Virus record (IMG/VR): IMGVR_UViG_3300021959_006017
Location: 62,001 to 126,000 of that record
DNA: 64,000 bases
Strand: one strand, 5' to 3'
Part shown: positions 1 through 64,000 of the stretch, one piece after another
How positions within the stretch are numbered: the first letter of the stretch is position 1
Layout of the letters: each line of letters starts with the position of its first letter
Notes under the pieces: model-generated
The model's database searches: none
The model's input: only the letters and a program-made list of their open reading frames with translations
What the model was told of the DNA's origin: nothing
Made by a program: the position numbers and the translations under genes

Positions 1-146
1 TTAGTATAAACGTACATGGACGTGACAGTCGAATCTTGGTTAATCACTATACCTACAAACTCTTGCCCTCCGTAGGTAATAACCGATAGAAACGGAAATT
101 TTTCTTGTATTTCTTTTGTTAACATAGTTTCCCGATAAATAATATT

Positions 147-914
147 ATGCAATTAATACCTAGATATTTAGTCACAAATAGAATCAACATTGTCGCAGAT
201 GTGGCAGGATTCATTACGGAGTATAGACCAGTGTACAATAAACAAATACAACTTTATAAAGGCGTTGACAATGTTATAGAGTTTAAAGTTCTCAACGCAG
301 ATCAAAAAGCAGTAGACATAAGTTCATACACACCGACTGTGTATGCATTTGGAGAAGATAAAACACTGCTTATAGAAAAACAAGGAGTAGTATCCGCAAC
401 TAAAGGAGTGTTTACTGTAACTATTACAGAAAGCGACTTGCTTAATATTAAACAACAGTATCTAGGTTATAATGTATTGCTAAACACAGACTCCGGAAAA
501 ACATTAACATACGCTCACAGTAACTTTGATAATGATGCTACAATGTTTATTAATGCTAGAACAATGCCTGGTCCATTAGCAACATACGAAGTTACACAGT
601 TTGCCGAAACAGCAGTAAACAGTGATGTATGGGTTAGCGAAAGTATAACAGCACAGCCTGCTATCAATGGCAACGAAGCACTACATACAGCAGCCGTATA
701 TACAGACGGTTATGCTGGAGATGTTACTGTACAAGCAACACTTGACAATCAAGTAACAGGTAACACTGTATGGGCAAACGTAAGCACACTAACATTTACA
801 GGGTCAGAAACACAACCTACACCTGTTAACTTTAATGGTGTATACAGTTATTTAAGATTCAAAACAGACGCAGATCCTGCTAGTACTATAACAAAGGTTT
901 TGGTCAGAAATTAG
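147..914 (+). CDS. putative virion structural protein
   Basis: 255 aa, Thr/Val/Asn-rich beta-type composition; TAAATA late-type motif 5 nt upstream of ATG. Confidence 0.5.
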   Translation: MQLIPRYLVTNRINIVADVAGFITEYRPVYNKQIQLYKGVDNVIEFKVLNADQKAVDISSYTPTVYAFGEDKTLLIEKQGVVSATKGVFTVTITESDLLNIKQQYLGYNVLLNTDSGKTLTYAHSNFDNDATMFINARTMPGPLATYEVTQFAETAVNSDVWVSESITAQPAINGNEALHTAAVYTDGYAGDVTVQATLDNQVTGNTVWANVSTLTFTGSETQPTPVNFNGVYSYLRFKTDADPASTITKVLVRN

Positions 915-915
915 G

Positions 916-943
916 TTGACATATATTAAAAATAATATATAAT
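916..943 (+). promoter_or_regulatory. sigma70-type promoter (TTGACA-N16-TATAAT), likely leaderless transcript
   Basis: Near-consensus boxes; ATG at 950 lies 6 nt after the -10 box. Confidence 0.7.
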
Positions 944-949
944 ATAGTA

Positions 950-1312
950 ATGTATAAAATAATAATAACATTAGTGGCAACATTGTTTGCCACTTTTTCT
1001 TATGCTAACGAAGAAACTAAAAAGTCATTTACAGATGATATGACATTTAGTGTTACATTAGAAAGAGGCATGGAAACAGAACTACAATATGGTTACTTCT
1101 ATGCTACTAAGCCAATAACTAACAAACTCAGCACAACATACGGTGCAACATGGGATATAGACGCTGTAGGTAAATCTTTAGTAGATTTATCAAGTCAAAC
1201 TATAAATGTTAGTTATCAAGTAAACGATAATCTAAGTGTATATGCACTTACTGATTTAAATGATAATTTTGAGAGATCGGAAACATGGGTAGGTACAACT
1301 TACATTTGGTAG
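950..1312 (+). CDS. exported protein, possible small outer-membrane beta-barrel
   Basis: Signal peptide (MYKIIITLVATLFATFSYA), alternating beta-strand pattern, C-terminal aromatic (TYIW). Confidence 0.45.
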   Translation: MYKIIITLVATLFATFSYANEETKKSFTDDMTFSVTLERGMETELQYGYFYATKPITNKLSTTYGATWDIDAVGKSLVDLSSQTINVSYQVNDNLSVYALTDLNDNFERSETWVGTTYIW

Positions 1313-1770
1313 GATGGATAGCTGGACTAACTCTGCTACTAGGACTTAGCAGAGTTATTCCTCACCCACCTAACTTTACACCAATACTAGCAGTTGGAAT
1401 ATTTGTTCCTTTGCTAACAGGTAAATGGCAACATGCACTTCCACTAACACTAGGTGCTATGTTTATAGGAGATTTGTTTTGGGGATTACATCCTTATATG
1501 GCATGGACCTATGCAAGCGTAGCTTTAGTATCATTAGTAGCATTAAATATGAGTTTGTTGGTTAACTGCATTGTTGCTCCTATTATCTTTTTTATAATAA
1601 CAAACTTTGGTGTATGGACTAGCGGTTACTATGGATTAACCCTAGAAGGATTAATAGCATGTTATATTGCTGCTATTCCTTTCTTCCATATGACACTATT
1701 AGGAACTATTGTATATACAGGTCTGTTTTACGGATTATACAAAACTTATAGCCAAAAAGTCTTGACATAA
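1285..1770 (+). CDS. DUF6580-like integral membrane protein (putative ECF-type vitamin S-component)
   Basis: IPHPPNFTP motif, about 5-6 hydrophobic helices. Confidence 0.6.
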   Translation: MGRYNLHLVGWIAGLTLLLGLSRVIPHPPNFTPILAVGIFVPLLTGKWQHALPLTLGAMFIGDLFWGLHPYMAWTYASVALVSLVALNMSLLVNCIVAPIIFFIITNFGVWTSGYYGLTLEGLIACYIAAIPFFHMTLLGTIVYTGLFYGLYKTYSQKVLT

Positions 1771-1790
1771 TCTAACACTGGTACTATAAT
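1762..1790 (+). promoter_or_regulatory. sigma70 promoter TTGACA-N17-TATAAT for primase
   Basis: Perfect consensus; ATG 6 nt downstream. Confidence 0.8.
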
Positions 1791-1796
1791 AATAGT

Positions 1797-2798
1797 ATGA
1801 GTGTAGTAAACGATACAGTTCTGACATACCTTCCTGCAAAGCGTAAGCAATCGCCGAGCGGATGGATCTCCTTCAATGCGCCGTGCTGTCATCATAACGG
1901 ACACTCTGTGGATACTCGCGGTAGAGGCGGTTTGATATCTAATGCCGATGGTAGTGTTAGCTATCACTGCTTCAACTGCGGTTTCAAAGCAAGCTGGCAA
2001 CCGGGCAGATCTTTCAGTCACAAACTACGGAAGCTCCTTCAATGGTGTGGAGCACCTGACGATATAATCAACAAGGTCGCATTAGAGGTGATGAGAGAGA
2101 ATGAAGGTGTAGAGGCTAAAACACGTATTGCCGAACTGCCATCATTCAATACTGTCCCGTTGCCAGACGATGCTGTTAAGATTGCAGACATACCTGACTA
2201 CAACGAGAACAACATAGGCTTCAAACATTTTCTTTCTGTAATACAATACATAGCAGATCGCAATCTTAACTTGGATGATACAGATTACTATTGGAGCCCT
2301 AGCTTAGGTTATCGTGATAGATTGATCATACCCTTCTACTATGAAGGACGCATTGTAGGCTGGACAGGTAGAGCAGTAGTATCTGATAAAAAGCCTAAGT
2401 ACCTTACAGAAGTACAACCAGGTTATGTGTTTAACTTAGATGAACAACGATATAACAAAGTATTCTGTATTGTTTGTGAAGGACAGATTGATGCACTGCA
2501 CGTAGAAGGTTGTGCTTTAGGTGGATCAGAAATAAATGATCAGCAAGCAATGCTGTTAAATAGATTAAACAAGGAAATAATCGTCGTACCTGATAGAGAC
2601 AAAGCAGGTAGCAAACTTGTTGAACGTGCTATTGAACTAGGTTGGTCAGTAGCAATGCCTGAATGGGCAGAAGATGTAAACGATATTAGTGATGCTGTAC
2701 AACGCTATGGCAGACTATATACTTTACATAGTATAGCTACTTCAAGTGAAGATAGCGCACTAAAAATAAGGCTGAGAGCAAAAAAATGGTTTGGTTAA
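1797..2798 (+). CDS. DNA primase (T4 gp61-like)
   Basis: N-terminal Zn finger (CCHH...YHCFNCG), TOPRIM motifs CEGQIDA, VPDRDKAG, DVNDISD. Confidence 0.88.
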   Translation: MSVVNDTVLTYLPAKRKQSPSGWISFNAPCCHHNGHSVDTRGRGGLISNADGSVSYHCFNCGFKASWQPGRSFSHKLRKLLQWCGAPDDIINKVALEVMRENEGVEAKTRIAELPSFNTVPLPDDAVKIADIPDYNENNIGFKHFLSVIQYIADRNLNLDDTDYYWSPSLGYRDRLIIPFYYEGRIVGWTGRAVVSDKKPKYLTEVQPGYVFNLDEQRYNKVFCIVCEGQIDALHVEGCALGGSEINDQQAMLLNRLNKEIIVVPDRDKAGSKLVERAIELGWSVAMPEWAEDVNDISDAVQRYGRLYTLHSIATSSEDSALKIRLRAKKWFG

Positions 2799-2920
2799 AA
2801 AATGTATTAAGAAAGGTGTGGGATATTTTAACTTATCCTTATATTAGTATCAGAGACGAGATACGCTTTAGAAGACGACTAAAGGAACTACGCAAGAAAG
2901 ATCCCTTTATATATAAATGA
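2786..2920 (+). CDS. small hypothetical protein (44 aa, ends KDPFIYK)
   Basis: Translated manually; overlaps both neighbouring genes as in an operon. Confidence 0.5.
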   Translation: MVWLKNVLRKVWDILTYPYISIRDEIRFRRRLKELRKKDPFIYK

Positions 2921-3153
2921 TAGAACTTAAAATAGGCATATGGAATTTACTAAAAAAGATTATAGGTGGTTCTTCGCTTACACTTGCCATAGTGTATACA
3001 CTGGGGCATATATTCATTGCAATGACTTGCAATAGATTGATAACAGGAGCGGCATTAGATCTTGCCGCACTAGATGCAATAGTAGAGCCAATTATAAATG
3101 GTTTTTGGTTTTACATACTGCACAACGCATGGAAACGATTTAAAGATGATTAA
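2917..3153 (+). CDS. DUF2061-like small membrane protein
   Basis: YTLGHIFIAM...AIVEPIINGFWFYILHNAW pattern. Confidence 0.65.
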   Translation: MIELKIGIWNLLKKIIGGSSLTLAIVYTLGHIFIAMTCNRLITGAALDLAALDAIVEPIINGFWFYILHNAWKRFKDD

Positions 3154-4117
3154 ATGGGGAATGGTTGGCAACAGTCACGATGCCAGCCTTGCTGTATTTG
3201 AAGACAGTAAACTATTATGGGCTAGTCTAGCAAAAGATTTTTCAGGAGTAGATCACGACCCCGATCTCGATGACACACAACTTAAAGTAGCTATACAAAG
3301 TTTTGGCAAGCCTGATCAAATAGTTTGGTATGAAAAGCCTGGGCTCAAAACATTTAGACAGTGGAGAGCAGGACAAGGATGGCTGTGGAAAGAAAATAAT
3401 ATACGCAGATATCTAAAACGTTGGAACATTACAGCACCCATTACATATACCCAACACCATCTTTCACATGCTGCCTATGCATATTATACCCAGCCACATG
3501 ATGATTGTGCTGTAATATGTTTGGATAGTATAGGAGAGTTCGAGACCCTTACAGTATGGCACGGGATCCGTGGACAACTTAACAAAATATACAGTCAGGG
3601 TTATCCACATAGCCTCGGACTTTTCTATAGTGCTATGACTCAACGTATGGGCCTACAAGCGCAACGTGACGAATACTTAGTAGCCCAATGGGCAAAGAAA
3701 GGCAACGCTAAAAGATTGTCACATGTAATACGAAAAGAACTTATTAATGTTGATCACGAAAGTCGTAGCCCCCAGAAGATTAAGATGAGAGTTAACCTAC
3801 ACAGAGGTTGTCGTTGGTGGAGGCCTGAACTAAACTCACAACAAGATATGTATGATATAGCAGCAGCTACACAAGCTATCTTTGAATACTGTGTAAGCAT
3901 TCTGAGTATATGGGCAAAAGTAAAAACAGACAGTAACCATTTAGCACTAGCAGGTGGCGGCGCATTGAATAAAGATGCAATAGATAAAATAAAAAATCAA
4001 TGGACTAACATATGGGTGCCACCTAATCCTGGCGACCCTGGTAGTTGTATAGGCGCAGTATTAGCAAAGACAGAAACAAAGATAACACTTGACAAACAAT
4101 GGTATAAGAAAGTATAA
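3146..4117 (+). CDS. carbamoyltransferase (NodU/CmcH family), N-terminal Kae1-like domain only
   Basis: SHDASLA, HHLSHAAYAY, DSIGE, SLGLFY, LAGGGALN, PNPGDPGSCIGA; C-terminal domain absent; start set at MIKWG. Confidence 0.82.
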   Translation: MIKWGMVGNSHDASLAVFEDSKLLWASLAKDFSGVDHDPDLDDTQLKVAIQSFGKPDQIVWYEKPGLKTFRQWRAGQGWLWKENNIRRYLKRWNITAPITYTQHHLSHAAYAYYTQPHDDCAVICLDSIGEFETLTVWHGIRGQLNKIYSQGYPHSLGLFYSAMTQRMGLQAQRDEYLVAQWAKKGNAKRLSHVIRKELINVDHESRSPQKIKMRVNLHRGCRWWRPELNSQQDMYDIAAATQAIFEYCVSILSIWAKVKTDSNHLALAGGGALNKDAIDKIKNQWTNIWVPPNPGDPGSCIGAVLAKTETKITLDKQWYKKV

Positions 4118-4118
4118 T
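4089..4118 (+). promoter_or_regulatory. sigma70 promoter TTGACA-N18-TATAAT for helicase
   Basis: Consensus boxes; ATG 6 nt downstream. Confidence 0.7.
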
Positions 4119-4124
4119 AAACGT

Positions 4125-5552
4125 ATGAGCAGACAGAACACAGACTACGGATACGACATACAAAAAGTTTACTTAGAGATGTTTATGACAGATGCAGAAT
4201 CGTTTGTCAGATGTCAAGGTGTGTTTGACCCAAACACATTTGATCGTAGACTACAAGAGCCTGCAAAGTTCTTAAAGGTCTATGTAGAAGAGCATAATGC
4301 TATTCCTACATTTGATATGATTAATGCAGCAACAGATGTTAATCTAAAAGATCCAGGACAGTTACAGGAGAATCACTATGACTGGCTTCTACAGGAGTTT
4401 GAAACGTTCAGTAGGCACAAGGCACTTGAGAAAGCAATACTTGACTCGGCAGACTTACTTGAGAAAGGTGAGTATGGACCGGTCGAGGACCTTGTTAAGA
4501 AAGCAGTACAGATTGGCTTACAGAAGGATTTGGGTACAGACTATTTTGCAGACCCGAAGAGCAGACTAGAAGCAATCAAAGACAAGAACGGACAAGTAAG
4601 CACAGGTTGGCCTACGCTAGACAAGAAACTGTTTGGTGGGTTTAACAGAGGAGAGCTTAATATCTTTGCAGGTGGTTCAGGTTCTGGTAAATCGTTGTTT
4701 ATGGCAAATATGGGTGTAAACTGGTGTTTGCAGGGCATGAACGTTATGTACTTGACGTTTGAGCTTTCAGAGAACTTAGTAGGTATGCGATTAGATGCTA
4801 TGACATCAGAGATTCCGAGCAGAGATATCTTTAAGAGTATTGATGATGTACAAATGAAAGTCAAGATGATTGGCAAGAAGTCGGGGGCATTTCAAATCAA
4901 ATATATGCCCACAGGCAAGAATGCAAACGACATACGTGCTTATCTAAAAGAATATGAAATCAAAACAGGCAAGAAGGTAGATGTACTACTTATTGACTAT
5001 TTAGATTTGATGCACCCGATAGGACAAAAGATTAGTGCAGAGAACTTGTTTGTTAAGGACAAGTATGTATCAGAAGAACTGCGTAACCTAGCTATGGAAC
5101 TTAACTGTATCTTTGTTACAGCATCGCAGTTGAATAGATCTAGTGTTGAGGAGATAGAGTTTGACCACAGCCATATTAGTGGCGGTATTAGTAAAATTAA
5201 TACAGCTGACAATCTCATAGGTATTTTTACAAGTAGAGCAATGCGTGAACGTGGACGTTATCAGATACAGTTGATGAAGACACGTTCGTCAAGTGGTGTT
5301 GGACAAAAGATTGATCTAGCATTTGATGTAGATACATTGCGTATCACAGACTTAGGCGAAGACGGAGAAGAGCAAGCAACTGCAATCTCAGGTGGTTCAA
5401 AGATTCTTGATGCACTTAAACGCACACCAACACAGGGCAGCTCAGGTACAGTTAGTACAGATCCAGAAGATGGACAACCTGTTAAAAAGATTAGAGCAGA
5501 AACAGATTCAACAAAACTTAGACAGTTTCTAAATAACTTAGGAGATGATTAA
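4125..5552 (+). CDS. replicative DnaB-like DNA helicase (T4 gp41-like)
   Basis: Walker A AGGSGSGKS, Walker B LIDYLD, TASQLNR, MKTR motifs. Confidence 0.92.
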   Translation: MSRQNTDYGYDIQKVYLEMFMTDAESFVRCQGVFDPNTFDRRLQEPAKFLKVYVEEHNAIPTFDMINAATDVNLKDPGQLQENHYDWLLQEFETFSRHKALEKAILDSADLLEKGEYGPVEDLVKKAVQIGLQKDLGTDYFADPKSRLEAIKDKNGQVSTGWPTLDKKLFGGFNRGELNIFAGGSGSGKSLFMANMGVNWCLQGMNVMYLTFELSENLVGMRLDAMTSEIPSRDIFKSIDDVQMKVKMIGKKSGAFQIKYMPTGKNANDIRAYLKEYEIKTGKKVDVLLIDYLDLMHPIGQKISAENLFVKDKYVSEELRNLAMELNCIFVTASQLNRSSVEEIEFDHSHISGGISKINTADNLIGIFTSRAMRERGRYQIQLMKTRSSSGVGQKIDLAFDVDTLRITDLGEDGEEQATAISGGSKILDALKRTPTQGSSGTVSTDPEDGQPVKKIRAETDSTKLRQFLNNLGDD

Positions 5553-5554
5553 TA

Positions 5555-5986
5555 GTGCTTAGACTTGCAAATGATGATTGGACATTAGGACATGTAAAAG
5601 ACGATCCAGTTCGTCCGCATTTACCCATGACGTGGCGTGTTACTAATGGACGCGAAGTTTACATATTAGAAGATGACTACGCAGGTATAGCAAGGGCAGT
5701 TGTGTGTGTTGCATACACTAATGGTATTGCTATTACTGAAGACGATCTAAACAACACACAAGATCCAGATACTGCTATGTTCTATACAGTGTGGAGTTAT
5801 GACAAAGGTGCAGGCAGAGAGATTATCTTTAGCACAGCAGAAGTAATCCAACGAGAGAAGCCACACATCAAACGCTACTGTACACTAAGTCCTTTAACTG
5901 AAATGGCAGAGAAGTTTCATTTGCGTAATGGTGCAAAGTTTTTACGCAAAGGCGATACATGTCAGAACTTTGAATACGAGGTATAG
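5555..5986 (+). CDS. hypothetical protein, possible GNAT-like fold
   Basis: FYTVWSYDKGAGR and TLSPLTEMAEKFHLRNGA resemble acetyltransferase motifs. Confidence 0.4.
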   Translation: MLRLANDDWTLGHVKDDPVRPHLPMTWRVTNGREVYILEDDYAGIARAVVCVAYTNGIAITEDDLNNTQDPDTAMFYTVWSYDKGAGREIIFSTAEVIQREKPHIKRYCTLSPLTEMAEKFHLRNGAKFLRKGDTCQNFEYEV

Positions 5987-5987
5987 T

Positions 5988-6701
5988 ATGACTGAAATGT
6001 TACGTGTTACAGAAGTTGAACACTACACAGATAGATTATTTCGAATAAGAACAGAAAGACCACAAAGCCACAGATTTACAGCTGGCGAGTTTACAATGAT
6101 AGGCATGGGTGACGATGACATCATGCGAGCCTATAGTTATACTAGTGGTCCGTATGACGAGTACTTGGAGTTTTATTCTATCAAAGTACCAGATGGTCCT
6201 CTTACTAGTAGACTACAACACATACAAGTAGGCGACGAGCTTGAAGTTGGAAACAGGCCCACAGGCACACTAACACTTGCTAATCTAGAACTAGGTGGCA
6301 ACTTGTGGTTGTTGGCAACAGGCACTGGTATTGCACCTTTTATTAGTTTGCTTAGAGATCCGGACACATACGATCAGTTCGACAAGATACATGTGGTATG
6401 GAGTGTGCGAACACAGCCAGAGCTACTGGCTTACAATAGTTTCTTACAAGAACTAGACATAGACTACACACCTGTTGTTACACAAGATCCAGACTGGCAA
6501 GAGTTGAATCAGCGTATCACAAAAATGATCAGTGCAGGTGTTATACTAGCCGGCGCACAGCCGGAAACAGATCGAGTAATGATCTGTGGCAGTATGCCAT
6601 TTAACACAGACGTCAAAGACATGCTCACAGCATGGGGTTGGCAAGAAGGTACTCGCAGAGTAGCAGGCACATTTGTACAAGAAAAAGCATTTGTACTATG
6701 A
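5988..6701 (+). CDS. fpr: ferredoxin--NADP(+) reductase (bacterial Fpr type)
   Basis: RAYSYTS, YSIKVPDGPLTS, ATGTGIAPFIS, MICGS motifs; start set at MTEML. Confidence 0.9.
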   Translation: MTEMLRVTEVEHYTDRLFRIRTERPQSHRFTAGEFTMIGMGDDDIMRAYSYTSGPYDEYLEFYSIKVPDGPLTSRLQHIQVGDELEVGNRPTGTLTLANLELGGNLWLLATGTGIAPFISLLRDPDTYDQFDKIHVVWSVRTQPELLAYNSFLQELDIDYTPVVTQDPDWQELNQRITKMISAGVILAGAQPETDRVMICGSMPFNTDVKDMLTAWGWQEGTRRVAGTFVQEKAFVL

Positions 6702-6955
6702 GGCGTTTCTTTCTAGGCTCATGTGATTTCAAATGGACACATCGAGAAGAAAAGATGGCACACATATGGGTACGCCGAGAACTAGGCGAAGAACTCTACA
6801 AGCAGTGCAACCAACCTGGATTTGATCTATACTTCGAATACTCAGACAGTGTAATAGTACCGGATACCTACTGTCGCTGTGACATATATGTAGATGTCCA
6901 CGATAGTCCGACAGCAACATGGTTTGCACTTAAATATCCTGTACTGGAGAAATAA
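6698..6955 (+). CDS. hypothetical protein
   Basis: Operon-coupled ORF (ATGA overlap). Confidence 0.5.
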   Translation: MRRFFLGSCDFKWTHREEKMAHIWVRRELGEELYKQCNQPGFDLYFEYSDSVIVPDTYCRCDIYVDVHDSPTATWFALKYPVLEK

Positions 6956-7662
6956 TGACGATATGGGTATATGGTGATAGCTACTGTACTGACGACGGTG
7001 TAGACTACAACTGGTTCAAACAGTTAAGCTCAATCACACGACAAACTGTAATAGCAAAAGGTGTTCGCGGTTGTAGCAACAACTGGATTGCACAATCAAT
7101 ATCACAGCAACACAAAGAACACAAGCAAGGTGATTGGATCATTATGATTCAAACACAAGAAGACAGGCAATGGTTCTGGGAAGACAAGCCTGAGGCATGC
7201 AACTGGCAAAACCATTCAGACCCTGTTGGCGTATTGGGCATTTCACGTCAAGAACATGCAGCAGCCAAACAATGGCTAACACATCTCTACAATAGACAAG
7301 ACGTTGCTTGGACTACGTTTACAAACTCAACTTGGCTAGCAGCCTACACAATACCTCAAGGCATGCGCTATTTGGTTATACCTGGATTTATAAACTCTAT
7401 AGAACCTTACAACAGTTTCATTGGTGTGCGAGGTACACTAACAGAGTTTGTAAGCTATAGAGAGTTTCCAGACAGAGCAAGTTACCAAGCAGCACTAAGA
7501 TCGCCCAGCGGCGATGCTAGAGCCAATCATCTAGGCCCAAACAATCATGCTATACTAGCACGTAAGATCTCAGACTGTGTTCTAGGACACTCAGGTGAAC
7601 TAGATCTAACTCAAGGATTTGAAATAGTAAAGAAAGAGTTTACAGCAGAAGACTATGAATAG
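6955..7662 (+). CDS. SGNH/GDSL-hydrolase-like protein
   Basis: N-terminal YGDSY, GCSN block, C-terminal NHLG. Confidence 0.5.
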   Translation: MTIWVYGDSYCTDDGVDYNWFKQLSSITRQTVIAKGVRGCSNNWIAQSISQQHKEHKQGDWIIMIQTQEDRQWFWEDKPEACNWQNHSDPVGVLGISRQEHAAAKQWLTHLYNRQDVAWTTFTNSTWLAAYTIPQGMRYLVIPGFINSIEPYNSFIGVRGTLTEFVSYREFPDRASYQAALRSPSGDARANHLGPNNHAILARKISDCVLGHSGELDLTQGFEIVKKEFTAEDYE

Positions 7663-8317
7663 AGTACTGATCAAAACAGCAGGACGCACAGGTTCGCATG
7701 TGATAGCATGGCAAGAAGTAGAACGACTTGGCATCGATTATCTACACCACAATGACGTAGACGGCACACCAGACCAACTGTACACACTGCAAGGACCTTG
7801 TGTGGTACACGATCACACCAAGTATGTGCCTTCGGACAGCAGCGAATGGGATCTCATAGTAAGTCTAAGACGAGATGTGTATGCACAAGCAGCCAGTTGG
7901 TGTATAGCAAATGCAACCAATAACTTTGGACATGCTCCCGCAGCAGATGGTGAGTTTATACTAGATCCAGAACGATTTATCATAAGTCTCAAAAACTTTA
8001 AAGTAGTAAACTACTATTGGCATCTACTGGCCAAGTTCTACAACTGGCACAGTGTACGAGTTGTGTACTGGGAAGATCTACTGCCCCTAGACAGAACATA
8101 TCCACGCAACCATCCCGGAGCAAGCCACGACAGAGTAGTCAATCACACGGTACTACGAGAACTAACACAAAAGTACATAGACAATCACAACTGGGCAATA
8201 GCACAAGCTATTGATATGGCACAGCAGTATATAGGTAGAATAGACAGAGGACAAGCCCGCCGCATCCTCGTAGATCAAGACCAGCGCGAAGCGCCTGCGG
8301 TAAGCCCCAACCCGTGA
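7655..8317 (+). CDS. sulfotransferase-like P-loop protein
   Basis: KTAGRTGSH PAPS-loop-like, SLRRDVYAQAASW, VYWEDL. Confidence 0.5.
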   Translation: MNRVLIKTAGRTGSHVIAWQEVERLGIDYLHHNDVDGTPDQLYTLQGPCVVHDHTKYVPSDSSEWDLIVSLRRDVYAQAASWCIANATNNFGHAPAADGEFILDPERFIISLKNFKVVNYYWHLLAKFYNWHSVRVVYWEDLLPLDRTYPRNHPGASHDRVVNHTVLRELTQKYIDNHNWAIAQAIDMAQQYIGRIDRGQARRILVDQDQREAPAVSPNP

Positions 8318-8527
8318 AACGGCTTGCGCTAGATTCCAGCAGCCGCGAAGCGGTAAACGCTTTTTACAAACAGTAAAATACAGCGTTTACACAGCACAAA
8401 ACAGAAAGCCCACTACAACGATACTACGCACCACTATACAAACAGTTTTCGCCAAACCATAACGATAGACTATTTACATAGCCCTGTAATACTTCTACAA
8501 TATTGATTTACTAAAAGATGAGTCTTT

Positions 8528-8764
8528 TTATGCACACACAGGAGTAAAACTCTTTGATGCACTTAGTACTAGCAGTGCAAACAATCTATCTCGCTCTGTG
8601 TCAAACAGTAGCTCTGAAGCACTACACTGACAAGCATCTATACCGTGTGCGATGTATAGTTCATTGGCTGCACAAAACGTAACAGTTTCTTTGAGCGTTT
8701 GTGTTTTTGGCTCTGGATCGTATATAAGTTTTATTTTATACATAAGCAATACAAGTAAGTGCAT
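8528..8764 (-). CDS. hypothetical protein
   Basis: Isolated ORF in an otherwise non-coding zone. Confidence 0.35.
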   Translation of the reverse strand: MHLLVLLMYKIKLIYDPEPKTQTLKETVTFCAANELYIAHGIDACQCSASELLFDTERDRLFALLVLSASKSFTPVCA

Positions 8765-9173
8765 ACAGTGTGTCGTCTAGTTGGCTATTCACTAAAATAG
8801 CTGAAGCCCCAGCAATACAACAATACTGTCCCAACTGCGATAAATCACTGTATGCACACTATTACTTATGCTTGCTATACATTGGTGCTACAGTTAAGAG
8901 GTTCTTGTTTAAGCACGTATAATGAGCTTGCGCTCATTAACAGTTCGTTAGTCACTCACTGTAGTACTAGCGTTATAGTATTGCCCGAAATGGGTATTGC
9001 AGGATAAAAATTTTGTCGCGCAAAAAATTGTGGTGGAGTACTTATAGAAGTGAGGTGGTGATTCTGCATCACCCAGTTTTTAAAAAGCGCCATTAAGCAT
9101 TAGCTAGGGTTTTGCAAGTTTTATTTTATATAACCCCGACCCCTCGAGAAAAAAATATTTTTCTTTTTCGAAA

Positions 9174-9207
9174 AGAAAAAAAGGACTAACATTTCTGCTA
9201 GTCCTTC
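9174..9207 (-). terminator. rho-independent terminator closing the leftward early module
   Basis: AAGGACTA/TAGTCCTT stem followed by a T-run on the minus strand. Confidence 0.7.
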
Positions 9208-9212
9208 TGCGA

Positions 9213-9299
9213 CCTGCTGTGGTGTCGCGCCACTTGCCTCTAGGGCAAACTGTTACGGCCTGCTGTGGTGCCGCGCCACTTACCTTAAAGGTAAACTGT
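9213..9299 (-). repeat. two tandem 41-bp structured direct repeats (46-bp period)
   Basis: cctgctgtggtgtcgcgccacttgcctctagggcaaactgt vs cctgctgtggtgccgcgccacttaccttaaaggtaaactgt, with compensatory stem changes. Confidence 0.85.
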
Positions 9300-9300
9300 A

Positions 9301-9642
9301 TTAGTCTAGTCTGCTACCTGCGTAAGCTCTAAAGCCGTAGCCTTCTAGCACTCGTGCAGCCGCTCGCGCACCTGCTTCTAGTGTGTCTACATTCTGTGTA
9401 GGATACTTTGAAGGATTCCATATTTGGTGTGCGCCGTTGTAGGCTTTGTTAATACCTGCTTGTTTCATAGCACGACCTAGCTTGGTGTTGCCTTTAATAC
9501 CAAATATGTCTACCCAAGCAAAGCCACAAGCACCCCATCCACCATTAGGGAAGTTTGTGTTCTCGTATTGATCCGCAGCCTGTTCTGCTGCCGCTGTTGC
9601 TTTTGCTAGGATTGCTTTAAGATCGTTTACTGTATAGTCCAT
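9301..9642 (-). CDS. hypothetical early protein (GACGFAWV motif)
   Basis: Own promoter and GAGGGC RBS. Confidence 0.75.
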   Translation of the reverse strand: MDYTVNDLKAILAKATAAAEQAADQYENTNFPNGGWGACGFAWVDIFGIKGNTKLGRAMKQAGINKAYNGAHQIWNPSKYPTQNVDTLEAGARAAARVLEGYGFRAYAGSRLD

Positions 9643-9711
9643 AGTGTTTAGCCCTCTCGCTATGTTTAACTTACTCTATTAGTATAGCACCTATGTGCTG
9701 TATGTCAACCC

Positions 9712-9984
9712 CTAAAGTTCGTAAACAGTAGGAGCGTTTAGATTGTTTGCGTTACAGTATGCTTCTAGTTCTTTGCATACTGTAGCAAGGAAGCGATACT
9801 TGCGCTGTGCTTCTGCGTTGGATATCTCTCCATCGCAGTGTAGGTTCTCTGGTGATAGTTGGCTGTCCAGTGTACTAGCTAAGTCATTCACTTGTGCTTG
9901 TGTTAGTGGGAACTGCATTGGTGCAGTGTTGAACAGTGCGATCCAACGGTTGTTGTCATCGATGAATTTTTTAAGTGTGCGCAT
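9712..9984 (-). CDS. hypothetical early protein (LSPENLHCDGE motif)
   Basis: Own promoter and RBS. Confidence 0.75.
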   Translation of the reverse strand: MRTLKKFIDDNNRWIALFNTAPMQFPLTQAQVNDLASTLDSQLSPENLHCDGEISNAEAQRKYRFLATVCKELEAYCNANNLNAPTVYEL

Positions 9985-10043
9985 TGCGTTTGCCCTCGCT
10001 TTGTTTAACTTATGCTATTAGTATAGCACCATTGTAGGATTTG

Positions 10044-10220
10044 TCAACCCCTATTTACAAACTCTTCTAGTGTGCCTTCTGGGAGGAATGCTTCTAGCAC
10101 AGTCTCGTGAACCTTGGCAAACATCTCGTGGATAGCTGTAGTATCACCGTTATCAACATCTTCAACGATCTGTGTGATCACTCGTTCGACCAACTGTTCT
10201 TTGTATTCTTGCGCTGTCAT
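10044..10220 (-). CDS. hypothetical early protein, 58 aa
   Basis: Manual translation MTAQEYKEQLVERV...; TGA lies inside the next -35 box. Confidence 0.6.
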   Translation of the reverse strand: MTAQEYKEQLVERVITQIVEDVDNGDTTAIHEMFAKVHETVLEAFLPEGTLEEFVNRG

Positions 10221-10498
10221 TGGGCATACTCCTTGTTTGATTTAAGATACCATTTCTCTGTAACAGGAAGCCCAAACTCATCCTCATCTACACAGATCAC
10301 CAAACGTGTCTTTAGGACTGTGCCATAACGGTAGCCTTGCTGCCCGCCGATCTGACCATCGCCTACCCAAATCTTGTGCAGGAAGTCTTCGTTGACACCG
10401 TTGAGCGGATCATCATTGAGACTGTATTCGAACCAGTTGCCTGTGTCCTTCTCCTGGACAGCACCTATTGGATCTTTGGTGTAAGTGTAATAAGCCAT
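10217..10498 (-). CDS. hypothetical early protein
   Basis: Own promoter and RBS. Confidence 0.75.
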   Translation of the reverse strand: MAYYTYTKDPIGAVQEKDTGNWFEYSLNDDPLNGVNEDFLHKIWVGDGQIGGQQGYRYGTVLKTRLVICVDEDEFGLPVTEKWYLKSNKEYAQ

Positions 10499-10539
10499 TG
10501 GAGCCCTCCGTTTGCCTAACTGTTATATACAGTATATCT

Positions 10540-10812
10540 TCACTTGCGCTCGATGTCAACCTTTTTCTTTTGCATGAACTCTGCGATCAACTGCTGGTCA
10601 GCTTCTGAAAAGTCTTTGGGCTTAGTGCCAAAAGGTGCTCCGAAGTGCGTGAGCGCATTGCCAACATGACTTAGATCGTTGAGCTTGCGCAGGCCGTTGT
10701 CCGTTACACCTTTGAGTCCGTGCTTCTTACCGTACTCTTCTGACCAGTCCATCATCTGACGACCGATTGCGATCAGTTGCTTTTCTTTTTCGGTTGATTC
10801 ATAAAATTGCAT
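10540..10812 (-). CDS. hypothetical early protein
   Basis: GAGGG RBS, operon spacing. Confidence 0.7.
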   Translation of the reverse strand: MQFYESTEKEKQLIAIGRQMMDWSEEYGKKHGLKGVTDNGLRKLNDLSHVGNALTHFGAPFGTKPKDFSEADQQLIAEFMQKKKVDIERK

Positions 10813-10822
10813 TGTTCCCTCC

Positions 10823-11017
10823 TTAATCTAAATCACAGTCCCAATATGTGCCGTCGAACTCTGCACGGAGTCCACCTAGTGGATAATCCTTGTGTTCAAA
10901 GATAATGTAAGGAGCACTTGTAAACTCGCAGATCTTCTGTGTTACGATATTGACCTCGCTCAACGGAATGTAACGTGCTTCGCCAGTTCCGTAACCTCTG
11001 TTGTGTACCTTAATCAT
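10823..11017 (-). CDS. hypothetical early protein
   Basis: Own promoter and RBS. Confidence 0.7.
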   Translation of the reverse strand: MIKVHNRGYGTGEARYIPLSEVNIVTQKICEFTSAPYIIFEHKDYPLGGLRAEFDGTYWDCDLD

Positions 11018-11065
11018 TGGATGCCCTCCATTGCTTCTAACTATACATACACTATAGCATAGGGT

Positions 11066-11272
11066 TTAGAAGTTGTCAACCTTTTTTTCGATCTTTTCGT
11101 AGATTCGATCTACACCATCTTGCACGTCTTCGAGTACATCCGATCCAAGCGGCGCTGGCATAGTTGCCCAGTAAAGCTCTCCTGCGATCTTGTTGACGCC
11201 TTGCTTTATACCGCCGGCGTCATAGATATAATAAAGGAAGAAGCCGATTAGAATGTAGCCTATGACTCTCAT
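11066..11272 (-). CDS. small membrane-anchored hypothetical protein
   Basis: N-terminal hydrophobic helix. Confidence 0.6.
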   Translation of the reverse strand: MRVIGYILIGFFLYYIYDAGGIKQGVNKIAGELYWATMPAPLGSDVLEDVQDGVDRIYEKIEKKVDNF

Positions 11273-11273
11273 C

Positions 11274-11645
11274 TTAATACTTCTTATAATCGATAATGCC
11301 TACTACACGACCAGCACAGTTCTTTTGGATCGTGCTTTGGACGCCGTTCGCATGACGAACGATCTCTTCTGAACATACTCTTTGTGAAGCCCAAGCCGGC
11401 TCTTGAATGATCACTGTGGTGTGGTTGTTGTAGACTGGAGGAGCCTGTTGGATAATAACCTGTCCTCCGTTGTGGCCGCCGTTGTGGCCGCCGTGATGAC
11501 CGTGGTTGCGATTGCCGTAGATGTCCTGTAGGATGATCGTACCAATCACTCCTGTAAGGATACCTTGTTCACGTTCGCCCCAAGCGTGTGCCTGGGTTGT
11601 TGCTGTCATTGCGATCACTGCCGCTGTTGCTAAGATTTTTTTCAT
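11274..11645 (-). CDS. exported protein with glycine-zipper-like segment and His/Gly repeat
   Basis: Signal peptide, GILTGVIGTIIL, HGHHGGHNGGHNGG. Confidence 0.65.
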   Translation of the reverse strand: MKKILATAAVIAMTATTQAHAWGEREQGILTGVIGTIILQDIYGNRNHGHHGGHNGGHNGGQVIIQQAPPVYNNHTTVIIQEPAWASQRVCSEEIVRHANGVQSTIQKNCAGRVVGIIDYKKY

Positions 11646-11696
11646 TTGCCCTATCTCCTAACTGTTATATATAGTATAGCACCAAAAAAGAATATG

Positions 11697-12008
11697 TCAA
11701 CCCCTAATGGGGCTGATCTCTTTTGCCTGCTCCAACAAGAACTCTCTGTAGTCCTCGTCCTCAGGCAGTTTAGCATACCACTCCTCGTATGTTTGCCACT
11801 CTACTGGAAACTCCTTAGCGCCGATGCTGTTATGCATCTCCTTGGCTGCTACGAACGCAACCGCATCTTGGATGCGATCAAGTCCGGACACAATATAGTC
11901 TGTGCCGCCCTTCATCTTCCAATATGCATTGCCGGAAGCAAACTTGCCGTCCTCGCAGTGTGCGCCATAGTTTTCCAGGAACTGTGTGCTAACTACAAAC
12001 TTGATCAT
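11697..12008 (-). CDS. hypothetical early protein (TQFLENYGAH...WKMKGG)
   Basis: Own promoter and RBS; TGA inside the next -35 box. Confidence 0.75.
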   Translation of the reverse strand: MIKFVVSTQFLENYGAHCEDGKFASGNAYWKMKGGTDYIVSGLDRIQDAVAFVAAKEMHNSIGAKEFPVEWQTYEEWYAKLPEDEDYREFLLEQAKEISPIRG

Positions 12009-12084
12009 GATATTGTCCTCTTTGCCCTAACTGTTATATACAGTATATCATCTAATGCTGAGTTTGTCAACCCCTAAATGTAAA

Positions 12085-12150
12085 AAAGTTTCCGGAGGAG
12101 CGCAAGGGGGAAGTTAGAGGGCAATGTCTGCGCTACGACTCCGGAAAACT
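12085..12150 (-). ncRNA. long hairpin/terminator after the tRNA cluster with a GCCCUC-containing loop
   Basis: tttccgga...tccggaaaa outer stem, gcgca/tgcgc inner stem enclosing gagggc. Confidence 0.45.
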
Positions 12151-12227
<77 letters not shown>

Positions 12228-12232
12228 ATGCT

Positions 12233-12316
12233 TGGTACCTCCGACCGGACTCGAACCGGTACGCTCATGGCGAGGGATTTTAAGTCCCTTGTGTCTACCA
12301 ATTCCACCACGGAGGC
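12233..12316 (-). tRNA. tRNA-Leu(UAA)
   Basis: GCCTCCG acceptor, CT-TAA-AA loop, long variable arm, encoded CCA. Confidence 0.93.
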
Positions 12317-12324
12317 ATTATGTT

Positions 12325-12401
12325 TGGTGGGCCCTGCGAGACTCGAACTCGCAACCTACGGATTATGAGTCCGGTGCTCTAACCAATTGAGCTAAGAGCC
12401 C
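12325..12401 (-). tRNA. tRNA with CAU anticodon, most likely tRNA-Ile2 (elongator Met not excluded)
   Basis: GGGCTCT acceptor, CT-CAT-AA loop, A73, encoded CCA; resembles ileX-type tRNAs. Confidence 0.88.
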
Positions 12402-12412
12402 TAAGGTGGATC

Positions 12413-12604
12413 TTACGATCCGTAATACGCTAACTCCTCTTGGATGCCGGTAAAGGTCTTTTCTGCTTCTGCTTCAAAGCGAGCAACCTTCTGCTCTGCT
12501 TCTTCGATCATTCCCAGCAGGATAACATCTGCTAGGTCTGTGTTGTTGTGGATGATTCGGCGAACGCCTTCTAGTCGTTCAATAAGTTGCAGTTCGTCAT
12601 TCAT
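12413..12604 (-). CDS. hypothetical early protein
   Basis: Start reset to MNDELQ; coupled to the upstream ORF. Confidence 0.6.
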   Translation of the reverse strand: MNDELQLIERLEGVRRIIHNNTDLADVILLGMIEEAEQKVARFEAEAEKTFTGIQEELAYYGS

Positions 12605-12789
12605 TATGCTTGCTCCGAATAAATTGCTAGTCCGCCTACGATAGTTGCAAACAAACCTGCGCCTGCTACCATAAGCATCTCTCCGATAGTGTTTGCCTGA
12701 TCCATGCAAGCCCCGTCGCAGTCACCTGCTGAACCTGCCATCATCAACAAACCTGTAAAAACTAAAACTGTGCCTATTGCTGTCTTCAT
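12604..12789 (-). CDS. small two-helix membrane protein (AGDCD motif)
   Basis: Own promoter and RBS. Confidence 0.7.
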   Translation of the reverse strand: MKTAIGTVLVFTGLLMMAGSAGDCDGACMDQANTIGEMLMVAGAGLFATIVGGLAIYSEQA

Positions 12790-12857
12790 TGTCTTGCCCT
12801 CGCTTTCTAACTATACATACACTATAGCACCGAAGTGCTATAGTGTCAAGACCTTTT

Positions 12858-13163
12858 TTAATAAGCGTGAACTTTTTCTTCGACTTTGATCATCGAAGCT
12901 GGCACCTTGTAGGTGGTGTTGAAGACGCCGTTTGACATGCCACCTTGCACGACCACAGTCTTCTGGTTCACCTTTGTGACCTTCCCAACGACCTTGCCCT
13001 GACGTCCGATGAACGAAACGACATCGCCTTTGGTTACCGAACGGATGCCTTCGCGGGCCAATGCGTTCTGCTTGAGTTTGATAGCATCGTAAATCTCACG
13101 AAGCTCTTCGATATCCTGTAGAGCATAAATGGCCTCTACTGCCTTTGTTACACGATTTGACAT
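12858..13163 (-). CDS. hypothetical protein with SH3/KOW-like C-terminus
   Basis: KGDVVSF...GKVTKVNQKTVVV; start reset to MSNRV. Confidence 0.6.
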   Translation of the reverse strand: MSNRVTKAVEAIYALQDIEELREIYDAIKLKQNALAREGIRSVTKGDVVSFIGRQGKVVGKVTKVNQKTVVVQGGMSNGVFNTTYKVPASMIKVEEKVHAY

Positions 13164-13164
13164 T

Positions 13165-13401
13165 TTAATACTCCTCACCAAAGTCTGCCCATTCTTGTTC
13201 CCACGAGGGTTGACCATCGTCTTCATAGTCCTCCTCGTCTTCGTCTTCGTCGTCCATAAACCGACTGCTCAGCTCGTTGCAGTCTAGCATATCAGCAACG
13301 TCATCCGTGCTCATATACTTCAACGCCATTGTAAGCATATTCTCTGCGCTTACTACGCCGTTCTCTACTAGCTCTAATGCTTCGTCTCTTGCGTTATACA
13401 T
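13165..13401 (-). CDS. acidic hypothetical early protein
   Basis: Own promoter and RBS; ends QPSWEQEWADFGE. Confidence 0.75.
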   Translation of the reverse strand: MYNARDEALELVENGVVSAENMLTMALKYMSTDDVADMLDCNELSSRFMDDEDEDEEDYEDDGQPSWEQEWADFGEEY

Positions 13402-13453
13402 GAAGTTTGCCCTCTTCGTTGTTTCTAACTATACATACACTATAGCAAACGAT

Positions 13454-13630
13454 TTAGGATTTGTCAACCACTTTTTTCAAATATTCTGCAGAAACTGTAA
13501 AGGTCAAGCCTGTGTCGTCGCCGTCGATTGACATGATCTCAAATGAGGCGCATTGACTCTTGAGTGCGTCCTCTACTGCTTCCAACACCAGTTCCATTTG
13601 GTCTACATCTTCAAAGTATTCGGTATCCAT
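13454..13630 (-). CDS. acidic hypothetical protein
   Basis: Start reset to MDTEY, coupled to the upstream stop. Confidence 0.55.
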   Translation of the reverse strand: MDTEYFEDVDQMELVLEAVEDALKSQCASFEIMSIDGDDTGLTFTVSAEYLKKVVDKS

Positions 13631-14220
13631 TACGCATCCTCCATTTCTTCCCATTCAGCGTATTGATCACTCAAGCCGTATTCTTCGTCTATGCGTTTGA
13701 ACAGACTAGGAGCATCGTCGAGGTTGTCTTTATACTGTTCCCAAGTCTCTTGGATGCCGTCCATATGCTCTTCACCGGTCTCGCTATCCCAGAAGCCACC
13801 GAAGTCCATACCACCTTCGTGATAACTCGCTTCAATGTAGACACCGTCCATGTCTTCGCAGAATGTTTCGTATGCGGTAAGTGGTGGAGCCCATGCACTA
13901 TCGAACCAACCACTGATCGAGGCTGTGCCGTCTCCGTTGTCCGTAAACTCTAGTCCTTCTGTGGATACATCCCACTTGGTTCCCCATCGGCCCACACACC
14001 AATCATACCAATTGTCGTAGCCATCTACCACCGGCTGTTCGCCTTCGTAGTTACTGGCACCTTCTTGTGGTGTAGGTGATGTAGTTCCTTCTAGAGCTTT
14101 GGGCATAGGAACCATTGCTGATAGCAGTCCGCCATCTTCGGCTGAAGCCTCTTCCCAAAGTGTTTTGATAGTTTCAGTTGAACCCTGAATCGTGATATTG
14201 TTGTTGCACCAATTTGGCAT
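13630..14220 (-). CDS. YubB/Api92-like (DUF1281-type) ferredoxin-like domain protein
   Basis: MPNWCNN, WCVGRWGTKWD, FDSAWAPP motifs. Confidence 0.7.
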   Translation of the reverse strand: MPNWCNNNITIQGSTETIKTLWEEASAEDGGLLSAMVPMPKALEGTTSPTPQEGASNYEGEQPVVDGYDNWYDWCVGRWGTKWDVSTEGLEFTDNGDGTASISGWFDSAWAPPLTAYETFCEDMDGVYIEASYHEGGMDFGGFWDSETGEEHMDGIQETWEQYKDNLDDAPSLFKRIDEEYGLSDQYAEWEEMEDA

Positions 14221-14299
14221 ACAGCCCTCCTATTTGTTAATCGTTGCCCTTATTGTTCTTACAGTATAGCGCCGAAACGCTATACTGTCAATCTTTAAT

Positions 14300-14764
14300 T
14301 TATTCCCAGCCAATCTCTTTTAGCATTTCTGGGGTGACCTTGCTTTCAACAAAGTCGAAGATCGGAAAGCCGTTATCATCCTTCTCTCCGTGATCGTTTA
14401 CGAGCCAGTTCTGGCCATCCCATAGGTAGGCATACTCTTCCATGTCAGCGATCCAACTTGGAACATCATCGTATTCGTTGATCACAAGCTCTTCGCCACG
14501 GTCTCTGTGGTATGCGAGTGTCCAGTTGTCTGTAAGTGGAAGCTCTGGATTTTTGTAGTCTCGATCGAATGGATGCTGTTCTCCGATCTCTTCGTTTAGT
14601 GCAGAGATTGAACCTAAGCCTATCAACGCTTCAACTTTAGCATTTGAGGTATAGTTTCGACGAAGCATCTCGCCGTTGTGTGCAGGATAACCATCCCAGT
14701 GACAATATACTGAACGGATCTTACCTTCTGGAGTCTTGTATGCAATGTTTGATCTTGTAGCCAT
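14300..14764 (-). CDS. conserved-type phage hypothetical protein (MATRS...YCHWDGYP)
   Basis: Own promoter and RBS. Confidence 0.75.
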   Translation of the reverse strand: MATRSNIAYKTPEGKIRSVYCHWDGYPAHNGEMLRRNYTSNAKVEALIGLGSISALNEEIGEQHPFDRDYKNPELPLTDNWTLAYHRDRGEELVINEYDDVPSWIADMEEYAYLWDGQNWLVNDHGEKDDNGFPIFDFVESKVTPEMLKEIGWE

Positions 14765-14840
14765 TTTTGGAGCCCTCCTAGTGGCGTTGTTGTATTATGT
14801 TTATAATATAGCACAGGGTTTGATGTTTGTCAACCTCTTT

Positions 14841-15041
14841 TTATTCAAAATCCTCATCGATCACTTCAATGTTGGTGATGCTCACACCTGGGTAGGCATC
14901 GTTCTGCAAGCCTTTGAAAGCATCGTTAAAGCTCTGCTGGCTGGCTAGGAAGTTTAGGATGTCCTGCTTGTCGTAGTCCTCTGGAACTTCAAGTGTCTGA
15001 CGGATCGTTGTGACCACGTCGATGTCTACGTACTTGGTCAT
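14841..15041 (-). CDS. hypothetical protein
   Basis: Coupled ORF. Confidence 0.6.
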   Translation of the reverse strand: MTKYVDIDVVTTIRQTLEVPEDYDKQDILNFLASQQSFNDAFKGLQNDAYPGVSITNIEVIDEDFE

Positions 15042-15244
15042 TAGTATTCCTCCCCATAGTCTGCCATTTCCTGCTTTGCTGCAAAGTCTAACAAGTCCAA
15101 AGCCAACTGCTCTGCTTGCTTGCGTGTCAACTGTATGTATTGCCCAAAGTCTGTGCTAACCTGTACACAAGTGCCTTTGTCTTCACCACCGTAGTAGCGT
15201 GTTAACAATACAGCCTTGTCTCTTGTCTTTAAATCAGTAGCCAT
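15041..15244 (-). CDS. hypothetical early protein
   Basis: Own promoter and RBS. Confidence 0.7.
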   Translation of the reverse strand: MATDLKTRDKAVLLTRYYGGEDKGTCVQVSTDFGQYIQLTRKQAEQLALDLLDFAAKQEMADYGEEY

Positions 15245-15319
15245 TGTGTGTGCCCTCTATTGCTTAACTGTTATATACAGTATATCATCTCTGTGTGTGT
15301 TTGTCAACCTCTTTTTTAG

Positions 15320-15475
15320 AAAAAAACGCCCCCGTAGGATGAGGGCGGTCCTACGAGGGCTAGGTGAAGAAGAGCGTGAGGGCTTGCATCTTCTTCTGGT
15401 TGCAGCACTTGGATGAGGGCGGTCCAAGTACTACGTAAACTGTGTTGCGGAACGTGAGGGCTTATGCTCTACGCA
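15320..15475 (-). ncRNA. putative four-hairpin small RNA with GCCCUC loops
   Basis: Stems gtagga/tcctac, gaagaaga/tcttcttc, acttgga/tccaagt plus a weaker fourth stem, each enclosing gagggc on +; T-run at the minus-strand 3' end. Confidence 0.65.
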
Positions 15476-16472
15476 TCACAGTATTCTCAGCCATTGCTTC
15501 CCACTTGAGTGGAAATGCTTTGGCCAAGTCGGCGACTTTTAGTACTGTTCTTAGAGACAGTTCACGTAGTCGCTTCTTATTGATGTCAATGAAGTCGACG
15601 ATGTCGTCCTTTACTTCATCTGACATCTGATACTCATCGAGCATACCGTCTGAAACGATTTGCTTGATGCGTAACATCTTCTCGCGCTCTGTGTCGATAG
15701 TCAAATCAACATAGTGACAGCGAGATTCCAAAGCCATTAAGTGCTCTTTGATCTTGCCTTTGGCTTTGTCAAACTTTAGGTTCGTGATAAAGATCGCGGA
15801 ACCTTTGAACTCGAATGAATCCGGCACACCTTCGTTGCGCAGTTTGAATGAATCTGTGTTCCAGTGAATGCGTCTTGTCTTCTTGGAATCCAATGCAGCT
15901 TTCAGGATGTTCAGGCTAAGCTCGTCTGCGAAGATTGAGTCACAGTCATCAAACACGATAACGTTATCTTTGTCTGCATACTTGTAGAGCTTTACATACA
16001 AACCGATCGCACTCATTGCGCCTTTGACGACCTCATACTTCTTCAGCTTGCTATCGCCTGCGATATCTGCAAGCAGGTCATGCTTGCCTAGTACTTTCTC
16101 TACACCAAACGATTTACCAACACCTGGAGGTCCTGATACGATCATAGCTCGCACATCGCCCTTCTTGGTGGCTTTGGTCATCTCCTCTAGCATGTCAAAG
16201 CGATCACGCATACGGTCCATAATGTCCTGATCACTCTCTTCTCGCACTGTAGTGGCTACGGACTCGCCTACTAGTTCGTAAGCATCATTGCCTGTACACT
16301 TGATCTTAATATTGCGATCCGGAAATCCTGCGACCGCAACACCATCGACCGTAACGTAGCCACCACTTGCACCTACCTTAAACTCTTCTACAAGTGGAAA
16401 GACCATACCTGTCAGGTCTACGTCTTTGCCTCGGATCTTGTAAGTACCCTCTAAAATCTTAACTTTTTTCAT
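15462..16472 (-). CDS. AAA+ ATPase
   Basis: Walker A SGPPGVGKS, Walker B VIVFDDCD, ESRC Arg finger; start reset to MKKVK (GAGGGC RBS). Confidence 0.85.
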   Translation of the reverse strand: MKKVKILEGTYKIRGKDVDLTGMVFPLVEEFKVGASGGYVTVDGVAVAGFPDRNIKIKCTGNDAYELVGESVATTVREESDQDIMDRMRDRFDMLEEMTKATKKGDVRAMIVSGPPGVGKSFGVEKVLGKHDLLADIAGDSKLKKYEVVKGAMSAIGLYVKLYKYADKDNVIVFDDCDSIFADELSLNILKAALDSKKTRRIHWNTDSFKLRNEGVPDSFEFKGSAIFITNLKFDKAKGKIKEHLMALESRCHYVDLTIDTEREKMLRIKQIVSDGMLDEYQMSDEVKDDIVDFIDINKKRLRELSLRTVLKVADLAKAFPLKWEAMAENTVMRRA

Positions 16473-16533
16473 GTTCGCCCTCCAGCGTCTGTGTGTGTTA
16501 TTATGTATACTATACATTCGCTCTACGTAGATG

Positions 16534-16710
16534 TCAACCAAAAAGTAGAACAAATAGTAAAATAAATCCTAGGATGGTTGCAGCATATGTGAAGACATAT
16601 GTTAACGATCCTGCTACCTGCTCGCCAAACGTCACTTCAGTGTTACAGTTGTGACATTTAGTTGCAAAGAACTCTTTGTTGTGGCTCTGGCAATACGGAC
16701 ATAAACTCAT
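16534..16710 (-). CDS. Zn-ribbon plus TM small protein
   Basis: Manual translation MSLCPYC...CHNC, hydrophobic C-terminus; TGA inside a -35 box. Confidence 0.6.
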   Translation of the reverse strand: MSLCPYCQSHNKEFFATKCHNCNTEVTFGEQVAGSLTYVFTYAATILGFILLFVLLFG

Positions 16711-16719
16711 ATCAGCCTC

Positions 16720-16881
16720 CTACAGAAAAAACCAAACGATGAAAGCAAAGCCTACCAACCATGGTGCCAGCTGCCATCCAATACGCAATGCTCCTACGAA
16801 CACTGCACCTACAATACCGATTAGCAAACCTAATACGACTAGGACTGAAATGATGTCCCACATTGTTGTTAACTGATCCAT
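16720..16881 (-). CDS. small membrane protein (53 aa)
   Basis: Manual translation, two hydrophobic helices. Confidence 0.55.
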   Translation of the reverse strand: MDQLTTMWDIISVLVVLGLLIGIVGAVFVGALRIGWQLAPWLVGFAFIVWFFL

Positions 16882-17042
16882 TATCGACGCACCACTTCTA
16901 CTAGTCTACGTGCCCGGCCTGTGTAGGCACTTGCACTCACACCTGCCATCTGACAACCTTTATCCATCGCACTCGACTCTGACAGGGCCATTACGGTTCC
17001 TTGGAACTGTCCGTCATAATAAACAAAATATTGATGAAACAT
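16881..17042 (-). CDS. hypothetical protein (53 aa)
   Basis: Manual translation MFHQYFVYYDG...; own promoter. Confidence 0.55.
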   Translation of the reverse strand: MFHQYFVYYDGQFQGTVMALSESSAMDKGCQMAGVSASAYTGRARRLVEVVRR

Positions 17043-17088
17043 TTTCTTACCCTCGTTTTCTAACTGTTATATACAGTGTACGATCTCT

Positions 17089-17283
17089 TTAGCGTCTTGT
17101 CAACCGATATTTTTCTTTTAAGAAAGAAATATTTTCTTTCACGTACTCACGGAATGAATGCGGCTGAACTTGTCCGAAGCTGTGATACTCGTCTCTGTTC
17201 TCAAAGTACTTGTTCCAACAGAAGCCCGCAAAGGGCTTCTTCTTGTATGGCTTTGGATTATTAACTTCCATTACATGCTCCAA
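17089..17283 (-). CDS. hypothetical protein
   Basis: Coupled ORF. Confidence 0.6.
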   Translation of the reverse strand: MEHVMEVNNPKPYKKKPFAGFCWNKYFENRDEYHSFGQVQPHSFREYVKENISFLKEKYRLTRR

Positions 17284-17600
17284 TAGGCTTCGCTGCTGGG
17301 TGACATATAGTTAGGAGTGTTAACCCCTTCGTACCAAGTCTTTGTGTTGTCCATTAGGCTGGACTTTTTAACCTGCTTCTCAATATGTTTGTGGAAGTAG
17401 CTGGCCTCTGCAATCGCATAACGGAACAGAGCATAGTTCGGATCCGTAGGCAGTAGACCTTCTGCCTTTGCAATGCGTGTAAGACCTGCTTTCGCTGCTG
17501 CCATAGTCTTGTAGCTCTGGCGGTGGTCCGGACGGGCAACACCATTACGATCGGGCTTGCCGATAATGTAAGTGCTGCTCTGTTCGTAAATGTAAAACAT
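17271..17600 (-). CDS. hypothetical early protein (ends NTPNYMSPSSEAYWSM)
   Basis: Own promoter and RBS. Confidence 0.75.
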   Translation of the reverse strand: MFYIYEQSSTYIIGKPDRNGVARPDHRQSYKTMAAAKAGLTRIAKAEGLLPTDPNYALFRYAIAEASYFHKHIEKQVKKSSLMDNTKTWYEGVNTPNYMSPSSEAYWSM

Positions 17601-17658
17601 GGAATGCCCTCCGTTGTTTCTAACTATACTTATAGTGTATGCTCACTCAGAGCATTTG

Positions 17659-17835
17659 TCAACCGAAATCTGTAGCTCGAAGTTCGATTTCTTCTTCTAC
17701 GTCCATCCACAGTTCGTAGACTTTGCTGGTGAGTTTCTTCTTGACACTCTCCTGTAGAGGGAGCTGCATGATGAGCTCATCGACCTCGTCGAGTTTGTTG
17801 TCAAGAGTTTCAAGGATTGATTCTGTGGTTACCAT
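17659..17835 (-). CDS. acidic helical hypothetical protein (58 aa)
   Basis: Manual translation MVTTESILETLDNK...; GGAG RBS; TGA inside a -35 box. Confidence 0.6.
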   Translation of the reverse strand: MVTTESILETLDNKLDEVDELIMQLPLQESVKKKLTSKVYELWMDVEEEIELRATDFG

Positions 17836-17880
17836 TGGGGTCTCCTATTAGCGGGGCCTATTACATTATAACTTTTTGCA

Positions 17881-18048
17881 CTAGCTTTGCCATGCTAGTA
17901 CTTTGTTGTTTTTAACTGTTAGCACACGCATTTCCGTGTAGCCGTCGCGCATAGTAAAAACTGCGCTGTACACAGCCGCGCCGCCGTCTAGCATGTTAAG
18001 CATTTGCAAGTTTGTGTACTTGCCGTTTTTTACTTTTAGTGTTTGCAT
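17881..18048 (-). CDS. hypothetical early protein (55 aa, no Pro)
   Basis: Manual translation MQTLKVKNGKY...; promoter and RBS. Confidence 0.65.
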   Translation of the reverse strand: MQTLKVKNGKYTNLQMLNMLDGGAAVYSAVFTMRDGYTEMRVLTVKNNKVLAWQS

Positions 18049-18119
18049 ATAAAGCCCTCTATGCTGTTAAGTGTTAGTGTGTATAATAGCACACACTAAC
18101 ACATTTGTCAACTACTTTT

Positions 18120-18467
18120 TTAGTTACTTAAACATGCGTAGTCAAGCAAGTTAACGTTTTGCATTGCTGTGTTAGCAACACAATTTTCGTACAAGCTGCT
18201 TTCGTCGTAGTATGTAATGTTGTTTGCAAAAACTTCCATTACAGTGCTAAGTGCTACGTAGTCGTCGCAGTCTGCAAAACTTGCGTAAACTTCCGCTAGT
18301 TGTGCATAAATGTTTGCACTGTTAATAAAGTAGCTTGCACTTGTGCAGTCTGCTTCCATTAGCAGTACGTTGTTAAATGCGTTTGTTAGTACAGCGTATA
18401 CTGTATCCGCATGTACGCTGTCTACGTTTGTTGTTTGTGTTTGTGTAATAGTTTTTAGTGCTTGCAT
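18120..18467 (-). CDS. hypothetical early protein (no Pro)
   Basis: Promoter and RBS. Confidence 0.7.
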   Translation of the reverse strand: MQALKTITQTQTTNVDSVHADTVYAVLTNAFNNVLLMEADCTSASYFINSANIYAQLAEVYASFADCDDYVALSTVMEVFANNITYYDESSLYENCVANTAMQNVNLLDYACLSN

Positions 18468-18537
18468 AACTGCCCTCCGTATGCTTTAGTGTATGTGTAC
18501 ATAATAGCACACATACACACAGTTGTCAAGTGTTTTT

Positions 18538-18783
18538 TTATATGCTGTTTATTAAACTTGTAGCAATTTGCTTTGTGCTTTTGTTTTTGCTGTACAAGTT
18601 GTACAGTGCAGGAAGTAGTTTGTACTGTTGCAGCACTTGTGCGCTTACGTTGCGCTTTACTGCTTGTACTGAGTTTGCACTTACGTTTTGTGCTTTTGTT
18701 TTACTGCAATGCTTAAACATTGTGTTGCTTGTGCTGCAATAAGTTAAAAACACATTACGTGCAAGTTGTTTTGTAGTTAACAT
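18538..18783 (-). CDS. basic hypothetical early protein
   Basis: Promoter and RBS. Confidence 0.65.
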   Translation of the reverse strand: MLTTKQLARNVFLTYCSTSNTMFKHCSKTKAQNVSANSVQAVKRNVSAQVLQQYKLLPALYNLYSKNKSTKQIATSLINSI

Positions 18784-18872
18784 ACGTAGCCCTCGTTTTT
18801 GTTAAACTGTACATACAGTATAACACAAGTTGCACACAATGCAAGCGAAAAATGCACTGTGTGCAAACTTTT

Positions 18873-19142
18873 TTAAACTAGCGGCACTAATATGTCTTTT
18901 ACACTGTCTATAATATTATGTGCGCAGTTGTCAGTAGCAAAGCCCTCCTCCGCTGCAAAGTCAATACTGCTGCTACACATAATAGTGTCTGTAAGCATAT
19001 TAATATTATATTGCGTAAACACTTGTAGTAGCTGCTGTGCTGTTTGCACAGTTGTTGCGACAACAACATTATTTACATGCACAACAATGCATGCGTTTTC
19101 AGCAGTTAAAAATACGTAGTTGTTTGTTTTTGTAGTTTGCAT
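18873..19142 (-). CDS. hypothetical early protein, paralog A (SSxDFAxEEGF motif)
   Basis: Aligns by eye with 19256-19486. Confidence 0.75.
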   Translation of the reverse strand: MQTTKTNNYVFLTAENACIVVHVNNVVVATTVQTAQQLLQVFTQYNINMLTDTIMCSSSIDFAAEEGFATDNCAHNIIDSVKDILVPLV

Positions 19143-19255
19143 ATTAAAGCCCTTATGCTGTTTACGTTATGTATACACTATAGCACACACAGCAGCAACT
19201 GTCAAGCGAAAAATGCACTGTGCGCAAACTTTTTTTAAACGAGACGAAAAGGACG

Positions 19256-19486
19256 CTACAACAGTTGCAGTGCGTCCTCTATTAATGCATGCGCAGCATC
19301 ATCGCTGCTAAAGCCTTCTTCACTTGCAAAGTCTACGTCACTGCTGTGCATTAGCCTGTCTGCTAGTGTAACGTTGTGCTTGCGTAGCAGTGCTGCTAAG
19401 TCTGCTGCACTATTAGCCCAGCCTACTTGCTGTTGTTCAATGCTTACGCTGATGCCCGCTTGTTCTGCGTTAAAAAATACAAACAT
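19256..19486 (-). CDS. hypothetical early protein, paralog B (SSxDFAxEEGF motif)
   Basis: Aligns by eye with 18873-19142. Confidence 0.75.
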   Translation of the reverse strand: MFVFFNAEQAGISVSIEQQQVGWANSAADLAALLRKHNVTLADRLMHSSDVDFASEEGFSSDDAAHALIEDALQLL

Positions 19487-19579
19487 GTTAGCCCTCTTGC
19501 TTTGTTAACTTATACATACACTATACTACACACACTAGCAGTTGTCAACTAAAAAATGCTAGTGTGTGCAAGTTTTTTA

Positions 19580-19843
19580 TTAGCCGTCGTACTTAACGCC
19601 TACCAAACGCAAGTAGCGTCCGTTGTTTGTATTGTGTACTCGCTCACAGCCAGTTACAATCTTAAGCCAAGTGCATTCGCCTTCTGTAAACTTGTCTCCA
19701 AGTATTGCGTAGCACAAGTTGCGTCTGTCTGCAACATCCTCTTTGTTCTTTTGCACAACGTTCGTCCAAGTGCGCCACACACCTGTGTTTTTGCCTTTAA
19801 TCATTGCGTTTAAAATGCTGCGTGTTTGTTTTGTGTTAAGCAT
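19580..19843 (-). CDS. hypothetical early protein
   Basis: Start reset to MLNTKQ (GAGGG RBS). Confidence 0.65.
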   Translation of the reverse strand: MLNTKQTRSILNAMIKGKNTGVWRTWTNVVQKNKEDVADRRNLCYAILGDKFTEGECTWLKIVTGCERVHNTNNGRYLRLVGVKYDG

Positions 19844-20005
19844 GTTTCCCTCATTGCTTGTTACGTTATACATTTAATATAACACAGTTGCACATAAATG
19901 CAAGTGCAACTGTGTATAGTTTAGCTATACTTTAGTATAGCAGCTCTCATAGCAGCGGGGCCAGCTGTAGTGTAGTACTACAGCACCCAGTTGTCAAGTG
20001 TTTTT

Positions 20006-20149
20006 TTAATAATTTTCTGCATCTGCCTCTAAGCAAGTTCCATCTTCGCCTAGCCAAAAGTATTTGTCAAACGCTTTAACAACAACACCTTCAATGTAGT
20101 TGCCTTCTTCCCATTCGCGTTCTTCTGTAGTAATAACTTCAACTTGCAT
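20006..20149 (-). CDS. hypothetical early protein (47 aa)
   Basis: Manual translation MQVEVITTEEREWEEG...; promoter and RBS. Confidence 0.6.
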   Translation of the reverse strand: MQVEVITTEEREWEEGNYIEGVVVKAFDKYFWLGEDGTCLEADAENY

Positions 20150-20243
20150 ATTTGCCCTCATGCTTGTTACGTTTTAGTATGTGTATACTATAGCACAAGC
20201 AGCGCACTTTGTCAAGTACTAAATGCGCTGCTTGCAAATTAAT

Positions 20244-20705
20244 TTATGCGTCCTCAAGCACTATGTTATGTGCTGTAAGCATTTCCTCCGCTATTGCATT
20301 AGCGTCATAGCTCGCACGTCCCACATCCTGCATGCCCCACTCACTAGTGCATACGTCCTCCGCTGCTGCTGTGCTAAAGCCGTGCTGCTGTAGTATGCTG
20401 TGCAGCGTGTCGTCAAAACAATGTTCCCAGTAAAACTGTCCCATTGTTTCCGTGTTGTTGTTAGTGTCACTAGTGTCACGCATTAGCATGCTAGTGTTGT
20501 GTACGTAGTTGCTGTCGTCTTCCGCAGCCCAGTTAACAGCTAAGTCCCCGTAGCAGTCTGCATCCGCATACAGCGTAATGCTTTCCACTTTGCGTCCATT
20601 AACTTGCAAGTTTTGCTGTGCTAAGTTAATTTCCAGCACTACGCTGTTGTCTGCGCTTTCAAGTGTTGTTACTGCTTTAACTTTAGTGTTGTTTACGTTT
20701 TGCAT
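20244..20705 (-). CDS. acidic hypothetical early protein (153 aa, no Pro)
   Basis: Promoter and RBS; SEWGMQ motif. Confidence 0.75.
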   Translation of the reverse strand: MQNVNNTKVKAVTTLESADNSVVLEINLAQQNLQVNGRKVESITLYADADCYGDLAVNWAAEDDSNYVHNTSMLMRDTSDTNNNTETMGQFYWEHCFDDTLHSILQQHGFSTAAAEDVCTSEWGMQDVGRASYDANAIAEEMLTAHNIVLEDA

Positions 20706-20773
20706 TTAAAGCCCTCCAAATGCTTGTTTAAGTATACGTACACTATAGCACAAGTGTACGTATTTGTCAAGTA

Positions 20774-20953
20774 TTATTTTACGTTACAGTATGCTTTGTA
20801 ACTGTTAAACATTTTTTCAATGTTAGCTGCTTTAGTGCAGTTGCCTTGCCTGCTGTCTGCTACTAAACGCATACAGTTTTTTTGCAACTGTGCAAAAGTT
20901 GTTACTTGTTGTTTGTAGTACGCAGGCTTTGCGTTTTGTGCGTTATATGCCAT
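20774..20953 (-). CDS. hypothetical early protein (59 aa)
   Basis: Manual translation MAYNAQNAK...; own promoter. Confidence 0.6.
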   Translation of the reverse strand: MAYNAQNAKPAYYKQQVTTFAQLQKNCMRLVADSRQGNCTKAANIEKMFNSYKAYCNVK

Positions 20954-21033
20954 TTTGTAGTGCCCCCTACTGTTTAACTGTGCATACAGTATAACACAAT
21001 ATGCACAGTTGTCAAGTGTTTTTTTAAATTATT

Positions 21034-21246
21034 TTAGTAGCCCCAGTTGTTGTCTACTACGTCATGCACTTCAATACGTGCGTTCTCGTCTAGTTTAAAA
21101 AACGCATTGTCGTATTCTGCGTAGTCTGCGTTAATAGCTGCTAGTTGCTCTACAGCGTCTTCGTAGCTTGCACACACTGCTGCATTTTCGTATGCATATT
21201 CGTCGTCGCCTGTGCCTTGCAGTTGTAGTATGTTTACTTGTAGCAT
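21034..21246 (-). CDS. acidic hypothetical early protein
   Basis: Start reset to MLQVNIL (GAGGGC RBS). Confidence 0.7.
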   Translation of the reverse strand: MLQVNILQLQGTGDDEYAYENAAVCASYEDAVEQLAAINADYAEYDNAFFKLDENARIEVHDVVDNNWGY

Positions 21247-21337
21247 AGTTTGCCCTCTTTGCTTTATTAACTGTACACACAGTATAACCTCACTTGTGCG
21301 TTCTGTCAAGTTCTTTTTGTTCGCCTGTTCTTTCCGT

Positions 21338-21631
21338 TCACGCAGCACATGCGGCATCCACTCGCTGCCCAAGTGTCTCTACCAGTTCAATCCTCTCATC
21401 GTAGTCTAGTGTAGTCTCAAACGGAACATAACCAACATCACCTAGTCGGCCGCCTAGAGTGTCCACATCAATGGAGATAGTATACCCCTCATACAACATG
21501 TAACCGCCTTGAGGTGATCGTATTTGACCTTTAGCCACTACTACACCTTCTATGTAGTAGTCCTTACCGCCTCTAAAGTCATACGCACGGATACGATCAC
21601 CTACACCTGCTAGATTCTGATATTTCAACAT
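21338..21631 (-). CDS. hypothetical early protein (SH3-like)
   Basis: GDRIRAYDF...YIEGVV; own promoter. Confidence 0.7.
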   Translation of the reverse strand: MLKYQNLAGVGDRIRAYDFRGGKDYYIEGVVVAKGQIRSPQGGYMLYEGYTISIDVDTLGGRLGDVGYVPFETTLDYDERIELVETLGQRVDAACAA

Positions 21632-21699
21632 GTGATTTCCCTCTTGGGTTTGCCCTAACTGTTATATACAGTATATGATCTAATGTAGTACTTGTCAAC

Positions 21700-22410
21700 C
21701 ATTATTTTACAAAAGAACAAAAAGATTTCACTTGGCGTGTTGAACACACAAACTGATCAGAGAGGCGAGAAACCAGAAATCAAATACACTATACACTTCA
21801 AAGACTTATACAGTATAGTAGAACCTAAGTCCACACTAGTGTGGTCCTACCGTAGTAGTAGTGTGAACTTAGTAGTGTAAGCCATTGATCTCTATAGTGT
21901 TAGTAGTGTAGACTATAGTAGTGTAGTAGGGAGAGGCCTTTAGGCCGAATGGTTGAACTTCTTGTGCTAAGTCATTGATCTTTAAGGAGAATAACCACCA
22001 TTTACGAGGGGTTTTAGGGCTATGCTACATGCATAGCAGCGGGGCCTTTGTGGCTAAATGTGGCTTTTCTTCATAGTTTTCAAAGGTTTATATAGGATTT
22101 TTGAACCGTTGCTCGAGGTGACGAGAGGCATAGTTCAAATACTTTTACCAATACTATCAATACGTTAGCTACACTACTTACACTACTACTATAGCCTCTC
22201 TTACTAGTGTAGTAGTAGCCTTAGTGTAGATCAGGATCTCTTCCAAAGCCTGGCTTTACAGTGCTTACTTCTCGTTCTACTATAGTGAAACTTGGATCAG
22301 TCTGAGCCACATACTCGTGTGCTTCTTCATAACTGCTAAGAGTTTCTACTACAGTGCCCTCTGAGTTGATTACATCATATAGTTTAATCATCAAGTATTT
22401 ATTTGGTGTG
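21700..22410. repeat. non-coding region with TAGTAGTGT and AAG(T/C)CATTGATCT repeats; candidate origin or genome terminus
   Basis: tagtagtgt x4 within 21854-21925, inverted forms near 22170-22220, aagccattgatct 21880 and aagtcattgatct 21969. Confidence 0.55.
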
Positions 22411-22561
22411 TGCTTACGTGTTAGCAGCGGGGCCTATTGATGTTCTAGGTATTAGATTTTTAGGATTGGTTGCATAACGCTCTGCTATGTGTTTGTTTGA
22501 AGTTCTCAGTGCGAGATATCCCTTGGGTGTGTACACACTATAGTAGTTGCGATTGTTGATC

Positions 22562-22807
22562 TTATGTGCTTGGATCTTCAACATCTGGTGGGGTTGCATC
22601 CGTTATTTTGAATGGGAATGTAGTCGGGGGAGCTGTGTCTTCGAATGTTCTGTGTACTTCGATGCCATAGGCTTGTGCGCAGGCATCCAGTACGACCCAC
22701 AGTGCTTCGCGGGTGTCATCATCAAACTGTTGTTCCACAGCACTTGCTGCTACATTAAGCACAGTCTCCAGTAGTTCTTCAGGTGTAAACTCAACACTCT
22801 TGGTCAT
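22562..22807 (-). CDS. hypothetical protein
   Basis: Start reset to MTKSVEF. Confidence 0.55.
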   Translation of the reverse strand: MTKSVEFTPEELLETVLNVAASAVEQQFDDDTREALWVVLDACAQAYGIEVHRTFEDTAPPTTFPFKITDATPPDVEDPST

Positions 22808-23081
22808 TCCATAGTACCTCATCCCAGTCCCAGCAGTCATCATAACTCACTGTGAATCGCTGTTGGCTAGCAGTGTCTATCACTTCTAGCATACGTTTGT
22901 TTGTGTCACGACGTGCAATAACTCCTAAACCTTCATACACACCCGGAGTACCTGGATGTGCTTGACCCACTGCAAGATTGTGTGCAGTCACGGGTAGGTT
23001 GTCTTTGAGGAAGGTTACAGTTCTAAAACGTGTTGCCCAACTGGTTCCTTGGGGCAGTTCATCTAGTGTAAGCTGTTTCAT
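22791..23081 (-). CDS. hypothetical protein
   Basis: Start reset to MKQLTL; TAAATA 5 nt upstream. Confidence 0.6.
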   Translation of the reverse strand: MKQLTLDELPQGTSWATRFRTVTFLKDNLPVTAHNLAVGQAHPGTPGVYEGLGVIARRDTNKRMLEVIDTASQQRFTVSYDDCWDWDEVLWNDQEC

Positions 23082-23145
23082 ACTAGTATTTATGAGTGTG
23101 CGGCTTGCGATAAATATTTTTGACTTCGGAAAAAGGAGACTTCCC

Positions 23146-23364
23146 ATGAGTACACTAAGAAACATATCGCTCAACTTGGAGTTGGGCCAAACCATTCTAG
23201 TAGGCAAAAACAGAGAACCCGCAGAAATAACCAAGATCGAATATCATCCTAACTCAGGAGAAATAAGTCTCAATACCACAAGAGGACCACGCAAAGCTCT
23301 TACGTTTTGTTTGGCAGCAGGCGAAGATGATGAGTTCGCAAACCCCGCAGATCGCTATCGCTAG
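23146..23364 (+). CDS. hypothetical protein
   Basis: AGGAG RBS, late motif upstream. Confidence 0.65.
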   Translation: MSTLRNISLNLELGQTILVGKNREPAEITKIEYHPNSGEISLNTTRGPRKALTFCLAAGEDDEFANPADRYR

Positions 23365-23378
23365 TGCTAAATATATAC

Positions 23379-23627
23379 ATGAGAGTAGATGAAGTACTAA
23401 CAGACGAACAAGATATCCTAGACTGGCAGGCCAGTCGAAGCCTTTGTACCAGCAGCAAGCCCGACTCGGCGCTAGGATCCAGCGCACTCGCTTCATGCAA
23501 GAGCCAAGGCTACCGACGTAGGGATGGAAACAAGTCGCACAAAGTAGGCCCTAACAAACGTGTTAAGGTTGGCGGCAAAAAGATCAAGGGTAAGAAATAT
23601 GGCGGACCGCTTCCAGACTGGAGTTAG
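23379..23627 (+). CDS. small basic protein, possible head-internal protein
   Basis: MRVDEV N-terminus, Lys/Gly-rich C-terminus. Confidence 0.6.
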   Translation: MRVDEVLTDEQDILDWQASRSLCTSSKPDSALGSSALASCKSQGYRRRDGNKSHKVGPNKRVKVGGKKIKGKKYGGPLPDWS

Positions 23628-24132
23628 AAAGGGCGACCTATTAGTTGCCACACCCAAGCTGAACAGTTTGCCTTGGAGACGCTCAGTTGTACTTGTTACA
23701 GAAAGCTCTCCCAGGACTGTTATGGGTACTATACTAAACCGTCCTACTATGATGACCACCGAAGATGTTACTGACAGAGCACTAAGGCGCACACAGGTAT
23801 ACATGGGTGGTCCTATATCAACGCAGGCACTTTTCATGCTGCATACCTCAGATTTTACTAGCTCTAACACACTCACAGTGGACAAGCGTTGGGCGATCTC
23901 AAGTGATGATTTTATGTTTGACAAACTGGCAGCAGGCAACGAACCTGCTTGGTATAGATTTTATATGGGTGCTGCAGGATGGCATCCACAGCAGTTAGAA
24001 CATGAAATAGCCCAGGGAGCATGGTTGAGATTAGAAGACCCAAGCTGGGAGTGTGTAACAGGTGATGCAACAGATCAGTGGCAGGCCTGCATAGATACTC
24101 TTAGCCAGAACATGTTCTCAGACTATATCTAA
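23599..24132 (+). CDS. YqgE/AlgH (DUF179) family protein
   Basis: LLVATP, RSVVLV, GTILNRP, YMGGP, YMGAAGWHPQQLEHEI..W. Confidence 0.85.
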   Translation: MADRFQTGVRKGDLLVATPKLNSLPWRRSVVLVTESSPRTVMGTILNRPTMMTTEDVTDRALRRTQVYMGGPISTQALFMLHTSDFTSSNTLTVDKRWAISSDDFMFDKLAAGNEPAWYRFYMGAAGWHPQQLEHEIAQGAWLRLEDPSWECVTGDATDQWQACIDTLSQNMFSDYI

Positions 24133-24160
24133 CTGTTAAGTATACAACCGGAGAACAACT

Positions 24161-24502
24161 ATGTTTAAGAAACTAGCCTTATCTATCGTTGCCGGGCTAG
24201 TTTGCGCAACCAACATAGCCCTAGCAGCAGACCCTTTACCTCTAGCAACTGTACAATGGTGTGAACCAGAGAGCGGCAAGATGTTTGATATGGTACAGAA
24301 CAAGTATGGTGAAATACCATTCATACAAGGAAGTGCAAGTGTGCAAACCACGCAAGGTCCTTGGCTTAAAGGTGACTTTTATATGCTGATCAACCCTGAA
24401 AGCAAGACGTTCAGCATAATACTTGTAGACCCACAGACAGGCCTAGAATGCCTATGGCTAGCAGGAGGCGATGTTGTACCTAGCGTAGGAGATGGCATAT
24501 GA
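24161..24502 (+). CDS. exported hypothetical protein
   Basis: Signal peptide, two Cys. Confidence 0.65.
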   Translation: MFKKLALSIVAGLVCATNIALAADPLPLATVQWCEPESGKMFDMVQNKYGEIPFIQGSASVQTTQGPWLKGDFYMLINPESKTFSIILVDPQTGLECLWLAGGDVVPSVGDGI

Positions 24503-24744
24503 AATGGTTTATATATGTGATTATGATGGGCATGTACTCAGACGGTACGCAAGACACTTATCTCTATACTGAGCCTACACTACCTACACTAGAAGAATGC
24601 CAAGCCTACGTGTACAACAACAGCAGTGTGATTCGTATGGACATGATGACGGAGTTTGATGGCAAACAAGTAGAACGTGTGTTCTGCATAGAAGAAGAAA
24701 AATTCAAACAGTTTTTAGAACAGTCACAAGGAACAGAAGCATGA
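24499..24744 (+). CDS. small exported hypothetical protein
   Basis: Hydrophobic N-terminus, EECQ...FCI; resembles the next ORF. Confidence 0.6.
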   Translation: MKWFIYVIMMGMYSDGTQDTYLYTEPTLPTLEECQAYVYNNSSVIRMDMMTEFDGKQVERVFCIEEEKFKQFLEQSQGTEA

Positions 24745-24929
24745 AATGGATGTTGGTTGTTATAGGTATTATGAATGGTACTCCCGAAGTGTCAAACGAA
24801 GGCGTGTATGAAACTATGTCACACTGCTTCTTTGCAAGAGAAGCAATCATCTGGGATCTATTTATGAACCCAGATGGACAACCACCCACAAACTTCCAAG
24901 TGGTGTGTATACCTACAGATAAATATTAA
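24741..24929 (+). CDS. small exported hypothetical protein
   Basis: MKW N-terminus, SHC...VCIP. Confidence 0.6.
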   Translation: MKWMLVVIGIMNGTPEVSNEGVYETMSHCFFAREAIIWDLFMNPDGQPPTNFQVVCIPTDKY

Positions 24930-24953
24930 TAGCAACACGAAGAGGACGTAACT

Positions 24954-25466
24954 GTGAGCCATACACTATTGCTCAATGCAGACGCACAACCAGTTTCATA
25001 CTTGCCCTTGTCCGCGATTCAGTGGAAAGAATCTATCACATACCTTTGGTTAGATAAAGTTACAGTACTAGAATGGTATGACGATTGGATAGTGCGCAGC
25101 GCCAGTTGGGAAACTAGAGTTCCTGCGGTTATTATGCTCAAAGAAATGCAACGGCGACGGCGCAAGCCTAGATTCTCTAAAACCAATCTATACGTTCGCG
25201 ACGTTTATACCTGCCAATACTGTAACACACCCTACACCCGAAACAACCTTACTCTAGATCATGTCATACCTATTTCCAAAGGTGGCCGCACCAACTGGGA
25301 AAACATTGTAGCCGCTTGTGGCCCTTGTAATACACGCAAAGGAAACAAAACGCATATGAAGCCTATCAAAGCCCCATATGCGCCAGATTATTATGATCTT
25401 GTAAACAAGCGTAAGCAACTAGACATGCACATAGCACACCCTAGTTGGGAAGCCTACCTAGCGTAG
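24954..25466 (+). CDS. HNH endonuclease
   Basis: RDVYTCQYC, TLDHVIPISKGG, WENIVAACGPCNTRKG. Confidence 0.92.
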   Translation: MSHTLLLNADAQPVSYLPLSAIQWKESITYLWLDKVTVLEWYDDWIVRSASWETRVPAVIMLKEMQRRRRKPRFSKTNLYVRDVYTCQYCNTPYTRNNLTLDHVIPISKGGRTNWENIVAACGPCNTRKGNKTHMKPIKAPYAPDYYDLVNKRKQLDMHIAHPSWEAYLA

Positions 25467-25874
25467 CCACCCTATCTTTTTACCTAACTTAGTACGCTTT
25501 TCGTGTTCTGCAACTGTACCTGGAAATCTCCAAGCCCAGATGGCTACCAGCAACATGAAACCACCGCTCCAGGCGACTGCTTTGATATTGCCAGTGGTGA
25601 ACCAAAGGAATGCTAACGAGGACGACATTACTATCACCATCGCATACTTGCCTTTGGTAGGAAATACTCTTTTCTGTACCCAGTTAGTTAGGAATGGGCC
25701 AAAGTATTTGTGATTGTATAACCAATCGTGCATCTTCTTGTTGCTCTTTGCAAAACAATATGCTGCAAACACAAGGAAGATACTAAATGGAATACCCGGA
25801 ACGACTACGCCGATGTATGCCATGCCTAAAGATAGGAAGCCAAGTCCCATCCACACGTATTTTTTAATATTCAT
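25458..25874 (-). CDS. YbaN (DUF454) family membrane protein
   Basis: GVVVPGIP...[23 protein letters not shown]. Confidence 0.85.
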
Positions 25875-27060
25875 TGAATACCTTTCTAAGTGCCTCTACT
25901 AGGTCACTCATCATCGCATCAGTATGTAGAGGTGTAGGAGCGATGCGTAGCCTCTCTGCACCAACATCCACAGTAGGGTAGTTAATGGGTTGGATGTATA
26001 TCCCATATTCGTCTAACAACCGATCACTCATAGCCTTGCACCGCTTCGCTTCGCGAACCATAACTGGTACAATATGAGTGCTGGCTGCATCGTGAACTTC
26101 TATACCTGCTTCGGTTAACATTCTAGTTAGCGTAGCAGCACGTTCTTGATGTTGTATCCTAAGTTCGTTATGATCCTTAAGATACTTGATAGATGCTAGG
26201 GCACCAGCACAAATAACCGGGCTCATGCTGGTAGTGAATATAAATCCACTGGCTACGCTGCGGATTGCGTCTATGACCGTTCCGTCACCGGCAATGTAGC
26301 CACCCTGTACACCATATGCCTTGCCCAGCGTTCCGTTGATTATATCAACACGGCCTTCCCCTATCTTTTCGCAGTAACCTGCGCCAGTTTCACCGTACAA
26401 TCCTACAGCATGTACTTCGTCTATATAGGTCATCGCACCGTAGCGATTAGCAAGGTCGCAGACTTGAGAAATAGGGCTTACGTCACCATCCATGCTATAC
26501 ACAGATTCAAAGACTATGCAGGGTTTAAGTCCTAGGTTAGTAACTTCCTGTAGTTTCTCTTCCAGGCTGCTCATATCATTGTGAAGCCATATACGTTTCT
26601 CTGCGCCACTGTGTCTAATACCCTGGATTAGTGAAGCATGATTCTTTGAATCTGATAGAAAACATATATCAGGTATGATACGTTTAAGTGCAACCAGTGT
26701 CCATTCATTAGCGACATAAGCACTTGTATACAGTAGAGCAGAAGGTTTTGTATGCAGTCGTGCAAGCTCTAACTCTAGTGCAACGTGATAATGGCTAGTG
26801 CCGCCAATATTTCTTGTACCCCCGCTTCCACTTCCTGTTTGGTCGAGGGCTGTGTGCATGGCATCAATAACAACTTTGTTTTGACCCATGCCTAGATAGT
26901 CGTTGCTACACCAGTTGACAATGTTCTTGATGGCATATGGTCCATACCATATACTCTTAGGAAAGTCACCACGCTCACGAAGAATATCGTTAAACACACG
27001 GTACTTGCCTGTTTGTTTAAGATCATCAATAACTTGTTCAAAGGGAGTTTTGTCTATCAT
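25864..27060 (-). CDS. hemA: 5-aminolevulinate synthase (PLP-dependent, C4 pathway)
   Basis: [65 protein letters not shown]. Confidence 0.95.
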
Positions 27061-27098
27061 GTAGTACTTATACGCTAAATAGTGTATAGGAGTTTAAT

Positions 27099-27386
27099 AT
27101 GAGAGCAACAGACATAGTAAGGCAAGTGCTTGATTTACTAGACGCAGTAGAAGGACAACACGATCTAAAGCCTGAAGTTAAGATTGATGTTCAGCAGAAT
27201 GACGAGCCAGACAATCGTTTCAAACAGATACTAGCAATGATGGACGCAGATAGTTTTGGTCCTCTTGCTAACTCACCTAACGAAGTTGTTGCAGACGTGG
27301 ATGCAGTTACTACACTTGCTGGAGGCGGAGTAAATGGTCCAAAGCACGTAGATGATATTAGAGTTAAAGATCCAAGGGGATACTAA
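27099..27386 (+). CDS. hypothetical late protein
   Basis: Late motif and RBS; GGVNGPKH motif. Confidence 0.65.
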   Translation: MRATDIVRQVLDLLDAVEGQHDLKPEVKIDVQQNDEPDNRFKQILAMMDADSFGPLANSPNEVVADVDAVTTLAGGGVNGPKHVDDIRVKDPRGY

Positions 27387-28162
27387 TGGCAGCTAACGGT
27401 ATATCAACACTGGCAAACAAAAAACTAAGACAGATTGCTAAACTGGAACTAGCAGAAGCAGATCGCATTGCTCGCAATGTTGTAGAGCCTGGACGCTATG
27501 CTGTTACTGAATATGAAATAGATGAACTACCTACACAATATGAAACTGACAACAGTGTTACCGATAACGCAAACTCAGCAGGACTGCTTCCAGGAAGACC
27601 TTGGAGTGCAGTAGATATACCTCCAGCAGACGTTGGTAGCCTTACACTTGCTACTGGTGTATATGAAAGAACATACGATGATTACTTTGGACAGTTAGGT
27701 GCAGGACCATATGATGATCAAGCAACATACACCACAATCATCGTAAACGGTGGCGCAACTATCACAGCAGAAGGAGCCACTTCGAGTATCAGCAGAGTAG
27801 GCACTGTTGCTGAAAGTACAAGTTATACAGCATATGGATACTTCCTAGCACCAGCCTCGGGTACATTTACATTCTATATCAATTCAGACGATGCAAGTTA
27901 TTTGTTTGTAGGTGCCGGTGCTGACATTGCCAATAACATTGACCTAGACAATGCTACAGTCGATAATGGCGGCAGACATGGTGTTAACGAAGAAAGTGGA
28001 TCGTTTGATTTGGTAAGCGGAGAGTACTATAAAATATTTGCAGTGTTTGGCAACGACACAGGACCAGGCACAGCAGAGTTTAGTTATGCTGGACCAAGTA
28101 TTGCTAAGACATCAGACTTCACTGGCAGACTGTTCTACAACACAGCAACCAACGGACATTAA
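27386..28162 (+). CDS. virion protein with PA14-like domain
   Basis: YGYFLAPASGTFTFYINSDDASYLFV...GEYYKI PA14 signature. Confidence 0.7.
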   Translation: MAANGISTLANKKLRQIAKLELAEADRIARNVVEPGRYAVTEYEIDELPTQYETDNSVTDNANSAGLLPGRPWSAVDIPPADVGSLTLATGVYERTYDDYFGQLGAGPYDDQATYTTIIVNGGATITAEGATSSISRVGTVAESTSYTAYGYFLAPASGTFTFYINSDDASYLFVGAGADIANNIDLDNATVDNGGRHGVNEESGSFDLVSGEYYKIFAVFGNDTGPGTAEFSYAGPSIAKTSDFTGRLFYNTATNGH

Positions 28163-28165
28163 TAG

Positions 28166-28933
28166 ATGGCAAGTAACGACAAACACATAGACTGGCACAG
28201 TGCTGTCGCACTAGGTAAATCAGGTGGCAACAGTGTTCGCAACATCTTTGGATACAATGCGGCAATACCTGATACCTTTGTTCCAGCCTGGGAAAACGCA
28301 ACTACCTACACTTATCCTACAGTGGCTGAAACAATGACCCTACGCTGGGATACAGCAGACGCAGGCTACACCGTCCTCATCAAAGGGTTGGATGAGAACT
28401 ATGATGAGATACAAGAAACTATCACACTAACTGCTTCACCTGTTACACAGACAACAACTAATCAATACTACAGAATAAATGATTTGGTTACCATAGCAAC
28501 ACCAGGAGGAGCGTTTGGTAATCCAGACAATGACATTACATTAACCAACGCAGGCAACACAGTTACCTATGCTAAGATGTTAGCAGACACGGGCAAGAAT
28601 CAAGCGGCTATATACACCGTGCCAAGAGGCTACCAATATGCTCTCACTCGTATTTCAGCGTTCTGTGCCTCAGCCTCACAAAACAATAGAATTATCACCT
28701 TCCGCAATGTTGCGAGACTAAAGACTGGTGTGATCCTTCGTGTTGCAGAAACAGAGTTCTTAGAGCAGATGATTATTGACAGACAGTTACCGTTTGTGTA
28801 TGATGAATGTACAGACATCGAGTTCCAACTAAAAGGATCAGCAGGCACACAGTTCATTGGTGTGTTCAGCGAAGGCATCCTACACGAGAAAAACAAACAG
28901 AGTCATCTTAATAATCTTGAACTAGGCTTCTAA
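28166..28933 (+). CDS. putative virion structural protein
   Basis: IFGYN, GLDENY, QAAIYTVP motifs; beta-rich. Confidence 0.55.
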   Translation: MASNDKHIDWHSAVALGKSGGNSVRNIFGYNAAIPDTFVPAWENATTYTYPTVAETMTLRWDTADAGYTVLIKGLDENYDEIQETITLTASPVTQTTTNQYYRINDLVTIATPGGAFGNPDNDITLTNAGNTVTYAKMLADTGKNQAAIYTVPRGYQYALTRISAFCASASQNNRIITFRNVARLKTGVILRVAETEFLEQMIIDRQLPFVYDECTDIEFQLKGSAGTQFIGVFSEGILHEKNKQSHLNNLELGF

Positions 28934-29033
28934 AGATTAACCCCCCGCCTAGTGGAACTAAACGAGGGGCTGCTTCTAAATGTACTTATTATTAAGGGCT
29001 ATGCCCCGTAAATCTTAGTTTACTTTTATACTA

Positions 29034-29354
29034 TTATTTATTAGTCTTGCCGTTTACAAAATCGTAAAACTTATCAGCAGCTTCTAATACAGCATCAACC
29101 CCTGGTACTTCAGGCATTGAAACAGTTGTAACTACTTCACCAGATTCAGGATCACGCTTTACAGTTTGTTCCCAACCTGCAAACTTAGCATGAAAATCAC
29201 TCCAGACATTGTCTTTGGCCATTTCTAAAACTTGTGTGCGGATTTCGTAACCGTTCTTATTCATTGTTACTTTAGGCATTGCTTGCTTGAACATGTCTGC
29301 AAGCTCTTGCGTTTGCTTGAGGATAGTTTCCCCGTACTTTGTTTCTACGCTCAT
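29034..29354 (-). CDS. hypothetical protein
   Basis: GGAG RBS; NKNGYEIRT motif. Confidence 0.7.
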   Translation of the reverse strand: MSVETKYGETILKQTQELADMFKQAMPKVTMNKNGYEIRTQVLEMAKDNVWSDFHAKFAGWEQTVKRDPESGEVVTTVSMPEVPGVDAVLEAADKFYDFVNGKTNK

Positions 29355-29430
29355 AATATTCTCCTTGTGTGTATGTGTGTAGTGTTACTTTAATGTAACT
29401 TTATTAATGTAACAGAGTATTTAGTGTTTG

Positions 29431-29616
29431 TCAACCACTAACGTAGTTCTTTTTTGGTCTGTACCAAACTTTCTGATGATGTAGCTTTGCACGAACATTT
29501 TGTATTTCACGCTTGTCTGCTTCGTCAGCATTTGTTTGGAGTAGAAATAGAGCCCGATCAATGAGCTCTATATCTTTTACGTTTAGATTGAATCTTGTGT
29601 TAGGCTTATTTGCCAT
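29431..29616 (-). CDS. hypothetical protein
   Basis: ORF in a leftward cluster. Confidence 0.55.
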   Translation of the reverse strand: MANKPNTRFNLNVKDIELIDRALFLLQTNADEADKREIQNVRAKLHHQKVWYRPKKNYVSG

Positions 29617-29757
29617 TAATGATATCCATCTCTTCGTCCGTGTAAGGCCACATATTATAATGCTCCTGCGTAGTGCAGTCCATTAAGAGTTAAAAAGCCT
29701 GCTAAGAATGCCATCATACCTAAAAAGATAAAAGTTGTTTTTACTAGTTCTTTCCAA

Positions 29758-29976
29758 CTATACATTTTCTTTTTCCTTTTTTAACATAAGTGCTTTAGCT
29801 TCGTCCATTCTACCCATTCTTGCAAGTTCTGAAGCAGCTCTTGCTCTACCAGCTGATTCACCTAAGGCAATCATTCCAATAAACATTGCAAATAAACCTT
29901 TGCCGATTGCTTTGAAGATTGTTGGAAGTGGATTTTGAAAAGTGGGTTGTCTAAATGCTACAGCCATTACACCCAC
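29758..29976 (-). CDS. small hypothetical protein
   Basis: Coupled to the DUF1127 gene. Confidence 0.6.
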   Translation of the reverse strand: MGVMAVAFRQPTFQNPLPTIFKAIGKGLFAMFIGMIALGESAGRARAASELARMGRMDEAKALMLKKEKENV

Positions 29977-30206
29977 CCCTTAAGGTTTGGGTTAGTTTCT
30001 CTGTGAAACGTACCTCTTGCTATAGAGCCGATGTCTGAACGACCAATCCCTAGGTCGTGTAGTTCTCTATCTGATAGTCTAGATAGTTCTTTGATTGTTT
30101 GACGCTCTAGTGCCTTTTGGGCTCTTGTGCGTTTCCAATCGCGGATTAGGTCCGCTAGTCCATCAAAGTTTAGCCATTGTGCGGCTGTTAAGATCGCTTG
30201 TGTCAT
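29967..30206 (-). CDS. DUF1127 (YjiS-like) small protein
   Basis: R..RQTIKELSRLSDRELHDLGIGRSDI signature; start reset to MTQAI. Confidence 0.88.
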   Translation of the reverse strand: MTQAILTAAQWLNFDGLADLIRDWKRTRAQKALERQTIKELSRLSDRELHDLGIGRSDIGSIARGTFHRETNPNLKGWV

Positions 30207-30382
30207 TATTGATATACTCCCATTCTCGGTCCTTGACCTTTGTTCTTTAGCATGTAGTGAAAGGCATATTCCCAATCATTAGCATACTCTGTCTTAGCGT
30301 ATGTGAGCATATCAGCTTCGCAGGCCCTAGAGCCTTTGCGTCCAAACATACTCACAAGGCTCTTGAATAGCTTACTAGCCAT
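30206..30382 (-). CDS. small hypothetical protein
   Basis: Start reset to MASKL (GGAG RBS). Confidence 0.6.
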   Translation of the reverse strand: MASKLFKSLVSMFGRKGSRACEADMLTYAKTEYANDWEYAFHYMLKNKGQGPRMGVYQ

Positions 30383-30753
30383 ATTAGTCTCCTTGGTTAA
30401 GTTATTGTTATGGATGCTTGAGGAAAGCAATACCCCGGAACTTCCCCGGCGGTGCAATCGCTTGTAACGCATGGATGATGCGCATAGTCTGTCCTATGTG
30501 TCTATATGTGTGTTGAATAGTGCAGTATTACTGTCCTATTCCTAACTATTTATACAACTATAACACCATATTCAACGAAAGTCGACTATTTTTTTTGCAA
30601 GACTGTGTTGCTATTTTTGCATGGGTCCGTCAACTTTTTCGTTTACCTTTAAGGAAACAGATGTTACTATAAATAACGTTGCCGAGCAGACGTCGAGCTC
30701 GGTCTTAATATGTGAGCGACAGTGTTGTAGCTGTCAAGCAGAGGAGATAAAAA

Positions 30754-31713
30754 ATGGACGCACTCACCCTTTGGAGCCTTGTAGGGTTCCTATTCGCCGC
30801 TTATGCGGTTATTGCAAATGATTCGGTACAGACTCTCGGTACTTGGATCGCATCGAACAATGAGAGATTCAACTGGAAAGTTATGTGGGCCGCCGCTAGT
30901 GCGGTTTTATTATGGGCGATTTGGTATGGATGGTATGCTTATGGCGGAGACATTTCATACGGACGACTGAATAAGATTCCACATGTAGAAGTACAATGGT
31001 ACCACGCAATGGCACCTGCCGTACTACTATTATTGACACGGGTCGGTGTACCTGTATCAACTTCCTTTCTAGTGTTAAGTGCTTTCGCAAGTACGTTTGT
31101 GCTAGAAAAGATGTTGATGAAATCAATGATGGGTTATGTAGTTGCGGCTACTTTCGCATACGCTGTATGGTTTGTTGTTAGTCGTTGGCTAGATGAAAAC
31201 GTTCCAGTCAAAGAAGAACACAAAGCCTATTGGCGTGTTGGACAATGGGTAACCACAGGCTTCCTATGGTGGACTTGGTTATCACACGATATGGCAAACA
31301 TCGCAGTGTTCCTCCCAAGAGAACTAAGTGTTGATCTAATGCTGTTGATTAGTGTTGTATTTGTTGCAGGACTAGGATTTATGCTCCGTGAAGGCGGTGG
31401 TAAGATCCAACAGATTGTTCTAGAGAAACACAATACTCGTTACATTAGAAGTGCAACGATTATTGACTTGTTCTATTGGCTAACACTATGGTTCTTTAAA
31501 GAACTAAATGATATTCCAATGAGTACAACATGGGTGTTCGTTGGCTTACTTGCAGGACGTGAGTTTGCTATTGCGAGCTTTATGGGCAAGAAGAAAACAA
31601 AAAGTGTATTCCCAATCGTGGGCAAAGACTTTGGTAAAATGATGATCGGGTTGAGTGCTTCATTAGCAATCGTACTATTGATTCATTATGTTATAGTTCC
31701 AAACGGACTATAA
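30754..31713 (+). CDS. multi-pass membrane protein, PiT-like phosphate/sulfate permease-related
   Basis: IANDSVQTLGT and HDMANIA half-repeat motifs, PVSTS, PMSTTW; about 9-10 TM. Confidence 0.6.
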   Translation: MDALTLWSLVGFLFAAYAVIANDSVQTLGTWIASNNERFNWKVMWAAASAVLLWAIWYGWYAYGGDISYGRLNKIPHVEVQWYHAMAPAVLLLLTRVGVPVSTSFLVLSAFASTFVLEKMLMKSMMGYVVAATFAYAVWFVVSRWLDENVPVKEEHKAYWRVGQWVTTGFLWWTWLSHDMANIAVFLPRELSVDLMLLISVVFVAGLGFMLREGGGKIQQIVLEKHNTRYIRSATIIDLFYWLTLWFFKELNDIPMSTTWVFVGLLAGREFAIASFMGKKKTKSVFPIVGKDFGKMMIGLSASLAIVLLIHYVIVPNGL

Positions 31714-31718
31714 AACAG

Positions 31719-31748
31719 AAAGGCAGTGTACGACGAGCTGCCTTTTTT
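31719..31748 (+). terminator. rho-independent terminator
   Basis: aaaggcag/ctgccttt stem plus T-run. Confidence 0.65.
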
Positions 31749-31781
31749 CTTGACTGATAGATTATAAGACTATATAATAGT

Positions 31782-32018
31782 ATGATAAAAGATTGGAACA
31801 CAAAAGATATTTGCAGAACCATAGGTAAGATCACTTGGGCTGCAACTGACCCAAAAATGGATGGCTTTAACACCTGGGGGTGCAAAAGAGAACTGTATGA
31901 ACTGTTATTCTTTGTGCAACAAGAACTGGACAAGTGTAGCACCTATGGTGATATTGAAGAAGAATATCTAAAGAAACATGATCAGGAGATGATGCTAAAA
32001 GCATTAGGTAAAAAATGA
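31782..32018 (+). CDS. hypothetical protein
   Basis: sigma70 promoter directly upstream; DPKMDGF..WGCKRELY. Confidence 0.65.
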   Translation: MIKDWNTKDICRTIGKITWAATDPKMDGFNTWGCKRELYELLFFVQQELDKCSTYGDIEEEYLKKHDQEMMLKALGKK

Positions 32019-32109
32019 TAGAATGGTATGATTATATTTGGTTCGCAGTATTGGTTTCTTCACCAGCATTGTTATTAATTGGCATTGACTATCTAGGGGA
32101 TAAGATTAA

Positions 32110-32868
32110 ATGAAACTAGGTATTGCAGGTTATGGGTTTGTTGGTCAAGCACACGAGTTGATGCTGAAAAACTACCACGAGATATTAATCAGTGATCCAG
32201 ACAAAGGACACTATGCAGACTTAAAGCATGCAGACGCTATCATTGTTTGCGTAAGCACACCCGAAGGATCGCACGGTGGATGTAAGATGGACAATGTGTT
32301 TAATGTTCTTGATGCTGCACCAGATGTTCCTATACTAATAAAAAGCACACTTTCAGTTGAAGGTTGGAAGATGATAGATCATACATTTCCAAACACAAAT
32401 CTTACATTTAGTCCTGAGTTCCTACGTGCGGCTCACTGGCAAGAAGATGCTCTCAACACACGCCACTTTTACCTAGGTGGCAAAGGCACACAGTTTTGGT
32501 CAGATGTTTTGTTACAAGCTCTAGGTCCTATCAGTATCAGTATTGAAAAGCCAGCAGAACTAGTTGCAGCAAAGGCACTACGCAATAGTTTCTTAGCACT
32601 AAAAGTTATTTTCTTTAATCAAGTTTATGATTATGCACAAGCCCATGGACTAGATTACAGTGCAGTGGCAGATGTAATCGGAGCAGACGAACGCATTGGT
32701 GCGAGCCATACTACTGTTACTGAAGAACGCGGCTACGGTGGACATTGTTTTCCTAAAGATGTTCGTGCAGTCATAAAGTCAGGGCAAGCCTATAATGCTA
32801 GACTTACCCTGCTAGAAGAAGCTGACGCTTACAATAGTACTATTCGGCGAGATACTTCTCAAGATTAG
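32110..32868 (+). CDS. UDP-glucose/GDP-mannose dehydrogenase family protein (short form)
   Basis: GIAGYGFVG, VCVSTP, IKST, SPEFLR, GYGGHCFPKD. Confidence 0.88.
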   Translation: MKLGIAGYGFVGQAHELMLKNYHEILISDPDKGHYADLKHADAIIVCVSTPEGSHGGCKMDNVFNVLDAAPDVPILIKSTLSVEGWKMIDHTFPNTNLTFSPEFLRAAHWQEDALNTRHFYLGGKGTQFWSDVLLQALGPISISIEKPAELVAAKALRNSFLALKVIFFNQVYDYAQAHGLDYSAVADVIGADERIGASHTTVTEERGYGGHCFPKDVRAVIKSGQAYNARLTLLEEADAYNSTIRRDTSQD

Positions 32869-33604
32869 TAACATAGTTTGTCATGCTGTGATCTGAAAAG
32901 TTGTCGATAGAACCTTTTTTGATTCCCATCCACATTCCACGCCAGCGATCTTTTACACGCTGCCATGCTGTTATCTTGCGAACGTTACCGTAAGCGTTCA
33001 TATAATGTTCTTCACCATGATGTACATAACCCATAGCCGCTAGTGGAACCCGTGTAACAATATCGTTGTTGTTTACCCAACGATGATGCTCTACATTTAA
33101 ACTCTTGCAGTATGCTCTCCATCCTACTCTTGGCGAACCAAAGGTGTATAGTTCAATAGGATCGTTTAGATCAATATTGTGTTTGCAACGGCTAGCCATA
33201 ATAGTTGCCATAGCCGCTCCTAGTGAGTGTCCGCAGAACCAAAGTGTTTTGTTAATATTTGCTTTACGTAATATGTCTTCTTCAACCATAGGCCATAGTT
33301 CATCTACTTCTGCTTTGAACCCTCGATGTACCCGACTAACAGTTTCTGCTACAACAGGCATTGCTTTTAGATCTGCCTTGATGTCATTAAACTCTGATGG
33401 TTGTGTGCCGCGGCATGCGATAACAATATCTTCTTTGTTCATAAAACGATACGCTTGAGCACCGTCTCTGTTGTAAAACTCTACAGTTGTGAAGCCTAGT
33501 TTTTTTACTTGACTTTTTGCGTCCTTTTCGTTACAATAAGCTATACTTGCTAGTTTTGCAAACAATAAGGAACGTTCTTTGAAATTCATATCTTTTATTG
33601 ACAT
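32840..33604 (-). CDS. class 3 lipase
   Basis: IACRGT, VHRGF, GHSLGAAMA, YTFGSPRVG, NNNDIVTRVP, DH. Confidence 0.9.
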   Translation of the reverse strand: MSIKDMNFKERSLLFAKLASIAYCNEKDAKSQVKKLGFTTVEFYNRDGAQAYRFMNKEDIVIACRGTQPSEFNDIKADLKAMPVVAETVSRVHRGFKAEVDELWPMVEEDILRKANINKTLWFCGHSLGAAMATIMASRCKHNIDLNDPIELYTFGSPRVGWRAYCKSLNVEHHRWVNNNDIVTRVPLAAMGYVHHGEEHYMNAYGNVRKITAWQRVKDRWRGMWMGIKKGSIDNFSDHSMTNYVTNLEKYLAE

Positions 33605-33670
33605 TTTGCCCTCCATCATGTATACTACTCATATTTATCGTAACGCTAAATACATTACGGAGTAGAAATA

Positions 33671-33934
33671 ATGAAAAAGCGTACACGTTCGATACTAGAA
33701 GAGTTAAACTCTGTTCATGGTAACAGAGATAATGATCATCTTATTGATACAACAGCAAATAATATTATAGAAAGTGCTATTAATCTTTTAACAAGAATAC
33801 ACAGCCACTATGATAGTGAAACTGCTGGTGAGCTAGAGCGACGATTCATTAACAGTATTAAAGGCGGTGACCCTCGCAAGTTCCGCAGAAGTATGAACAA
33901 AATAATAGAGAGTAAAAAGAATGACGATTCTTAA
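33671..33934 (+). CDS. hypothetical late protein
   Basis: Late motif; TRSILEEL...DPRKF. Confidence 0.7.
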   Translation: MKKRTRSILEELNSVHGNRDNDHLIDTTANNIIESAINLLTRIHSHYDSETAGELERRFINSIKGGDPRKFRRSMNKIIESKKNDDS

Positions 33935-34799
33935 AGAAGGTGGTAACATATTCAAAACACAAGAAGGACCACTAACACAGCGTATACCTACACCGGCAGT
34001 AAGACCTACTGTTGCTGCGATTGAAAAGATTGTAGGTTTGGAGTTTGTTGACGATGACTTGCTAGGTACAACAGGCAAGAAAGTAAATCCTGATGGAACA
34101 TTTGAAAAGAACAGTTCCGGTGACTTAGATCTAAACACTGACCTAAACAAAATAAGCAAAGAAGAACTAAAAACAAAACTTGTCGCTTGGTGTAAGAAGC
34201 AAGGTATTCCAGATGATCAAATCATAAACATGAGCAAAAAGGATATGATTGCCAAAACTGGAGATAAAAGCGCAGTACCATTTACAGGTGGGTATATTCA
34301 CGATGCTGGCGACCAAGTACATTTCCGTATGCCTATAGCAGGCGGCAAAGGATTTGTGCAAACTGACTTTATGATGACAACTAACCCAGATCTACAACGT
34401 GGAGCCAAGCGTGGCGGCACAGAGCAGTACAGTGGTAAAGACAGAGCTATCTTACTATCAAGTATTGCAAGAGGCAGAGGCTATAAGTTTAGCCCTAAGT
34501 TTGGTGTAGTTGACCCAAACAAAGGCGACGAAGTAGTTGCAGACAACTGGAACGATATTGCAGTTATCTTACTAGGTCCAGGTGCTAAAGAAGCAGATAC
34601 GCACACTGTAGAAAGTATGCTTGCAAAGATCAAAGGCGATCCAAACTATGAAACGCTTATTGGTCCTTGGAAAGAAGCAATGGAAAAAGAAGGTAAGAGT
34701 GTTCCTGAGTCAACTGGATATACAACACTAGAAGACAAACAACTTGCCCGCATTAAAGAACTAAGTGGTAGTTTACTTAACAGTACGAGAATGCTATGA
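33921..34799 (+). CDS. Pol-beta-superfamily nucleotidyltransferase-like protein
   Basis: LLGTTGKK...SSGDLDL and VQTDFM motifs. Confidence 0.6.
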   Translation: MTILKEGGNIFKTQEGPLTQRIPTPAVRPTVAAIEKIVGLEFVDDDLLGTTGKKVNPDGTFEKNSSGDLDLNTDLNKISKEELKTKLVAWCKKQGIPDDQIINMSKKDMIAKTGDKSAVPFTGGYIHDAGDQVHFRMPIAGGKGFVQTDFMMTTNPDLQRGAKRGGTEQYSGKDRAILLSSIARGRGYKFSPKFGVVDPNKGDEVVADNWNDIAVILLGPGAKEADTHTVESMLAKIKGDPNYETLIGPWKEAMEKEGKSVPESTGYTTLEDKQLARIKELSGSLLNSTRML

Positions 34800-35893
34800 G
34801 ATTTACAGAGTTCCGCACAGTTCTTACAGAAGCAGCAAAGGTAGGTAGAGAGTACCAACACCTAGAGGACCTTGTGTTCGTAAAAGGATCTAAGGGTGCT
34901 ATGGAAGCAGCCGATGTACTAGAAAAACTAGGCAGCGATACAGGTGATGTTGCTATTAAGTGGGACGGTAACCCTACTATCTATTGGGGTAGAGAAAACG
35001 ACGGAACCTTTGTACTTGTAGGCAAAAACGGTTGGGGTCGTAACAAAAGCACAAGCGCAGACGATCTAAGCAACTTTATTAAAAACTCAGGTAAGGGTGT
35101 AGAAGAAGAACCGTGGAGAGAAGACTTTGGCTCCGACATGGCAGAGATATTTGAAATAATGAAAGCAGCTACACCTCCGACTTTCCGTGGATTCGTTTAC
35201 GGAGATTTACTTTACACTCCTAGGAAACCATTCAAAAAAACCGAAGGTGCTGTAGAGTTTACGCCGAACAAAGTCACTTATACAGTCAAGAACAAAAGCC
35301 AACTCGGCGAGCGCATAGCGAACTCAAAAGTTGGTGTAGTAGTTCATACTAAGTTTGACGAGTTCGGCAGTAAATCTAGTACACCAGTTGATGATGTACA
35401 AGAACTCAACAGTAGAGACGCAGTGGTACTAGGACAAACTTATGTTGCACACCAACCCAAAGTAGATACTAAGGAAGTTAACAGCATAAGAAAAATAGCA
35501 CAGTCTAACGCAAAAGCCATTGATACATTTATTGCAGGCACAAAAGGTTTAACTAATCCTGCAGGTATCATATATACATACATGAATCATATGACTCGTG
35601 TACAGCAGTTAGACAATGTTGATAAAGGGTTCTTTGACTGGCTTAAACAAAGCAAAGTAAGTCAAGGACAGCAAGCAAAACTAGCAGAACTAGATCAACA
35701 AACTGGAGGTCTTAATGCTATTTTTGGTCTTGTAAAACAAATCATGTCTGTAAAGGATCATATCATAGATCAGTTAGACGATGCCGATGCAGACGTTAAG
35801 GCAACAACAGCAGGTCAAAAAGGCGGCGAAGGTTATGTCGCTCTTGGAAGTAAAACTAAACTAGTGCCACGCAAACGCTGGCAACCAAACTAA
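34796..35893 (+). CDS. ligase/nucleotidyltransferase-superfamily protein (DUF6267-like)
   Basis: IKWDG (motif I), YGDLLY (III), GGEGYV (IV), KLVPR (V). Confidence 0.6.
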   Translation: MRFTEFRTVLTEAAKVGREYQHLEDLVFVKGSKGAMEAADVLEKLGSDTGDVAIKWDGNPTIYWGRENDGTFVLVGKNGWGRNKSTSADDLSNFIKNSGKGVEEEPWREDFGSDMAEIFEIMKAATPPTFRGFVYGDLLYTPRKPFKKTEGAVEFTPNKVTYTVKNKSQLGERIANSKVGVVVHTKFDEFGSKSSTPVDDVQELNSRDAVVLGQTYVAHQPKVDTKEVNSIRKIAQSNAKAIDTFIAGTKGLTNPAGIIYTYMNHMTRVQQLDNVDKGFFDWLKQSKVSQGQQAKLAELDQQTGGLNAIFGLVKQIMSVKDHIIDQLDDADADVKATTAGQKGGEGYVALGSKTKLVPRKRWQPN

Positions 35894-35902
35894 GGAAGTA
35901 AA

Positions 35903-36295
35903 ATGAAAATCAATGAAGTTATTGCTCGCGAAGCAAACTATGAAACTGGCGAAGGTAATCGCAAACTAGCAGCTATTGGTCGTGTACTTATGGATCGTGC
36001 TGCAACAACAAAAGACGATGCACTATCAAATCTAATGGCAAAAGTTGGTAACGAACTTACAAGTTACGATACAACATTTGGTGCTCGCTCACTGCCTGAG
36101 CTACTTAAGAAAGCTGATGTTTCAAAAGAAATGCTGATGAAGCTGATGAAGTACGGTGAAGCTGAACTTAAAAAAGGCGGCGATGTCAAGAAGGGTGCTG
36201 ACACTCCAGATATGGATGACGAACCAGAAGATATGGGCGGACCAAGTGACGACGATATTGCCCGTCAAGCAGATATGAGAGCTAAAGGCAAGTAA
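35903..36295 (+). CDS. hypothetical protein, putative head-internal
   Basis: MKINEV...REA N-terminus. Confidence 0.65.
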   Translation: MKINEVIAREANYETGEGNRKLAAIGRVLMDRAATTKDDALSNLMAKVGNELTSYDTTFGARSLPELLKKADVSKEMLMKLMKYGEAELKKGGDVKKGADTPDMDDEPEDMGGPSDDDIARQADMRAKGK

Positions 36296-37158
36296 TGGAC
36301 TTTATCAAGGACCTTCATGAAGCAAGGATGACCAAGGACAATGGTCCTAGTCGAAAACTAACATACACTGATTGTGCAGAGCGTATGTACCTTACTCTGT
36401 TGGCTCTTGAAACTATGAGACAGTATCCAGAGTACAAAGGATTTGTACAAAGATACTGCAAAAAGACCAGCGGGTTTGAGCTATACAAATACTATCGTAT
36501 TATGGGCACAGACTTGTACAACTTTCTTTACTTCCTAGTTGGCAGTCAAGACAAGCTCAAAGACCCAGAAAGTGCAACAGCATTTGCACAAAAGATAAAA
36601 AGAAGTGTACCTATCATGGATATCAATAGGCACATTCAATCATTGGCTAGAGGTGCAGAACCTACACTTACAACAAAGATGTTTCTTAGTATTGAAAGTG
36701 TATTCAATATCACAAACGCAGACTACAAAATGATACGCAGAGGTTTGCAAGACTATCGCAAACTTACAAAAGCAGACAAAGAAAGATTAGTAACAAGATT
36801 GATATTTGCTGTTCGTGCTAAACTACGTTCAAGTGATTTTATAGATGATTTTGAAAAGTTTGCTGCAATCAAGAATCTTGAAACACCATTTGTACAAGAT
36901 CCAGAACCAACTATTAGCACACCAGATATTAGCACAGCAACACAGGACTTTGCACTGTATAGATATCTAGTTGGTGCTGACAAACTACAGTTAACAAAAG
37001 CATTTCTTAATAATATGAAAGACGGTAAAGCCACAAGTTCTAACATGAATCAAGCATATTTGCCAGCAGTTAAGATGATAGATGACATTGTAAGTGGCGG
37101 TCCTGCATACGTACAACAGCTAAGAGCACTGCATCAGAGAGCAAAAAAGCGCCGTTAA
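36295..37158 (+). CDS. hypothetical protein, putative head-associated
   Basis: MDFIKDLHEA N-terminus. Confidence 0.65.
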   Translation: MDFIKDLHEARMTKDNGPSRKLTYTDCAERMYLTLLALETMRQYPEYKGFVQRYCKKTSGFELYKYYRIMGTDLYNFLYFLVGSQDKLKDPESATAFAQKIKRSVPIMDINRHIQSLARGAEPTLTTKMFLSIESVFNITNADYKMIRRGLQDYRKLTKADKERLVTRLIFAVRAKLRSSDFIDDFEKFAAIKNLETPFVQDPEPTISTPDISTATQDFALYRYLVGADKLQLTKAFLNNMKDGKATSSNMNQAYLPAVKMIDDIVSGGPAYVQQLRALHQRAKKRR

Positions 37159-37247
37159 GAGCCATTTTTCCTGTTAAATGATAAATATAAATGTAAAAGA
37201 CGCAAGAGAAAGGCGTTTTGACCATTTAGAGAAACAGGAGAATAAAA

Positions 37248-37595
37248 ATGGCAGCAACTTATGACTTTACACCAGCTAATGGTGGAACAAACGCAGTAGG
37301 CTCAATCGAGTCAGTAGCACAGCTAGACGCATATCTAGTAAACGTCGGTGACGGATCAGGCGGAGCAGAAGATCTACGTGCCATAGACGGCGCATACGGT
37401 TCAGTATATGACATGATCCTACGTGAACTACAGCCACTAATGGCTTTTGCACCGAATGATGCAAGTGGTAACATTCACATCATCGTTGATGGACACGCAA
37501 ACACAGCAGCTTCACTTCTAGCACGTCTAGAAGCAATCGACGGAGTTGGAAACGACTCAAGCGTAACAGCAGCTTCAAGCATCACTATTGCTTAA
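37248..37595 (+). CDS. small, probably abundant virion structural protein
   Basis: Late motif, strong AGGAG RBS, own terminator, Ala/Gly/Asp-rich. Confidence 0.6.
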   Translation: MAATYDFTPANGGTNAVGSIESVAQLDAYLVNVGDGSGGAEDLRAIDGAYGSVYDMILRELQPLMAFAPNDASGNIHIIVDGHANTAASLLARLEAIDGVGNDSSVTAASSITIA

Positions 37596-37645
37596 TATTT
37601 CCTAACTACCTTAGGAACCGTGATTGCTTACACAGGCGTCACACT

Positions 37646-37676
37646 AAACAGCCACTTTATAAGTGGCTGTTTTTTT
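37646..37676 (+). terminator. rho-independent terminator
   Basis: aaacagccact/agtggctgttt stem plus T-run. Confidence 0.8.
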
Positions 37677-37692
37677 ATGACTTAAATACTGC

Positions 37693-38082
37693 ATGCGCTT
37701 TAATATACATACTTTATTTGACATTACTGAAACACGAGCCCGCAAAGGCGATGATGGTTATAAAGTTAAACAGCAGCAAAACTATTTGAGTATACTCAAT
37801 ACAATAGGGCTTAGAGTCAATCCGACTTATATAAGCGAGCCCACTTGCGAAGAAAAGATTATAAAAGGATTTGGCACAGACTATAAAGGAAAGCAACGAG
37901 TATGGCGCTATTCTTTTGATGTTGATTATGAAGGCGCATTGGATATAGCTACTATGATAAACGACTTTGATCTGTGTCCTATTATAACAGGACTAGAAGA
38001 AACAGTTGACATTAAACCAAGCGTTATCAGAACCCAAGATAAAGCAAAAACCAATATTATTTTTGAACTAGAAGATAAATAA
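37693..38082 (+). CDS. hypothetical late protein
   Basis: TLFDITET, QQQNY, GLRVNP; TAAATA 4 nt upstream. Confidence 0.7.
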   Translation: MRFNIHTLFDITETRARKGDDGYKVKQQQNYLSILNTIGLRVNPTYISEPTCEEKIIKGFGTDYKGKQRVWRYSFDVDYEGALDIATMINDFDLCPIITGLEETVDIKPSVIRTQDKAKTNIIFELEDK

Positions 38083-38170
38083 TAATGTTACATTGTAACC
38101 AGGCACATTAATAACAACTACTAAAGGCCAACTACGAGTTTACTTTACTTTAATTTTAACGGAGATTAAT

Positions 38171-38399
38171 GTGTCAACAACACAACTAAAAAGAAAATCT
38201 AGAAGCGCACGTAGATTTATGCGCACAGCGTTATGACGTCTTAGAGGCTCGTCTCACCAAAGTTGAGCAAAAAGTAGACGACATTCATACACTTATCCAA
38301 AACGGTCAGCAATCAATGACTAAAGTTATTATTGGTGCAGCTGGCACAATCGTAGCAGGACTACTTTCCACTATCGTCGTAATATTAATGAATATGTAA
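38171..38399 (+). pseudogene. frameshifted coiled-coil plus C-terminal TM protein (XhlA/holin-like)
   Basis: GGAG RBS and GTG start give MSTTQL; the frame containing ENLEAHVDLCAQRY...IVVILMNM is offset at the A5 run 38188-38192. Confidence 0.6.
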
Positions 38400-38420
38400 T
38401 CACTCGCGATAAATAACTAT

Positions 38421-38720
38421 ATGTTACTACGCGAGTTTTTTATTGACGAAAATACCGAACTAGAAGAAGCACAAACTTGGGCACGTTCTGGAAAGAAAGT
38501 TGTTCGCAAGTATCGTTGTAATTCTGGTCCTAGAAAGAATCGCATTGTTGCAAAGATGCAGCAGTGTTTTGCAGCACCTAATATTAAAGCAAGGATGTCT
38601 CTTAAGAGAACCAAAGCAAGATTAGGCAAACGTTTAGCACGAAAAGCAAAAAGGACTAAACGTATTAATGCAGCTTCACGTAGAGTGCAAGCAATGAACA
38701 GAAGTTCAAGGAGAAGGTAA
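38421..38720 (+). CDS. basic protein, paralog 1 (VRKYRC.SG.RK.RIVAK)
   Basis: Arg/Lys-rich; MLLREF N-terminus. Confidence 0.75.
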   Translation: MLLREFFIDENTELEEAQTWARSGKKVVRKYRCNSGPRKNRIVAKMQQCFAAPNIKARMSLKRTKARLGKRLARKAKRTKRINAASRRVQAMNRSSRRR

Positions 38721-39094
38721 TGCAACTTCGCGAGCTTATCACAGAATGGGTATGCGGCGACTGTTATGCAGAACCGTGTCAATGTGAAAGTCTAGACGAA
38801 GGTGTTACAACCATATTCGGTAAGAGTGGTAACAAGACTGTACGTAAATACAGATGTACATCAGGAACACGCAAAGGGCGTATTGTTGCAAAGCCCAGCA
38901 CTTGCACAGCACCAGCTAACGTAAAAGCAAGTGTTACATTGAAAAAAACACGCCGATCAAAAGGCAAAACTATTGGTATTAAAAGTGCCAGAACAAAGAG
39001 AACTAATCCTGCAAGCCAAAAGTTAAGAAATCTTAACGTAGGCCGCAGAAGGATTAAACCAAGAAAACGCAGAGGCGCAGGGAAAAGACTATGA
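38720..39094 (+). CDS. basic protein, paralog 2
   Basis: Same core as the previous ORF; extra CxxC..CxC N-terminus. Confidence 0.75.
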   Translation: MQLRELITEWVCGDCYAEPCQCESLDEGVTTIFGKSGNKTVRKYRCTSGTRKGRIVAKPSTCTAPANVKASVTLKKTRRSKGKTIGIKSARTKRTNPASQKLRNLNVGRRRIKPRKRRGAGKRL

Positions 39095-39327
39095 AGATTA
39101 ACGAGATTATTGTAGAAACAGGTATGTTGCAAATCGAAAAAGACGATGATAAAGAAACAGTACTAGTTGATCCTAAAACACAAGTCAAAACAGTTGTGCC
39201 AAAGGACCCAAGAAAACCAGGTATGATCAAAACAAATGCTCAGGGCAAACTTGAACTTGATACAAAAACATCAGGTGAAATAGAGCGTGGAATCAAACCT
39301 GGGGATGCAGTTATGGTTAAACAATGA
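39091..39327 (+). CDS. hypothetical protein, putative head-internal
   Basis: MKINEI N-terminus. Confidence 0.65.
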   Translation: MKINEIIVETGMLQIEKDDDKETVLVDPKTQVKTVVPKDPRKPGMIKTNAQGKLELDTKTSGEIERGIKPGDAVMVKQ

Positions 39328-39536
39328 AGATTAATGAACTTATATCAACATTTAGTATATTCACTTCAAAGGAAGAGTCTGAGTTATTAGAAAGAATAAC
39401 ACAGCCTTCTATGTTGCGTACATATACTGAACGCGAACAGTTCGTTATTAACAACCTTATTAGGAAAAGCCTGGTAAGTAAAGTTATCCATAACAATGAG
39501 ATTATAGTGGTCCCTAATGAACAAACAAATCCTTAA
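39324..39536 (+). CDS. hypothetical protein
   Basis: MKINEL N-terminus; EREQFVINNLIRKSLV. Confidence 0.65.
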   Translation: MKINELISTFSIFTSKEESELLERITQPSMLRTYTEREQFVINNLIRKSLVSKVIHNNEIIVVPNEQTNP

Positions 39537-39933
39537 AGAACTCGAAGACATTGTCAATCGAGGTTTAGCCGACTCTTACTTCCCAGTATTATCTAAGAAT
39601 ACAGTTCGTATCAAACATATGATGGTGCGTAAAAGTAAGAATGGATATATTGTTATTGATGCCAAAGAAGGCGAGCAAGTAGCTTTTACAGAGTTTAAAT
39701 CAACAGCTCTTGCTATTGCTAAATCTAAAGCAAAAGGATACAATAATATAACTAAACTTTTAGATTTAGAACATGAACTAGCTAAACACTTTCGTGATGC
39801 TTTGTTCTTTAAAAACACTATAAATAACACAACAGACGACTTTATAAAAGAAACTAGACAAGTTAGACTAGATATTGCACTAGAAAAGTCAAAACAAGTA
39901 CGCCGGGAAATAGATTATTTCATCTTTTCTTGA
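39517..39933 (+). CDS. hypothetical protein
   Basis: Coupled ORF. Confidence 0.65.
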   Translation: MNKQILKELEDIVNRGLADSYFPVLSKNTVRIKHMMVRKSKNGYIVIDAKEGEQVAFTEFKSTALAIAKSKAKGYNNITKLLDLEHELAKHFRDALFFKNTINNTTDDFIKETRQVRLDIALEKSKQVRREIDYFIFS

Positions 39934-39974
39934 TAAATACTTTATAAAATATATGCATATAAACAGGAAGAGCC

Positions 39975-40721
39975 ATGCACATTAGAGAATTTACAAAACC
40001 AGTTACAGCAAAGTCACTGAACGAAAGTCTAACAAAACGCTTCGGTGCTAAGATTAATATTGATGGGTTTACTACAGAACAACTACAAGATGTTCGTAAC
40101 AAACTACGTACTAAAGTATTCAATGTCGAAACTACAGAAAGTTTTGATAGTGTACAAAAAGAAGATTACGCTAAGAACAAACTATTTTTAGATGTATTAA
40201 ATGCCGCTATTGCAGAGCGTGATGATAATATTATTGACGCTATCGACGAAGCAGTAGAACAAGTAAACGAAGGCGCAGAAGATGCAGCTGAACTTGTTAT
40301 GGCAGCAAAGGATATGGTTGACCGTGTTACTGGTTGGATGGAAGACACAGCTGAAATGCAAACTGAATCGATGCTAGAACTTGCTGATGCTATTCGCGAT
40401 GAGATGGGCTCTGCTCAAAGCGAATCATTTACAGAAACAGTAAAGCCAGCTCTTGAAGCAATGTATGCAGCAATGGAAACAACTCGAGTTACACTAACAC
40501 AAGGTGTTGGTATGTTAACAGGCGAAGGTGAAGCACCAGAAGCAATGGGTGACGAAGTACCAGCTGAAGAACCAGCAATGGAACCAACAGTTGATGCAGA
40601 AGTTGATGCAGAAGTTGATGCAGCTGATGACGGTATGGGTGCAGCAGATGCAGCAGCCGGAGGCGAAGAGCCAATGGGCCGTGAAAAGCGTGAAAGCGTG
40701 GAACGAAAAAAAAAGATCTAA
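39975..40721 (+). CDS. acidic prohead core/scaffold-like protein ending at a slippery site
   Basis: MHIREF N-terminus, helical middle, Glu/Ala/Pro-rich tail, ends RKKKI. Confidence 0.65.
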   Translation: MHIREFTKPVTAKSLNESLTKRFGAKINIDGFTTEQLQDVRNKLRTKVFNVETTESFDSVQKEDYAKNKLFLDVLNAAIAERDDNIIDAIDEAVEQVNEGAEDAAELVMAAKDMVDRVTGWMEDTAEMQTESMLELADAIRDEMGSAQSESFTETVKPALEAMYAAMETTRVTLTQGVGMLTGEGEAPEAMGDEVPAEEPAMEPTVDAEVDAEVDAADDGMGAADAAAGGEEPMGREKRESVERKKKI

Positions 40722-41035
40722 CTGAGCGCGATGACGCTCTTTTCAATGTACTTGATCATTTAAAGGATTCTGGCAAGAAAGCTGTCAGCATTAAGAAACT
40801 TGATCAGTATATGCGCAATACTCACAACACAGAATTTTCCTACGACACATTTAAAGCAGCTTATGATTCGGATCCACGAATCAAAACTATTGTAACAAAC
40901 TTTGACAAAGACAAAATAGAGTTTAAGCAAAGTGAAGTTGATGATGTACAAAGCAAAGGCGAACCAGGACGTCCTGGTGCTGACGAAGTAGGAAAAATGG
41001 CCAAGAACGCAACTGATCTTGGCGATAAACTATAA
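40709..41035 (+). CDS. -1 frameshift extension of the 39975 ORF (the ORF track lists only 40811-41035)
   Basis: Frame open from 40694 with no start codon before 40811; A-AAA-AAG at 40709-40715 and GAGCG/CGCTC hairpin at 40724-40739. Confidence 0.65.
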   Translation, partial: KKDLTERDDALFNVLDHLKDSGKKAVSIKKLDQYMRNTHNTEFSYDTFKAAYDSDPRIKTIVTNFDKDKIEFKQSEVDDVQSKGEPGRPGADEVGKMAKNATDLGDKL

Positions 41036-41092
41036 AAATAACTTGACAATCAATAATTTAGGTGTTAATATAATAACACTATAGGAGATCTT

Positions 41093-41443
41093 ATGACTGA
41101 AAGAACACAAGAAGATATTGTTAAAAATATCGTTGAAGTATTAGAAAACTATGTTACTCCTGCTGTTGCTGCACACGGCGGCGCAGTAAATTTTGTAAGT
41201 TTTGAACAAGGTGTTGTACTATTAGAGATGAGCGGAGCATGTTCAGGATGTGCTGGAAGCACAATGACACTAAAGTATGGTGCTGAACAAATATTAACGC
41301 AAATGGTACCAGAAGTAATAGCCGTAGAAGGTTTTGATGATCCTTTCTCAGAGGTAGATCCTTTTTACACAGACCCATTCAGTATGCATGATTGGGATAT
41401 GATTAATATGGAAGATACTACTGATGAGCCTGATAACAAATAA
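41093..41443 (+). CDS. NifU/NfuA C-terminal domain Fe-S scaffold protein
   Basis: VTPAVAAHGG, MSGACSGCAGSTMTLKYG. Confidence 0.9.
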   Translation: MTERTQEDIVKNIVEVLENYVTPAVAAHGGAVNFVSFEQGVVLLEMSGACSGCAGSTMTLKYGAEQILTQMVPEVIAVEGFDDPFSEVDPFYTDPFSMHDWDMINMEDTTDEPDNK

Positions 41444-42104
41444 GTTTGTATATGAAAAACTAAAAAGAGTAGAAGTTGGGGGTAAGCGTAGATACGCAGC
41501 ACCCGGCGGAGCTCCTGTTGCAAGTGTAACAACTATCCTCGATGCCACTAAAGATAAGACACACCTCATCGCTTGGAAGAAGAGGGTGGGTGAAGCTAAA
41601 GCACAAGAGATTGTAACTGAAGCGGCAGGGGTTGGTACCCGTATGCACAAATACCTAGAAGATTATATTGATACAGGTGAGTGGGCCGAGCCCGGATCTA
41701 ACCCTTATGCACAACAAGCACATATGATGGCAACCCAGATTAAAGAAAACGCTATGGTTCACGTGGATGAGATATGGGGGTCAGAAGTACCCTTGTATGT
41801 TCCTAACATTTATGCTGGTACAACTGATCTAGTCGGCACTTACAAAGGCCAACCCTGTATCATGGACTTCAAACAAACTAACAAGCCCAAGAAAACTGAA
41901 TGGGTAGTTGATTACTTCCTACAGTTAACAGCATACGCTATTGCACACAACGAAGTACATGGCACTAACATTAGAGAAGGACATGTGTTTATGTGTAGTC
42001 GTGCAGGCGAATATCAACAGTTTGATATTTGGCCCGACGAGTTTGCCGAATGGGAACAAGAATGGTGGAATAGGGTATACGAGTACTATGATAAATTTGC
42101 ATAA
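41424..42104 (+). CDS. PD-(D/E)XK exonuclease (RecB/Cas4-like)
   Basis: SVTTIL, GTRMHKYLE, YAGTTDLVG, IMDFKQT, QLTAYA. Confidence 0.85.
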   Translation: MSLITNKFVYEKLKRVEVGGKRRYAAPGGAPVASVTTILDATKDKTHLIAWKKRVGEAKAQEIVTEAAGVGTRMHKYLEDYIDTGEWAEPGSNPYAQQAHMMATQIKENAMVHVDEIWGSEVPLYVPNIYAGTTDLVGTYKGQPCIMDFKQTNKPKKTEWVVDYFLQLTAYAIAHNEVHGTNIREGHVFMCSRAGEYQQFDIWPDEFAEWEQEWWNRVYEYYDKFA

Positions 42105-42678
42105 GTTTGAAATATCAAATCACTTTAGTACTCCGTTAATGCATCTGCATAATAAGAAACTTGCGGATGAAATGTTGCCTTTGTGTAAAAATGTATTAGC
42201 AGATGAATCAAATAATACAGCACAATGGGGATATAAAACATCTTATGAACCTGCAACAGGTAATGGCCTAGAAAAACTACCCCAGTTTCACCGTTTTGAA
42301 AAATATATTTGTAGTGTGGGTAAAGAGTTTTTAAAAGAGCTAGGTTATAATACAGATGAAATAGAGTTTTTACCAAGCATTTTTACAAGTGAAATGAAAC
42401 CTGGAGATAGACACGGACGGCACTGTCATCCTGGTGCAATATTAAGTGGTGTATTTTATTTAGAGATGCCGCAAAACTCAAGTCCTATTAAGTTTTTCGA
42501 CCCAAGAAGATGGAGGGACACACGCCTAATGCCTACTAAGAAAGACACAATATACACAAGAGAAGAGTTTGTATTTCAACCTGTGTCTGGCGATTTGTTA
42601 TTATGGGAATCATGGTTACACCATGAAGTTGTTCCTAATAACAGCGATAATAGAATCACACTAGTGTTCAATCTTTAA
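42088..42678 (+). CDS. 2OG-Fe(II) oxygenase (TIGR02466-like)
   Basis: HCHPGAILSGVFY, FFDPR, WESWLHHEV..N..RITLVFN; start reset to MINLH. Confidence 0.82.
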   Translation: MINLHKFEISNHFSTPLMHLHNKKLADEMLPLCKNVLADESNNTAQWGYKTSYEPATGNGLEKLPQFHRFEKYICSVGKEFLKELGYNTDEIEFLPSIFTSEMKPGDRHGRHCHPGAILSGVFYLEMPQNSSPIKFFDPRRWRDTRLMPTKKDTIYTREEFVFQPVSGDLLLWESWLHHEVVPNNSDNRITLVFNL

Positions 42679-42707
42679 TAAATACAGTATAATATTAGGA
42701 GACGTCA

Positions 42708-44318
42708 GTGGCAGTAGTTCAAATATCGAGAATACAAATCAGAAGAGGCAAAAAGAACTCTGGTACAGGATTACCTCAACTTGCATCAGGCGAGTTTGGG
42801 TGGGCAGTTGATTCTCAGGAACTATATATTGGCAATGGTTCAGTTTCAGAAGGTGCACCGTATGTAGGTAATACAAAGTTACTAAGCGAATACGATAACT
42901 TATTTGAGTTTGCAAATACATATGAATACAAATCAGGTACGAATATACAAACGGGCAGATCTCCAAATGACCCAGTTGTTAGAAACTTACAGCAAAGACT
43001 AGATGATAGGGTAAGCATACGAGCATTTGGTGCTCCGGGTGATAATACAGATCAAACTGTAGCATTGCAACGTGCTATTGATCAACTATACTTAAATGCT
43101 AGTAACAAAGGTACTCCTCAGTCAAGAGTAGAACTTATACTTGAACCGGGTGAATACACTATTTCTAGCACAGTTTATCTTCCGCCATATGCAACTATAA
43201 GAGGCGCTGGTTCAGAAAAAACCATTATAAATGCCGGAAACCATATTGCTTTCCAAACAGTAAACGAAACAAGTACTCCTGGATCTTATGCAAGTGATGC
43301 AGTAAGTACAACTTTAAATCAAGCACGAAATATTATAATGACAGGTATGACTATTAAAGGAGTACATACTGGTCTTGTGTTACAAAGTTGTAAAGATAGT
43401 TACTTTGAAGATATTATTTTTGCCGGTACATGGGTATTAGGAGATAGCGTAAGTGATAACTCAATAGGTATTAGATTAAACAGTTTAAGTACAGCAGTTA
43501 CATCTCAAAATAATAGATTTAAAAATGTTTATATTCATAATAAAAGTTATGCAGTTGCAAGCGACTGGGACATTAGAGAAAACTATTGGGAAAACTGTAG
43601 ATTTGAAATATTAAATAAAGGCATAGTTTTCGGCGAAAACACAGTACTAGGTACGAGCGGACAACTTACAGGACCGACAAAAAACTCTGTTTCACACAGT
43701 GTTTTTGATGACATAGAACAACAAGCTATACAAGTTTTGGCTGGTCCTAATAATGCAAGTGAGTCAAACAAGTTCTTAAATGTTGGTAACAACGGCGGAA
43801 GCGATGATCTTAACGAAGCACCAGTTATTCAATACGACGACCAAGGTTGTACTTCTTCAAACGATTACTTCCAGCGTTCAGAGTTTTTAGGGTATGACGC
43901 TGCCTATCTAGTTAATATTCCCTACAATACAGAAATAGCCGGAGATATTATTACACAAATAAACACTCCACACACTATTAGCATTGGAGAAGCAGGTATT
44001 CCTATTAAGTTATTTAAACTGCCTGCTGCCGACAATGGTAAAGGTTACACAATAGATTATATCTATAAAAGTAACTCAGTTACTGCTATGAGAAGCGGTA
44101 CTATGAAGATAGCAGTTGATCCTGTAAACAATAATCATATTTTATCAGACGAATATGAATATTTAGGTGACGGTGCCTATCAAGAAAGTTTAGTATTCCA
44201 ATCACAAAATTATGATGAAAACAGTGACGGATCGGTTGACACAATCGCCATTATGATGTTAAACTCTACTAGCGGAGATGAAGCAACATTAACGTACACT
44301 GTAAAATATAAGTCATAA
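42708..44318 (+). CDS. virion tail/baseplate protein with pectate-lyase-like beta-helix
   Basis: ISRIQIRRG...LASGEFGW N-terminus; VSIRAFGAPGD..DQT.ALQRAI; beta-helix repeats. Confidence 0.7.
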   Translation: MAVVQISRIQIRRGKKNSGTGLPQLASGEFGWAVDSQELYIGNGSVSEGAPYVGNTKLLSEYDNLFEFANTYEYKSGTNIQTGRSPNDPVVRNLQQRLDDRVSIRAFGAPGDNTDQTVALQRAIDQLYLNASNKGTPQSRVELILEPGEYTISSTVYLPPYATIRGAGSEKTIINAGNHIAFQTVNETSTPGSYASDAVSTTLNQARNIIMTGMTIKGVHTGLVLQSCKDSYFEDIIFAGTWVLGDSVSDNSIGIRLNSLSTAVTSQNNRFKNVYIHNKSYAVASDWDIRENYWENCRFEILNKGIVFGENTVLGTSGQLTGPTKNSVSHSVFDDIEQQAIQVLAGPNNASESNKFLNVGNNGGSDDLNEAPVIQYDDQGCTSSNDYFQRSEFLGYDAAYLVNIPYNTEIAGDIITQINTPHTISIGEAGIPIKLFKLPAADNGKGYTIDYIYKSNSVTAMRSGTMKIAVDPVNNNHILSDEYEYLGDGAYQESLVFQSQNYDENSDGSVDTIAIMMLNSTSGDEATLTYTVKYKS

Positions 44319-44321
44319 TAC

Positions 44322-44747
44322 ATGTTTGAAAAATCATATGAAGAAAGATTAGCAATCTGGCGCGAGTTTCGAGAAAGTCTTGAAACATCAAAAGATCCTA
44401 TTCAGGACACTATTAACTTCTACAATCGTGTTCCAATATCTAGACTAGGAGCAGATCCATATACTCCTAGTACTTGGCCAGATCCTTGGGAACTACTCCA
44501 GGAAAATATTTACTGTGACTTTGTAAAGATTCTTGCAATTTGTTACACCTTGCAGTTAACTGATGTTTTATCCCAGAGTACCTATGTGATACATACAGCA
44601 TACGACAATAAAAAGTCTGAGACATACTACATATTGTATGTTGATGACAACGTTGTCGGATATCTCGGAGACACATATGTATTTGCAAACGAACTGCCTA
44701 ACTCAATACAATCGCATTTCGAATACACTATGCCGCCACTACTATAA
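44322..44747 (+). CDS. hypothetical protein (WPDPWELL motif)
   Basis: Coupled ORF. Confidence 0.65.
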   Translation: MFEKSYEERLAIWREFRESLETSKDPIQDTINFYNRVPISRLGADPYTPSTWPDPWELLQENIYCDFVKILAICYTLQLTDVLSQSTYVIHTAYDNKKSETYYILYVDDNVVGYLGDTYVFANELPNSIQSHFEYTMPPLL

Positions 44748-44777
44748 ATATTTTGTAAAAAAAGAAGAGGAATAAAA

Positions 44778-47081
44778 ATGTCTAACGGAACAATGATCGT
44801 CAAGCGTGACGGTACAAAAGAACATCTCAACATTGACAAGATACATTTTGTTGTTGAGGAAGCCTGTAAAAATCTAGCAGGTGTAAGCAGCAGTCAAATA
44901 GAAATGAACGCAAATATACAGTTTTATGATGGTATGAGTACTGCTGAGATACAAGAAATTCTTATCCGTAGTGCAAACGATCTTATTTCATTAGACACAC
45001 CAAACTATCAGTTTGCGGCAGCAAGACTTCTTAGTTATGGTTTATACAAACAAGTGTTTGGACAATACTCAGCATTATCACTTGAAAAAATGATTAAAAA
45101 GAATATCGATCGCGGTGTTTATGATGCTGAGATTCTTGAAAAGTATTCCTCCGAAGAAATCGAGCGTATGGAATCATACCTCCATCATAAGCGTGATGAA
45201 AACTTTACCTACGCAGGTCTGCGCCAGGTAGTAGACAAATATCTTGTACAGGATAGAAGCTCGGGTGAGATTTTTGAAACTCCACAGCATATGTATATGA
45301 TGATTGCAGCAACTCTGTTTGCTAACTATCCTAAAGAAGAACGTATGCATTATGTAAGGAGATATTACGATGCGACCTCACTTTTTAAACTCAATATCCC
45401 AACGCCGGTCATGGCCGGAGTGCGTACTCCAGTTAGGCAGTTTGCCTCTTGTGTGCTTGTTGACAGTGACGACACACTCGATTCGATCTTTGCGTCAGAC
45501 ATGTCCATCGGTAGATACACAGCTCAAAGAGCTGGTATCGGTATTAACGCAGGACGTATCAGAGGAGTCAACTCAAGAATCAGAGGCGGTGAAGTAGCAC
45601 ACACAGGCATTATTCCGTTCCTTAAAAAGTTTGAATCAACTGTACGTTGCTGTACACAGAATGGTGTGCGTGGCGGATCAGCTACAACACACTTCCCGTT
45701 TTGGCATCAAGAGATTGAAGACATCCTTGTGCTGAAAAACAACAAAGGTACAGAAGACAATCGTGTTCGTAAACTAGACTACTCAATCCAACTTAACAAA
45801 ACAATGTACGAACGCCTCCTTAGCGGAGGTGAAATTACCTTGTTTTCACCGCATGATGTTCCAGGACTATATGAAGCATACTTTGGTGACCCGGATGCAT
45901 TTAAAGAGCTGTATGAGCAGTATGAGCGTAAAACAAGCATTAAAAAGAAAAAGATTGATGCGATGGAACTGTTCTCAGCACTAATCAAAGAACGTGCAGA
46001 AACAGGACGTATCTACATTATGAATGTTGATCACTGCAACACACATAGCAGTTTCAAAGACACAGTGTACATGAGTAACCTATGTCAAGAGATTACACTA
46101 CCTACAAAGCCACTACAGCACATTGATGACGAGAATGGAGAGATTGCTCTATGTATTTTAAGTGCTATCAATGTAGGCATTATCAAAGACCTAGATGATC
46201 TAGAAGAACTATGTGATCTTGCAGTTCGTGCGCTAGAAGAGATTATTGACTATCAACACTATCCTATTAAGGCAGCAGAGATTTCAACTAAAGCAAGACG
46301 TTCACTAGGTATTGGTTACATTGGACTAGCACACTATCTTGCTAAGAACAAAGTAAACTACGCAGACGCAGAAGCATGGAAACTAGTACATGATCTAACA
46401 GAAGCATTCCAGTACTATTTGCTAAAAGCATCAAACAATCTTGCTAAAGAGCGTGGTGCTTGTGAGTACTTCGACCGCACTAAATACAGTGACGGCATCC
46501 TTCCTATTGACACATACAAGAAGGATGTAGATAATATTGTAGCAAATAACTTAAACTATGATTGGGATACTCTTAGACATAGCATCAAGGAACACGGGCT
46601 CAGGCACTCAACTTTGTCCGCACAGATGCCATCAGAAAGCAGTTCCGTTGTGTCGAACGCAACAAACGGAATCGAGCCACCTAGAGGCTACCTGTCCGTT
46701 AAGAAGTCCAAGAAAGGGCCTCTTAAGCAGATTGTTCCACAGTATCAAACTCTAAAGAATCACTATACATTACTATGGGATATGCCTAGTAATGAAGGTT
46801 ATATCAATACAGTTGCGGTAATGCAAAAGTTTTTTGATCAGGCTATTAGCGGTAACTGGTCATACAACCCAACACAGTATCCAGACAATGAGGTACCGAT
46901 GAGTGTAATGATGCAAGACTTGTTAAACACTTATAAGTATGGATGGAAAACAAGTTACTATCAAAACACTTACGATTATAAAACCGATCCAAGTGATATT
47001 GAAGAAGAAAAGCCACAAGTAGAACTGCCTCAGGGACTGTCTACTGAAGATGACGAAATGTGTGAAGCCTGTGCAATTTAA
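44778..47081 (+). CDS. nrdA: ribonucleotide reductase class Ia alpha subunit with ATP-cone
   Basis: IVKRDG ATP-cone, PTPVMAG, FASCVL, SNLCQEI, MPSESSS, KTSYY, C-terminal CEAC. Confidence 0.96.
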   Translation: MSNGTMIVKRDGTKEHLNIDKIHFVVEEACKNLAGVSSSQIEMNANIQFYDGMSTAEIQEILIRSANDLISLDTPNYQFAAARLLSYGLYKQVFGQYSALSLEKMIKKNIDRGVYDAEILEKYSSEEIERMESYLHHKRDENFTYAGLRQVVDKYLVQDRSSGEIFETPQHMYMMIAATLFANYPKEERMHYVRRYYDATSLFKLNIPTPVMAGVRTPVRQFASCVLVDSDDTLDSIFASDMSIGRYTAQRAGIGINAGRIRGVNSRIRGGEVAHTGIIPFLKKFESTVRCCTQNGVRGGSATTHFPFWHQEIEDILVLKNNKGTEDNRVRKLDYSIQLNKTMYERLLSGGEITLFSPHDVPGLYEAYFGDPDAFKELYEQYERKTSIKKKKIDAMELFSALIKERAETGRIYIMNVDHCNTHSSFKDTVYMSNLCQEITLPTKPLQHIDDENGEIALCILSAINVGIIKDLDDLEELCDLAVRALEEIIDYQHYPIKAAEISTKARRSLGIGYIGLAHYLAKNKVNYADAEAWKLVHDLTEAFQYYLLKASNNLAKERGACEYFDRTKYSDGILPIDTYKKDVDNIVANNLNYDWDTLRHSIKEHGLRHSTLSAQMPSESSSVVSNATNGIEPPRGYLSVKKSKKGPLKQIVPQYQTLKNHYTLLWDMPSNEGYINTVAVMQKFFDQAISGNWSYNPTQYPDNEVPMSVMMQDLLNTYKYGWKTSYYQNTYDYKTDPSDIEEEKPQVELPQGLSTEDDEMCEACAI

Positions 47082-47139
47082 TGGTTGACAGGCAACCACA
47101 GTTAGTATATAGTAGTATAACACAACAATAGGATTAACG

Positions 47140-48243
47140 ATGTCAAAGACAGTATTCAATAGAGAAAAAGTAGACTTTACAAAGCAAAATATGTTCTTCG
47201 GAGCAGATCAAAACACACAGCGTTACGACACATTTAAGTTTCCTGTGTTCGATAAACTTAACCAAACTATGCTTGGTTACTTTTGGCGACCTGAAGAAGT
47301 AAGCCTGCAGAAAGATAGAGCAGATTATGCTAACTTCCGTCCTGAGCAGAAGCACATCTTTACTGCTAACTTAAAGTATCAAACACTACTTGACTCAGTA
47401 CAAGGACGCGGACCATGTCTAGCGTTTCTTCCACACTGTTCACTTCCTGAACTAGAAGGTTGTATTGTTACTTGGGACTTCTTTGAAACTATTCACTCAC
47501 GTTCTTATACACACATTATGAAAAATGTGTATCCAGATCCAAGTGAAGTTTTTGACACAATCCTTGATGATGAAAAGATTATCGAACGTGCAGTAAGTGT
47601 AACCAAACACTATGATGCATTTACTGAAGCAGTAGATGCATTTATTCACCGCGGTGAAGGCTCAATGCATGAAGTTAAAAAGAAACTTTACCTTGCTATG
47701 ATGACTGTAAATATCTTAGAAGGTCTTCGTTTCTACGTGTCATTTGCTTGCACATTTGGCTTTGGCGAACTAAAACTAATGGAAGGTAGTGCTAAGATTA
47801 TTAGCCTTATCGCCCGTGATGAAGCACAACATCTAGCACTAAGCACACACGTTCTTAAACTTTGGGCACAAGGTAAAGACGATCCAGAAATGGCTAAGGT
47901 TGCTAAAGAGTGCGAAGCAGAAGTATATGACTTATGGCGCGAATGTGTTGAAGAAGAAAAGGCTTGGGCAGAATACTTGTTCAAAGACGGTTCTATGATC
48001 GGATTGAATACTAACCTATTGAATCAATATGTTGAATACATTGCTAACCGTAGACTTAAAGCATTAAACTTAGATGCTATCTTTGATGCACCAGTAAACA
48101 CTAACCCACTACCTTGGACACAGCATTGGTTGTCAAGTTCAGGCTTGCAGGTTGCACCACAAGAAACAGAAGTAGAGTCCTATATTATTGGAGGCATCAA
48201 GCAAGATGTCGATAAAGAAAAACTTAAAGGATTTAGTTTATGA
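47140..48243 (+). CDS. nrdB: ribonucleotide reductase class Ia beta subunit
   Basis: FWRPEE, DSVQGR, ETIHSRSY, LEGLRFYVSF, RDEAQH, APQETEVESY. Confidence 0.96.
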   Translation: MSKTVFNREKVDFTKQNMFFGADQNTQRYDTFKFPVFDKLNQTMLGYFWRPEEVSLQKDRADYANFRPEQKHIFTANLKYQTLLDSVQGRGPCLAFLPHCSLPELEGCIVTWDFFETIHSRSYTHIMKNVYPDPSEVFDTILDDEKIIERAVSVTKHYDAFTEAVDAFIHRGEGSMHEVKKKLYLAMMTVNILEGLRFYVSFACTFGFGELKLMEGSAKIISLIARDEAQHLALSTHVLKLWAQGKDDPEMAKVAKECEAEVYDLWRECVEEEKAWAEYLFKDGSMIGLNTNLLNQYVEYIANRRLKALNLDAIFDAPVNTNPLPWTQHWLSSSGLQVAPQETEVESYIIGGIKQDVDKEKLKGFSL

Positions 48244-48491
48244 TAGAAATTTACGGAAAGCCAGCATGTCCGCACTGTGATGCTGCAAAGCGTTTATGCG
48301 AAATGCGTGAGCTACCTTTCAAGTATTATCAACTTGACACAGACTTTACTCGCGAAGAAGTATTAGAAATGTTCCCAGGAGCACGTACTTTCCCACAGAT
48401 CAAAGTAAACGGAACTAGCATCGGCGGATACGACAAACTAGGCACATACCTAGAAGAAACTAACTATAACGGAACAGGACACACATTATAA
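48240..48491 (+). CDS. glutaredoxin
   Basis: CPHC active site, RTFPQI, IGGY. Confidence 0.92.
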   Translation: MIEIYGKPACPHCDAAKRLCEMRELPFKYYQLDTDFTREEVLEMFPGARTFPQIKVNGTSIGGYDKLGTYLEETNYNGTGHTL

Positions 48492-48775
48492 TGTTAATCG
48501 AAGCACCTTATAAAAATGGTGATACTATCACCATTAAAACTCTTACTGAAGAGATTGTTGCACGACTTGTAGAAGAAACAGATAAAACAGTTAAAGTAAA
48601 CAAACCAATGGCTATTATGGCAACACAACAAGGCATTGGACTAGGACCGTTTGCCTTTACCTTAAAAGCAGATGCTGATGTGGTACTAAATAAAAGTGTA
48701 ATATTAATGATTGCAAAAACAGAAAAAGAGATGGCAAGTCAATACGTACAAAACACAACAGGTATTGCCATCTAA
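48491..48775 (+). CDS. hypothetical protein (Sm-like)
   Basis: EEIVARL...VNKPM...YVQNTTGI. Confidence 0.6.
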   Translation: MLIEAPYKNGDTITIKTLTEEIVARLVEETDKTVKVNKPMAIMATQQGIGLGPFAFTLKADADVVLNKSVILMIAKTEKEMASQYVQNTTGIAI

Positions 48776-48789
48776 AACAAGGAGTTTAG

Positions 48790-49872
48790 ATGTCAGCAAG
48801 TTCAACCCCTAACGAGTTTACACAATCTCAAGTTGAAGGTGTAGGTCAAACTACAGTAAACCATCCTGATGTTGATACTGATCCGGGCAGTAGTCCACCC
48901 GATCATGTTCATATTGATTATGACTTAGCACATCAGGCGTGTCTTGCAGAAATAGCAAGTTTACTTGAAGATATGGAATCTGACATTAGGATTATTACTG
49001 ATAGATTAGATGACGAAGATAAAGGTGCATATGTTCGTCAAGCAGACACTGTAGCAAATAATCCTGCAAATATTGCAGCCCAAGCAGCTCTAGAACAGAA
49101 TCTACAGGAAAGTGGCATAGTTGATTTCATAAATGCTGAACTAGGAACTCCTACAGACTTTTCAAACACAAGTACATCTAACTATTCAACTCTACAAAAC
49201 GCCGGTGGCGGCGGCGGCTTTTTGGGCGGCAGCGGGTCTCAAGTTAGACCAGCAGGATATGCAGGTGCACCAACTGTAACAACATCAGATGGAAGAACTG
49301 TAAATGTACCGCAAGCAGCACTAGGTGATATTATAGAAGCAAGTGGAGAAGCGACAGGCAATGTTCGCTATGGTAACCAAGGCGGTAAACGTAACTTGCC
49401 TATTCAGCAACAGCTAATGGACATACTCGATGCGGCTGCACAAGAAGCAGGAGTTGATGTTATTATTACAAGCGGCGGGCAAGTTCCTGTCAGTGAAGGC
49501 GGCAGAGACGGTGTAAACAGAACAGGATCGAATAGGCACGATAAAGGTTATGGTGCTGATGTTGCACTTTATACACCAGACTTTAATGGTAGACAACTAC
49601 AAGGAGCTAATCCGGCTGACCTTGCAATCATGATGAGATTTATGCGAGCAGCTAGAGACGCTGGAGCAACAGGTATCGGTCAAGGTAATGGCTACATGAG
49701 TGACAATGTCATACACGTAGACATTGGTTGGATAGGACAACTACAAGGTGCAATATCTGGGGTTATTGCAACACGTACATGGGGCGGAGGAAGTGCAACA
49801 GGTACAAGCACAAACTATGCAAACGCTCCACAATATATGAAAGAACTAATGACACCAAGGAGTAATGCATAA
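48790..49872 (+). CDS. virion-associated protein with C-terminal peptidase M15-like domain
   Basis: ITSGG, GSNRHDKGYGADV, IHVDIG Zn-ligand pattern. Confidence 0.65.
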   Translation: MSASSTPNEFTQSQVEGVGQTTVNHPDVDTDPGSSPPDHVHIDYDLAHQACLAEIASLLEDMESDIRIITDRLDDEDKGAYVRQADTVANNPANIAAQAALEQNLQESGIVDFINAELGTPTDFSNTSTSNYSTLQNAGGGGGFLGGSGSQVRPAGYAGAPTVTTSDGRTVNVPQAALGDIIEASGEATGNVRYGNQGGKRNLPIQQQLMDILDAAAQEAGVDVIITSGGQVPVSEGGRDGVNRTGSNRHDKGYGADVALYTPDFNGRQLQGANPADLAIMMRFMRAARDAGATGIGQGNGYMSDNVIHVDIGWIGQLQGAISGVIATRTWGGGSATGTSTNYANAPQYMKELMTPRSNA

Positions 49873-50624
49873 TGCCAGATCCGTATCATCATATAGACAT
49901 GACGCCGGAATACAATCGTATTATTTCAGCACTAACAGGTATAAGAGACGATATAAGACTTATTAGACGCAGAGTTGAAGATTCAGAAAAAGGTGTTGTT
50001 ACGAATGGAGTATTAAACGATTTCCAACGTGCAATGTTAGCGATTAGTATGAGTGCAGCCGGAGCAAATGATGCAGAAAGAATACGTCAAAACATTACAG
50101 GAGGTACTGGACTTACTGGAGGCTCGGGAGGTGTAGCAGCACCAAGTGGTGAAGATACAGAAACAAGAGAAGATATATTATTGGCATTAGGTATCGCTCA
50201 AGACATTGACAACGATGATCCTAGAAGTATATTTAGAGTAGATGGATTGTACTACAAAGAAGCAAAAGTAACTAATGCTCCAGATGACGGTTTAAGAGGT
50301 AGTCTGCCTGTGTCTAGCCCATACGTAGCAGACGGCGGTCCTATAGGTTATCATAGACTAAGCAACAATACGCCAACACCTGGACCAGTTGGCGGACCAC
50401 CAGATCAGTTACCAGACTTTGCCGCAAGTAAAAAACGTTGGCCTGCACCTCGTCCAGAGGATAGAACAGCAGTGCCAAACAGTGATCCAAATGCTGACAT
50501 TGTGAATCCAGTTACAGGTAATGTTGTACCACGTACAATACAAGATATACTAAACGATATTAACAGTGGCGGAGATGCACCGCCGCCAGCATACACACAA
50601 GAAGACGGAACAGGAGTAGGTTAA
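49872..50624 (+). CDS. hypothetical virion-associated protein
   Basis: In a baseplate-like operon; Pro/Gly-rich. Confidence 0.55.
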   Translation: MPDPYHHIDMTPEYNRIISALTGIRDDIRLIRRRVEDSEKGVVTNGVLNDFQRAMLAISMSAAGANDAERIRQNITGGTGLTGGSGGVAAPSGEDTETREDILLALGIAQDIDNDDPRSIFRVDGLYYKEAKVTNAPDDGLRGSLPVSSPYVADGGPIGYHRLSNNTPTPGPVGGPPDQLPDFAASKKRWPAPRPEDRTAVPNSDPNADIVNPVTGNVVPRTIQDILNDINSGGDAPPPAYTQEDGTGVG

Positions 50625-51385
50625 TGCCAAGAGCACATAGAGTAGGCGATGTAGATAGTGACGGTGATAGAGCAGTAACCGGCTCGTCAAATGTCTTCAT
50701 TAATGGTGGCCCTACAATGGGAGGTGCAGTAGCGGCTGCATTAGGTATACCTGATACTGTAATGATCAACGATGACATGGCTAGAATGATACTAGAAGAT
50801 CGTGCAAACGAACTTGCACTAGGTGGAGATCCGGATCAGAACGAAGCACTAGAATCTTATGGCGGAGGTAATCCTGATGGTGTAAACCCTATAACAGGTC
50901 AAACAGGTGTACAACCTGCACCTGGTAGTGCAGCGCAAGCACAAGGCGATGATGCAGTAGGAACACCTCCACCAACAGGCGCAGTAGAACCTAGTGAATG
51001 GTTAGAGTGGCAATCACACGTTAACCCAAATGTGCTTCCAGAAGTAAGAGAGAAAGCAATAGCACTTGCACAAGCAATAGGTAGACCTTTACGTTTGAAT
51101 AGTGGATATCGCACACCTGAATACAATGCTAGGATAGGCGGCGCACGTAACAGTATGCACGTACAGAGAAAGGCTATTGATATACAATGGCCACTGTCAG
51201 GAACAGAAGGTAAAAAGCAGTTTATTCAAAAAGCAATAGAAGCAGGCTTTACAGGTATTGGATGTTATAATAGCTTTATGCATGCCGATATTGGAGCTAA
51301 AAGATGCTGGGGTCCAAGCGGCGGCAGAGCAAGTATGTACGCAGAATTTGTACAGATATTAAGGCAAAGTGGTTATACAGTTTAG
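50624..51385 (+). CDS. PAAR-like spike fused to peptidase M15A
   Basis: MPRAHRVGD...TGSSNVFING; LNSGYR..YNARIGGARNSMH...AIDI...FMHAD. Confidence 0.8.
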   Translation: MPRAHRVGDVDSDGDRAVTGSSNVFINGGPTMGGAVAAALGIPDTVMINDDMARMILEDRANELALGGDPDQNEALESYGGGNPDGVNPITGQTGVQPAPGSAAQAQGDDAVGTPPPTGAVEPSEWLEWQSHVNPNVLPEVREKAIALAQAIGRPLRLNSGYRTPEYNARIGGARNSMHVQRKAIDIQWPLSGTEGKKQFIQKAIEAGFTGIGCYNSFMHADIGAKRCWGPSGGRASMYAEFVQILRQSGYTV

Positions 51386-51448
51386 ACTTGACAAACTGTA
51401 AAAACGAAGTTATAATAAAGTATAAAATAAGGCAATAAGAGAAAGGCA

Positions 51449-52048
51449 ATGTTAATGAATAACAAAGTTATACTTGTAGACGCAGATGGTGTACTACTAA
51501 ACTGGGAATGGGCATTCGGTGTGTGGATGGAACAACACGGACACACCTCAATCGAAAATGGTAACTTGTTATATGATATCGGAGAACGATACGGTATCAC
51601 AAAAGAGCAGGGTAAACAACTAATCAAAATCTTTAATGAAAGTGCAGCAATAGGATTTTTGCCAGCACTTCGTGATGCAATGTTTTATGTAAAACGACTC
51701 CACGAAGAACATGGATATGTTTTTCATTGCATAACTAGTTTAAGTACTGATCCAAATGCAGGTAAGTTACGTGAAATGAACTTACAAAAACTTTTTGGTA
51801 AAACAGCATTTGAAAAAGTTGTATGTTTAGATACAGGTGCAGACAAAGATGAAATACTTGTAACATACAATGGTACAAACTATTATTGGGTTGAAGATAA
51901 ACTTGAAAATGCTATAGTAGGTAAAGAGTTTGGACTTCGACCAATACTAATGGAGCATGGCCATAACATGCACGAAACAGTTCCAGAAGGTATTACTAAA
52001 GTACTTAACTGGAAAGAAATATACGATATAGTTACAGGAGAAAACTAA
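51449..52048 (+). CDS. HAD-family phosphatase (5'-nucleotidase-like)
   Basis: LVDADGVL, CITSL, WVEDK. Confidence 0.8.
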   Translation: MLMNNKVILVDADGVLLNWEWAFGVWMEQHGHTSIENGNLLYDIGERYGITKEQGKQLIKIFNESAAIGFLPALRDAMFYVKRLHEEHGYVFHCITSLSTDPNAGKLREMNLQKLFGKTAFEKVVCLDTGADKDEILVTYNGTNYYWVEDKLENAIVGKEFGLRPILMEHGHNMHETVPEGITKVLNWKEIYDIVTGEN

Positions 52049-52233
52049 TGAGTGAACAAACACAACATGAACAGATTTTACATGCATTTCAAACTTATGT
52101 ACAAGAATCTGTAACATTTGAAGAAAAAGGTGTTAAGGCAGCAGCCGCTAGAGCTCGTAAAGCACTAGGTGATCTAGGCAAACTTACAAAAACACGTAGA
52201 GCAGAAATCCAAGAGAAAAAGAACACAATGTAA
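52048..52233 (+). CDS. small histone H1/Hc1-like basic protein
   Basis: KGVKAAAARARKALGDLGKLTKTRRAEIQ. Confidence 0.65.
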   Translation: MSEQTQHEQILHAFQTYVQESVTFEEKGVKAAAARARKALGDLGKLTKTRRAEIQEKKNTM

Positions 52234-52403
52234 TGTGGTCTTTGTGGGCTAAGGCCCTAGGAGCAAAAGCATATGAAGACGACGATAGAGCTGACAGAGT
52301 TGCAATCATTCGTACTCTTATTGTGGGGTTCGAGCTTTTTGTCGGCATTTTTATTATCTTAAATGCAATAGCCAATCACGGCTGGAACTTGATAGGATTA
52401 TAA
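52233..52403 (+). CDS. small membrane protein (56 aa)
   Basis: Manual translation MWSLWAKALGAKA...IANH. Confidence 0.55.
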   Translation: MWSLWAKALGAKAYEDDDRADRVAIIRTLIVGFELFVGIFIILNAIANHGWNLIGL

Positions 52404-52445
52404 CGTATGTTAGCGTTATAATCCTTTCTTTTTGTAAATATTAGT

Positions 52446-52658
52446 ATGACGTATTTTGAACTCAAAGAAGCTAATCGCTTTTACTGGCTAGTCAAAGGTC
52501 AACTCATTCCTGAATCTTGGAACGAAAAAGATATTCGCGACACATATGAATCTTACTTTAGACGCTTGTGGGGCAACCACGAAAGAGCAGTATATGGCGA
52601 GTTAGGATTTGAAGCAGCCTGGGCAAAAACGCCAAGCAAAAAAGCGGTTGACATCTAA
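52446..52658 (+). CDS. hypothetical protein
   Basis: TAAATA 5 nt upstream. Confidence 0.6.
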   Translation: MTYFELKEANRFYWLVKGQLIPESWNEKDIRDTYESYFRRLWGNHERAVYGELGFEAAWAKTPSKKAVDI

Positions 52659-52680
52659 AGTATAAACTGTTATAAATAAC

Positions 52681-52920
52681 CTGTAGGCGTTACAAAGCGT
52701 ATTTGGACTCCGGGGCGGTACCGGACGCCTCCACCATAAGCACTCTATCCCAACCTGACGAGGGCGGATCGTAAAGAACTAAACAGAGTGCTTATGATGG
52801 GGGCGAAATAGGTTTCGACAGGTAGGCAAGTTTACAAAACACAAATGCAAACGATAACTTTGCACCTGAGTTAGCCCTAGCGGCATGATTCACGGGGTTA
52901 GTCCACCTTGTTACCAAACG
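52681..52920 (+). ncRNA. ssrA: two-piece (circularly permuted) tmRNA, tag ANDNFAPELALAA
   Basis: T-arm plus CGCCTCCACCA ends 52736; 62-nt intervening hairpin; GGGGGCG 5' end at 52799 giving a G3.U pair; tag frame 52847-52888; promoter TTGACA at 52648. Outer boundaries approximate. Confidence 0.9.
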
Positions 52921-52923
52921 GCT

Positions 52924-52960
52924 AGAAAGGTGTTGCAGAGATGTAACACCTTTCTTCTTT
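52924..52960 (+). terminator. rho-independent terminator after ssrA
   Basis: agaaaggtgtt/aacacctttct stem plus T-run. Confidence 0.75.
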
Positions 52961-53077
52961 TGTAATCACACCTAGTGAAAATGCTGCATCGCAATGATAA
53001 CTAATAGTATGTGCAAAATGCAACGTTTTGCGCTATAGTATATTATTGTTAATAAAATCAAAAAAGGAAATGAACAT

Positions 53078-53473
53078 ATGCGTACATTCGTAATCGCAAT
53101 GGTAGCCGCAATGGCTGCAACTTCAGCAACAGCTATGGACCTATCAGTTCCAGGCCTAGCACTGAACACAGACGTAGTAGCAGAGTATAAACTTGATGCA
53201 GAAACAACTACAGTCACAATCAATCCAGAACTAGCACTAGAGCCAGTTACTGCTCCAGGTCTTGAACTAACAGCAGGAATGACTTTAAGTGCATATGACA
53301 ATGCAGGCGGTGTAACTCTATTTGACGAGTTTGATGTTTTACCATCAGTTGACTTTGGTGCAACATACACACTACCTACATGGTCAAATGTAGAACTATC
53401 TGCAGGTACTTCATATGACTTCGACGCAAAAGAGCGTGGTGAAGTTTCTTTGAAAGCAACTTTTAGTTTCTAA
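53078..53473 (+). CDS. exported outer-membrane beta-barrel-like protein
   Basis: Signal peptide ending ATA-M, amphipathic strands, C-terminal ATFSF. Confidence 0.6.
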   Translation: MRTFVIAMVAAMAATSATAMDLSVPGLALNTDVVAEYKLDAETTTVTINPELALEPVTAPGLELTAGMTLSAYDNAGGVTLFDEFDVLPSVDFGATYTLPTWSNVELSAGTSYDFDAKERGEVSLKATFSF

Positions 53474-53496
53474 TCTGATTGTATAGCGATCAACTT

Positions 53497-53521
53497 GGGC
53501 GGCTTCGGTCGCCCTTTTTTT
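53497..53521 (+). terminator. rho-independent terminator
   Basis: gggcggc-TTCG-gtcgccc plus T7. Confidence 0.85.
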
Positions 53522-53569
53522 ATGACCGATTTTCAATAAATACAACTATAATAGATTGGGAGGTCTACA

Positions 53570-53719
53570 ATGGCAAAAGCATTTATTGGCGGAAGTAGTG
53601 TCTTGGAACCTACTCGCAAAAAAACAAGCATTGGCGGAAATCACAGTATGATCAAAACCAGTTCAATGAGCAAAGGCAAGCGGAAGTCTTACAAAAGATA
53701 TCGCGGGCAAGGAAGATAA
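53570..53719 (+). CDS. small basic protein (49 aa, ends YRGQGR)
   Basis: Manual translation; GGAGG RBS. Confidence 0.65.
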   Translation: MAKAFIGGSSVLEPTRKKTSIGGNHSMIKTSSMSKGKRKSYKRYRGQGR

Positions 53720-53720
53720 C

Positions 53721-53921
53721 ATGATTAAGAACTTTAAGGACATAGTAATACTACTAATAACTTCAGGAGTGTTAATACTCCTAGGAGTTATTATCATAGG
53801 TGACTATATTGTAGCACTAGAAGAAAATAGGCCTGTTGATGAAAGTGTAATTACACTAATGAAAATGTCAGTAACAGGATTGATTGGTGTTATTGGTGGA
53901 TACATAGGTGGAAGTAAATGA
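53721..53921 (+). CDS. two-TM membrane protein (holin-like candidate)
   Basis: Two hydrophobic helices. Confidence 0.55.
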   Translation: MIKNFKDIVILLITSGVLILLGVIIIGDYIVALEENRPVDESVITLMKMSVTGLIGVIGGYIGGSK

Positions 53922-54259
53922 ATATGAAATTTGGAATAGGCGTAGTTATTGCAATAGTAATGCAAGTAAGTGCATTTGTATGGTGGACCGCACAACAAGC
54001 ACAAACAATAGAACTATTGAAAACAGAAGTAAGCGAACTTACCAGCAAGATGGCTGTGGAAGATGAAGTAAACATGGCTCGTGATATTGCTGATATGAAA
54101 AAAATGTTACAAGAAAACAGTATATGGTTAACAGAACTATCTACTGATGTTGATGACTTGATTGATTTTGCAGAGTTTACAGAAAACAAATGGGCAGGAT
54201 CATACGATGAAGATCCTGGATACGACAGACTATTCGGTAAGAAGCCGGCAAAGGAATAA
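53918..54259 (+). CDS. membrane-anchored coiled-coil protein
   Basis: N-terminal TM plus heptads. Confidence 0.6.
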   Translation: MNMKFGIGVVIAIVMQVSAFVWWTAQQAQTIELLKTEVSELTSKMAVEDEVNMARDIADMKKMLQENSIWLTELSTDVDDLIDFAEFTENKWAGSYDEDPGYDRLFGKKPAKE

Positions 54260-54261
54260 TA

Positions 54262-54735
54262 ATGTTTAGTTTTGACGTAGAAAATATTACCAAGGGAATT
54301 GGCGTAGTAACAGCATCATTTGCATTGATTGGTGGCGGATATACACTATGGGATAAACTAGAAAGCAAAGACATTCTTACATGGGCACCAGAACATTTTC
54401 AAGTATCTGATGCTCCTGCTACTGGAACCTTTGATGTTATCGTTGCACGTGAAAAGCACAGAGACGATTGCAGTGTTGAAGGATTTACGCTTGAAGTCAA
54501 GGACAGCAAGTATATGGTTCACAAAGCTATTCCTGGTATGACAAAGTTTAGTGGACCTGCATCAGACAAGATTGACAAGTTTGGATTTACGTTTACTATT
54601 GATAAAGAACACGTTGGCATGATGCCTGCAGGACCTGCAACACTATTGGCACGTATTGATTATATGTGTCCAGAAGGTCCAACCGTAGTTGCTTATCCAG
54701 ATCACGAAAATCTAACGTTTAATATAACAAAATAG
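54262..54735 (+). CDS. membrane-anchored periplasmic-type protein
   Basis: N-terminal TM, two Cys. Confidence 0.6.
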   Translation: MFSFDVENITKGIGVVTASFALIGGGYTLWDKLESKDILTWAPEHFQVSDAPATGTFDVIVAREKHRDDCSVEGFTLEVKDSKYMVHKAIPGMTKFSGPASDKIDKFGFTFTIDKEHVGMMPAGPATLLARIDYMCPEGPTVVAYPDHENLTFNITK

Positions 54736-54755
54736 CATTTCAAAGGAGAGGGCAA

Positions 54756-55241
54756 ATGCAAACACAAAATGAATATGATGTAACAGTCATTAAAGTAGTT
54801 GACGGAGATACCGTTGATGTTGATATCGATCTAGGGTTTGGCGTAACACTAACTGATGAGCGTGTACGCATTATGGGCATAGACACACCAGAGTCACGCA
54901 CAAGAGACAAGGTAGAAGACTTGTTCGGCGAAGCAGCCAAAGCACGTTTAAAAGAGCTTATGAAGAATGGTGGCAAACTTATTACCACAGAAGATCGCAA
55001 AGGCGAAGATATGAAAGGCAAGTTCGGACGTATCCTAGGTGACTTCAAAGTAGACTATAATGGTGAAACAAAAACTGTAACAGACATACTTGTTGAAGAG
55101 GGACATGCTGTTGCTTACTTTGGTGGTAGCAAAGAAGAAATCCAAATGAAGCACATGGCCAACAGAGAAAAGCTTCTACGTGAAGGCATTGTTGATCGTG
55201 CAGAATATGATGAAGCAGTGGCTCTAATGGAAGAAAAATAA
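54756..55241 (+). CDS. thermonuclease (SNase-like)
   Basis: VVDGDT, VRIMGIDTPE, GKFGRILG, LVEEGHA. Confidence 0.88.
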   Translation: MQTQNEYDVTVIKVVDGDTVDVDIDLGFGVTLTDERVRIMGIDTPESRTRDKVEDLFGEAAKARLKELMKNGGKLITTEDRKGEDMKGKFGRILGDFKVDYNGETKTVTDILVEEGHAVAYFGGSKEEIQMKHMANREKLLREGIVDRAEYDEAVALMEEK

Positions 55242-55308
55242 AGGTTGACAAATACTCCTTATTAGTGTAATATTATTATAAAAAACAATAATAAAGGAGT
55301 ATTTTATT

Positions 55309-55581
55309 ATGAAAACTAAAGTAAAAAACAAAGTAAAAGGCACTAGATTCTACAAAGCCGGAACACAAAATCAAACTATCTTACAAAACTATTGGGGTAA
55401 TGGTAAAACATTTACTACCGAAGAGTTGAAAGATACACTACATATAGCGTCACCTGGTGCTAGACTATCAGAGCTAAGAGAAGCTGGCTTTGATGTTAGA
55501 GTAGTCGATACTGTATCGAATGACTTCGGAGCAGGAAGACCTACTGTAAAATACAAGATTATGCAAAGAAGAACTGCATAA
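55309..55581 (+). CDS. winged helix-turn-helix DNA-binding protein
   Basis: ASPGARLSELREAGFDV; sigma70 promoter upstream. Confidence 0.7.
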   Translation: MKTKVKNKVKGTRFYKAGTQNQTILQNYWGNGKTFTTEELKDTLHIASPGARLSELREAGFDVRVVDTVSNDFGAGRPTVKYKIMQRRTA

Positions 55582-55652
55582 TATAGGTTGACAACTCAAT
55601 AAAACCCTGCTATACTATAGATATTATTAACTTAGAAAGGCAGGGTTTTATT

Positions 55653-56096
55653 ATGACTATGCATTTGGTAGGTCCGTATATGACTACGACCAACTACAAG
55701 AAGCGTAAGCAGAAGAAACTTACAGACAATCAAAGAGTTAAACTAGAACAAGAATGGCGAGCATACAACAAACGTATGCGTCAGACGAACTGCCATTCGG
55801 CACAGTTCGAGCAGTTCGAACAGTATCTTTCGTACATCCGAGGCGAACACAAGCCACGCAAACAAGAGCAAGAGTTCAAACCTTTTGTTCCTGCAACTAA
55901 CTATCGCAGAGAAACACAGCATATTCCGAGCCATAACGCAGACCAGTTTGCACCGTGTGTAAAGAAAGAAAGTATGGAGTACACAGGCGAGCGCCAACTG
56001 CTAGGCATTGCAACTATGCACAAAAGTAACATGGTTCCAGTGTTTGCAGACAACAAAGAACAAGCAGTAGAGATTGCTCAGATGCGCAGAAACTAA
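55653..56096 (+). CDS. conserved-type T4-like hypothetical protein
   Basis: YTG...GIATMHKSNMVPVF motif. Confidence 0.7.
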   Translation: MTMHLVGPYMTTTNYKKRKQKKLTDNQRVKLEQEWRAYNKRMRQTNCHSAQFEQFEQYLSYIRGEHKPRKQEQEFKPFVPATNYRRETQHIPSHNADQFAPCVKKESMEYTGERQLLGIATMHKSNMVPVFADNKEQAVEIAQMRRN

Positions 56097-56153
56097 AGTA
56101 TGTACTTAAATCTCCACAGAAAACCACTTAAATAGTAGACCGAGGGAAGAAAA

Positions 56154-56672
56154 ATGAAAAAGTTTTTGCTATCTCTAGCAGGCATTCTTTTTGCAGTACA
56201 GGCAAATGCAGGCATTAGAGAACTATATAAAAGTAGCAGCAATCCTCAAGAGTATTGTTTGGCGCTTAATATATATCATGAAGCAAGGAGCAGTAACCTT
56301 GCTGATCAAGCGGCAGTCGCAGATGTCGTGCTTAATCGTGTGCATGATACTCGTTATCCTGACACAGTCTGCGATGTAGTATATCAGGCTCGTATGAGAC
56401 CTAGTTGGAAGGATGAAACAGTAATGATTCCTATCCGCAACCAATGTCAGTTTAGTTGGTATTGCGATGGGAGAGATGACACGCCTACAGATCAAGATGC
56501 TTGGATTTCTGCACAGCAGACAGCATACTTTATGATTTTAGATGGACGTTATCGAGGAGTTACAGAAGGAGCAACACATTATCATGCAACATATGTTGAC
56601 CCTGCCTGGGCAAGAGATTTTGCCTTAGTAGGACGTATTGGAGCGCATGTGTTTTATCGTTGGGAAAGATAG
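56154..56672 (+). CDS. cell wall hydrolase SleB (Hydrolase_2)
   Basis: CLALNIYHEAR, VVLNRV, CQFSWYCDG, GATHYHA, IGAHVFY. Confidence 0.92.
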   Translation: MKKFLLSLAGILFAVQANAGIRELYKSSSNPQEYCLALNIYHEARSSNLADQAAVADVVLNRVHDTRYPDTVCDVVYQARMRPSWKDETVMIPIRNQCQFSWYCDGRDDTPTDQDAWISAQQTAYFMILDGRYRGVTEGATHYHATYVDPAWARDFALVGRIGAHVFYRWER

Positions 56673-58856
56673 ATGGCATTAGGAATATTAGTATTAATCA
56701 CAGCATTAACAATATCAGGCGTAGCAATATATTATAGTGTCGCTGGGCTGGTAGCAATCTTTGCTGCCGCCGCAGTGCCTATTATGATTATGGGCGGCGC
56801 ACTAGAAATAGCAAAACTTGTTACAGCAGTTTGGCTCCATCGGTACTGGCGGCAAACTGTTTGGTGGCTAAAGAGTTACCTTACCCTAGCTGTGGTTGTA
56901 CTAATGCTAATAACTTCTATGGGTATCTTTGGCTTTTTGTCTAAAGCACACATTGAACAAACAAGTGCAAGCCAAGAAAGTGTAGCACAAGTTGAAAGAC
57001 TAACTTCTGAGATTGCACGTCAAGAAGGTATTATTGAACGTGCAGAAACAAAGATCAAACAGTTAGAGTCTAGCGGCACAGGGGCTGATGCTAACATACA
57101 AGCACAAATAGATAAAGAACAAGACCGTATTGACAAAGCATTTGAACGTATTCAGCCTGCTATTGATCAGCAGAATAAGATTATTTCAGATGCAAGAGAA
57201 ACTGACAACACTAGAACTAAACCTTATGAGGATCAGCTTACAAGTATACAAGCTGAAATACTTCGTTTAGAAAACAGTGCTAGAGAATATGAAACTTCTA
57301 TTACAAATCTTGAAGTTAATAACAGTGCGGTAGAACCTTTGCTTGCACAGATTAGTGCTATTGAAGAAGAAATCATTCGTGTAACAAATCAAATCAATAG
57401 TGGTGAAAGATCACAGGTAAGAGCCGCACAAGCTATTATTGGTGTGTCTAGTGACGGATTGTTTGGTAACAACACTAGAGAAGCACTAGCAAAATGGGTA
57501 AGCGGACAGCGTGATCGTATAACACAAATACAAGGCGAAGTTGCTCAGGTACGCAAAGATGCAGGAGCAGAAGTTACAGCAGAGCGTGATCGTTTAGCAG
57601 GTGTTGTTAAAGATATTAGAACAGTTCAAATACCTGCACTAAAAGAACGTGAACTCACAATGCTAGGCAAAATAGACGAAGTACGTCAAACAGAGTCGCC
57701 TGTTATACAAACAGCACGAGATGAAATACAAAGACTACGTAAAAGTGCAGAAGACCAAGTAGCACAGTCACAAGCACTAATAGAAAGACTACGTGGTCAA
57801 CTAGCACAGACAGACAAAGTCGCAGAAATAGATGCGCAAGTACAAGAACAAAACACTCGCATTAAAGATGCAAACGCAGAAATAGATACACTTACTGAAC
57901 AAAAATATGCACTAGAAGCAGAGTATCGCAAACTAGAAGCAGAAGTAGGCCCAGTCAAATATATTGCTGAGTTTGTATATGGCGAAAGTGCAGATACAAA
58001 TCTACTAGAAGAAGCAGTACGCTGGGTGATTCTAGTTATTATATTTGTGTTTGATCCACTAGCAGTTCTACTATTAATCGCAAGCCAATATACCTTTGAG
58101 TTTCATCGCAAACGCAAGGATGACGACGGTGAGCGTCTTCGGCTCGAGAGACAAGAATACGAGCAAGCAAGAGCACAGCGCATAGTTGACAACCCTGGCT
58201 ATAATATTGATGATCCTGCGACGGCTGAAGAAAAGGAAGAAGTAAATGACGTTGGAACAGCTGAAGCTGATGTTGGACAACTTGGAGCCAGCGATAATGG
58301 AAGAGACACTGCCGAAGGAATGGCTGTGGCCGGAGAAGGAGTAGAAGATGCAAGAGTGGATGAACCTACAGACAGCAATATACAAGATGGTAATGTGGAA
58401 CTTGATGAACGAAATCGAGAAGCCGATGATGAGGAAAGTATATCGGGATGGAGCGATGTGGAACTTGACGAAGAACAAGTTCCTGACAGTAGCGAAACCC
58501 AAGAAGGAACTAGTACCGAGCAGGACCCCGGAGGAAGTGCTACAGCACCTGAACAGGTAGAATCAAAAAAAAAGGTAGAACCTACCGCATTGTTGGAAGA
58601 GTCAAAAAGGGAAGCTGAGTACGAAGCTAAAGAAGAAACCGAAGAGTGGAAGCAAGGCAAAGTAAAGTGGAAGGCAGAACATCCAGAAGACACCCTCAAG
58701 AGATATAAAAACTTATATATAAAAGGTGTAATAGATGAATTACCTTGGGAAAGACCACAGTATACAACTGTAGAAGAGCCCGAAGGTTACCAACAAAATG
58801 CGGAACAAAATGAATCAAGCATCTTTAACAGAATTAGACGAACTGAACAAGATTAA
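56673..58856 (+). CDS. large membrane coiled-coil protein (DUF4407-like) with putative peptidoglycan-binding motif
   Basis: 3 N-terminal TMs, long heptad region, SDGLFGNNTREAL, FDPLAV TM, acidic tail. Confidence 0.65.
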   Translation: MALGILVLITALTISGVAIYYSVAGLVAIFAAAAVPIMIMGGALEIAKLVTAVWLHRYWRQTVWWLKSYLTLAVVVLMLITSMGIFGFLSKAHIEQTSASQESVAQVERLTSEIARQEGIIERAETKIKQLESSGTGADANIQAQIDKEQDRIDKAFERIQPAIDQQNKIISDARETDNTRTKPYEDQLTSIQAEILRLENSAREYETSITNLEVNNSAVEPLLAQISAIEEEIIRVTNQINSGERSQVRAAQAIIGVSSDGLFGNNTREALAKWVSGQRDRITQIQGEVAQVRKDAGAEVTAERDRLAGVVKDIRTVQIPALKERELTMLGKIDEVRQTESPVIQTARDEIQRLRKSAEDQVAQSQALIERLRGQLAQTDKVAEIDAQVQEQNTRIKDANAEIDTLTEQKYALEAEYRKLEAEVGPVKYIAEFVYGESADTNLLEEAVRWVILVIIFVFDPLAVLLLIASQYTFEFHRKRKDDDGERLRLERQEYEQARAQRIVDNPGYNIDDPATAEEKEEVNDVGTAEADVGQLGASDNGRDTAEGMAVAGEGVEDARVDEPTDSNIQDGNVELDERNREADDEESISGWSDVELDEEQVPDSSETQEGTSTEQDPGGSATAPEQVESKKKVEPTALLEESKREAEYEAKEETEEWKQGKVKWKAEHPEDTLKRYKNLYIKGVIDELPWERPQYTTVEEPEGYQQNAEQNESSIFNRIRRTEQD

Positions 58857-59250
58857 GATAATAACAAGTCCTGATAGAGTTTATGACGCTAGTTCAGATA
58901 TATTGTTAATCAATCCTAGTCAAGAAAGATTGTCTCAGTTTCAAGAAGAGTTTTTAGCAACTACAAACATATCTTGTAATGTCTATTTGTATGAACATAG
59001 GACATATGATCCTAGTAATTTTGCTTGGTTATTGAGTGTTTTTAGAAGTAGTAAACTTACTATTTTAGATTTAGACAACCTTTCTCCTCACCTAAAAGAC
59101 TTTATTGCATACTTTCTTGCGCAACCAACAACTTTTTGGTTGACAAATATAGAGAAACCAGTATATAATCATATTAGTAAGAATAAGATATACTCGTTTG
59201 ATTTCTTACAAACCTTAGGAGGTAACTTTGAGAAGACAACACTCGAATAG
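58798..59250 (+). CDS. hypothetical protein
   Basis: IITSPD, WLL, YFLA pattern. Confidence 0.6.
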   Translation: MRNKMNQASLTELDELNKIKIITSPDRVYDASSDILLINPSQERLSQFQEEFLATTNISCNVYLYEHRTYDPSNFAWLLSVFRSSKLTILDLDNLSPHLKDFIAYFLAQPTTFWLTNIEKPVYNHISKNKIYSFDFLQTLGGNFEKTTLE

Positions 59251-59476
59251 TAAAGACCGTGTTAAAACAGGTCTTACAGTTGAAGTCCGTAATGGCGACT
59301 TCGCTTACGCATTGCGTAAGTTTAAAAAGAAAGTTCAAGAAGATGGTATTCTTCAAGAACTACGTGAAAGACAACACTACACCAAACCAAGCGAAAAACG
59401 CAAAAAAGCAAAAGCAGCAGGTCGTGCCCGCTGGTTGAAAAAACAACGTAAACAGGAACAAGAACGAGGCTTCTAA
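59228..59476 (+). CDS. rpsU: 30S ribosomal protein bS21
   Basis: [19 protein letters not shown]...[19 protein letters not shown]. Confidence 0.92.
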
Positions 59477-60618
59477 TGCGCATCGAACAAGACGTTAAAC
59501 TTGACTACAAGGACGTACTCATACGGCCTAAGCGTTCAACACTAGGATCACGCAAGGAAGTAGACCTAGAACGAGGTTACACATTCCGTAACTATACTTC
59601 AGACTTTCCAGATAATATAGAAGAACGTCATTGGCGTGGCATTCCTCTTATGGCTGCTAACATGGATGGCGTTGGCACATTTGAAATGGCTGACCAACTT
59701 GCAACTGCAGGTATCTTCACTTGCTTAGTTAAAACTTATAGCGTAGAACAACTAGTAGAGTACTTTGATACAGATATGTATGAACGTACAAACTATGTCG
59801 CTATGAGCATTGGCATTAATGGCAGTGACTGGAACAAGTTTAAAAGTGTATATGAACGTGCAGACGGTAATCTAAAATACGTTTGCATTGACGTAGCAAA
59901 CGGATATTCAAATCGCTTCCGTGACTTTGTTGCAGAAATGCGTAAGACATATCCAAATATTGTAATCATCGCTGGAAATGTAGTAACTGGCGAAATGACG
60001 GAGGAACTTATTCTTGCTGGCGCAGATATTATTAAAGTGGGCATCGGCCCTGGAAGTGTTTGTACAACACGGATCCAAACTGGTGTTGGTTACCCTCAGC
60101 TTTCCGCTGTTATTGAGTGCGCTGATGCTGCTCACGGTCTTGGTGGCCATATCATTGCGGATGGTGGCTGCACTACTCCTGGCGATGTAGCCAAAGCATT
60201 TGCCGCTGGAGCAGACTTTGTAATGCTAGGTGGTATGCTTGCCGGACACGATGAAGGCGGCGGCGAAGTAATCACAAAGCACTATGCAAACAATGAATAC
60301 ACAAGACAAGATGATGGTACTTATGTGCCACACTTTGAACAAAGACACTTTGTACAGTTTTACGGCATGAGCAGTAAAAGTGCAAATGAAAAGCATTTCG
60401 GAGGATTGAAAGATTATCGTTCCTCGGAAGGCAGGACAGTCCTTGTACCCTACAGGGGATCTGTGGGTATAACCGTACAAGAAATACTCGGGGGTATTAG
60501 GTCTGCCTGTACGTATGCTGGAGCAGTGCGCTTGAAGCACCTATCTAAGTGTACAACATTTGTTCGTTGTACTCAAACTCATAACTCTGTTTATGAAAAA
60601 AGCACGATTGGCAAATGA
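59476..60618 (+). CDS. guaC: GMP reductase
   Basis: [54 protein letters not shown]. Confidence 0.94.
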
Positions 60619-60629
60619 TAAATAACTGT

Positions 60630-60707
60630 GTACATTATAAGAGTTATAATGTACTAGGATGCCGAAAGGATCCTAATATTAATCTTGCTTATTAAAGGAG
60701 AAAAAAC
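60630..60707 (+). promoter_or_regulatory. ROSE-like RNA thermometer in the hsp20 5' UTR
   Basis: Two upstream hairpins, then TCTTGCT (60683-89) pairing with AGGAGA SD with a bulged G. Confidence 0.7.
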
Positions 60708-61187
60708 ATGACAAGACTAACAACTCTAGACCTACCACACTTTCATAGAGCAACTATTGGCTTTGACAGACTGTTTAACGAATTAGAAACACAATTTGCA
60801 AATAGTCCTAATGGAAATGGTTATCCCCCATACAACATTGCACAAATCAACGAAGACGAGTATATGATCTCTGTTGCCGTTGCTGGCTTTGGTATGGATA
60901 ATCTGTCTGTAGAAAAAGACAAGAACGTTCTTAAGATTGAAGGTATCGCTCCTAAGGGAGGCGAACATGTCAACTACCTGCACAAAGGTATTGGCGGTCG
61001 CAACTTCCGTAGAGAGTTTACACTTGCTGACCACGTAGAAGTTGTCAGTGCTGGACTTGACCTAGGTATGCTTAATGTGCACCTAAAGCGTGAAGTTCCA
61101 GAAGAACTACAACCTAAGAAGATTGAAATCACAGACTGGAATGGTCATGTGACAGAAGCAATCGACGTAGACGCAAACGAAAAGTAA
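60708..61187 (+). CDS. small heat shock protein (Hsp20/IbpA-like)
   Basis: IGFDRLF, YPPYNI, AVAGF, YLHKGI..RNF.REFTLA. Confidence 0.94.
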   Translation: MTRLTTLDLPHFHRATIGFDRLFNELETQFANSPNGNGYPPYNIAQINEDEYMISVAVAGFGMDNLSVEKDKNVLKIEGIAPKGGEHVNYLHKGIGGRNFRREFTLADHVEVVSAGLDLGMLNVHLKREVPEELQPKKIEITDWNGHVTEAIDVDANEK

Positions 61188-61232
61188 ACAGTCTAGGGGG
61201 AGTTTTATACTCCCCCAATTTAAGGAACAGGT

Positions 61233-61532
61233 ATGACAACTGAAGTAGTTATTGACGAAAAAATCAAACGTGAAATTAAAGAACCTAACAACTATAATGT
61301 AATCATGTTAAATGATGACGGAACTCCGATGGAGTGGGTAGTACAAGTACTACAAGAAATCTATCGACACAGCCTTACGTCAGCTCAGGAAATAATGTTA
61401 ACTATTCACAATGAGGGATCAGCAGTCGTTGGCACTTATAAGTACGAAATAGCAGAACAAAAAGCAGTAGAAACTGTTAATGCAAGTCGCAATCAAGGGT
61501 TTCCACTGATATGTAAGGTTGAGGAAGAATGA
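61233..61532 (+). CDS. clpS: ATP-dependent Clp protease adaptor ClpS
   Basis: YNVIMLNDDGTPMEWV, MLTIHNEG. Confidence 0.92.
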   Translation: MTTEVVIDEKIKREIKEPNNYNVIMLNDDGTPMEWVVQVLQEIYRHSLTSAQEIMLTIHNEGSAVVGTYKYEIAEQKAVETVNASRNQGFPLICKVEEE

Positions 61533-62071
61533 GCTTAAAAGATTTAACTTGGGAACATCATAAAAATGCAGAACGTCAAGAGTTTGTTAAAGAACTCATG
61601 GGCGGCAAAATAACAAATGAAAGATATGCAACATATCTTTTCAATCAACATCCAGCATATAATACACTAGAAATGCTAGGCATGATGCATGGGTTATTTG
61701 ATGGGGTGCCTGAGCTAAGGCGAGCACCACGCATACATGAAGACTACCAAGAGCTTTGGAGCGATGACTTTAAACAGCCTGCATTATGTAAAAGTGTACG
61801 TGAATATATGGATCACTTAATGAGTATTAAAGATGATGCTGAAAAACTAATGGCACACATCTATGTAAGACATATGGGAGATCTAAGTGGCGGACAAATG
61901 ATTGCAAAACGTGTTCCTGGCAAAGGATTATTTTATCAGTTTAATCGTCCAGTAGATGAACTTAAAGAACATATACGTTCTAAAATCAATGACGACATGG
62001 CAGACGAAGCAAAACTATGCTTTGACTTTGCTACAAGATTATTTCAAGAGATGGCAGGATTAACAGAATGA
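61529..62071 (+). CDS. heme oxygenase (HemO/Ho1-like)
   Basis: LKDLTWEHH..AE, HIYVRHMGDLSGGQMI, EAKLCF. Confidence 0.92.
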   Translation: MSLKDLTWEHHKNAERQEFVKELMGGKITNERYATYLFNQHPAYNTLEMLGMMHGLFDGVPELRRAPRIHEDYQELWSDDFKQPALCKSVREYMDHLMSIKDDAEKLMAHIYVRHMGDLSGGQMIAKRVPGKGLFYQFNRPVDELKEHIRSKINDDMADEAKLCFDFATRLFQEMAGLTE

Positions 62072-62760
62072 GTGTTATCTGGGATAGACTTATAGAATGT
62101 CAAAATGAAATCATAAATATTTTTAATGAAAAGGCAAAAGAAGTACAAGAAGACGGTCTTGATTATTTTAACCGTCCAGATAGCGGTTGGATTAATCGTG
62201 TTTGGTCCAACGATAGTATCAGACGTGCTCACATCGATGTAGTTGACGCTAGAGATACAAAGGGTTTATGGATGATGCATGTATGCATATTTCCAACACT
62301 TGACAATCCTGCACCTATATACGGTTTCGATGTAATCGCAGGCAAGAACAAGATGACTGGTGCGTTCCATGACTTTTCACCAAGTGCTGATCCTGACCAC
62401 CCTATGATACAAGGTTACTACGAAAGCGTAGAAGACTTTATTCCTAAGAAGCAACGTGAACTGCCTGAGTGGGCTCGCAACATCTTTACAGATAAAATGC
62501 TTGCCGCAGGAAATGTAACCACAGAAGAAGAAGCAGTTGCTATTATTGAGATTGCTCTAAACAATCTTCATGCTTATTTTGATGAAGTAGGTCTTACTGA
62601 TAAAGAAGGTGATCCGACTATTGTCGCTGCATGTCAAGACTATTACTGTCACAATCAGCAACAGAATCCACACACTCCTAATGTTATGAAAAGTCTAGGG
62701 CTTCCTGAAGAAGATGTAGACAAGTTCTGCACAGACATGCTGTTTCCTAAACTAGCATAA
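62068..62760 (+). CDS. ferredoxin-dependent bilin reductase (PcyX/PcyA family)
   Basis: RRAHIDV, WMMHVCIFP, PIYGFDVI, HDFSP, LPEWA.IF, QQQNPHT. Confidence 0.85.
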   Translation: MSVIWDRLIECQNEIINIFNEKAKEVQEDGLDYFNRPDSGWINRVWSNDSIRRAHIDVVDARDTKGLWMMHVCIFPTLDNPAPIYGFDVIAGKNKMTGAFHDFSPSADPDHPMIQGYYESVEDFIPKKQRELPEWARNIFTDKMLAAGNVTTEEEAVAIIEIALNNLHAYFDEVGLTDKEGDPTIVAACQDYYCHNQQQNPHTPNVMKSLGLPEEDVDKFCTDMLFPKLA

Positions 62761-62783
62761 ATACAACATAATAGGAAACCCAC

Positions 62784-64000
62784 ATGAGATTTGCTGACTT
62801 TAAACTTGTAGAAACAAAAATGCTCAAAGAAGAAGCACTGCCTAGTAATGTTATGGCTGCTAAAGAAATGGGCAAAACAAACCCAGCAGGCGATAGAAAA
62901 TATGTTATTGCTATCGCAAAAAGCATGAGAGCTAATAAGCCTTTTGCATTTGTTCCACAAGGTAAAACAGTAAAAGCCAAAGAAGGTACTTTTGGTATTA
63001 TTGATAAGATCACTTACAATGGCGCAGAAATGAGTAGCGAAGAATGGGAAACATGGGCAAACAATCCTAAGACAGATGTAGCAGAGATTGTTAAAACTAC
63101 TTTTACTGTTGACGGCGAAGAATATGCTCTTAACAAAATGTGGAAAACAGAAGCAGCAACAGGTGCTATGAGCATTAACAAAGGTGATGCTGCTGAGGCT
63201 ATTCTTGGCGCAAGTATTACAGCAAAGTTTGACAAAGGCGGAAAGCCTATTAAGCCAGTTGACATTGTAAACGTTCTTAAGAACGTTGTTTCACAAGGCA
63301 CAATAGATGGTGAAACTAACTATGAAACCGCAGGCATTGAAGATGATAATTATTTGTTCAAACTAACACTTAATGCTACTTCAATGAAATCATTGAGAAT
63401 GTGGATTGAAGAAGACGATCCAATGGCTGCTCCAAAAGGATTTAAGATTGTTGATGAAGGTGTTGAAGCACAAACTATCAAAGACCTGCAGATGCAAATC
63501 AAAGCAGCAGTAGAATATGCTAATAGAAATGAACGTTGTATTACAGCAGTTGAAAAAGCAAAAGCAGATCCTAAAAAGAACCAAGTTCAAATCCTAAGTG
63601 ACGGCGGCGATGCTACACAGCAAAGTGTAACTAAAGTTGACCTTAAGATCACATATGACGGACAAGTAACTAGACTACTGAGTCTTAAAGCAGGAAGTGT
63701 TAAGCAGTTTGGACAACTAAGTGGTGCTGAATATGAAACCGCAGCAGGCTTCTTTGAAAGTGTTCTTAAGTTTAGATTGCCCGACAAACTAGCAACTACA
63801 TTTGGATTTAAGCCTAGCACAGATCCTGACTACAAAGACTACAACTACGGTAAAGGACCTTTTGAAAAACTATACAGTGAAATGGCTAAACAAGCCACGG
63901 AGTATACAAAGGGTGACAATACGAAAAAAGAATACAAACTAGTACAAAATGTTTATGATGGTATTAACTATCATGCTACTAGAGAAGAAGAAGGTGTAAC
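62784..64000 (+). CDS. hypothetical protein, truncated by the window edge (putative head-internal)
   Basis: MRFADF...LKEEA start after TAAATA; start checked by eye, absence from the ORF track is consistent with no stop before the edge. Confidence 0.65.
   Translation, partial: MRFADFKLVETKMLKEEALPSNVMAAKEMGKTNPAGDRKYVIAIAKSMRANKPFAFVPQGKTVKAKEGTFGIIDKITYNGAEMSSEEWETWANNPKTDVAEIVKTTFTVDGEEYALNKMWKTEAATGAMSINKGDAAEAILGASITAKFDKGGKPIKPVDIVNVLKNVVSQGTIDGETNYETAGIEDDNYLFKLTLNATSMKSLRMWIEEDDPMAAPKGFKIVDEGVEAQTIKDLQMQIKAAVEYANRNERCITAVEKAKADPKKNQVQILSDGGDATQQSVTKVDLKITYDGQVTRLLSLKAGSVKQFGQLSGAEYETAAGFFESVLKFRLPDKLATTFGFKPSTDPDYKDYNYGKGPFEKLYSEMAKQATEYTKGDNTKKEYKLVQNVYDGINYHATREEEGV

Follow-up and report, generated by a model that had tools for sequence, protein, structure and literature searches.

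Why should the RNA downstream of an early phage gene carry, several times over, the exact complement of the ribosome-binding site (RBS) of that same gene and of many of its neighbours? This question is raised by a 64,000-nucleotide stretch of DNA (hereafter the window), positions 62,001 to 126,000 of the IMG/VR record IMGVR_UViG_3300021959_006017, a 236.7-kb contig from an uncultured giant phage. A sequence-only reading of the window had pointed to three clear stem-loops and a weaker fourth at 15320-15475, directly after the stop codon of an AAA ATPase gene, and had proposed that they form a cuckoo-like anti-Shine-Dalgarno (anti-SD) sRNA acting as an early-to-late switch. We therefore asked whether the structure is real, whether its match to the early RBS is more than coincidence, and what kind of element it may be.

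A four-hairpin array after the ATPase gene

Inspection of the sequence and a repeat search revealed four inverted repeats with repeated loop blocks. In line with this, RNA folding of the minus strand of positions 15318-15490 gave four hairpins, spanning 15482-15320, at -67.9 kcal/mol, against -40.9 +/- 3.8 for shuffled sequences (z -7.1; none of 200 shuffles was as good). Each loop displays GCCCUC, and the last hairpin is a G+C-rich, U-tailed intrinsic terminator. The array and its surroundings are organised as follows.

15439-15482, minus strand: hairpin 1, the weaker one, with outer stem ACUGUGAUGCG/CGCAACACAGU and its 5' arm inside the last ATPase codons; the apical part holds the stop codon UAA (15464-15462) followed directly by GCCCUC (15461-15456), and the loop holds AAGCCCUCAC.
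15403-15434, minus strand: hairpin 2, a 12-bp stem including two U.G pairs, with the 9-nt loop CCGCCCUCA (15422-15414).
15366-15396, minus strand: hairpin 3, stem GAAGAAGA/UCUUCUUC plus GC/GC, loop AAGCCCUCAC (15385-15376).
15328-15360, minus strand: hairpin 4, a 12-bp G+C-rich stem with loop CCGCCCUCA (15348-15340) and an extra, fifth GCCCUC in its 5' arm; this is the intrinsic terminator stem.
15320-15326, minus strand: the U7 tract that completes the intrinsic terminator and marks the predicted 3' end of the RNA.
15462-16472, minus strand: the AAA+ ATPase gene (336 aa from the ATG at 16472; T4 NrdC.10-like, phrog_1250, function unknown), of which the array is the 3'UTR.
16476-16482, minus strand: the RBS of the ATPase, GAGGGCG, 4 nt before the ATG and a 7-nt complement of the CGCCCUC in the loops of hairpins 2 and 4.
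16509-16537, minus strand: a sigma-70-type early promoter (TTGACA-17-TATAGT) that would drive the ATPase mRNA and its 3'UTR.
15252-15307, minus strand: the next early cassette, directly after the terminator, with promoter TTGACA-17-TATACT (15307-15279), the conserved leader and the RBS GAGGGC (15257-15252) of a 67-aa gene (15244-15041); this is a PeSL-type terminator/promoter/SD module.
9651-21257, minus strand: the early region holding 18 GAGGGC-type RBSs (putative targets), with the 5' base of each motif at 9656, 9997, 10508, 11028, 12801, 13414, 14229, 14777, 15257, 16482, 17611, 18059, 18477, 18794, 19496, 20159, 20716 and 21257.
12078-12152, minus strand: a second, single hairpin with the motif, the terminator after tRNA-Arg, with a 22-nt loop that holds UUGCCCUCU and UUCCCCCU; the hairpin is followed by a U-run.

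The structural observation made from the sequence alone is thus confirmed, with the difference that the element starts about 7 nt further 5' than had been given, because the stem of hairpin 1 reaches into the coding sequence. A promoter scan found no promoter-like site between the ATPase promoter and the array, so that the element is the 3'UTR of the ATPase mRNA rather than a separate sRNA gene. Coding potential was rejected, since the only ORF is a 56-aa TTG frame (15257-15427) and the array varies in hairpin number and length between relatives. A function of the inverted motifs as plus-strand RBSs was likewise rejected, because no start codon with an ORF follows any of them.

The loops mirror a class-specific early RBS

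We then examined the target side. GAGGGC occurs 31 times in the window against 10.3 +/- 3.6 expected. Of the 20 minus-strand copies within 9.6-22.4 kb, 18 lie 3-8 nt before an ATG that opens an ORF of at least 47 aa, the ATPase included, which is exactly the count of 18 early genes made from the sequence alone, whereas the motif precedes only 1 of 61 plus-strand genes. Counted as AGGGC, this RBS is present in 20 of 42 early ORFs and 1 of 61 plus-strand ORFs. The genes carrying it are promoter-proximal, while promoter-distal early genes use GGAGG-type sites. Conversely, GCCCUC on the transcribed strand of the early region occurs only in the array (5 copies within 120 nt) and once in the terminator after the tRNA cluster; the other terminators of the early region lack it. 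The early region as a whole is built from repeated PeSL-type modules (stem-loop terminator, sigma-70 early promoter, SD and start codon) around small ORFs, with 21 minus-strand promoters showing 11 of 12 consensus matches and a conserved leader and RBS.

The earlier claim that the terminal GC of GAGGGC exceeds what SD pairing needs agrees with the canonical 3' tail of 16S rRNA. Bare duplexes of early leaders are predicted at -13 to -18 kcal/mol with the phage's own loops against -6.3 with a canonical 16S tail, whereas a late-type leader gives -3.5 to -5.3 with the loops. Accessibility-corrected pairing has a median of -8.8 kcal/mol for AGGGC leaders, -3.3 for other early leaders and -2.3 for late leaders.

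Conservation and co-variation in related phages

A DNA similarity search of 50,697 deposited phage genomes, in near and distant modes, gave no match, and the lineage has no cultured member in that collection; the ATPase is at most 49% identical to that of PA5oct and has no informative match in PDB sequences, NCBIfam or the ESM Atlas beyond being a phage AAA+ protein. By contrast, about 40 related uncultured phage contigs have 2-6 such hairpins at the same place, with covarying stems and a constant loop, most often UGCCCU, the complement of the RBS core AGGGCA. The stop-codon hairpin with GCCCUC in its loop is seen in most of the relatives belonging to the clade of the ATPase family that we term clade A, the hairpin type of hairpin 3 ('...GCCCUCACGCUCU...') in nearly all of them, and the terminal hairpin with its U-run in most relatives.

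In 38 unique clade A relatives, 96 of 106 GCCCUC motifs lie in predicted loops. Of the post-stop GCCCU pentamers, 66% lie in hairpin loops, against 12-13% of the same pentamer elsewhere or of random sites, and GCCCUC occurs 130 times in the 310 nt after the ATPase stop against 42 times in the other 424 kb of the loci. Covariation across related genomes, which had been named beforehand as a check, supported the hairpins: 12 of 12 stem pairs carry compensatory changes, 96.8% of cells are paired and the loop UGCCCU is invariant, while for the clade B hairpin 8 of 8 lower-stem pairs carry such changes. Furthermore, sense hairpins are more stable than antisense ones (p 0.004), and a conserved U.G pair next to the loop-closing G-C pair exists only in the sense RNA. 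On the target side, the RBS consensus (n=285) is G(.81)AGGGCA(.76), exactly mirrored by the commonest loop, UGCCCU(C).

In other clades of the same ATPase family both partners differ yet still match. Clade A pairs GAGGGCA with UGCCCUC; clades B and D pair the RBS GGAGCGAA with the loop UUCGCUCC; clade C pairs GGAGUGAGAAC with UUCUCACU and UCUCACUC; and clade F pairs UGUUGAAAGGCU with AGCCUUUCAACA over 10-12 nt, with further cases in the locus L132 and the L309 group (numbers preceded by L denote individual loci in our set). The cross-clade matrix is diagonal, with 7.0-11 nt and 4.5-7 six-mer matches with the own clade, against 5.3-6.4 nt and 0.4-2.2 across clades. The complementarity is therefore under selection.

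Not every comparison followed this pattern. Within clade A the bases flanking the core do not co-vary locus by locus: neither the base 5' of GCCCU against the base 3' of AGGGC, nor GCCCUU loops against AAGGGC RBSs, gave a significant association, and no correlation was evident by eye between the number of loops and the number of AGGGC RBSs per locus. L025, L050 and L074 (mostly GAGGAGCA) and L027 (GGAGA) keep GCCCUC loops although few of their early genes carry AGGGC; in two clade A relatives the loops are kept although most early genes use another RBS. Clade H has AAAGGGCACAA at the ATPase, an AGGGCA RBS, but no array nearby (no GCCCU hairpin within reach). Many other ATPase relatives, including PA5oct and the T4-like phage X20, have only a plain terminator after the homologous gene.

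Sequence searches aimed at the array itself added little. A covariance model of the single UGCCCU hairpin carries too little information, its hits in the window having E of at least 0.38 and including ordinary palindromes. A partial scan of IMG/VR for three spaced GCCCTC copies returned only chance hits in unrelated, mostly G+C-rich contigs. The 16-mer GGATGTGCCCTCGTCC finds the family only directly after the ATPase (in L074, behind a duplicated ATPase 3' end), its other hits lying inside unrelated, mostly G+C-rich contigs. The element does not behave as a REP/MITE-like dispersed palindrome, since the stems differ between copies and motif-bearing hairpins occur only after the ATPase and once after the tRNAs.

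What the array may do

[quoted passage not shown] In this view, the four loops base-pair with a private, extended SD element, (G)AGGGC(A/U/G), of the ATPase gene and, in this phage, of 17 other promoter-proximal early genes built from the same promoter-leader-RBS cassette. Pairing would cover the SD core plus 2-3 extra bases that the ribosome does not use, and would therefore be stronger than SD:anti-SD pairing and selective for early messages. Precedents for anti-SD loops and for 3'UTR-to-RBS pairing are found in the cuckoo/CcsR RNAs and in icaR, respectively. The expected result is occlusion of the 30S binding site, possibly followed by decay: a negative feedback that would tighten as this stable RNA (full-length, or a processed 3' fragment) accumulates, damping early-gene translation while leaving late genes with ordinary AGGAG sites untouched. 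The analysis itself establishes the structure, the conservation of the loops, the covariation of the stems, the class-specific RBS, and the complementarity with its co-variation between clades; co-transcription with the ATPase, accumulation of a discrete RNA or its processing, repression as the outcome, action in trans on many early mRNAs and a role in timing are inferred, in the absence of any RNA data.

The interpretation offered by the sequence-only reading is accordingly supported only in part. The loops are complementary to a class-specific early RBS, and the multi-hairpin, same-loop-motif, 3'UTR architecture does resemble that of cuckoo/CcsR RNAs, but the element is not a member of that family, and a collective shut-off of all early cassettes, like an early-to-late switch, remains an inference. 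In clade C only the ATPase RBS matches the 3'UTR, which argues for an ATPase-specific rather than a global role, and in clade F and L132, where only the ATPase RBS was compared, the 3'UTR matches it too; the conserved target may therefore be the ATPase mRNA itself. We also note that a 6-nt loop cannot pair fully without opening its closing pairs, that in clade B 20 nt of the hairpin apex are invariant, which is more than pairing explains, and that one RNA with 4-5 loops would have to outnumber the transcripts of about 20 strong promoters to act globally.

Of the alternatives, cis-only autoregulation is the strongest, although we consider it unlikely. Here the loops would fold back onto the RBS of the same mRNA and set ATPase output or mRNA half-life, as in the 5'-3' UTR pairing of Staphylococcus aureus icaR (PMC3868564), and the match to other early genes would be a by-product of the shared cassette. 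Besides clades C and F and L132, this view is favoured by the ATPase RBS being AGGGC-type in about 27 of 32 clade A loci, even where other early genes differ, as in L025; by the two CGCCCUC loops of the window fitting best the ATPase RBS GAGGGCG, a variant unique to the ATPase; and by the array always staying on the ATPase transcription unit, even in clade D where small genes intervene. However, three to five redundant loops are more than one RBS needs, loops such as AAGCCCUC fit other early genes (GAGGGCUU) better than the ATPase, the motif is shared in clades A and B by 10-20 genes within 12 kb, which makes trans contacts hard to avoid, and a second motif-bearing hairpin sits after the tRNA cluster, away from the ATPase.

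The remaining possibilities seem improbable. The same complementarity could serve protection or activation, with the loops shielding the early RBS from a RegB-like SD-cutting endoribonuclease or another decay route, or tethering mRNAs, so that early expression is prolonged; T4-type phages do inactivate early mRNAs by cutting inside an SD followed by an A-rich tract (GG*AGRAYARAA; PMC3014915), and the early leaders here are likewise an SD plus an A-rich tail, but no RegB-like gene was identified, albeit without a systematic search, and pairing over the SD normally blocks initiation. The hairpins could instead be a sponge or landing pad for an RNA-binding protein (with Csr/Rsm-type logic, or the ATPase itself), or simply an exonuclease barrier and terminator, with incidental complementarity. 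The tight linkage to one protein gene, the clear terminator and the conservation of the apices beyond the complementary core (UG[UGCCCU]CG and GGA..UCC in clade A, 20 invariant nt in clade B) would fit, yet this does not explain why four or five unrelated loop sequences in different clades are each the complement of that clade's RBS, and the loops contain no GGA-type CsrA motif, GGA occurring only in stems, paired with UCC. Least likely is a DNA-level feature, in which inverted copies of the RBS cassette flanking the ATPase gene act as recombination or inversion sites, as remnants of PeSL shuffling, or as cruciform or origin-type elements. PeSL cassettes are recombination hot spots in T4-type phages (PMC4122927), and at the DNA level the feature is a set of short inverted repeats around one gene, but only the 6-12 nt of the RBS is repeated, it sits in loops of hairpins with covarying stems and sense-strand-only G.U pairs, and no inverted orientation of the ATPase was seen in about 150 loci.

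More tentatively, and with somewhat less than even odds, the evidence leaves room for a broader possibility: that a whole group of uncultured T4-like and jumbo phages gives its early genes a private, extended SD and encodes, in the 3'UTR of one early gene, a multi-loop 'orthogonal anti-SD' RNA that out-competes the ribosome for exactly those messages and, as an RNA-only counterpart of T4 RegB, times the shut-off of early translation, with SD extension and loop having co-evolved into at least four different sequence pairs. How large lytic phages switch off their early programme is known in molecular detail almost only for T4, where the proteins RegB and RegA do it. Here the specificity would lie in an RNA, with a class of phage genes tagged by an SD with a 2-4 nt private extension and a structured RNA carrying the matching extended anti-SD in several loops. 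This would add a phage example to the short list of anti-SD RNAs and a natural example of orthogonal SD recognition, and would also explain why the SD of PeSL-type early cassettes is so strictly conserved. The between-clade co-variation, with four or more different motif pairs at one syntenic site, is unusually strong comparative evidence for an RNA-RNA contact in uncultured viruses, and gives a simple rule for finding such regulators in metagenomes: compare each gene's RBS with its own 3'UTR.

Relation to known systems

The closest resemblance is to the cuckoo/CcsR/alpha-r14 sRNAs of Alphaproteobacteria (Rfam RF02344; PMC4615179, PMC8034643), which also have 2-4 adjacent hairpins, each loop carrying the same C-rich anti-SD-like motif, on highly variable stems with compensatory changes; CcsR1-4 lie in the 3'UTR of an upstream protein gene, are co-transcribed with it and end in a terminator. 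The Rfam ar14 model aligns full length to 15441-15323 of the window, but at 31.3 bits against a gathering threshold of 58.8; a gathering-threshold scan of the whole window found nothing at this site, and 11 relatives gave no ar14 hit. Moreover, the loop motif is GCCCUC in the window and mostly UGCCCU in relatives, not CCUCCUCCC, the upstream gene is a phage AAA ATPase rather than the DUF1127 gene of an alphaproteobacterial chromosome, and the motif matches the phage's own private RBS rather than general SDs.

In the S. aureus icaR mRNA (PMC3868564), a C-rich anti-SD motif in the 3'UTR is likewise complementary to the SD of the same mRNA, with blocked initiation and decay as the expected outcome, but icaR is a bacterial regulator mRNA with a single motif (UCCCCUG), whereas here there are several loops, a phage early gene and potential targets on about 18 mRNAs. 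S. aureus RNAIII hairpins and RsaE/RoxS (PMC6158497) also use unpaired C-rich loops of stable hairpins, several per RNA, as seeds against G-rich RBSs; these are independent bacterial sRNA genes with UCCC seeds that target host regulons, without sequence relation to the array. T4 RegB endoribonuclease and RegA repressor (PMC3014915) share the proposed task, class-specific inactivation of early mRNAs at their translation initiation regions through recognition of an SD plus its 3' context, but are proteins, whereas the determinant here would be an RNA and no cleavage is implied. The PeSL (promoter-early stem-loop) cassettes of T4-type phages (PMC2839356, PMC4122927) fit the target side, but were described as recombination and regulatory cassettes; stem-loops complementary to the cassette's SD are not mentioned in the passages searched of one PeSL paper (PMC4122927), and ordinary PeSL stem-loops in this window lack the motif. 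Finally, the c4 antisense RNA of P1/P7 is a phage-encoded, processed, structured RNA whose loops pair with sites that include an RBS on a transcript of the same operon, but it controls one target (icd/ant) in a temperate phage immunity circuit and lies upstream of that target rather than in a 3'UTR.

Organisation of the early region

The window forms part of a 236.7-kb IMG/VR phage contig, and searches among deposited phage genomes identified no relative at the DNA level. Positions about 8.5-23 kb carry small ORFs on the minus strand, and a promoter scan detected at least 21 near-consensus sigma-70 promoters (TTGACA-17-TATAMT) on that strand, each of which is followed by a conserved A-rich leader and an RBS. 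This is the terminator/promoter/SD cassette organisation described as PeSLs in T4-type phages (PMC4122927). Two palindromic sequences (19529-19568 and 20195-20235, minus strand), which were recovered as weak hits of the hairpin model, overlap the -35/spacer region of two of the early promoters and could be PeSL stem-loops or operator-like sites.

One of the few conserved genes in this region encodes an AAA+ ATPase. It belongs to phrog_1250, is homologous to T4-type NrdC.10 and to a PA5oct protein, and has no known function. Elsewhere in the window, a number of auxiliary-type genes were identified, as listed below.

3098-4117, plus strand: a carbamoyltransferase
25864-27060, minus strand: a class I/II aminotransferase
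42708-44318, plus strand: a protein with an Mtd_N domain plus a pectate-lyase-like domain (possible tail fibre or diversity-generating target)
44778-47081, plus strand: an NrdA ribonucleotide reductase

A hairpin array follows the ATPase stop codon

We then examined the 150 nt that follow the ATPase stop codon. The minus-strand RNA spanning 15490-15318 folds into four hairpins at -67.9 kcal/mol, as compared with -40.9 +/- 3.8 for dinucleotide shuffles. The presence of a multi-hairpin element at this position, as proposed in the sequence-only reading, is therefore confirmed. The features of the locus are as follows.

15462-16472, minus strand: the AAA+ ATPase gene
16537-16509, minus strand: the ATPase promoter
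15482-15439, minus strand: hairpin 1, which begins inside the last codons and whose apical part holds the stop codon and, directly after it, GCCCUC
15434-15403, minus strand: hairpin 2, loop CCGCCCUCA
15396-15366, minus strand: hairpin 3, loop AAGCCCUCAC
15360-15328, minus strand: hairpin 4, loop CCGCCCUCA, followed by U7 and forming an intrinsic terminator

GAGGGC is three-fold over-represented in the window (31 copies against 10.3), and 18 of the 20 minus-strand copies in 9.6-22.4 kb lie 3-8 nt before an ATG that opens an ORF. With a simple gene call, AGGGC precedes 20 of 42 early ORFs but only 1 of 61 plus-strand ORFs, which use AGGAG/GGAG. The single plus-strand gene with the early-type RBS (54748-54756, AAAGGAGAGGGCAA-ATG, opening the ORF 54756-55241) has a predicted pairing energy with the loops of -9.3 kcal/mol, and could be a late-region target or a chance match. 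Within the early region, the motif belongs to promoter-proximal genes, whereas promoter-distal genes use GGAGG-type sites. On the transcribed strand of the early region, GCCCUC occurs only in this array and once in the terminator loop after the tRNA cluster. In the latter case (12078-12401, minus strand), a tRNA-Met/Leu/Arg cluster is followed by a terminator hairpin whose 22-nt loop holds UUGCCCUCU and UUCCCCCU, thereby providing a second, single anti-RBS-like loop away from the ATPase.

Conservation of the array among close ATPase relatives

A search with the ATPase returned 45 loci at 67-84% protein identity (clade A), nearly all of which carry 2-6 hairpins with GCCCUC directly after the stop codon. 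On the sense strand of these loci, GCCCUC occurs 130 times in the 310 nt after the stop and 42 times in the remaining 424 kb, and 96 of 106 motifs fall in predicted loops. In addition, 66% of post-stop GCCCU lie in hairpin loops with stems of at least 5 bp, as compared with 12-13% for the pentamer elsewhere or for random sites. The commonest loop is the hexaloop UGCCCU (41 cases), closed by G-C on top of a conserved U.G pair, with CCGCCCUCA and AUGCCCUC following in frequency. In L074 (2189-2904) and in L050, two loci of the same sequence type, about 700 nt are inserted between the ATPase and the array, with a duplicated copy of the ATPase 3' end just before the array, which may be the footprint of a mobile insertion.

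In 13 terminal hairpins, all 12 stem pairs show compensatory changes, 96.8% of cells are paired and the loop is invariant, whereas slid-partner controls give 37-52% pairing; RNAalifold independently predicts the same structure. The hairpins are also more stable as sense RNA than as antisense RNA, and the conserved U.G would be a C.A mismatch on the other strand. The functional molecule is therefore the minus-strand RNA. As the promoter scan found no promoter between the ATPase promoter and the array, we infer that the array is the 3'UTR of the ATPase message.

Complementarity between loops and early ribosome-binding sites

Across clade A, the RBS consensus (285 sites) is G(81%)-A-G-G-G-C-A(76%)-A(71%) and the loop consensus is U(54%)-G-C-C-C-U-C(93%), with UGCCCU being the exact complement of AGGGCA. 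In some relatives the RBS is AAGGGCA, TAGGGCA or GGGGCA, without a GAGG core, and the constant part is therefore AGGGCA rather than a canonical SD. Some clade A early leaders (those of loci L006, L014, L019 and L039; for example L006:7260-7330) carry two AGGGCAA copies, one right after the -10 box near the likely transcript start and one at the RBS, such that a multi-loop RNA would have two pairing sites per leader.

Accessibility-corrected pairing energies between the window's RNA and leaders have medians of -8.8 kcal/mol for AGGGC leaders, -3.3 for other early leaders and -2.3 for plus-strand genes, although this comparison is partly circular because the groups were defined by the motif. Bare duplexes of clade A leaders with their loops are -13 to -18 kcal/mol, against -6.3 with a canonical 16S 3' tail, which is assumed here since the host is unknown. 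An AGGAG-type late leader, by contrast, gives -8.0 with the 16S tail and only -3.5 to -5.3 with the loops. As regards the host, Rfam calls a permuted (two-piece) alpha-type tmRNA at 52644-52928 on the plus strand (77 and 63 bits, above threshold), which ARAGORN does not report; a phage-borne tmRNA could hint at an alphaproteobacterial host.

Loop and RBS co-vary between clades

The strongest evidence came from a profile search for more distant ATPase relatives, which revealed that the same position holds different hairpins in other clades, and that the early RBS differs in the matching way. In clade B (12 loci), the RBS is AGGAGCGAA (58 of 190 ORF upstreams) and two hairpins carry the loop AUUCGCUCC, the second being a U-tailed terminator; their lower stems covary (8 of 8 pairs). 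In seven loci of this clade (L105, L106, L107, L109, L111, L121 and L125), the array is followed, 100-250 nt after the ATPase stop, by conserved G-rich boxes (GGTCGGGG(C/T)ATA...) in place of sigma-70 promoters, and these may be promoters for a phage-encoded RNA polymerase. Clade D has the same RBS (44 of 207), and one hairpin with the same apex (CCG-AUUCGCUCC-CGG) plus a terminator lies 0.8-0.9 kb downstream, behind one or two inserted small genes. In clade C (6 loci), only the ATPase carries AAAAAGGAGUGAGAACCA-AUG, and its 3'UTR has one hairpin loop with UUCUCACU or GUUCUCAC and a second, 26-nt loop with UCUCACUC(C) and CUCCUCU. In clade F, the ATPase RBS region GCUGUUGAAAGGCU is matched by a single-stranded AGCCUUUCAACA (10-12 nt) just before the terminator, and the match is kept in five relatives that differ elsewhere. 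Further cases are the locus L132 (AGGAGCCUAGACA against UUGUCUAGCUCCU) and the L309 group (GAAAGGG against ACCCUUUC).

In a cross-clade matrix, an ATPase RBS finds on average 7.0-11 nt of complementarity and 4.5-7 six-mer matches in the 3' region of its own clade, as compared with 5.3-6.4 nt and 0.4-2.2 matches in other clades. By our estimate, a 10-12-nt match between a 24-nt and a 220-nt segment is expected about 0.003 times per locus. This pattern is what selection for RNA-RNA pairing predicts, and it is not explained by a protein-binding or purely structural role.

We note, however, that the correspondence has exceptions. Within clade A, flanking bases do not co-vary locus by locus. The loci L025, L050 and L074 mostly use GAGGAGCA and L027 uses GGAGA, and yet they keep GCCCUC-type loops, of which L027 has only two. 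Clade H has AAAGGGCACAA at the ATPase but no GCCCU hairpin within the sequence examined. Many further relatives, including PA5oct and the T4-like X20, have only a plain terminator or an abutting gene. In Pseudomonas phage PA5oct (L077:3266-3310), the small hairpin after the ATPase homologue does have an arm, UGCUACU, complementary to that gene's own RBS region AGUAGCA, but this lies in a stem and so may be chance. Since in clade C the matching RBS is unique to the ATPase, the feature shared by all positive clades is complementarity between the ATPase RBS and the 3' end of its own transcription unit, whereas in clades A and B that RBS is the cassette RBS of 10-20 neighbouring early genes. The apex of the clade B hairpin, CCAACGAUUCGCUCCCGGYAA (an alignment of L106:3249-3303 and 7 others), is invariant at 20 of its 21 positions, far more than the 8-nt complement needs, and its internal loop CCAA/GYAA may be a protein-binding or tertiary-contact site; together with the conserved GGA..UCC and UG..CG closing pairs in clade A, which likewise exceed what pairing needs, this hints at an additional partner or a structural requirement.

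A possible anti-RBS mechanism and its alternatives

Taken as a whole, we favour a model, to which we assign a probability of about 0.6, in which the ATPase mRNA is made from an early sigma-70 promoter and ends at hairpin 4. In this view, its 3'UTR, either as part of the mRNA or as a processed and therefore more stable fragment, would present 4-5 copies of an extended anti-SD, which would pair with the SD plus its private 3' extension on the ATPase leader and on the other cassette leaders. The paired region lies 3-8 nt upstream of the AUG, inside the 30S footprint. Initiation would be blocked on early messages only. Because hairpin 1 includes the stop codon, terminating ribosomes should keep its loop closed off, and we infer from this a possible link between ATPase translation and loop availability. 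The analyses presented here establish the structure, the conserved loops, the covarying stems, the class-specific RBS, and the complementarity with its co-variation between clades; on the other hand, co-transcription with the ATPase, accumulation or processing of the RNA, repression as the outcome, action in trans on many early mRNAs and any role in timing are inferences. We consider it likely that loop-RBS pairing is the selected property, while action in trans on many genes seems about as probable as not. The sequence-only reading, which proposed an RNA that collectively shuts off or titrates translation of the early cassettes as an early-to-late switch, is supported in part: the anti-RBS complementarity is strongly supported, while the global switch is unproven and may be centred on the ATPase.

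Among the alternatives, cis-only autoregulation, although unlikely in our view, is the most plausible. A protein sponge or stabiliser is improbable. Protective pairing is similarly doubtful, and a DNA-level repeat appears the least likely of these possibilities.

Relationship to known systems

In logic, the element is close to the icaR 3'UTR anti-SD (PMC3868564) and to C-rich-loop sRNAs of Staphylococcus, and in its proposed task it parallels T4 RegB/RegA (PMC3014915). Literature searches for phage-encoded sRNAs acting on early-gene ribosome-binding sites, in a collection without most subscription-journal papers, listed no paper describing such an RNA. In architecture, it is closest to the cuckoo/CcsR/ar14 RNAs, which have adjacent hairpins, one loop motif and compensated stems, and of which CcsR1-4 also originate from the 3'UTR of an upstream gene (PMC4615179, PMC8034643). 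The Rfam ar14 model aligns end to end with the window's hairpins 2-4, but at 31.3 bits against a threshold of 58.8, and it finds nothing in 11 relatives. The motif, the neighbouring gene and the replicon all differ. The element would therefore work like a cuckoo RNA but is not a member of that family.

Follow-up and report, generated by a model that had tools for sequence, protein, structure and literature searches.

The locus and its early genes

The window, the whole 64-kb stretch of DNA analysed here, belongs to a contig, no shorter than 237 kb, from a jumbo phage distantly related to PA5oct; the source phage is uncultured, marine and giant. Within an early region of 15 kb, which carries no fewer than 22 consensus sigma70 promoters, lies a block of ten small minus-strand genes in which TC and CC (together YC) are nearly absent from the sense strand (Table 1). 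Nearly every gene is preceded by a near-consensus TTGACA-N17-TATAnT promoter, which supports the proposal of a preliminary description that the block genes are early genes with the host sigma70 RNA polymerase as reader. Most genes driven by the same promoters are not YC-free.

Table 1. Positions of the YC-free genes and of the elements around them.
Feature	Position	Strand	Remarks
YC-free block	17856..21422	-	sense strand nearly without TC/CC, + strand nearly without GA/GG (GR)
Sigma70-type promoter (P21309)	21281..21309	-	11/12 match
YC-free gene 1	21034..21246	-	~70 aa from ATG 3' of P21309; RBS agagggc
Sigma70-type promoter	20988..21015	-	
YC-free gene 2	20774..20953	-	59 aa; YC 1/36 C
Sigma70-type promoter	20742..20770	-	
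YC-free gene 3	20244..20705	-	153 aa; YC 0/98 C; no Pro
Sigma70-type promoter	20187..20215	-	
YC-free gene 4	20006..20161	-	51 aa
Sigma70-type promoter	19969..19997	-	10/12 match
YC-free gene 5	19580..19873	-	97 aa; YC 0/55; 90-nt 5'UTR bearing GGCCCCGCT
Sigma70-type promoter	19520..19548	-	
YC-free gene 6	19256..19486	-	76 aa; paralog of gene 7
Cluster of 5 tolerated YC	19241..19253	-	directly 3' of gene 6 stop codon, ahead of hairpin
Terminator-like hairpin + TTTTTCGCTT tail	19214..19226	-	3' of gene 6
Sigma70-type promoter	19177..19205	-	
YC-free gene 7	18873..19142	-	89 aa; paralog of gene 6
Hairpin + tail	18853..18865	-	3' of gene 7; near-identical to 19214..19226
Weaker promoter of gene 8	18817..18845	-	TTGCAT ... 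TATACT; by eye
Gene 8	18538..18783	-	81 aa; nearly clean on both strands: YC 3/52, GR 0/37
Sigma70-type promoter	18501..18529	-	
YC-free gene 9	18120..18467	-	115 aa; YC 0/74
Sigma70-type promoter	18083..18111	-	12-nt inverted repeat around -10 element
YC-free gene 10	17881..18048	-	55 aa; YC 0/36
Sigma70-type promoter of isolated gene	15279..15307	-	directly 3' of terminator hairpin 15327-15347
Isolated (11th) YC-free gene	15041..15244	-	67 aa; YC 0/35; outside block

None of the YC-free proteins has a recognisable function. The family of gene 3 is abundant and marine; its fold, predicted with confidence (pLDDT 85.5), is novel and matches nothing in the PDB. The product of gene 7, whose family comprises 285 metagenomic clusters, is predicted to be a folded alpha/beta protein (pLDDT 86.9), and the protein of gene 8 lacks Asp, Glu and Gly altogether. 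For gene 1, a longer ORF up to 21357/21372 is possible; its homolog in a related locus (L036:1183) is YC-free too.

On the + strand between 17861 and 21420, the limits first given for the block, GA occurs 10 times against about 160 expected and GG 8 times against about 130 (odds 0.06 each; binomial log10P about -143), a near-absence stronger than originally claimed. Drawn exactly, the zone is slightly wider, with GR at 18 of 679 G and longest clean runs of 966, 756 and 506 nt, and the eleventh YC-free gene lies outside it. In 500-nt windows, GR/G is 0.00-0.09 inside the block and 0.3-0.6 in all the rest of the 64 kb. Of the 18 exceptions, 7 fall within coding DNA (2,568 nt) and 11 outside it (999 nt); those at 19208 and 18847 are due to the tails of the two hairpins. 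As described, the left edge adjoins GGCCCCGCT (- strand, 17850-17858), while the upstream edge lies within the gene at 21338-21631. The flanks, said to be rich in GATC, are ordinary (251 observed, 233 expected), and the opposite strand, said to keep GA and GG, does so only in part: it is itself partly depleted (TC 0.55, CC 0.67), and at 18527-19099 both strands are clean. An assembly artefact is rejected, since no fewer than 24 contigs from JGI and ENA, each assembled independently, carry the block.

The depletion amounts to a near-absence of YC from the sense strand of the ten genes, and the avoidance is strand-specific, costly and acts at the level of nucleotides. It costs amino acids, as had been noted (3 Pro in the 846 aa of the ten ORFs), it pushes the Ser codons of the YC-free genes to AGY (320, against 7 TCN), and it crosses codon boundaries, where Y|C is found 15 times instead of the 437 expected.

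Distribution of the trait

YC avoidance is a property of single genes. In the window, YC/C is at most 0.06 in 11 genes and 0.20 in the next lowest, and the same bimodality holds for 1,370 ORFs of 46 loci, of which 59 fall below 0.03 and the bulk between 0.2 and 0.6. Altogether, 69 unique YC-free genes (19.6 kb) contain 63 YC, where about 1,400 are expected. Each gene carries the trait on its own sense strand, inverted genes included: gene 9 has inverted homologs in two loci (L015, L042), and in both it is the homolog's own sense strand that is YC-free. The isolated gene is an especially sharp case, as its clean run (15037-15319) takes in the promoter and ends exactly at the stop codon, and the overlapping 3' neighbour on the same transcript is normal (YC/C 0.43); homologs of the isolated gene in other loci are not YC-free. 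YC density per 100 nt in YC-free genes is 0.3 for the 5'UTR and 0.4 for the CDS, against 2.4 for the untranscribed promoter spacer and 1.9 directly 3' of the stop; in the latter two regions the constraint is about six times weaker. It is therefore maximal between transcription start and stop codon and relaxed beyond, even if promoter spacers are still about threefold depleted.

The trait is kept in at least 15 related metagenomic contigs despite protein divergence. C content is 18.1% in YC-free genes and 20.6% in normal ones, with less T and an enrichment of purine-C (GAC 72%, GC odds 2.0). We ascribe the trait to selection and not to mutation, because C is nearly kept, T does not rise and purine-C goes up, and because YC-free families keep it at 40-87% amino-acid identity, with no Pro in 115 of 120 metagenomic homologs of gene 3 and 109 of 120 of gene 7; sequence comparison thus indicates a purge maintained by selection in many relatives. 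The strand-biased C-to-T mutation once considered is rejected on the same grounds of composition.

The surviving sites are biased in context. Remaining Pro codons are CCG 9, CCT 11, CCA 2 and CCC 1, compared with 13/35/35/16% in normal genes, and surviving YC become rarer toward the 3' end (12, 24, 15, 9 and 5 by quintile). GA and GG are avoided in the message as well, more weakly and most strongly at the start codon: GR/G over the first 12 nt is 0.19, compared with 0.54 for normal genes, and in 61 of 73 genes the base after ATG is C or T. One gene of a related locus (L029:13030-13548) has neither YC nor GR in 172 codons and is clean on both strands.

Proposed escape from a YC-directed attack on RNA

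What, then, could purge these messages of YC? The purge probably lets them escape a putative factor acting at YC sites, and our leading, if tentative, explanation is that this factor is a YC-directed enzyme that attacks RNA and needs a single hit. The block and the isolated gene form an early set transcribed by host RNA polymerase, and selection has stripped every UC and CC step from their messages. Most likely, these messages have to remain whole and fit for translation at a time when an enzyme attacking single-stranded RNA at YC is active in the freshly infected cell. Such an enzyme might be an endoribonuclease or an RNA-modifying enzyme, and might serve the host as an abortive-infection toxin or the phage itself as a weapon for host shutoff. 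If a single hit kills a message, only messages with essentially no YC would survive; the products would act as 'first responders', plausibly counter-defence or takeover proteins. The UC/CC-specific RNase listed among the earlier alternatives comes close to this explanation.

The all-or-none pattern, its tie to each gene's own sense strand, its maximum between transcription start and stop codon and its maintenance by selection all speak for this explanation. A purge to zero despite the loss of Pro fits a hazard that is fatal at a single site, and the biased context of the surviving sites in Pro codons suggests an enzyme reading a third base. GR avoidance in the message, being strongest around the start codon, suggests a link with translation and so with RNA. 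It is established that mRNAs without the recognition motif (ACA-less) resist the MazF interferase. Neither an RNase nor an RNA-modifying enzyme with YC specificity is known, and the search of the window revealed none; its nucleases are SNase-like (54756-55241), HNH and PD-(D/E)XK. Nor did the literature yield a published precedent for YC-free early genes. Dinucleotide-specific attack on mRNA does have a precedent in the defence-system effector CmdT, which ADP-ribosylates GA in single-stranded RNA (PMC11618068).

Several observations sit uneasily with an RNA-only hazard, which explains neither the genes clean on both strands (gene 8 and its counterpart in the related locus) nor the depletion of promoter spacers; a simple cutting model, moreover, does not predict that surviving YC become rarer toward the 3' end. 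Since YC is present in every other gene of the phage, such a hazard could only be short-lived or would need to be neutralised. YC on the mRNA and GR on the template strand are, by sequence alone, one and the same signal.

Alternative explanations

Evasion of Rho is an unlikely competitor: a YC-free nascent RNA would offer no Rho loading site, and short early genes would be read to their end though poorly translated at the onset of infection. Phages need anti-Rho devices (lambda N, P4 Psu), the YC-free genes are read by the host sigma70 polymerase, and the avoidance is sense-specific, spans 5'UTR and CDS and relaxes past the stop codon. The primary RNA-binding cleft of each Rho subunit binds 5'-YC (PMC12360218, citing Bogden 1999, Skordalakes and Berger 2003), making YC the exact ligand of this site, although the Rho studied may not be the host's. 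Rho requires several YC within a stretch of about 70-80 nt; evaders should tolerate isolated YC and Pro, yet genes reach 0/98 and 0/118. YC close to the 3' end ought to do no harm, but it is in this part that survivors are fewest. Purine-C is raised, not lowered, and normal early genes, with G (23.2%) already above C (20.6%), are poor Rho substrates as they stand. Rho also leaves unexplained the avoidance on the opposite strand and the limitation of the trait to a minority of genes that share the same promoters.

A guanine hazard on the template DNA appears more improbable still. Here, GR would be modified or damaged by the phage (7-deazaguanine) or by a host enzyme, for example a guanine ADP-ribosyltransferase, the lesion would stop host RNA polymerase, and genes read from incoming DNA would keep a GR-free template. 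Known DpdA enzymes target GA, or GA and GGC, which resemble the avoided template steps (PMC7544227, PMC10484667). A lesion on both strands with the stronger effect on the template would account for the hierarchy of a clean template and a partly, sometimes fully, clean sense strand, and the single-hit logic fits, as does the extent of the constraint, which begins with transcription and ends with the stop codon. The version favoured in the preliminary description, 7-deazaguanine at GA and GG with an unmodified template, is nevertheless not supported. No TGT/DpdA, FolE or QueC/D/E domain was found in the 43 ORFs of at least 150 aa in the window, a search covering 64 kb of a genome that has about 170 kb more, and tblastn with CAjan DpdA, FolE, QueD, QueC and QueE against the window and 49 related loci gave a single chance-level QueE match (L012, E 0.62). 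The dPreQ0 phage CAjan, the model for the GA/GGC motif, has no comparable block and no GR-free stretch above 112 nt, and its modification is described as running throughout the genome, with transcription never mentioned (PMC7544227); for DarT1 of E. coli, a defined motif is lacking (PMC11543638). GA and GG are retained on the template of most early genes that share these promoters, and GR-containing template follows within 5-26 nt of YC-free genes without a terminator, where stalled polymerases would queue back. Nor does anything indicate that this DNA enters first, the block lying in mid-contig and the trait following gene orientation in inverted copies. The start-codon peak of GR avoidance in the message has no rationale at the level of DNA.

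Attack on the exposed non-template strand at TC/CC, as selection or as a mutational footprint, is very improbable. Candidates would be cytosine deaminases of the APOBEC/DddA type, a T4 endonuclease IV-like dC-specific nuclease and a DarT2-like enzyme: ssDNA deaminases classically act in a TC/CC context, TC is the preferred step of T4 EndoIV, and the DarT2 motif TNTC includes TC. The non-template strand is, moreover, the one exposed in transcription. Yet a C-to-T signature is absent (less T, C almost unchanged and compensation by purine-C), DNA damage would hurt the whole genome whereas the trait ends at stop codons within a transcription unit, equally transcribed neighbours are normal, and the bimodality among identically promoted genes is unexplained.

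It is hardly credible that the first-injected DNA was cleared of sites for restriction, Dam or Dcm, although the first-step-transfer region of T5 is a precedent and the lack of GATC, CCWGG, GGCC and TCGA in the block agrees with it. Of the 16 four-base palindromes, only 4 include GA, GG, TC or CC, and on the other strand non-palindromic sites persist. Restriction is lethal anywhere in a genome so that a gene-limited trait does not protect, YC-free genes are interspersed with normal ones, and the trait obeys a sense-strand rule, following gene orientation in inverted copies.

Comparison with known systems

CpG and UpA suppression in eukaryotic virus RNA (ZAP, RNase L) and restriction-site avoidance in phages are driven by a host factor that reads sequence. 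These are genome-wide statistical depletions, whereas the avoidance described here concerns particular genes, is strand-specific and almost absolute. Rho utilisation sites share with it the YC class, the nascent RNA and the sense specificity (PMC12360218), but Rho binding needs several YC sites, and the near-absolute purge, clean 3' ends and retained C are not what Rho evasion predicts. DpdA acts at GA/GGC in CAjan (PMC7544227) and iggy (PMC10484667), which resembles the complement of the avoided steps; known DpdA phages, however, are modified genome-wide on both strands, and CAjan has no motif-free genes, while no pathway genes were found here. CmdTAC, which targets T4-like phages, offers an antiviral effector with dinucleotide specificity on mRNA (PMC11618068). 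A subset of the genes described here lacks GA/GG in the message, most strongly at the start codon, reminiscent of CmdT's GA target, but the main avoided steps are UC and CC, most YC-free messages keep GA, and sequence avoidance by phages was not reported for CmdT (PMC11618068). There is a likeness, too, to ACA-less mRNAs and MazF, where the absence of a short motif from the sense strand in all frames confers all-or-none immunity to a toxin that cuts RNA and needs one hit. The ACA-less messages are an engineered case with a 3-nt motif; the present one, with no cognate enzyme known, is natural, spans two dinucleotides (a quarter of all C contexts) and is paid for with the loss of proline.

Results

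A block of early genes lacks TC and CC on the sense strand

On the plus strand between 17861 and 21420, GA occurs 10 times and GG 8 times, against 160 and 130 expected from base composition (odds 0.06 each), and GC (1.97) and GT (1.52) are in excess. The genes of this block lie on the minus strand, so the lack of GA and GG (together GR, on the template) equals a lack of TC and CC (YC) on the sense strand. The clean zone extends exactly from 17856 to 21422, with unbroken runs of 966, 756 and 506 nt; GR/G in 500-nt windows is 0.00-0.09 within it and 0.3-0.6 in all the rest of the 64 kb, and the deficit corresponds to a binomial log10 P of about -143. The ten small ORFs of the block hold three prolines among 846 amino acids. 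The upstream edge falls within the gene at 21338-21631, and an eleventh YC-free gene (15041-15244) stands apart from the block. Across the window, 11 genes have a YC/C of at most 0.06; the next lowest gene has 0.20.

The preliminary description had the numbers of GA, GG and proline right (10, 8 and 3). The flanks that it called rich in GATC are ordinary in this respect, with 251 sites observed against 233 expected, and the opposite strand, which it took to retain GA and GG, does so only in part: it is partly depleted, and both strands are clean at 18527-19099. GGCCCCGCT recurs in four identical copies, every one on the minus strand, which is the sense strand of the early region; two copies are responsible for YC exceptions at or inside the block.

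The early region of a marine jumbo phage

The contig (IMG/VR 3300021959_006017; 236,751 bp) carries the block in its interior, at about 80-83 kb, and comes from an uncultured marine jumbo phage. A T5-like first-step-transfer region would be expected at whichever genome end enters first. The window covers positions 62001-126000 of this contig and has genes for a DnaB-like helicase, a primase, a ribonucleotide reductase and three tRNAs, together with marine-type auxiliary genes for a heme oxygenase, a bilin reductase, Hsp20 and an IMPDH/GMP reductase-family protein. At the DNA level no cultured phage showed similarity, whether the search was set for near or for distant matches. The nearest cultured relative is the jumbo Pseudomonas phage PA5oct (helicase 50% identical, AAA protein 49%); neither its syntenic 40 kb nor the first 50 kb of Vibrio phage 2.275.O contains a YC-free block, and one YC-free family had no match by tblastn in cultured phages or in GTDB genomes. 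One block protein has an identical copy on a 343-kb contig.

The early region spans 15 kb of the minus strand and has at least 22 near-consensus sigma70 promoters, about one per small gene, of the form GGTTGACA-N17-TATAnT, often with TG (TGnTATAnT) and an A-rich upstream part, and ribosome-binding sites of the GAGGGC type. Only some genes of this region are YC-free, so being early and read by the host polymerase is insufficient alone to explain the trait. The isolated gene, 2.6 kb outside the block, is clean (15037-15319) from just past a terminator hairpin, through its promoter and exactly to its stop codon; the gene overlapping and next after it has normal YC.

In promoters of YC-free genes, an inverted repeat often brackets the -10 element, with the spacer or -35 region pairing with +1 to +15. 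Among these promoters 28% have a perfect repeat of at least 6 nt at the -10, compared with 5% for normal early promoters and 4% for shuffled sequences, and such promoters also occur in related loci. Downstream of each of two paralogs in the block lies a short hairpin; the two hairpins are almost the same, and the TTTTTCGCTT tail of each runs into the -35 element of the next promoter.

Table. Coordinates of features in the window
Feature	Position	Strand	Remark
Early region	~9.7-24.8 kb (9700-24800)	minus	
tRNA cluster Arg-TCT, Leu-TAA, Met-CAT	12151-12401		inside early region
Terminator hairpin	15327-15347		
GGCCCCGCT, exact copies	17850-17858, 19954-19962, 22038-22046, 22426-22434	minus	
Inverted-repeat promoters	18083-18111, 18501-18529, 20742-20770, 20988-21015		12-nt repeat in the first
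Paralog and its hairpin	18873-19142; 18853-18865		
Paralog and its hairpin	19256-19486; 19214-19226		
Carbamoyltransferase	3098-4117		between primase and helicase genes
AlgH-like protein	23560-24132	opposite strand	inside early region
Class I/II aminotransferase	25864-27060		
UDP-glucose dehydrogenase-like protein	32110-32868		
536-aa protein	42708-44318		Mtd N-terminal and pectate-lyase-like domains
Staphylococcal-nuclease-like protein	54756-55241		among cell-wall hydrolase genes
IMPDH/GMP reductase-family protein, Hsp20, heme oxygenase, ferredoxin-dependent bilin reductase	59476-62760		auxiliary metabolic genes

Several other genes of the window deserve mention. The carbamoyltransferase, the aminotransferase and the UDP-glucose dehydrogenase-like protein could have roles in sugar, surface or DNA modification chemistry. 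The 536-aa protein is likely a receptor-binding protein and possibly the target of a diversity-generating retroelement, and the staphylococcal-nuclease-like protein is a possible DNA- or RNA-degrading enzyme.

The constraint acts on nucleotides of the transcribed, translated span

Avoidance of YC acts at the nucleotide level. Across the YC-free genes Phe is encoded by TTC in 6 of 253 cases and Ile by ATC in 4 of 307; CTC, GTC, ACC and GCC are nearly missing, and serine is written AGY 320 times and TCN 7 times, much as first described. C that follows a purine is retained or increased (GAC 72%, AAC 63%). The avoidance also crosses codon boundaries, another point on which the preliminary description holds: 15 junctional Y|C steps are observed against 437 expected. 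On the sense strand YC is all but absent in every frame, at codon junctions and in the 5'UTR, as would be expected of a motif-less mRNA resistant to an mRNA-attacking toxin, and its spread among genes is all-or-none. The constraint is strongest over the transcribed, translated span, with 0.3 YC per 100 nt in the 5'UTR and 0.4 in the coding sequence, compared with 2.4 in the promoter spacer, 1.9 in the first 30 nt past the stop codon and 7.2 in normal coding sequences. Both pyrimidines are slightly lower than in normal genes (C 18.1 vs 20.6%, T 23.5 vs 25.0%), and GC and AC compensate for the lost YC. The surviving proline codons are CCG 9, CCT 11, CCA 2 and CCC 1, where normal use is 13/35/35/16%, and the surviving YC steps thin toward the 3' end (12, 24, 15, 9 and 5 by quintile).

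GA and GG on the sense strand are avoided as well, more weakly (odds 0.67 and 0.69). This second avoidance peaks at the start codon: in 61 of 73 YC-free genes from the window and related loci the base after ATG is C or T, compared with about 40% of normal genes, and in 44 of the 73 it is C. Many unrelated YC-free families begin with ATGCAAAAC (Met-Gln-Asn/Thr), which suggests a shared start cassette. In a few genes the second avoidance is total, namely 18538-18783 in the window and, in the related metagenomic loci L029 and L042, L029:13030-13548 and two genes of L042. As at 18527-19099, GA, GG, TC and CC are missing on both strands at L042:6430-6672 and 6927-7178. The proteins of such genes contain no Pro, Asp, Glu or Gly; L029:13030-13548 runs for 172 codons without any of these residues and without YC or GR.

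The trait is conserved and follows the gene

Related loci were collected through the neighbouring AAA-ATPase gene (45 loci, 67-84% identical) and through a block protein (four). In at least 15 distinct contigs, a block whose template strand is free of GR sits upstream of the AAA gene. YC/C is bimodal over 1,370 ORFs, with 59 ORFs below 0.03 and the bulk at 0.2-0.6, and 69 unique YC-free genes (19.6 kb) contain 63 YC where normal density predicts about 1,400. The presence of the block on at least 24 contigs from independent assemblies rules out an assembly artefact. YC-free families keep the trait as they diverge to 40-87% amino-acid identity, and proline is missing from 109 of 120 metagenomic homologs of one block protein and from 115 of 120 of another. 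The state of a gene can nevertheless change: in one family, four phages have a YC-free copy, two an intermediate one and two a normal one with 1-4 prolines, and homologs of the isolated gene in other phages are not YC-free (10-23 YC each).

A two-gene module in two related loci (L015:6382-6777 and L042:6005-6672) is homologous to the window gene 18120-18467 and probably to 18538-18783, and is inverted relative to its neighbours and to window 18120-18783. In both loci it is clean on its own sense strand, indicating that the trait follows the gene and not the DNA strand.

The ORFs encode genuine proteins: AlphaFold models of two block families (genes 18873-19142 and 20244-20705) are confident, with pLDDT 86.9 and 85.5. 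Both families are common in ocean metagenomes, with 285 and 530 protein clusters. No Pfam or PHROGs match emerged for the block proteins, and no PDB match for the two modelled families.

Discussion

Three mechanisms that act gene by gene and sense-specifically are left: attack on mRNA, evasion of Rho and a lesion on the template. The leading candidate, which we favour tentatively and at less than an even chance, is that an endoribonuclease or RNA-modifying enzyme attacks mRNA at YC, a single hit being enough, and that messages without YC would be spared. It fits best because the distribution is all-or-none, YC is purged to zero at the cost of proline, the survivors are biased by context and the secondary avoidance peaks at the start codon. 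Precedents in principle exist. ACA-less messages survive MazF. During T-even infection CmdT modifies GA in single-stranded mRNA (PMC11618068). We know of no YC-specific RNA-attacking enzyme, and a cognate one was not recognised in the window. The model also leaves unexplained the genes clean on both strands, for which none of the explanations so far accounts, and the phage's other genes require the hazard to be transient.

Rather unlikely, but attractive, is the idea that YC-free nascent RNA escapes Rho, whose primary site binds 5'-YC (PMC12360218); the nascent RNA is indeed without YC from its 5' end to the end of the gene. However, the graded, multi-site pattern that such evasion should leave is not seen, as YC counts reach 0 where isolated or 3'-terminal YC should be tolerated. 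Moreover, the 3' ends are clean and hold the fewest survivors, C after a purine is raised where evasion would lower C overall, and normal early genes already have more G than C.

A lesion at G-purine steps of the template strand would explain the two-strand hierarchy, yet we consider it improbable. YC-free genes are followed at once by template that contains GR, and polymerases halted there would pile up back into these genes; no supporting genes were found in the window or the related loci. The same argument bears on 7-deazaguanine at GA/GG, the leading idea of the preliminary description, for which no support emerged; GR is, furthermore, retained on the templates of genes with the same promoters. 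No TGT domain of the kind that DpdA carries was detected in the 43 window ORFs of at least 150 aa, and DpdA of coliphage CAjan, in which GA/GGC modification was mapped, had no tblastn match in the window and 49 related loci, with about 170 kb of the genome lying outside this search. Domain and tblastn searches of the same sequences for FolE and QueC/D/E gave nothing beyond a chance-level QueE in one related locus, L012 (E 0.62). Nor does CAjan show the motif-free early templates that the idea presupposes for known DpdA phages: its longest GR-free run is 98-112 nt and its minimum GR/G in 300-nt windows 0.15. The CAjan paper describes a genome-wide modification and never mentions transcription (PMC7544227). 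In this phage the idea is weakened but not dead. The remaining weight is shared by minor rivals and something not yet imagined.

Other readings were rejected. Hazards to DNA integrity (restriction, nicking, ssDNA deaminases, DarT2-like TNTC enzymes) would harm the whole genome and are excluded because the trait ends at stop codons and skips equally transcribed neighbours. Avoidance of restriction sites or palindromes would be symmetric and genome-wide, whereas the trait is sense-specific, confined to single genes and follows inverted genes; only 4 of 16 four-base palindromes would go. CRISPR PAM avoidance and a Type III restriction strand bias would likewise need a genome-wide effect. The C-to-T footprint of an APOBEC- or DddA-like deaminase should combine C loss with T gain, and T is lower instead. 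Codon-junction avoidance rules out a codon or tRNA cause; selection for unstructured mRNA is contradicted by YC-free messages that fold at least as expected (z -2.3 vs -1.1); UV (6-4) photoproducts at TC/CC would count on the template, yet the clean strand is the sense strand; and DarT1 was rejected for want of a defined motif, E. coli DarT1 having none (PMC11543638).

What strikes us is that selection has purged one whole amino acid from dozens of conserved phage proteins to delete two dinucleotides on one strand, which points to a strong sequence-reading force in the first minutes of infection. It is conceivable, although we lean slightly against it, that the YC-free genes bear the mark of an enzyme not yet described, common across marine bacteria or these phages, whose targets are pyrimidine-cytosine steps of RNA or else the complementary G-purine steps of the DNA template; the proteins without proline would then be a dedicated counter-defence or takeover set made for expression under fire. 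If so, gene-level dinucleotide avoidance could reveal immune effectors together with the phage genes that answer them. Naming the force would reveal either a so far undescribed form of phage-host conflict or a novel route of escape from Rho, and the signature, being trivial to compute, could serve to pick out early "first-responder" genes among uncultured phages.

The YC purge is not explained by any described system, and literature searches for precedents returned no description of dinucleotide-free phage genes; if the factor is a new enzyme, the finding would be categorically new. Motif avoidance as a principle is familiar from restriction sites, from CpG and UpA suppression in eukaryotic viruses and from engineered ACA-less genes. 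In contrast to these, the avoidance described here is natural, confined to single genes, strand-specific and near-absolute, and it costs an amino acid.

Follow-up and report, generated by a model that had tools for sequence, protein, structure and literature searches.

A conserved, strand-specific motif of an early region in uncultured marine jumbo phages, placed beside an origin-like non-coding hub and at downstream ends of genes that avoid TC and CC

A repeated motif at the edge of a compositionally depleted block

We asked whether a short GC-rich motif, repeated in the early region of an uncultured phage, is a genuine signal, and what it might signal. The sequence analysed (the window) is a 64,000-nucleotide stretch, positions 62,001 to 126,000, of the IMG/VR record IMGVR_UViG_3300021959_006017. 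A first-pass annotation made from the sequence alone had described four copies in the same orientation, all intergenic except the one at 22426, spaced by 2104, 2084 and 388 bp, the first at the left boundary of a block lacking the dinucleotides GA and GG. From an analogy with phage T5 it had inferred a nick, injection-pause, packaging or modification-boundary signal. The observation holds, whereas the interpretation is only partly supported.

The 9-mer AGCGGGGCC has exactly four matches in the window, at 17850, 19954, 22038 and 22426, all on the + strand, whereas 0.09 are expected. Three copies carry the 13-mer TAGCAGCGGGGCC and the fourth has two mismatches. A motif count over the whole contig, proposed beforehand as a check, revealed no further copy on either strand of its 236,751 bp, and all four copies lie inside 4.6 kb. 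The local genes run on the minus strand, on which the element reads (W)A-GGCCCCGCTG-Y(W)A, lies between genes, and points the same way as a cluster of early genes driven by near-consensus sigma-70 promoters. ORF 22414-22599, in which the fourth copy had been placed, has no homologue in any relative and overlaps the end of ORF 22562-22843, so it is probably spurious. All four copies are intergenic with respect to the minus-strand genes.

The block free of GA/GG on the + strand, or of TC/CC on the coding strand, spans 17859-21420. It contains 18 GA/GG dinucleotides against 289 expected from its own base composition, and no other stretch of the contig is comparable. It holds about 11 small ORFan cassettes on the minus strand, most of them with a near-consensus sigma-70 promoter. 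The promoters of the region match 10-11 of 12 consensus positions. The encoded proteins have almost no proline, and serine uses AGY codons only. The last GG before the block is the G-run of the copy at 17850. The copy at 19954 holds the only run of three or more G in the block, although five GG pairs exist elsewhere in it. The sequence is not an assembly artefact, as exact contigs from four independent metagenome runs cover 17850 and 19954, exact contigs from at least one run each cover 22038 and 22426, and sixteen or more runs hold at least half of the stretch.

Position of the four copies and organisation of the hub

Copy 1 (17846-17858, minus strand) reads GGCCCCGCTAATA on the minus strand, a variant form. 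It lies 22 nt after the stop of the last TC/CC-free ORF and 10 nt before the ATG of ORF 17659-17835, and is the exact 3' edge of the block. Copy 2 (19950-19962, minus strand; GGCCCCGCTGCTA) is located inside the block, starts 6 nt after the -10 hexamer of the promoter TTGACA-17-TACACT, and lies in the 80-nt leader of ORF 19580-19873. Copy 3 (22034-22046, minus strand) is in the non-coding hub, about 70 nt downstream of a second conserved non-coding box that we named CE33. Copy 4 (22422-22434, minus strand) lies between the stop of ORF 22562-22843 and the ATG at 22391 of ORF 22221-22391, about 290 nt upstream of CE33.

CE33 (22114-22147, minus strand) is 91-100% identical in 12 relatives, is a syntenic partner of the motif, and has no conserved RNA fold. 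A DnaA-box-like 9-mer with one mismatch (TTAGCCACA; 22049-22057, minus strand) lies 85-86 nt from the CE33 start, as in the related loci L003, L022 and L024, and 2 nt upstream of copy 3. Short repeats of the TAGTAGTGTAG type at 21847-21930, together with inverted partners at 22169-22229 (26-nt arms, 9 nt apart), flank CE33 and copy 3. The hub lies close to the position, at about 23.1 kb, where gene orientation switches.

Conservation in related phages

The motif is conserved in related IMG/VR loci, with 128 distinct copies in 52 loci, always in the same orientation as the early genes. Conservation stops sharply outside positions -3 to +12, and the core is identical in phages whose neighbouring proteins are only 67-84% identical, while the flanking sequence cannot be aligned. 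Two to five copies per genome are confined to this region, and in the whole records of relatives, including a complete 357,559-bp genome, the copies occur only in this cluster. They flank CE33 and, in some relatives, paired DnaA boxes and dif-like sites. Of 124 instances, 38 lie 0-80 nt after the stop of a co-oriented ORF, nine lie 5-40 nt before a strong promoter, and 50 have another copy within 150 nt. Tandem spacing has a mode of 40-44 bp but ranges from 13 to 53 bp. One variant copy (5815 in locus L037) lies at a convergent junction. The 2.1-kb spacing seen in the window is not conserved. In a test that does not depend on the motif search, 16 of 19 CE33 boxes have a motif within 400 nt upstream. 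The arrays lie next to CE33, an A/T tract and a DnaA-like box, with distal copies outside the hub. In four relatives (L001, L005, L021 and L041) the array lies 0.5-0.9 kb from DnaA boxes, mostly in pairs 2-3 bp apart, and paired perfect DnaA boxes and paired dif-like sites occur in L001, L021 and L041. The window itself lacks such DnaA and dif clusters and has only single DnaA-like boxes with one mismatch.

The link between motif and block extends to relatives. In six loci the motif is the first TC/CC-containing sequence at the 3' (downstream) edge of a block. It is at the 3' edge of, or is the sole interruption in, 8 of 22 TC/CC-free blocks, and is at none of the 5' edges. It is enriched at transitions from free to normal sequence (6), absent at normal-to-free transitions (0 of about 20), and rare at free-to-free junctions. 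The block is kept by selection in relatives. Eight diverged homologues (69-89% nucleotide identity, 9-26 synonymous differences per pair) each keep 0-2 TC/CC. Within this purged sequence, the CCCC of the motif is retained.

Origin of the depleted block

The same eight homologues, and the fact that G content is not lowered, reject APOBEC-like hypermutation as the origin of the block. Avoidance of UV (6-4) photoproducts is rejected because the purged strand is the non-template strand. A 7-deazaguanine modification in a GA/GGC context, and with it a modification boundary of this type, is not supported: profile searches found no TGT/DpdA (PF01702) match in six records, including a complete genome, and no QueC (PF06508) match in the five relatives among them, the window's own contig being outside this second search. 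A guanine "hole-sink" role for the GGGG run is unlikely, because the non-G part of the motif is equally conserved and the copies lie kilobases apart.

Comparison with known elements

We compared the motif with known cis-acting elements. The ops element, which recruits RfaH, is a linear, orientation-dependent element of about 12 nt found in leaders and between genes of operons carrying foreign-like genes, and its function is tied to escape from Rho. The motif is likewise co-oriented with transcription in all true instances, mostly intergenic, and at variable distance downstream of promoters. However, the sequences are unrelated (GGCGGTAGNNTG for ops against GGCCCCGCTGYWA), with only 4-5 of 12 positions in agreement, tandem arrays occur here, and many copies sit after stop codons or before non-coding DNA. 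No NusG paralogue and no NusG N-terminal (NGN) domain was found in the contig, which is only 67% complete. Like the boxA/nut antitermination sites of rrn operons and lambdoid phages, the motif is a short unstructured box, repeated in early phage transcripts at the heads of transcription units, but it does not match the boxA consensus, occurs in multi-copy arrays, and has no adjacent conserved boxB-like hairpin, its pairing partners being scattered. It is not an intrinsic terminator, since the position matrix shows no T-run and no conserved 3' arm, and only two instances (3260 in L013 and 6389 in L003) complete a hairpin. It is not a fixed-distance promoter or start-site element either, as there is no positional signal upstream of -3 and distances to promoters vary in both directions. 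Only four block-associated copies start 4-6 nt after a -10 hexamer. Nor does it resemble a CRISPR repeat or solitary repeat unit of 28-37 nt, as conservation covers only about 14 nt without a conserved hairpin.

A promoter for a phage-encoded polymerase or sigma factor is also not indicated. Searches of the phage records G000-G003 gave no match to PF00940 (T7-like RNA polymerase) or PF04542 (sigma-70 region 2). The PF00940 search is uninformative, since it also found nothing in any control genome, and divergent multisubunit polymerases were outside the scope of both.

The T5 injection-stop region of the first-step-transfer DNA is a large untranslated region full of direct and inverted repeats, with paired DnaA boxes, beside strongly promoted early genes. 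The hub and the DnaA-box clusters of the four relatives are reminiscent of this arrangement, which lends the T5 analogy indirect support. On the other hand, no terminal repeat or two-step transfer is known for this clade, T5 is not known to have an equivalent GC-rich motif, and the relatives also add dif-like sites. The arrays of small ORFan early genes, many with a strong sigma-70 promoter, some overlapped by a stem-loop, recall the PeSL (promoter-early stem-loop) cassettes of T4-type phages, and metagenome contigs show the cassettes being shuffled at promoter sequences. PeSL is the promoter module itself, whereas the motif is a separate element found at only a few junctions and in the hub. 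Finally, Chi and other polar chromosomal motifs are short, orientation-specific signposts for one-directional processes, Chi being a host-specific 5-8-mer that is over-represented and skewed in the host genome and oriented towards a DNA end, and the + strand reading of the motif contains AGCGG, the Bacillus Chi. The motif is longer than the known Chi sites (5-8 nt), and there is no evidence that a DNA end lies nearby.

A possible punctuation signal for early transcription

Taken together, the 9-mer is the core of a 12-14-nt, unstructured, strand-specific recognition sequence belonging to the early region of a clade of estuarine/marine jumbo phages. We propose that it is bound by a conserved trans-acting factor, either a host protein or a core phage protein, and that it acts as a direction-specific punctuation signal for transcription units of the host RNA polymerase, the likely reader given the searches above. 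Copies placed just after stop codons, often in tandem, would insulate the origin-like hub from incoming transcription, and single copies would close the TC/CC-free immediate-early cassettes or reprogramme transcription as it leaves them. Our analysis demonstrates the conservation, the orientation, the intergenic placement, and the linkage to the hub and to the 3' edges of blocks. That the element acts on transcription, that it needs a factor, and that it leans towards "stop/insulate" rather than "go" are inferences from sequence alone, as would be any role in nicking, injection pausing or packaging. This reading is therefore tentative (probability about 0.35). In the absence of a hairpin or U-tract it requires a factor, so far unidentified, and a stop signal would be odd in the four block-associated copies that lie roughly at the predicted start site.

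The tandem spacing of about 40-44 bp, like the neighbourhood of DnaA boxes, dif-like sites and short repeats, fits a double-stranded-DNA binding site at least as well. The motif might thus be a site for a protein of an origin-like or injection-stop-like hub (an iteron, a DNA-entry pause site or a loop anchor), the distal copies being secondary and the shared orientation reflecting a one-directional DNA process or common descent. The linkage to CE33, the fixed position of the DnaA-like box and the switch in gene orientation agree with this possibility. However, copies on both sides of CE33 and copies kilobases away all share one orientation, which is not expected around an origin, and the distal copies track cassette junctions and block edges. 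This reading remains possible but less likely. Slightly less likely again is a leader-type loading site working like ops or boxA, read in the nascent RNA or on the non-template strand, that would make the elongation complex or the RNA resistant to whatever factor reads TC/CC where transcription enters ordinary sequence. YC is the dinucleotide bound by the primary RNA-binding site of Rho, and the copy at 17850 sits immediately before the first TC/CC-containing gene. Yet, besides the mismatch with ops and boxA and the fact that no NusG paralogue was found in the incomplete contig, the arrays are followed by about 1 kb of non-coding hub or by a convergent gene rather than by genes that would need protecting, and the copy at 19954 precedes TC/CC-free genes.

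A T5-like single-strand nick site, a terminase cut or a terminal-repeat boundary is unlikely. The motif is strand-specific, rare and GC-rich at the edge of an early block, which speaks for such a site by analogy with T5, and contig depth is somewhat higher inside the block, although strain mixtures confound this. Assembled contigs, which do not show read ends, provide no direct evidence for it, no contig of the clade has terminal repeats, and tandem arrays of 2-5 copies are not expected for a single cut site. A genome end close to the motif is rejected, as the contig ends of the complete relative map to about 27-29 kb of the window, a stretch that is contiguous here. A chance or selfish mini-repeat without function is very unlikely given the excess over expectation, the identical core and the retained CCCC, even though the copies lie in a region of shuffled cassettes and any function is inferred. 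Overall, strict co-orientation with transcription and placement at cassette junctions favour a transcription-linked role.

A more speculative and rather improbable possibility is that motif and blocks are two halves of one undescribed strategy. Immediate-early cassettes would be written without the dinucleotide read by a host factor, which could be the primary RNA-binding site of Rho, or a YC-specific nuclease or deaminase acting on the RNA or on the non-template strand. The CCCC-containing motif would then be the only licensed site where that factor, or a counter-factor, engages, marking where intrinsic immunity ends and factor-dependent control begins.

Early regions of uncultured jumbo phages are mostly unreadable ORFans, and a rare, perfectly conserved, oriented signal gives a handle on their organisation. 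It is tied to early genes that have purged two dinucleotides under selection, at the cost of proline and most serine codons, which points to a strong host pressure, not described so far, on the first phage transcripts or on the first DNA exposed in the cell. If the motif is the punctuation of that system, both the identity of the factor that reads TC/CC and the switch from immediate-early to delayed-early expression would become experimentally accessible. The linked hub, with host-type DnaA boxes and dif sites in relatives, also suggests that lytic phages borrow cis-elements of the host chromosome.

Database and literature searches

Literature searches for the motif, and for strand-specific dinucleotide avoidance in phage early genes, found nothing relevant. 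Megablast of 17000-23000 and tblastn of a block ORF against isolate phages found nothing. The closest isolates are PA5oct-like phages, at about 50% amino-acid identity. There is no motif, CE33 or block in the 40.7-kb PA5oct stretch examined, and Vibrio phage 2.275.O, searched for the motif only, has no copy in its whole 348,911-bp record. Rfam gave no credible family in 16500-24500. Pfam and PHROGs gave nothing for the block ORFs, and Pfam gave nothing for the flanking small ORFs. A confident predicted model of the 89-aa family (pLDDT 86.7) matched only generic folds, with Z of 6.1 or less and Foldseek E of 0.25 or more, and the protein atlas gave nothing. The scan for tandem motif pairs also returned collagen-like coding repeats (GGCCCCGCTGGCCC), which are unrelated and were filtered out.

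Occurrence and local context of the motif

The sequence AGCGGGGCC matches four times in the window, at 17850, 19954, 22038 and 22426, all on the + strand, against 0.09 matches in shuffled sequence. Three of the copies share the 13-mer TAGCAGCGGGGCC. The window corresponds to bases 62001-126000 of a single 236,751-bp IMG/VR contig (39% G+C), rated 67% complete by CheckV, and the 9-mer occurs nowhere else on either strand of that contig. The stretch is not an assembly artefact. At least 16 estuarine or marine metagenome runs hold half or more of it, and in four independent runs contigs with no differences cover 17850 and 19954, while the copies at 22038 and 22426 are each covered by such a contig in at least one run. 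The repeated motif reported by the first-pass annotation is thus confirmed.

Genes between about 8.5 kb and 23.1 kb run on the minus strand, on which the motif reads GGCCCCGCTGCTA, except for the copy at 17850, which reads GGCCCCGCTAATA. The minus-strand genes between 17.1 kb and 21.7 kb are small ORFan cassettes, most of which are preceded by a near-consensus sigma-70 promoter (TTGACA, 17 nt, then TATAGT, TATACT or TATTAT, matching 10-11 of 12 positions). Some of these promoters overlap a stem-loop, as in the early cassettes of T4-type phages. Between 17000 and 22000, metagenome contigs join different cassettes at promoter sequences, for example 17634 to 21010 and 20197 to 21006, which indicates strain-level cassette shuffling like that of the PeSL regions in T4-type phages. 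All four motif copies are intergenic. The copy at 22426 lies between ORF 22562-22843 and the ATG at 22391, and the copy at 22038 lies in a non-coding stretch. The copy at 19954 starts 6 nt after the -10 hexamer of a promoter and heads an 80-nt leader, whereas the copy at 17850 lies 22 nt after the stop of the last block ORF and 10 nt before the next ATG. ORF 22414-22599, which the first-pass annotation had considered doubtful, has no homologue in any relative.

An early-gene block depleted in TC and CC

Positions 17859-21420 contain 18 GA/GG dinucleotides on the + strand, where base composition predicts 289 and the genome-wide frequency predicts 378, and no other part of the contig comes close. 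On the coding strand this amounts to an absence of TC and CC. G and C contents are almost normal, AC and GC are enriched, the encoded proteins have 0.6% proline, and serine is encoded by AGY codons only. The block is therefore not a recent deamination event. Early-gene cassettes with essentially no TC or CC on the coding strand were also observed in the related IMG/VR loci L001, L010, L013, L022, L024, L031, L037, L046 and others. In an 89-aa gene family with eight diverged members (69-89% nucleotide identity, 9-26 synonymous differences per pair), every member keeps 0-2 TC/CC where about 20 would be expected, and the avoidance is therefore kept by selection. It follows the gene and not the genome strand, as a homologue that is inverted in L037 and L010 is purged on its own coding strand.

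Locus L024 contains a 172-aa ORF (13030-13548) with no TC, CC, GA or GG on either strand, whose product therefore has no Asp, Glu, Gly or Pro. This ORF has no Shine-Dalgarno sequence and its -35 hexamer reads TTTACA instead of TTGACA, which hints at a reader acting on DNA. Candidates for the factor that would read TC/CC are the primary RNA-binding site of Rho, which binds YC, a YC-specific endoribonuclease, or a single-stranded-DNA deaminase or nuclease acting on the non-template strand. Phage-encoded 7-deazaguanine modification is not supported.

Conservation of the motif in related phages

We searched IMG/VR with two proteins, the neighbouring AAA ATPase, which is probably a clamp-loader subunit given its matches to many T4-like phages, and a block ORF, and obtained 47 related loci. 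About half of these loci reach the early region, and they carry GGCCCCGC on the same strand as the genes, usually as 2-5 copies. A scan for tandem pairs added more contigs and, once collagen-like coding repeats were removed, 128 distinct instances remained in 52 loci. Copies in different loci are partly related by descent, so that these counts and those below are not independent events. The 10-mer GGCCCCGCTG also occurs in unrelated phages, in viral-contig loci such as L054, L057, L122 and L163, inside collagen-like or other tandem coding repeats with periods of 9-45 nt, which are false positives for any simple motif scan.

Information content is high only from -1 to +9 (A, GGCCCCGC, TG), moderate at -3/-2 and +10 to +12, and nil beyond. 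In the whole records of relatives, one of which is a complete 357,559-bp genome, the motif is confined to this cluster. The single reverse 8-mer in that genome lies in a Gly/Ala-rich coding sequence, lacks the 3' half of the motif, and is a chance match. More distant phages lack the motif, with no copy in the whole record of Vibrio phage 2.275.O and none in the 40.7-kb stretch of PA5oct that was examined. PA5oct (NC_071039), the closest isolate, has at 16992-17610 an RNA-seq-annotated long non-coding RNA, in a roughly 1.8-kb non-coding region upstream of its ATPase homologue. The position is analogous to that of the non-coding hub described below, but there is no sequence similarity.

Conserved elements and block edges associated with the motif

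A second conserved non-coding box, CE33, lies on the minus strand at 22114-22147 of the window and is 91-100% identical in 12 relatives. Sixteen of 19 CE33 boxes have a motif within 400 nt upstream, and seven also have one downstream. In the window and 12+ relatives, CE33 has short upstream direct repeats of its 5' part and a downstream A/T tract, no conserved RNA fold, and no match to any promoter consensus that we could recognise. A DnaA-box-like 9-mer lies 85-86 nt from CE33 in the window and in three relatives, and TAGTAGTGTAG-type repeats in both orientations flank the pair. In four relatives, clusters of perfect DnaA boxes, mostly in pairs 2-3 bp apart, lie 0.5-0.9 kb downstream of the motif array (L001, 3290-3700; L005, 2730-2840; L021, 3480-3650; L041, 760-1050 and 1931-1951, these ranges including the dif-like sites). 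Paired dif-like XerCD sites accompany the boxes in three of these apparently lytic jumbo phages. L001 and L021 each carry a site one mismatch from the 28-bp E. coli dif, beside a weaker second copy, and L041 has two weaker copies, with 3 and 6 mismatches. The window lacks these clusters. The hub therefore looks like a replication origin, or like the DnaA-box-bearing injection-stop region described for T5.

The motif is also associated with the edges of the depleted blocks. Of 22 TC/CC-free blocks in the loci, eight have the motif as the first TC/CC-dense sequence on the 3' side. Six of these are true edges (window 17850, L010 5689, L022 5490, L024 9547, L031 1859 and L046 11054) and two are internal copies (window 19954 and L037 5373). 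A third internal copy, L007 1153, registered in that count on the 5' side of its block's midpoint. No true 5' edge has a motif nearby. L010 and L046 use the variant GACCCCGCTGCTA. The interpretation offered by the first-pass annotation is thus supported in part, as the proposed marking of the block edge is real and polar, whereas the spacing of about 2.1 kb varies from 2.1 to 7 kb among relatives.

Position relative to transcription signals

There is no fixed distance between the motif and a -10 hexamer. Of 124 instances, 38 lie 0-80 nt after the stop codon of a co-oriented ORF, nine lie 5-40 nt upstream of a strong promoter, and 50 have another copy within 150 nt, with a modal spacing of 40-44 bp. 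Four block-associated copies begin 4-6 nt after a -10 hexamer, roughly at the predicted start site, and one variant copy lies at a convergent junction. There is no conserved hairpin or T-run. The phage records show no T7-like RNA polymerase or sigma-70 region 2, and the incomplete contig shows no NusG domain, although the T7-like RNA polymerase model also found nothing in any control genome, so that this negative result carries little weight. The promoters, Shine-Dalgarno sequences, DnaA boxes and dif sites suggest that the host is a gamma-proteobacterium.

Possible roles of the motif

The element is a specific recognition sequence, being too conserved, too rare and too sharply bounded to be anything else, and it keeps CCCC inside sequence from which TC/CC is otherwise purged. 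By sequence and structure it does not belong with ops sites, boxA/nut sites, intrinsic terminators, sigma-70 promoter or start-site elements, or CRISPR repeats. Its strict co-orientation with transcription, its placement at cassette junctions, its location just after stop codons, its tandem copies and its polar association with block ends fit best with a factor-dependent, polar punctuation signal for early transcription units. While the conservation, orientation and placement of the motif were observed directly, its action on transcription and its need for a factor are inferred from assembled sequence alone, and it is on position alone that this reading leans towards stop or insulate. We hold it tentatively, with a probability of about 0.35.

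Other roles may be considered. A double-stranded-DNA site of the origin- or injection-stop-like hub is a somewhat less likely possibility, as it fits the arrays and their neighbours but accounts less well for the shared orientation and for the junction-tracking of the distal copies. A leader-type antitermination or protection site working like ops or boxA, which we consider less likely still, fits the transitions from free to normal sequence but does not fit the arrays that precede non-coding DNA. Nick sites, which the first-pass annotation had suggested in part by analogy with the single-strand nicks of T5, or terminase sites remain a remote and purely conjectural possibility.

Other genes in the window

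A cluster of three tRNA genes, Arg-TCT, Leu-TAA and Met-CAT, lies on the minus strand at 12151-12401. Auxiliary genes next to the early region, at 23560-35893 and 59476-60618, encode an AlgH-like protein, an HNH endonuclease, a class I/II aminotransferase, a PA14/GLEYA protein, a UDP-glucose dehydrogenase-like protein, a class-3 lipase and an IMPDH/GMP-reductase-like protein. Finally, the gene at 42708-44318 encodes a protein with an Mtd_N domain (N-terminus of the major tropism determinant) and a pectate-lyase-like domain, which may be a receptor-binding protein.
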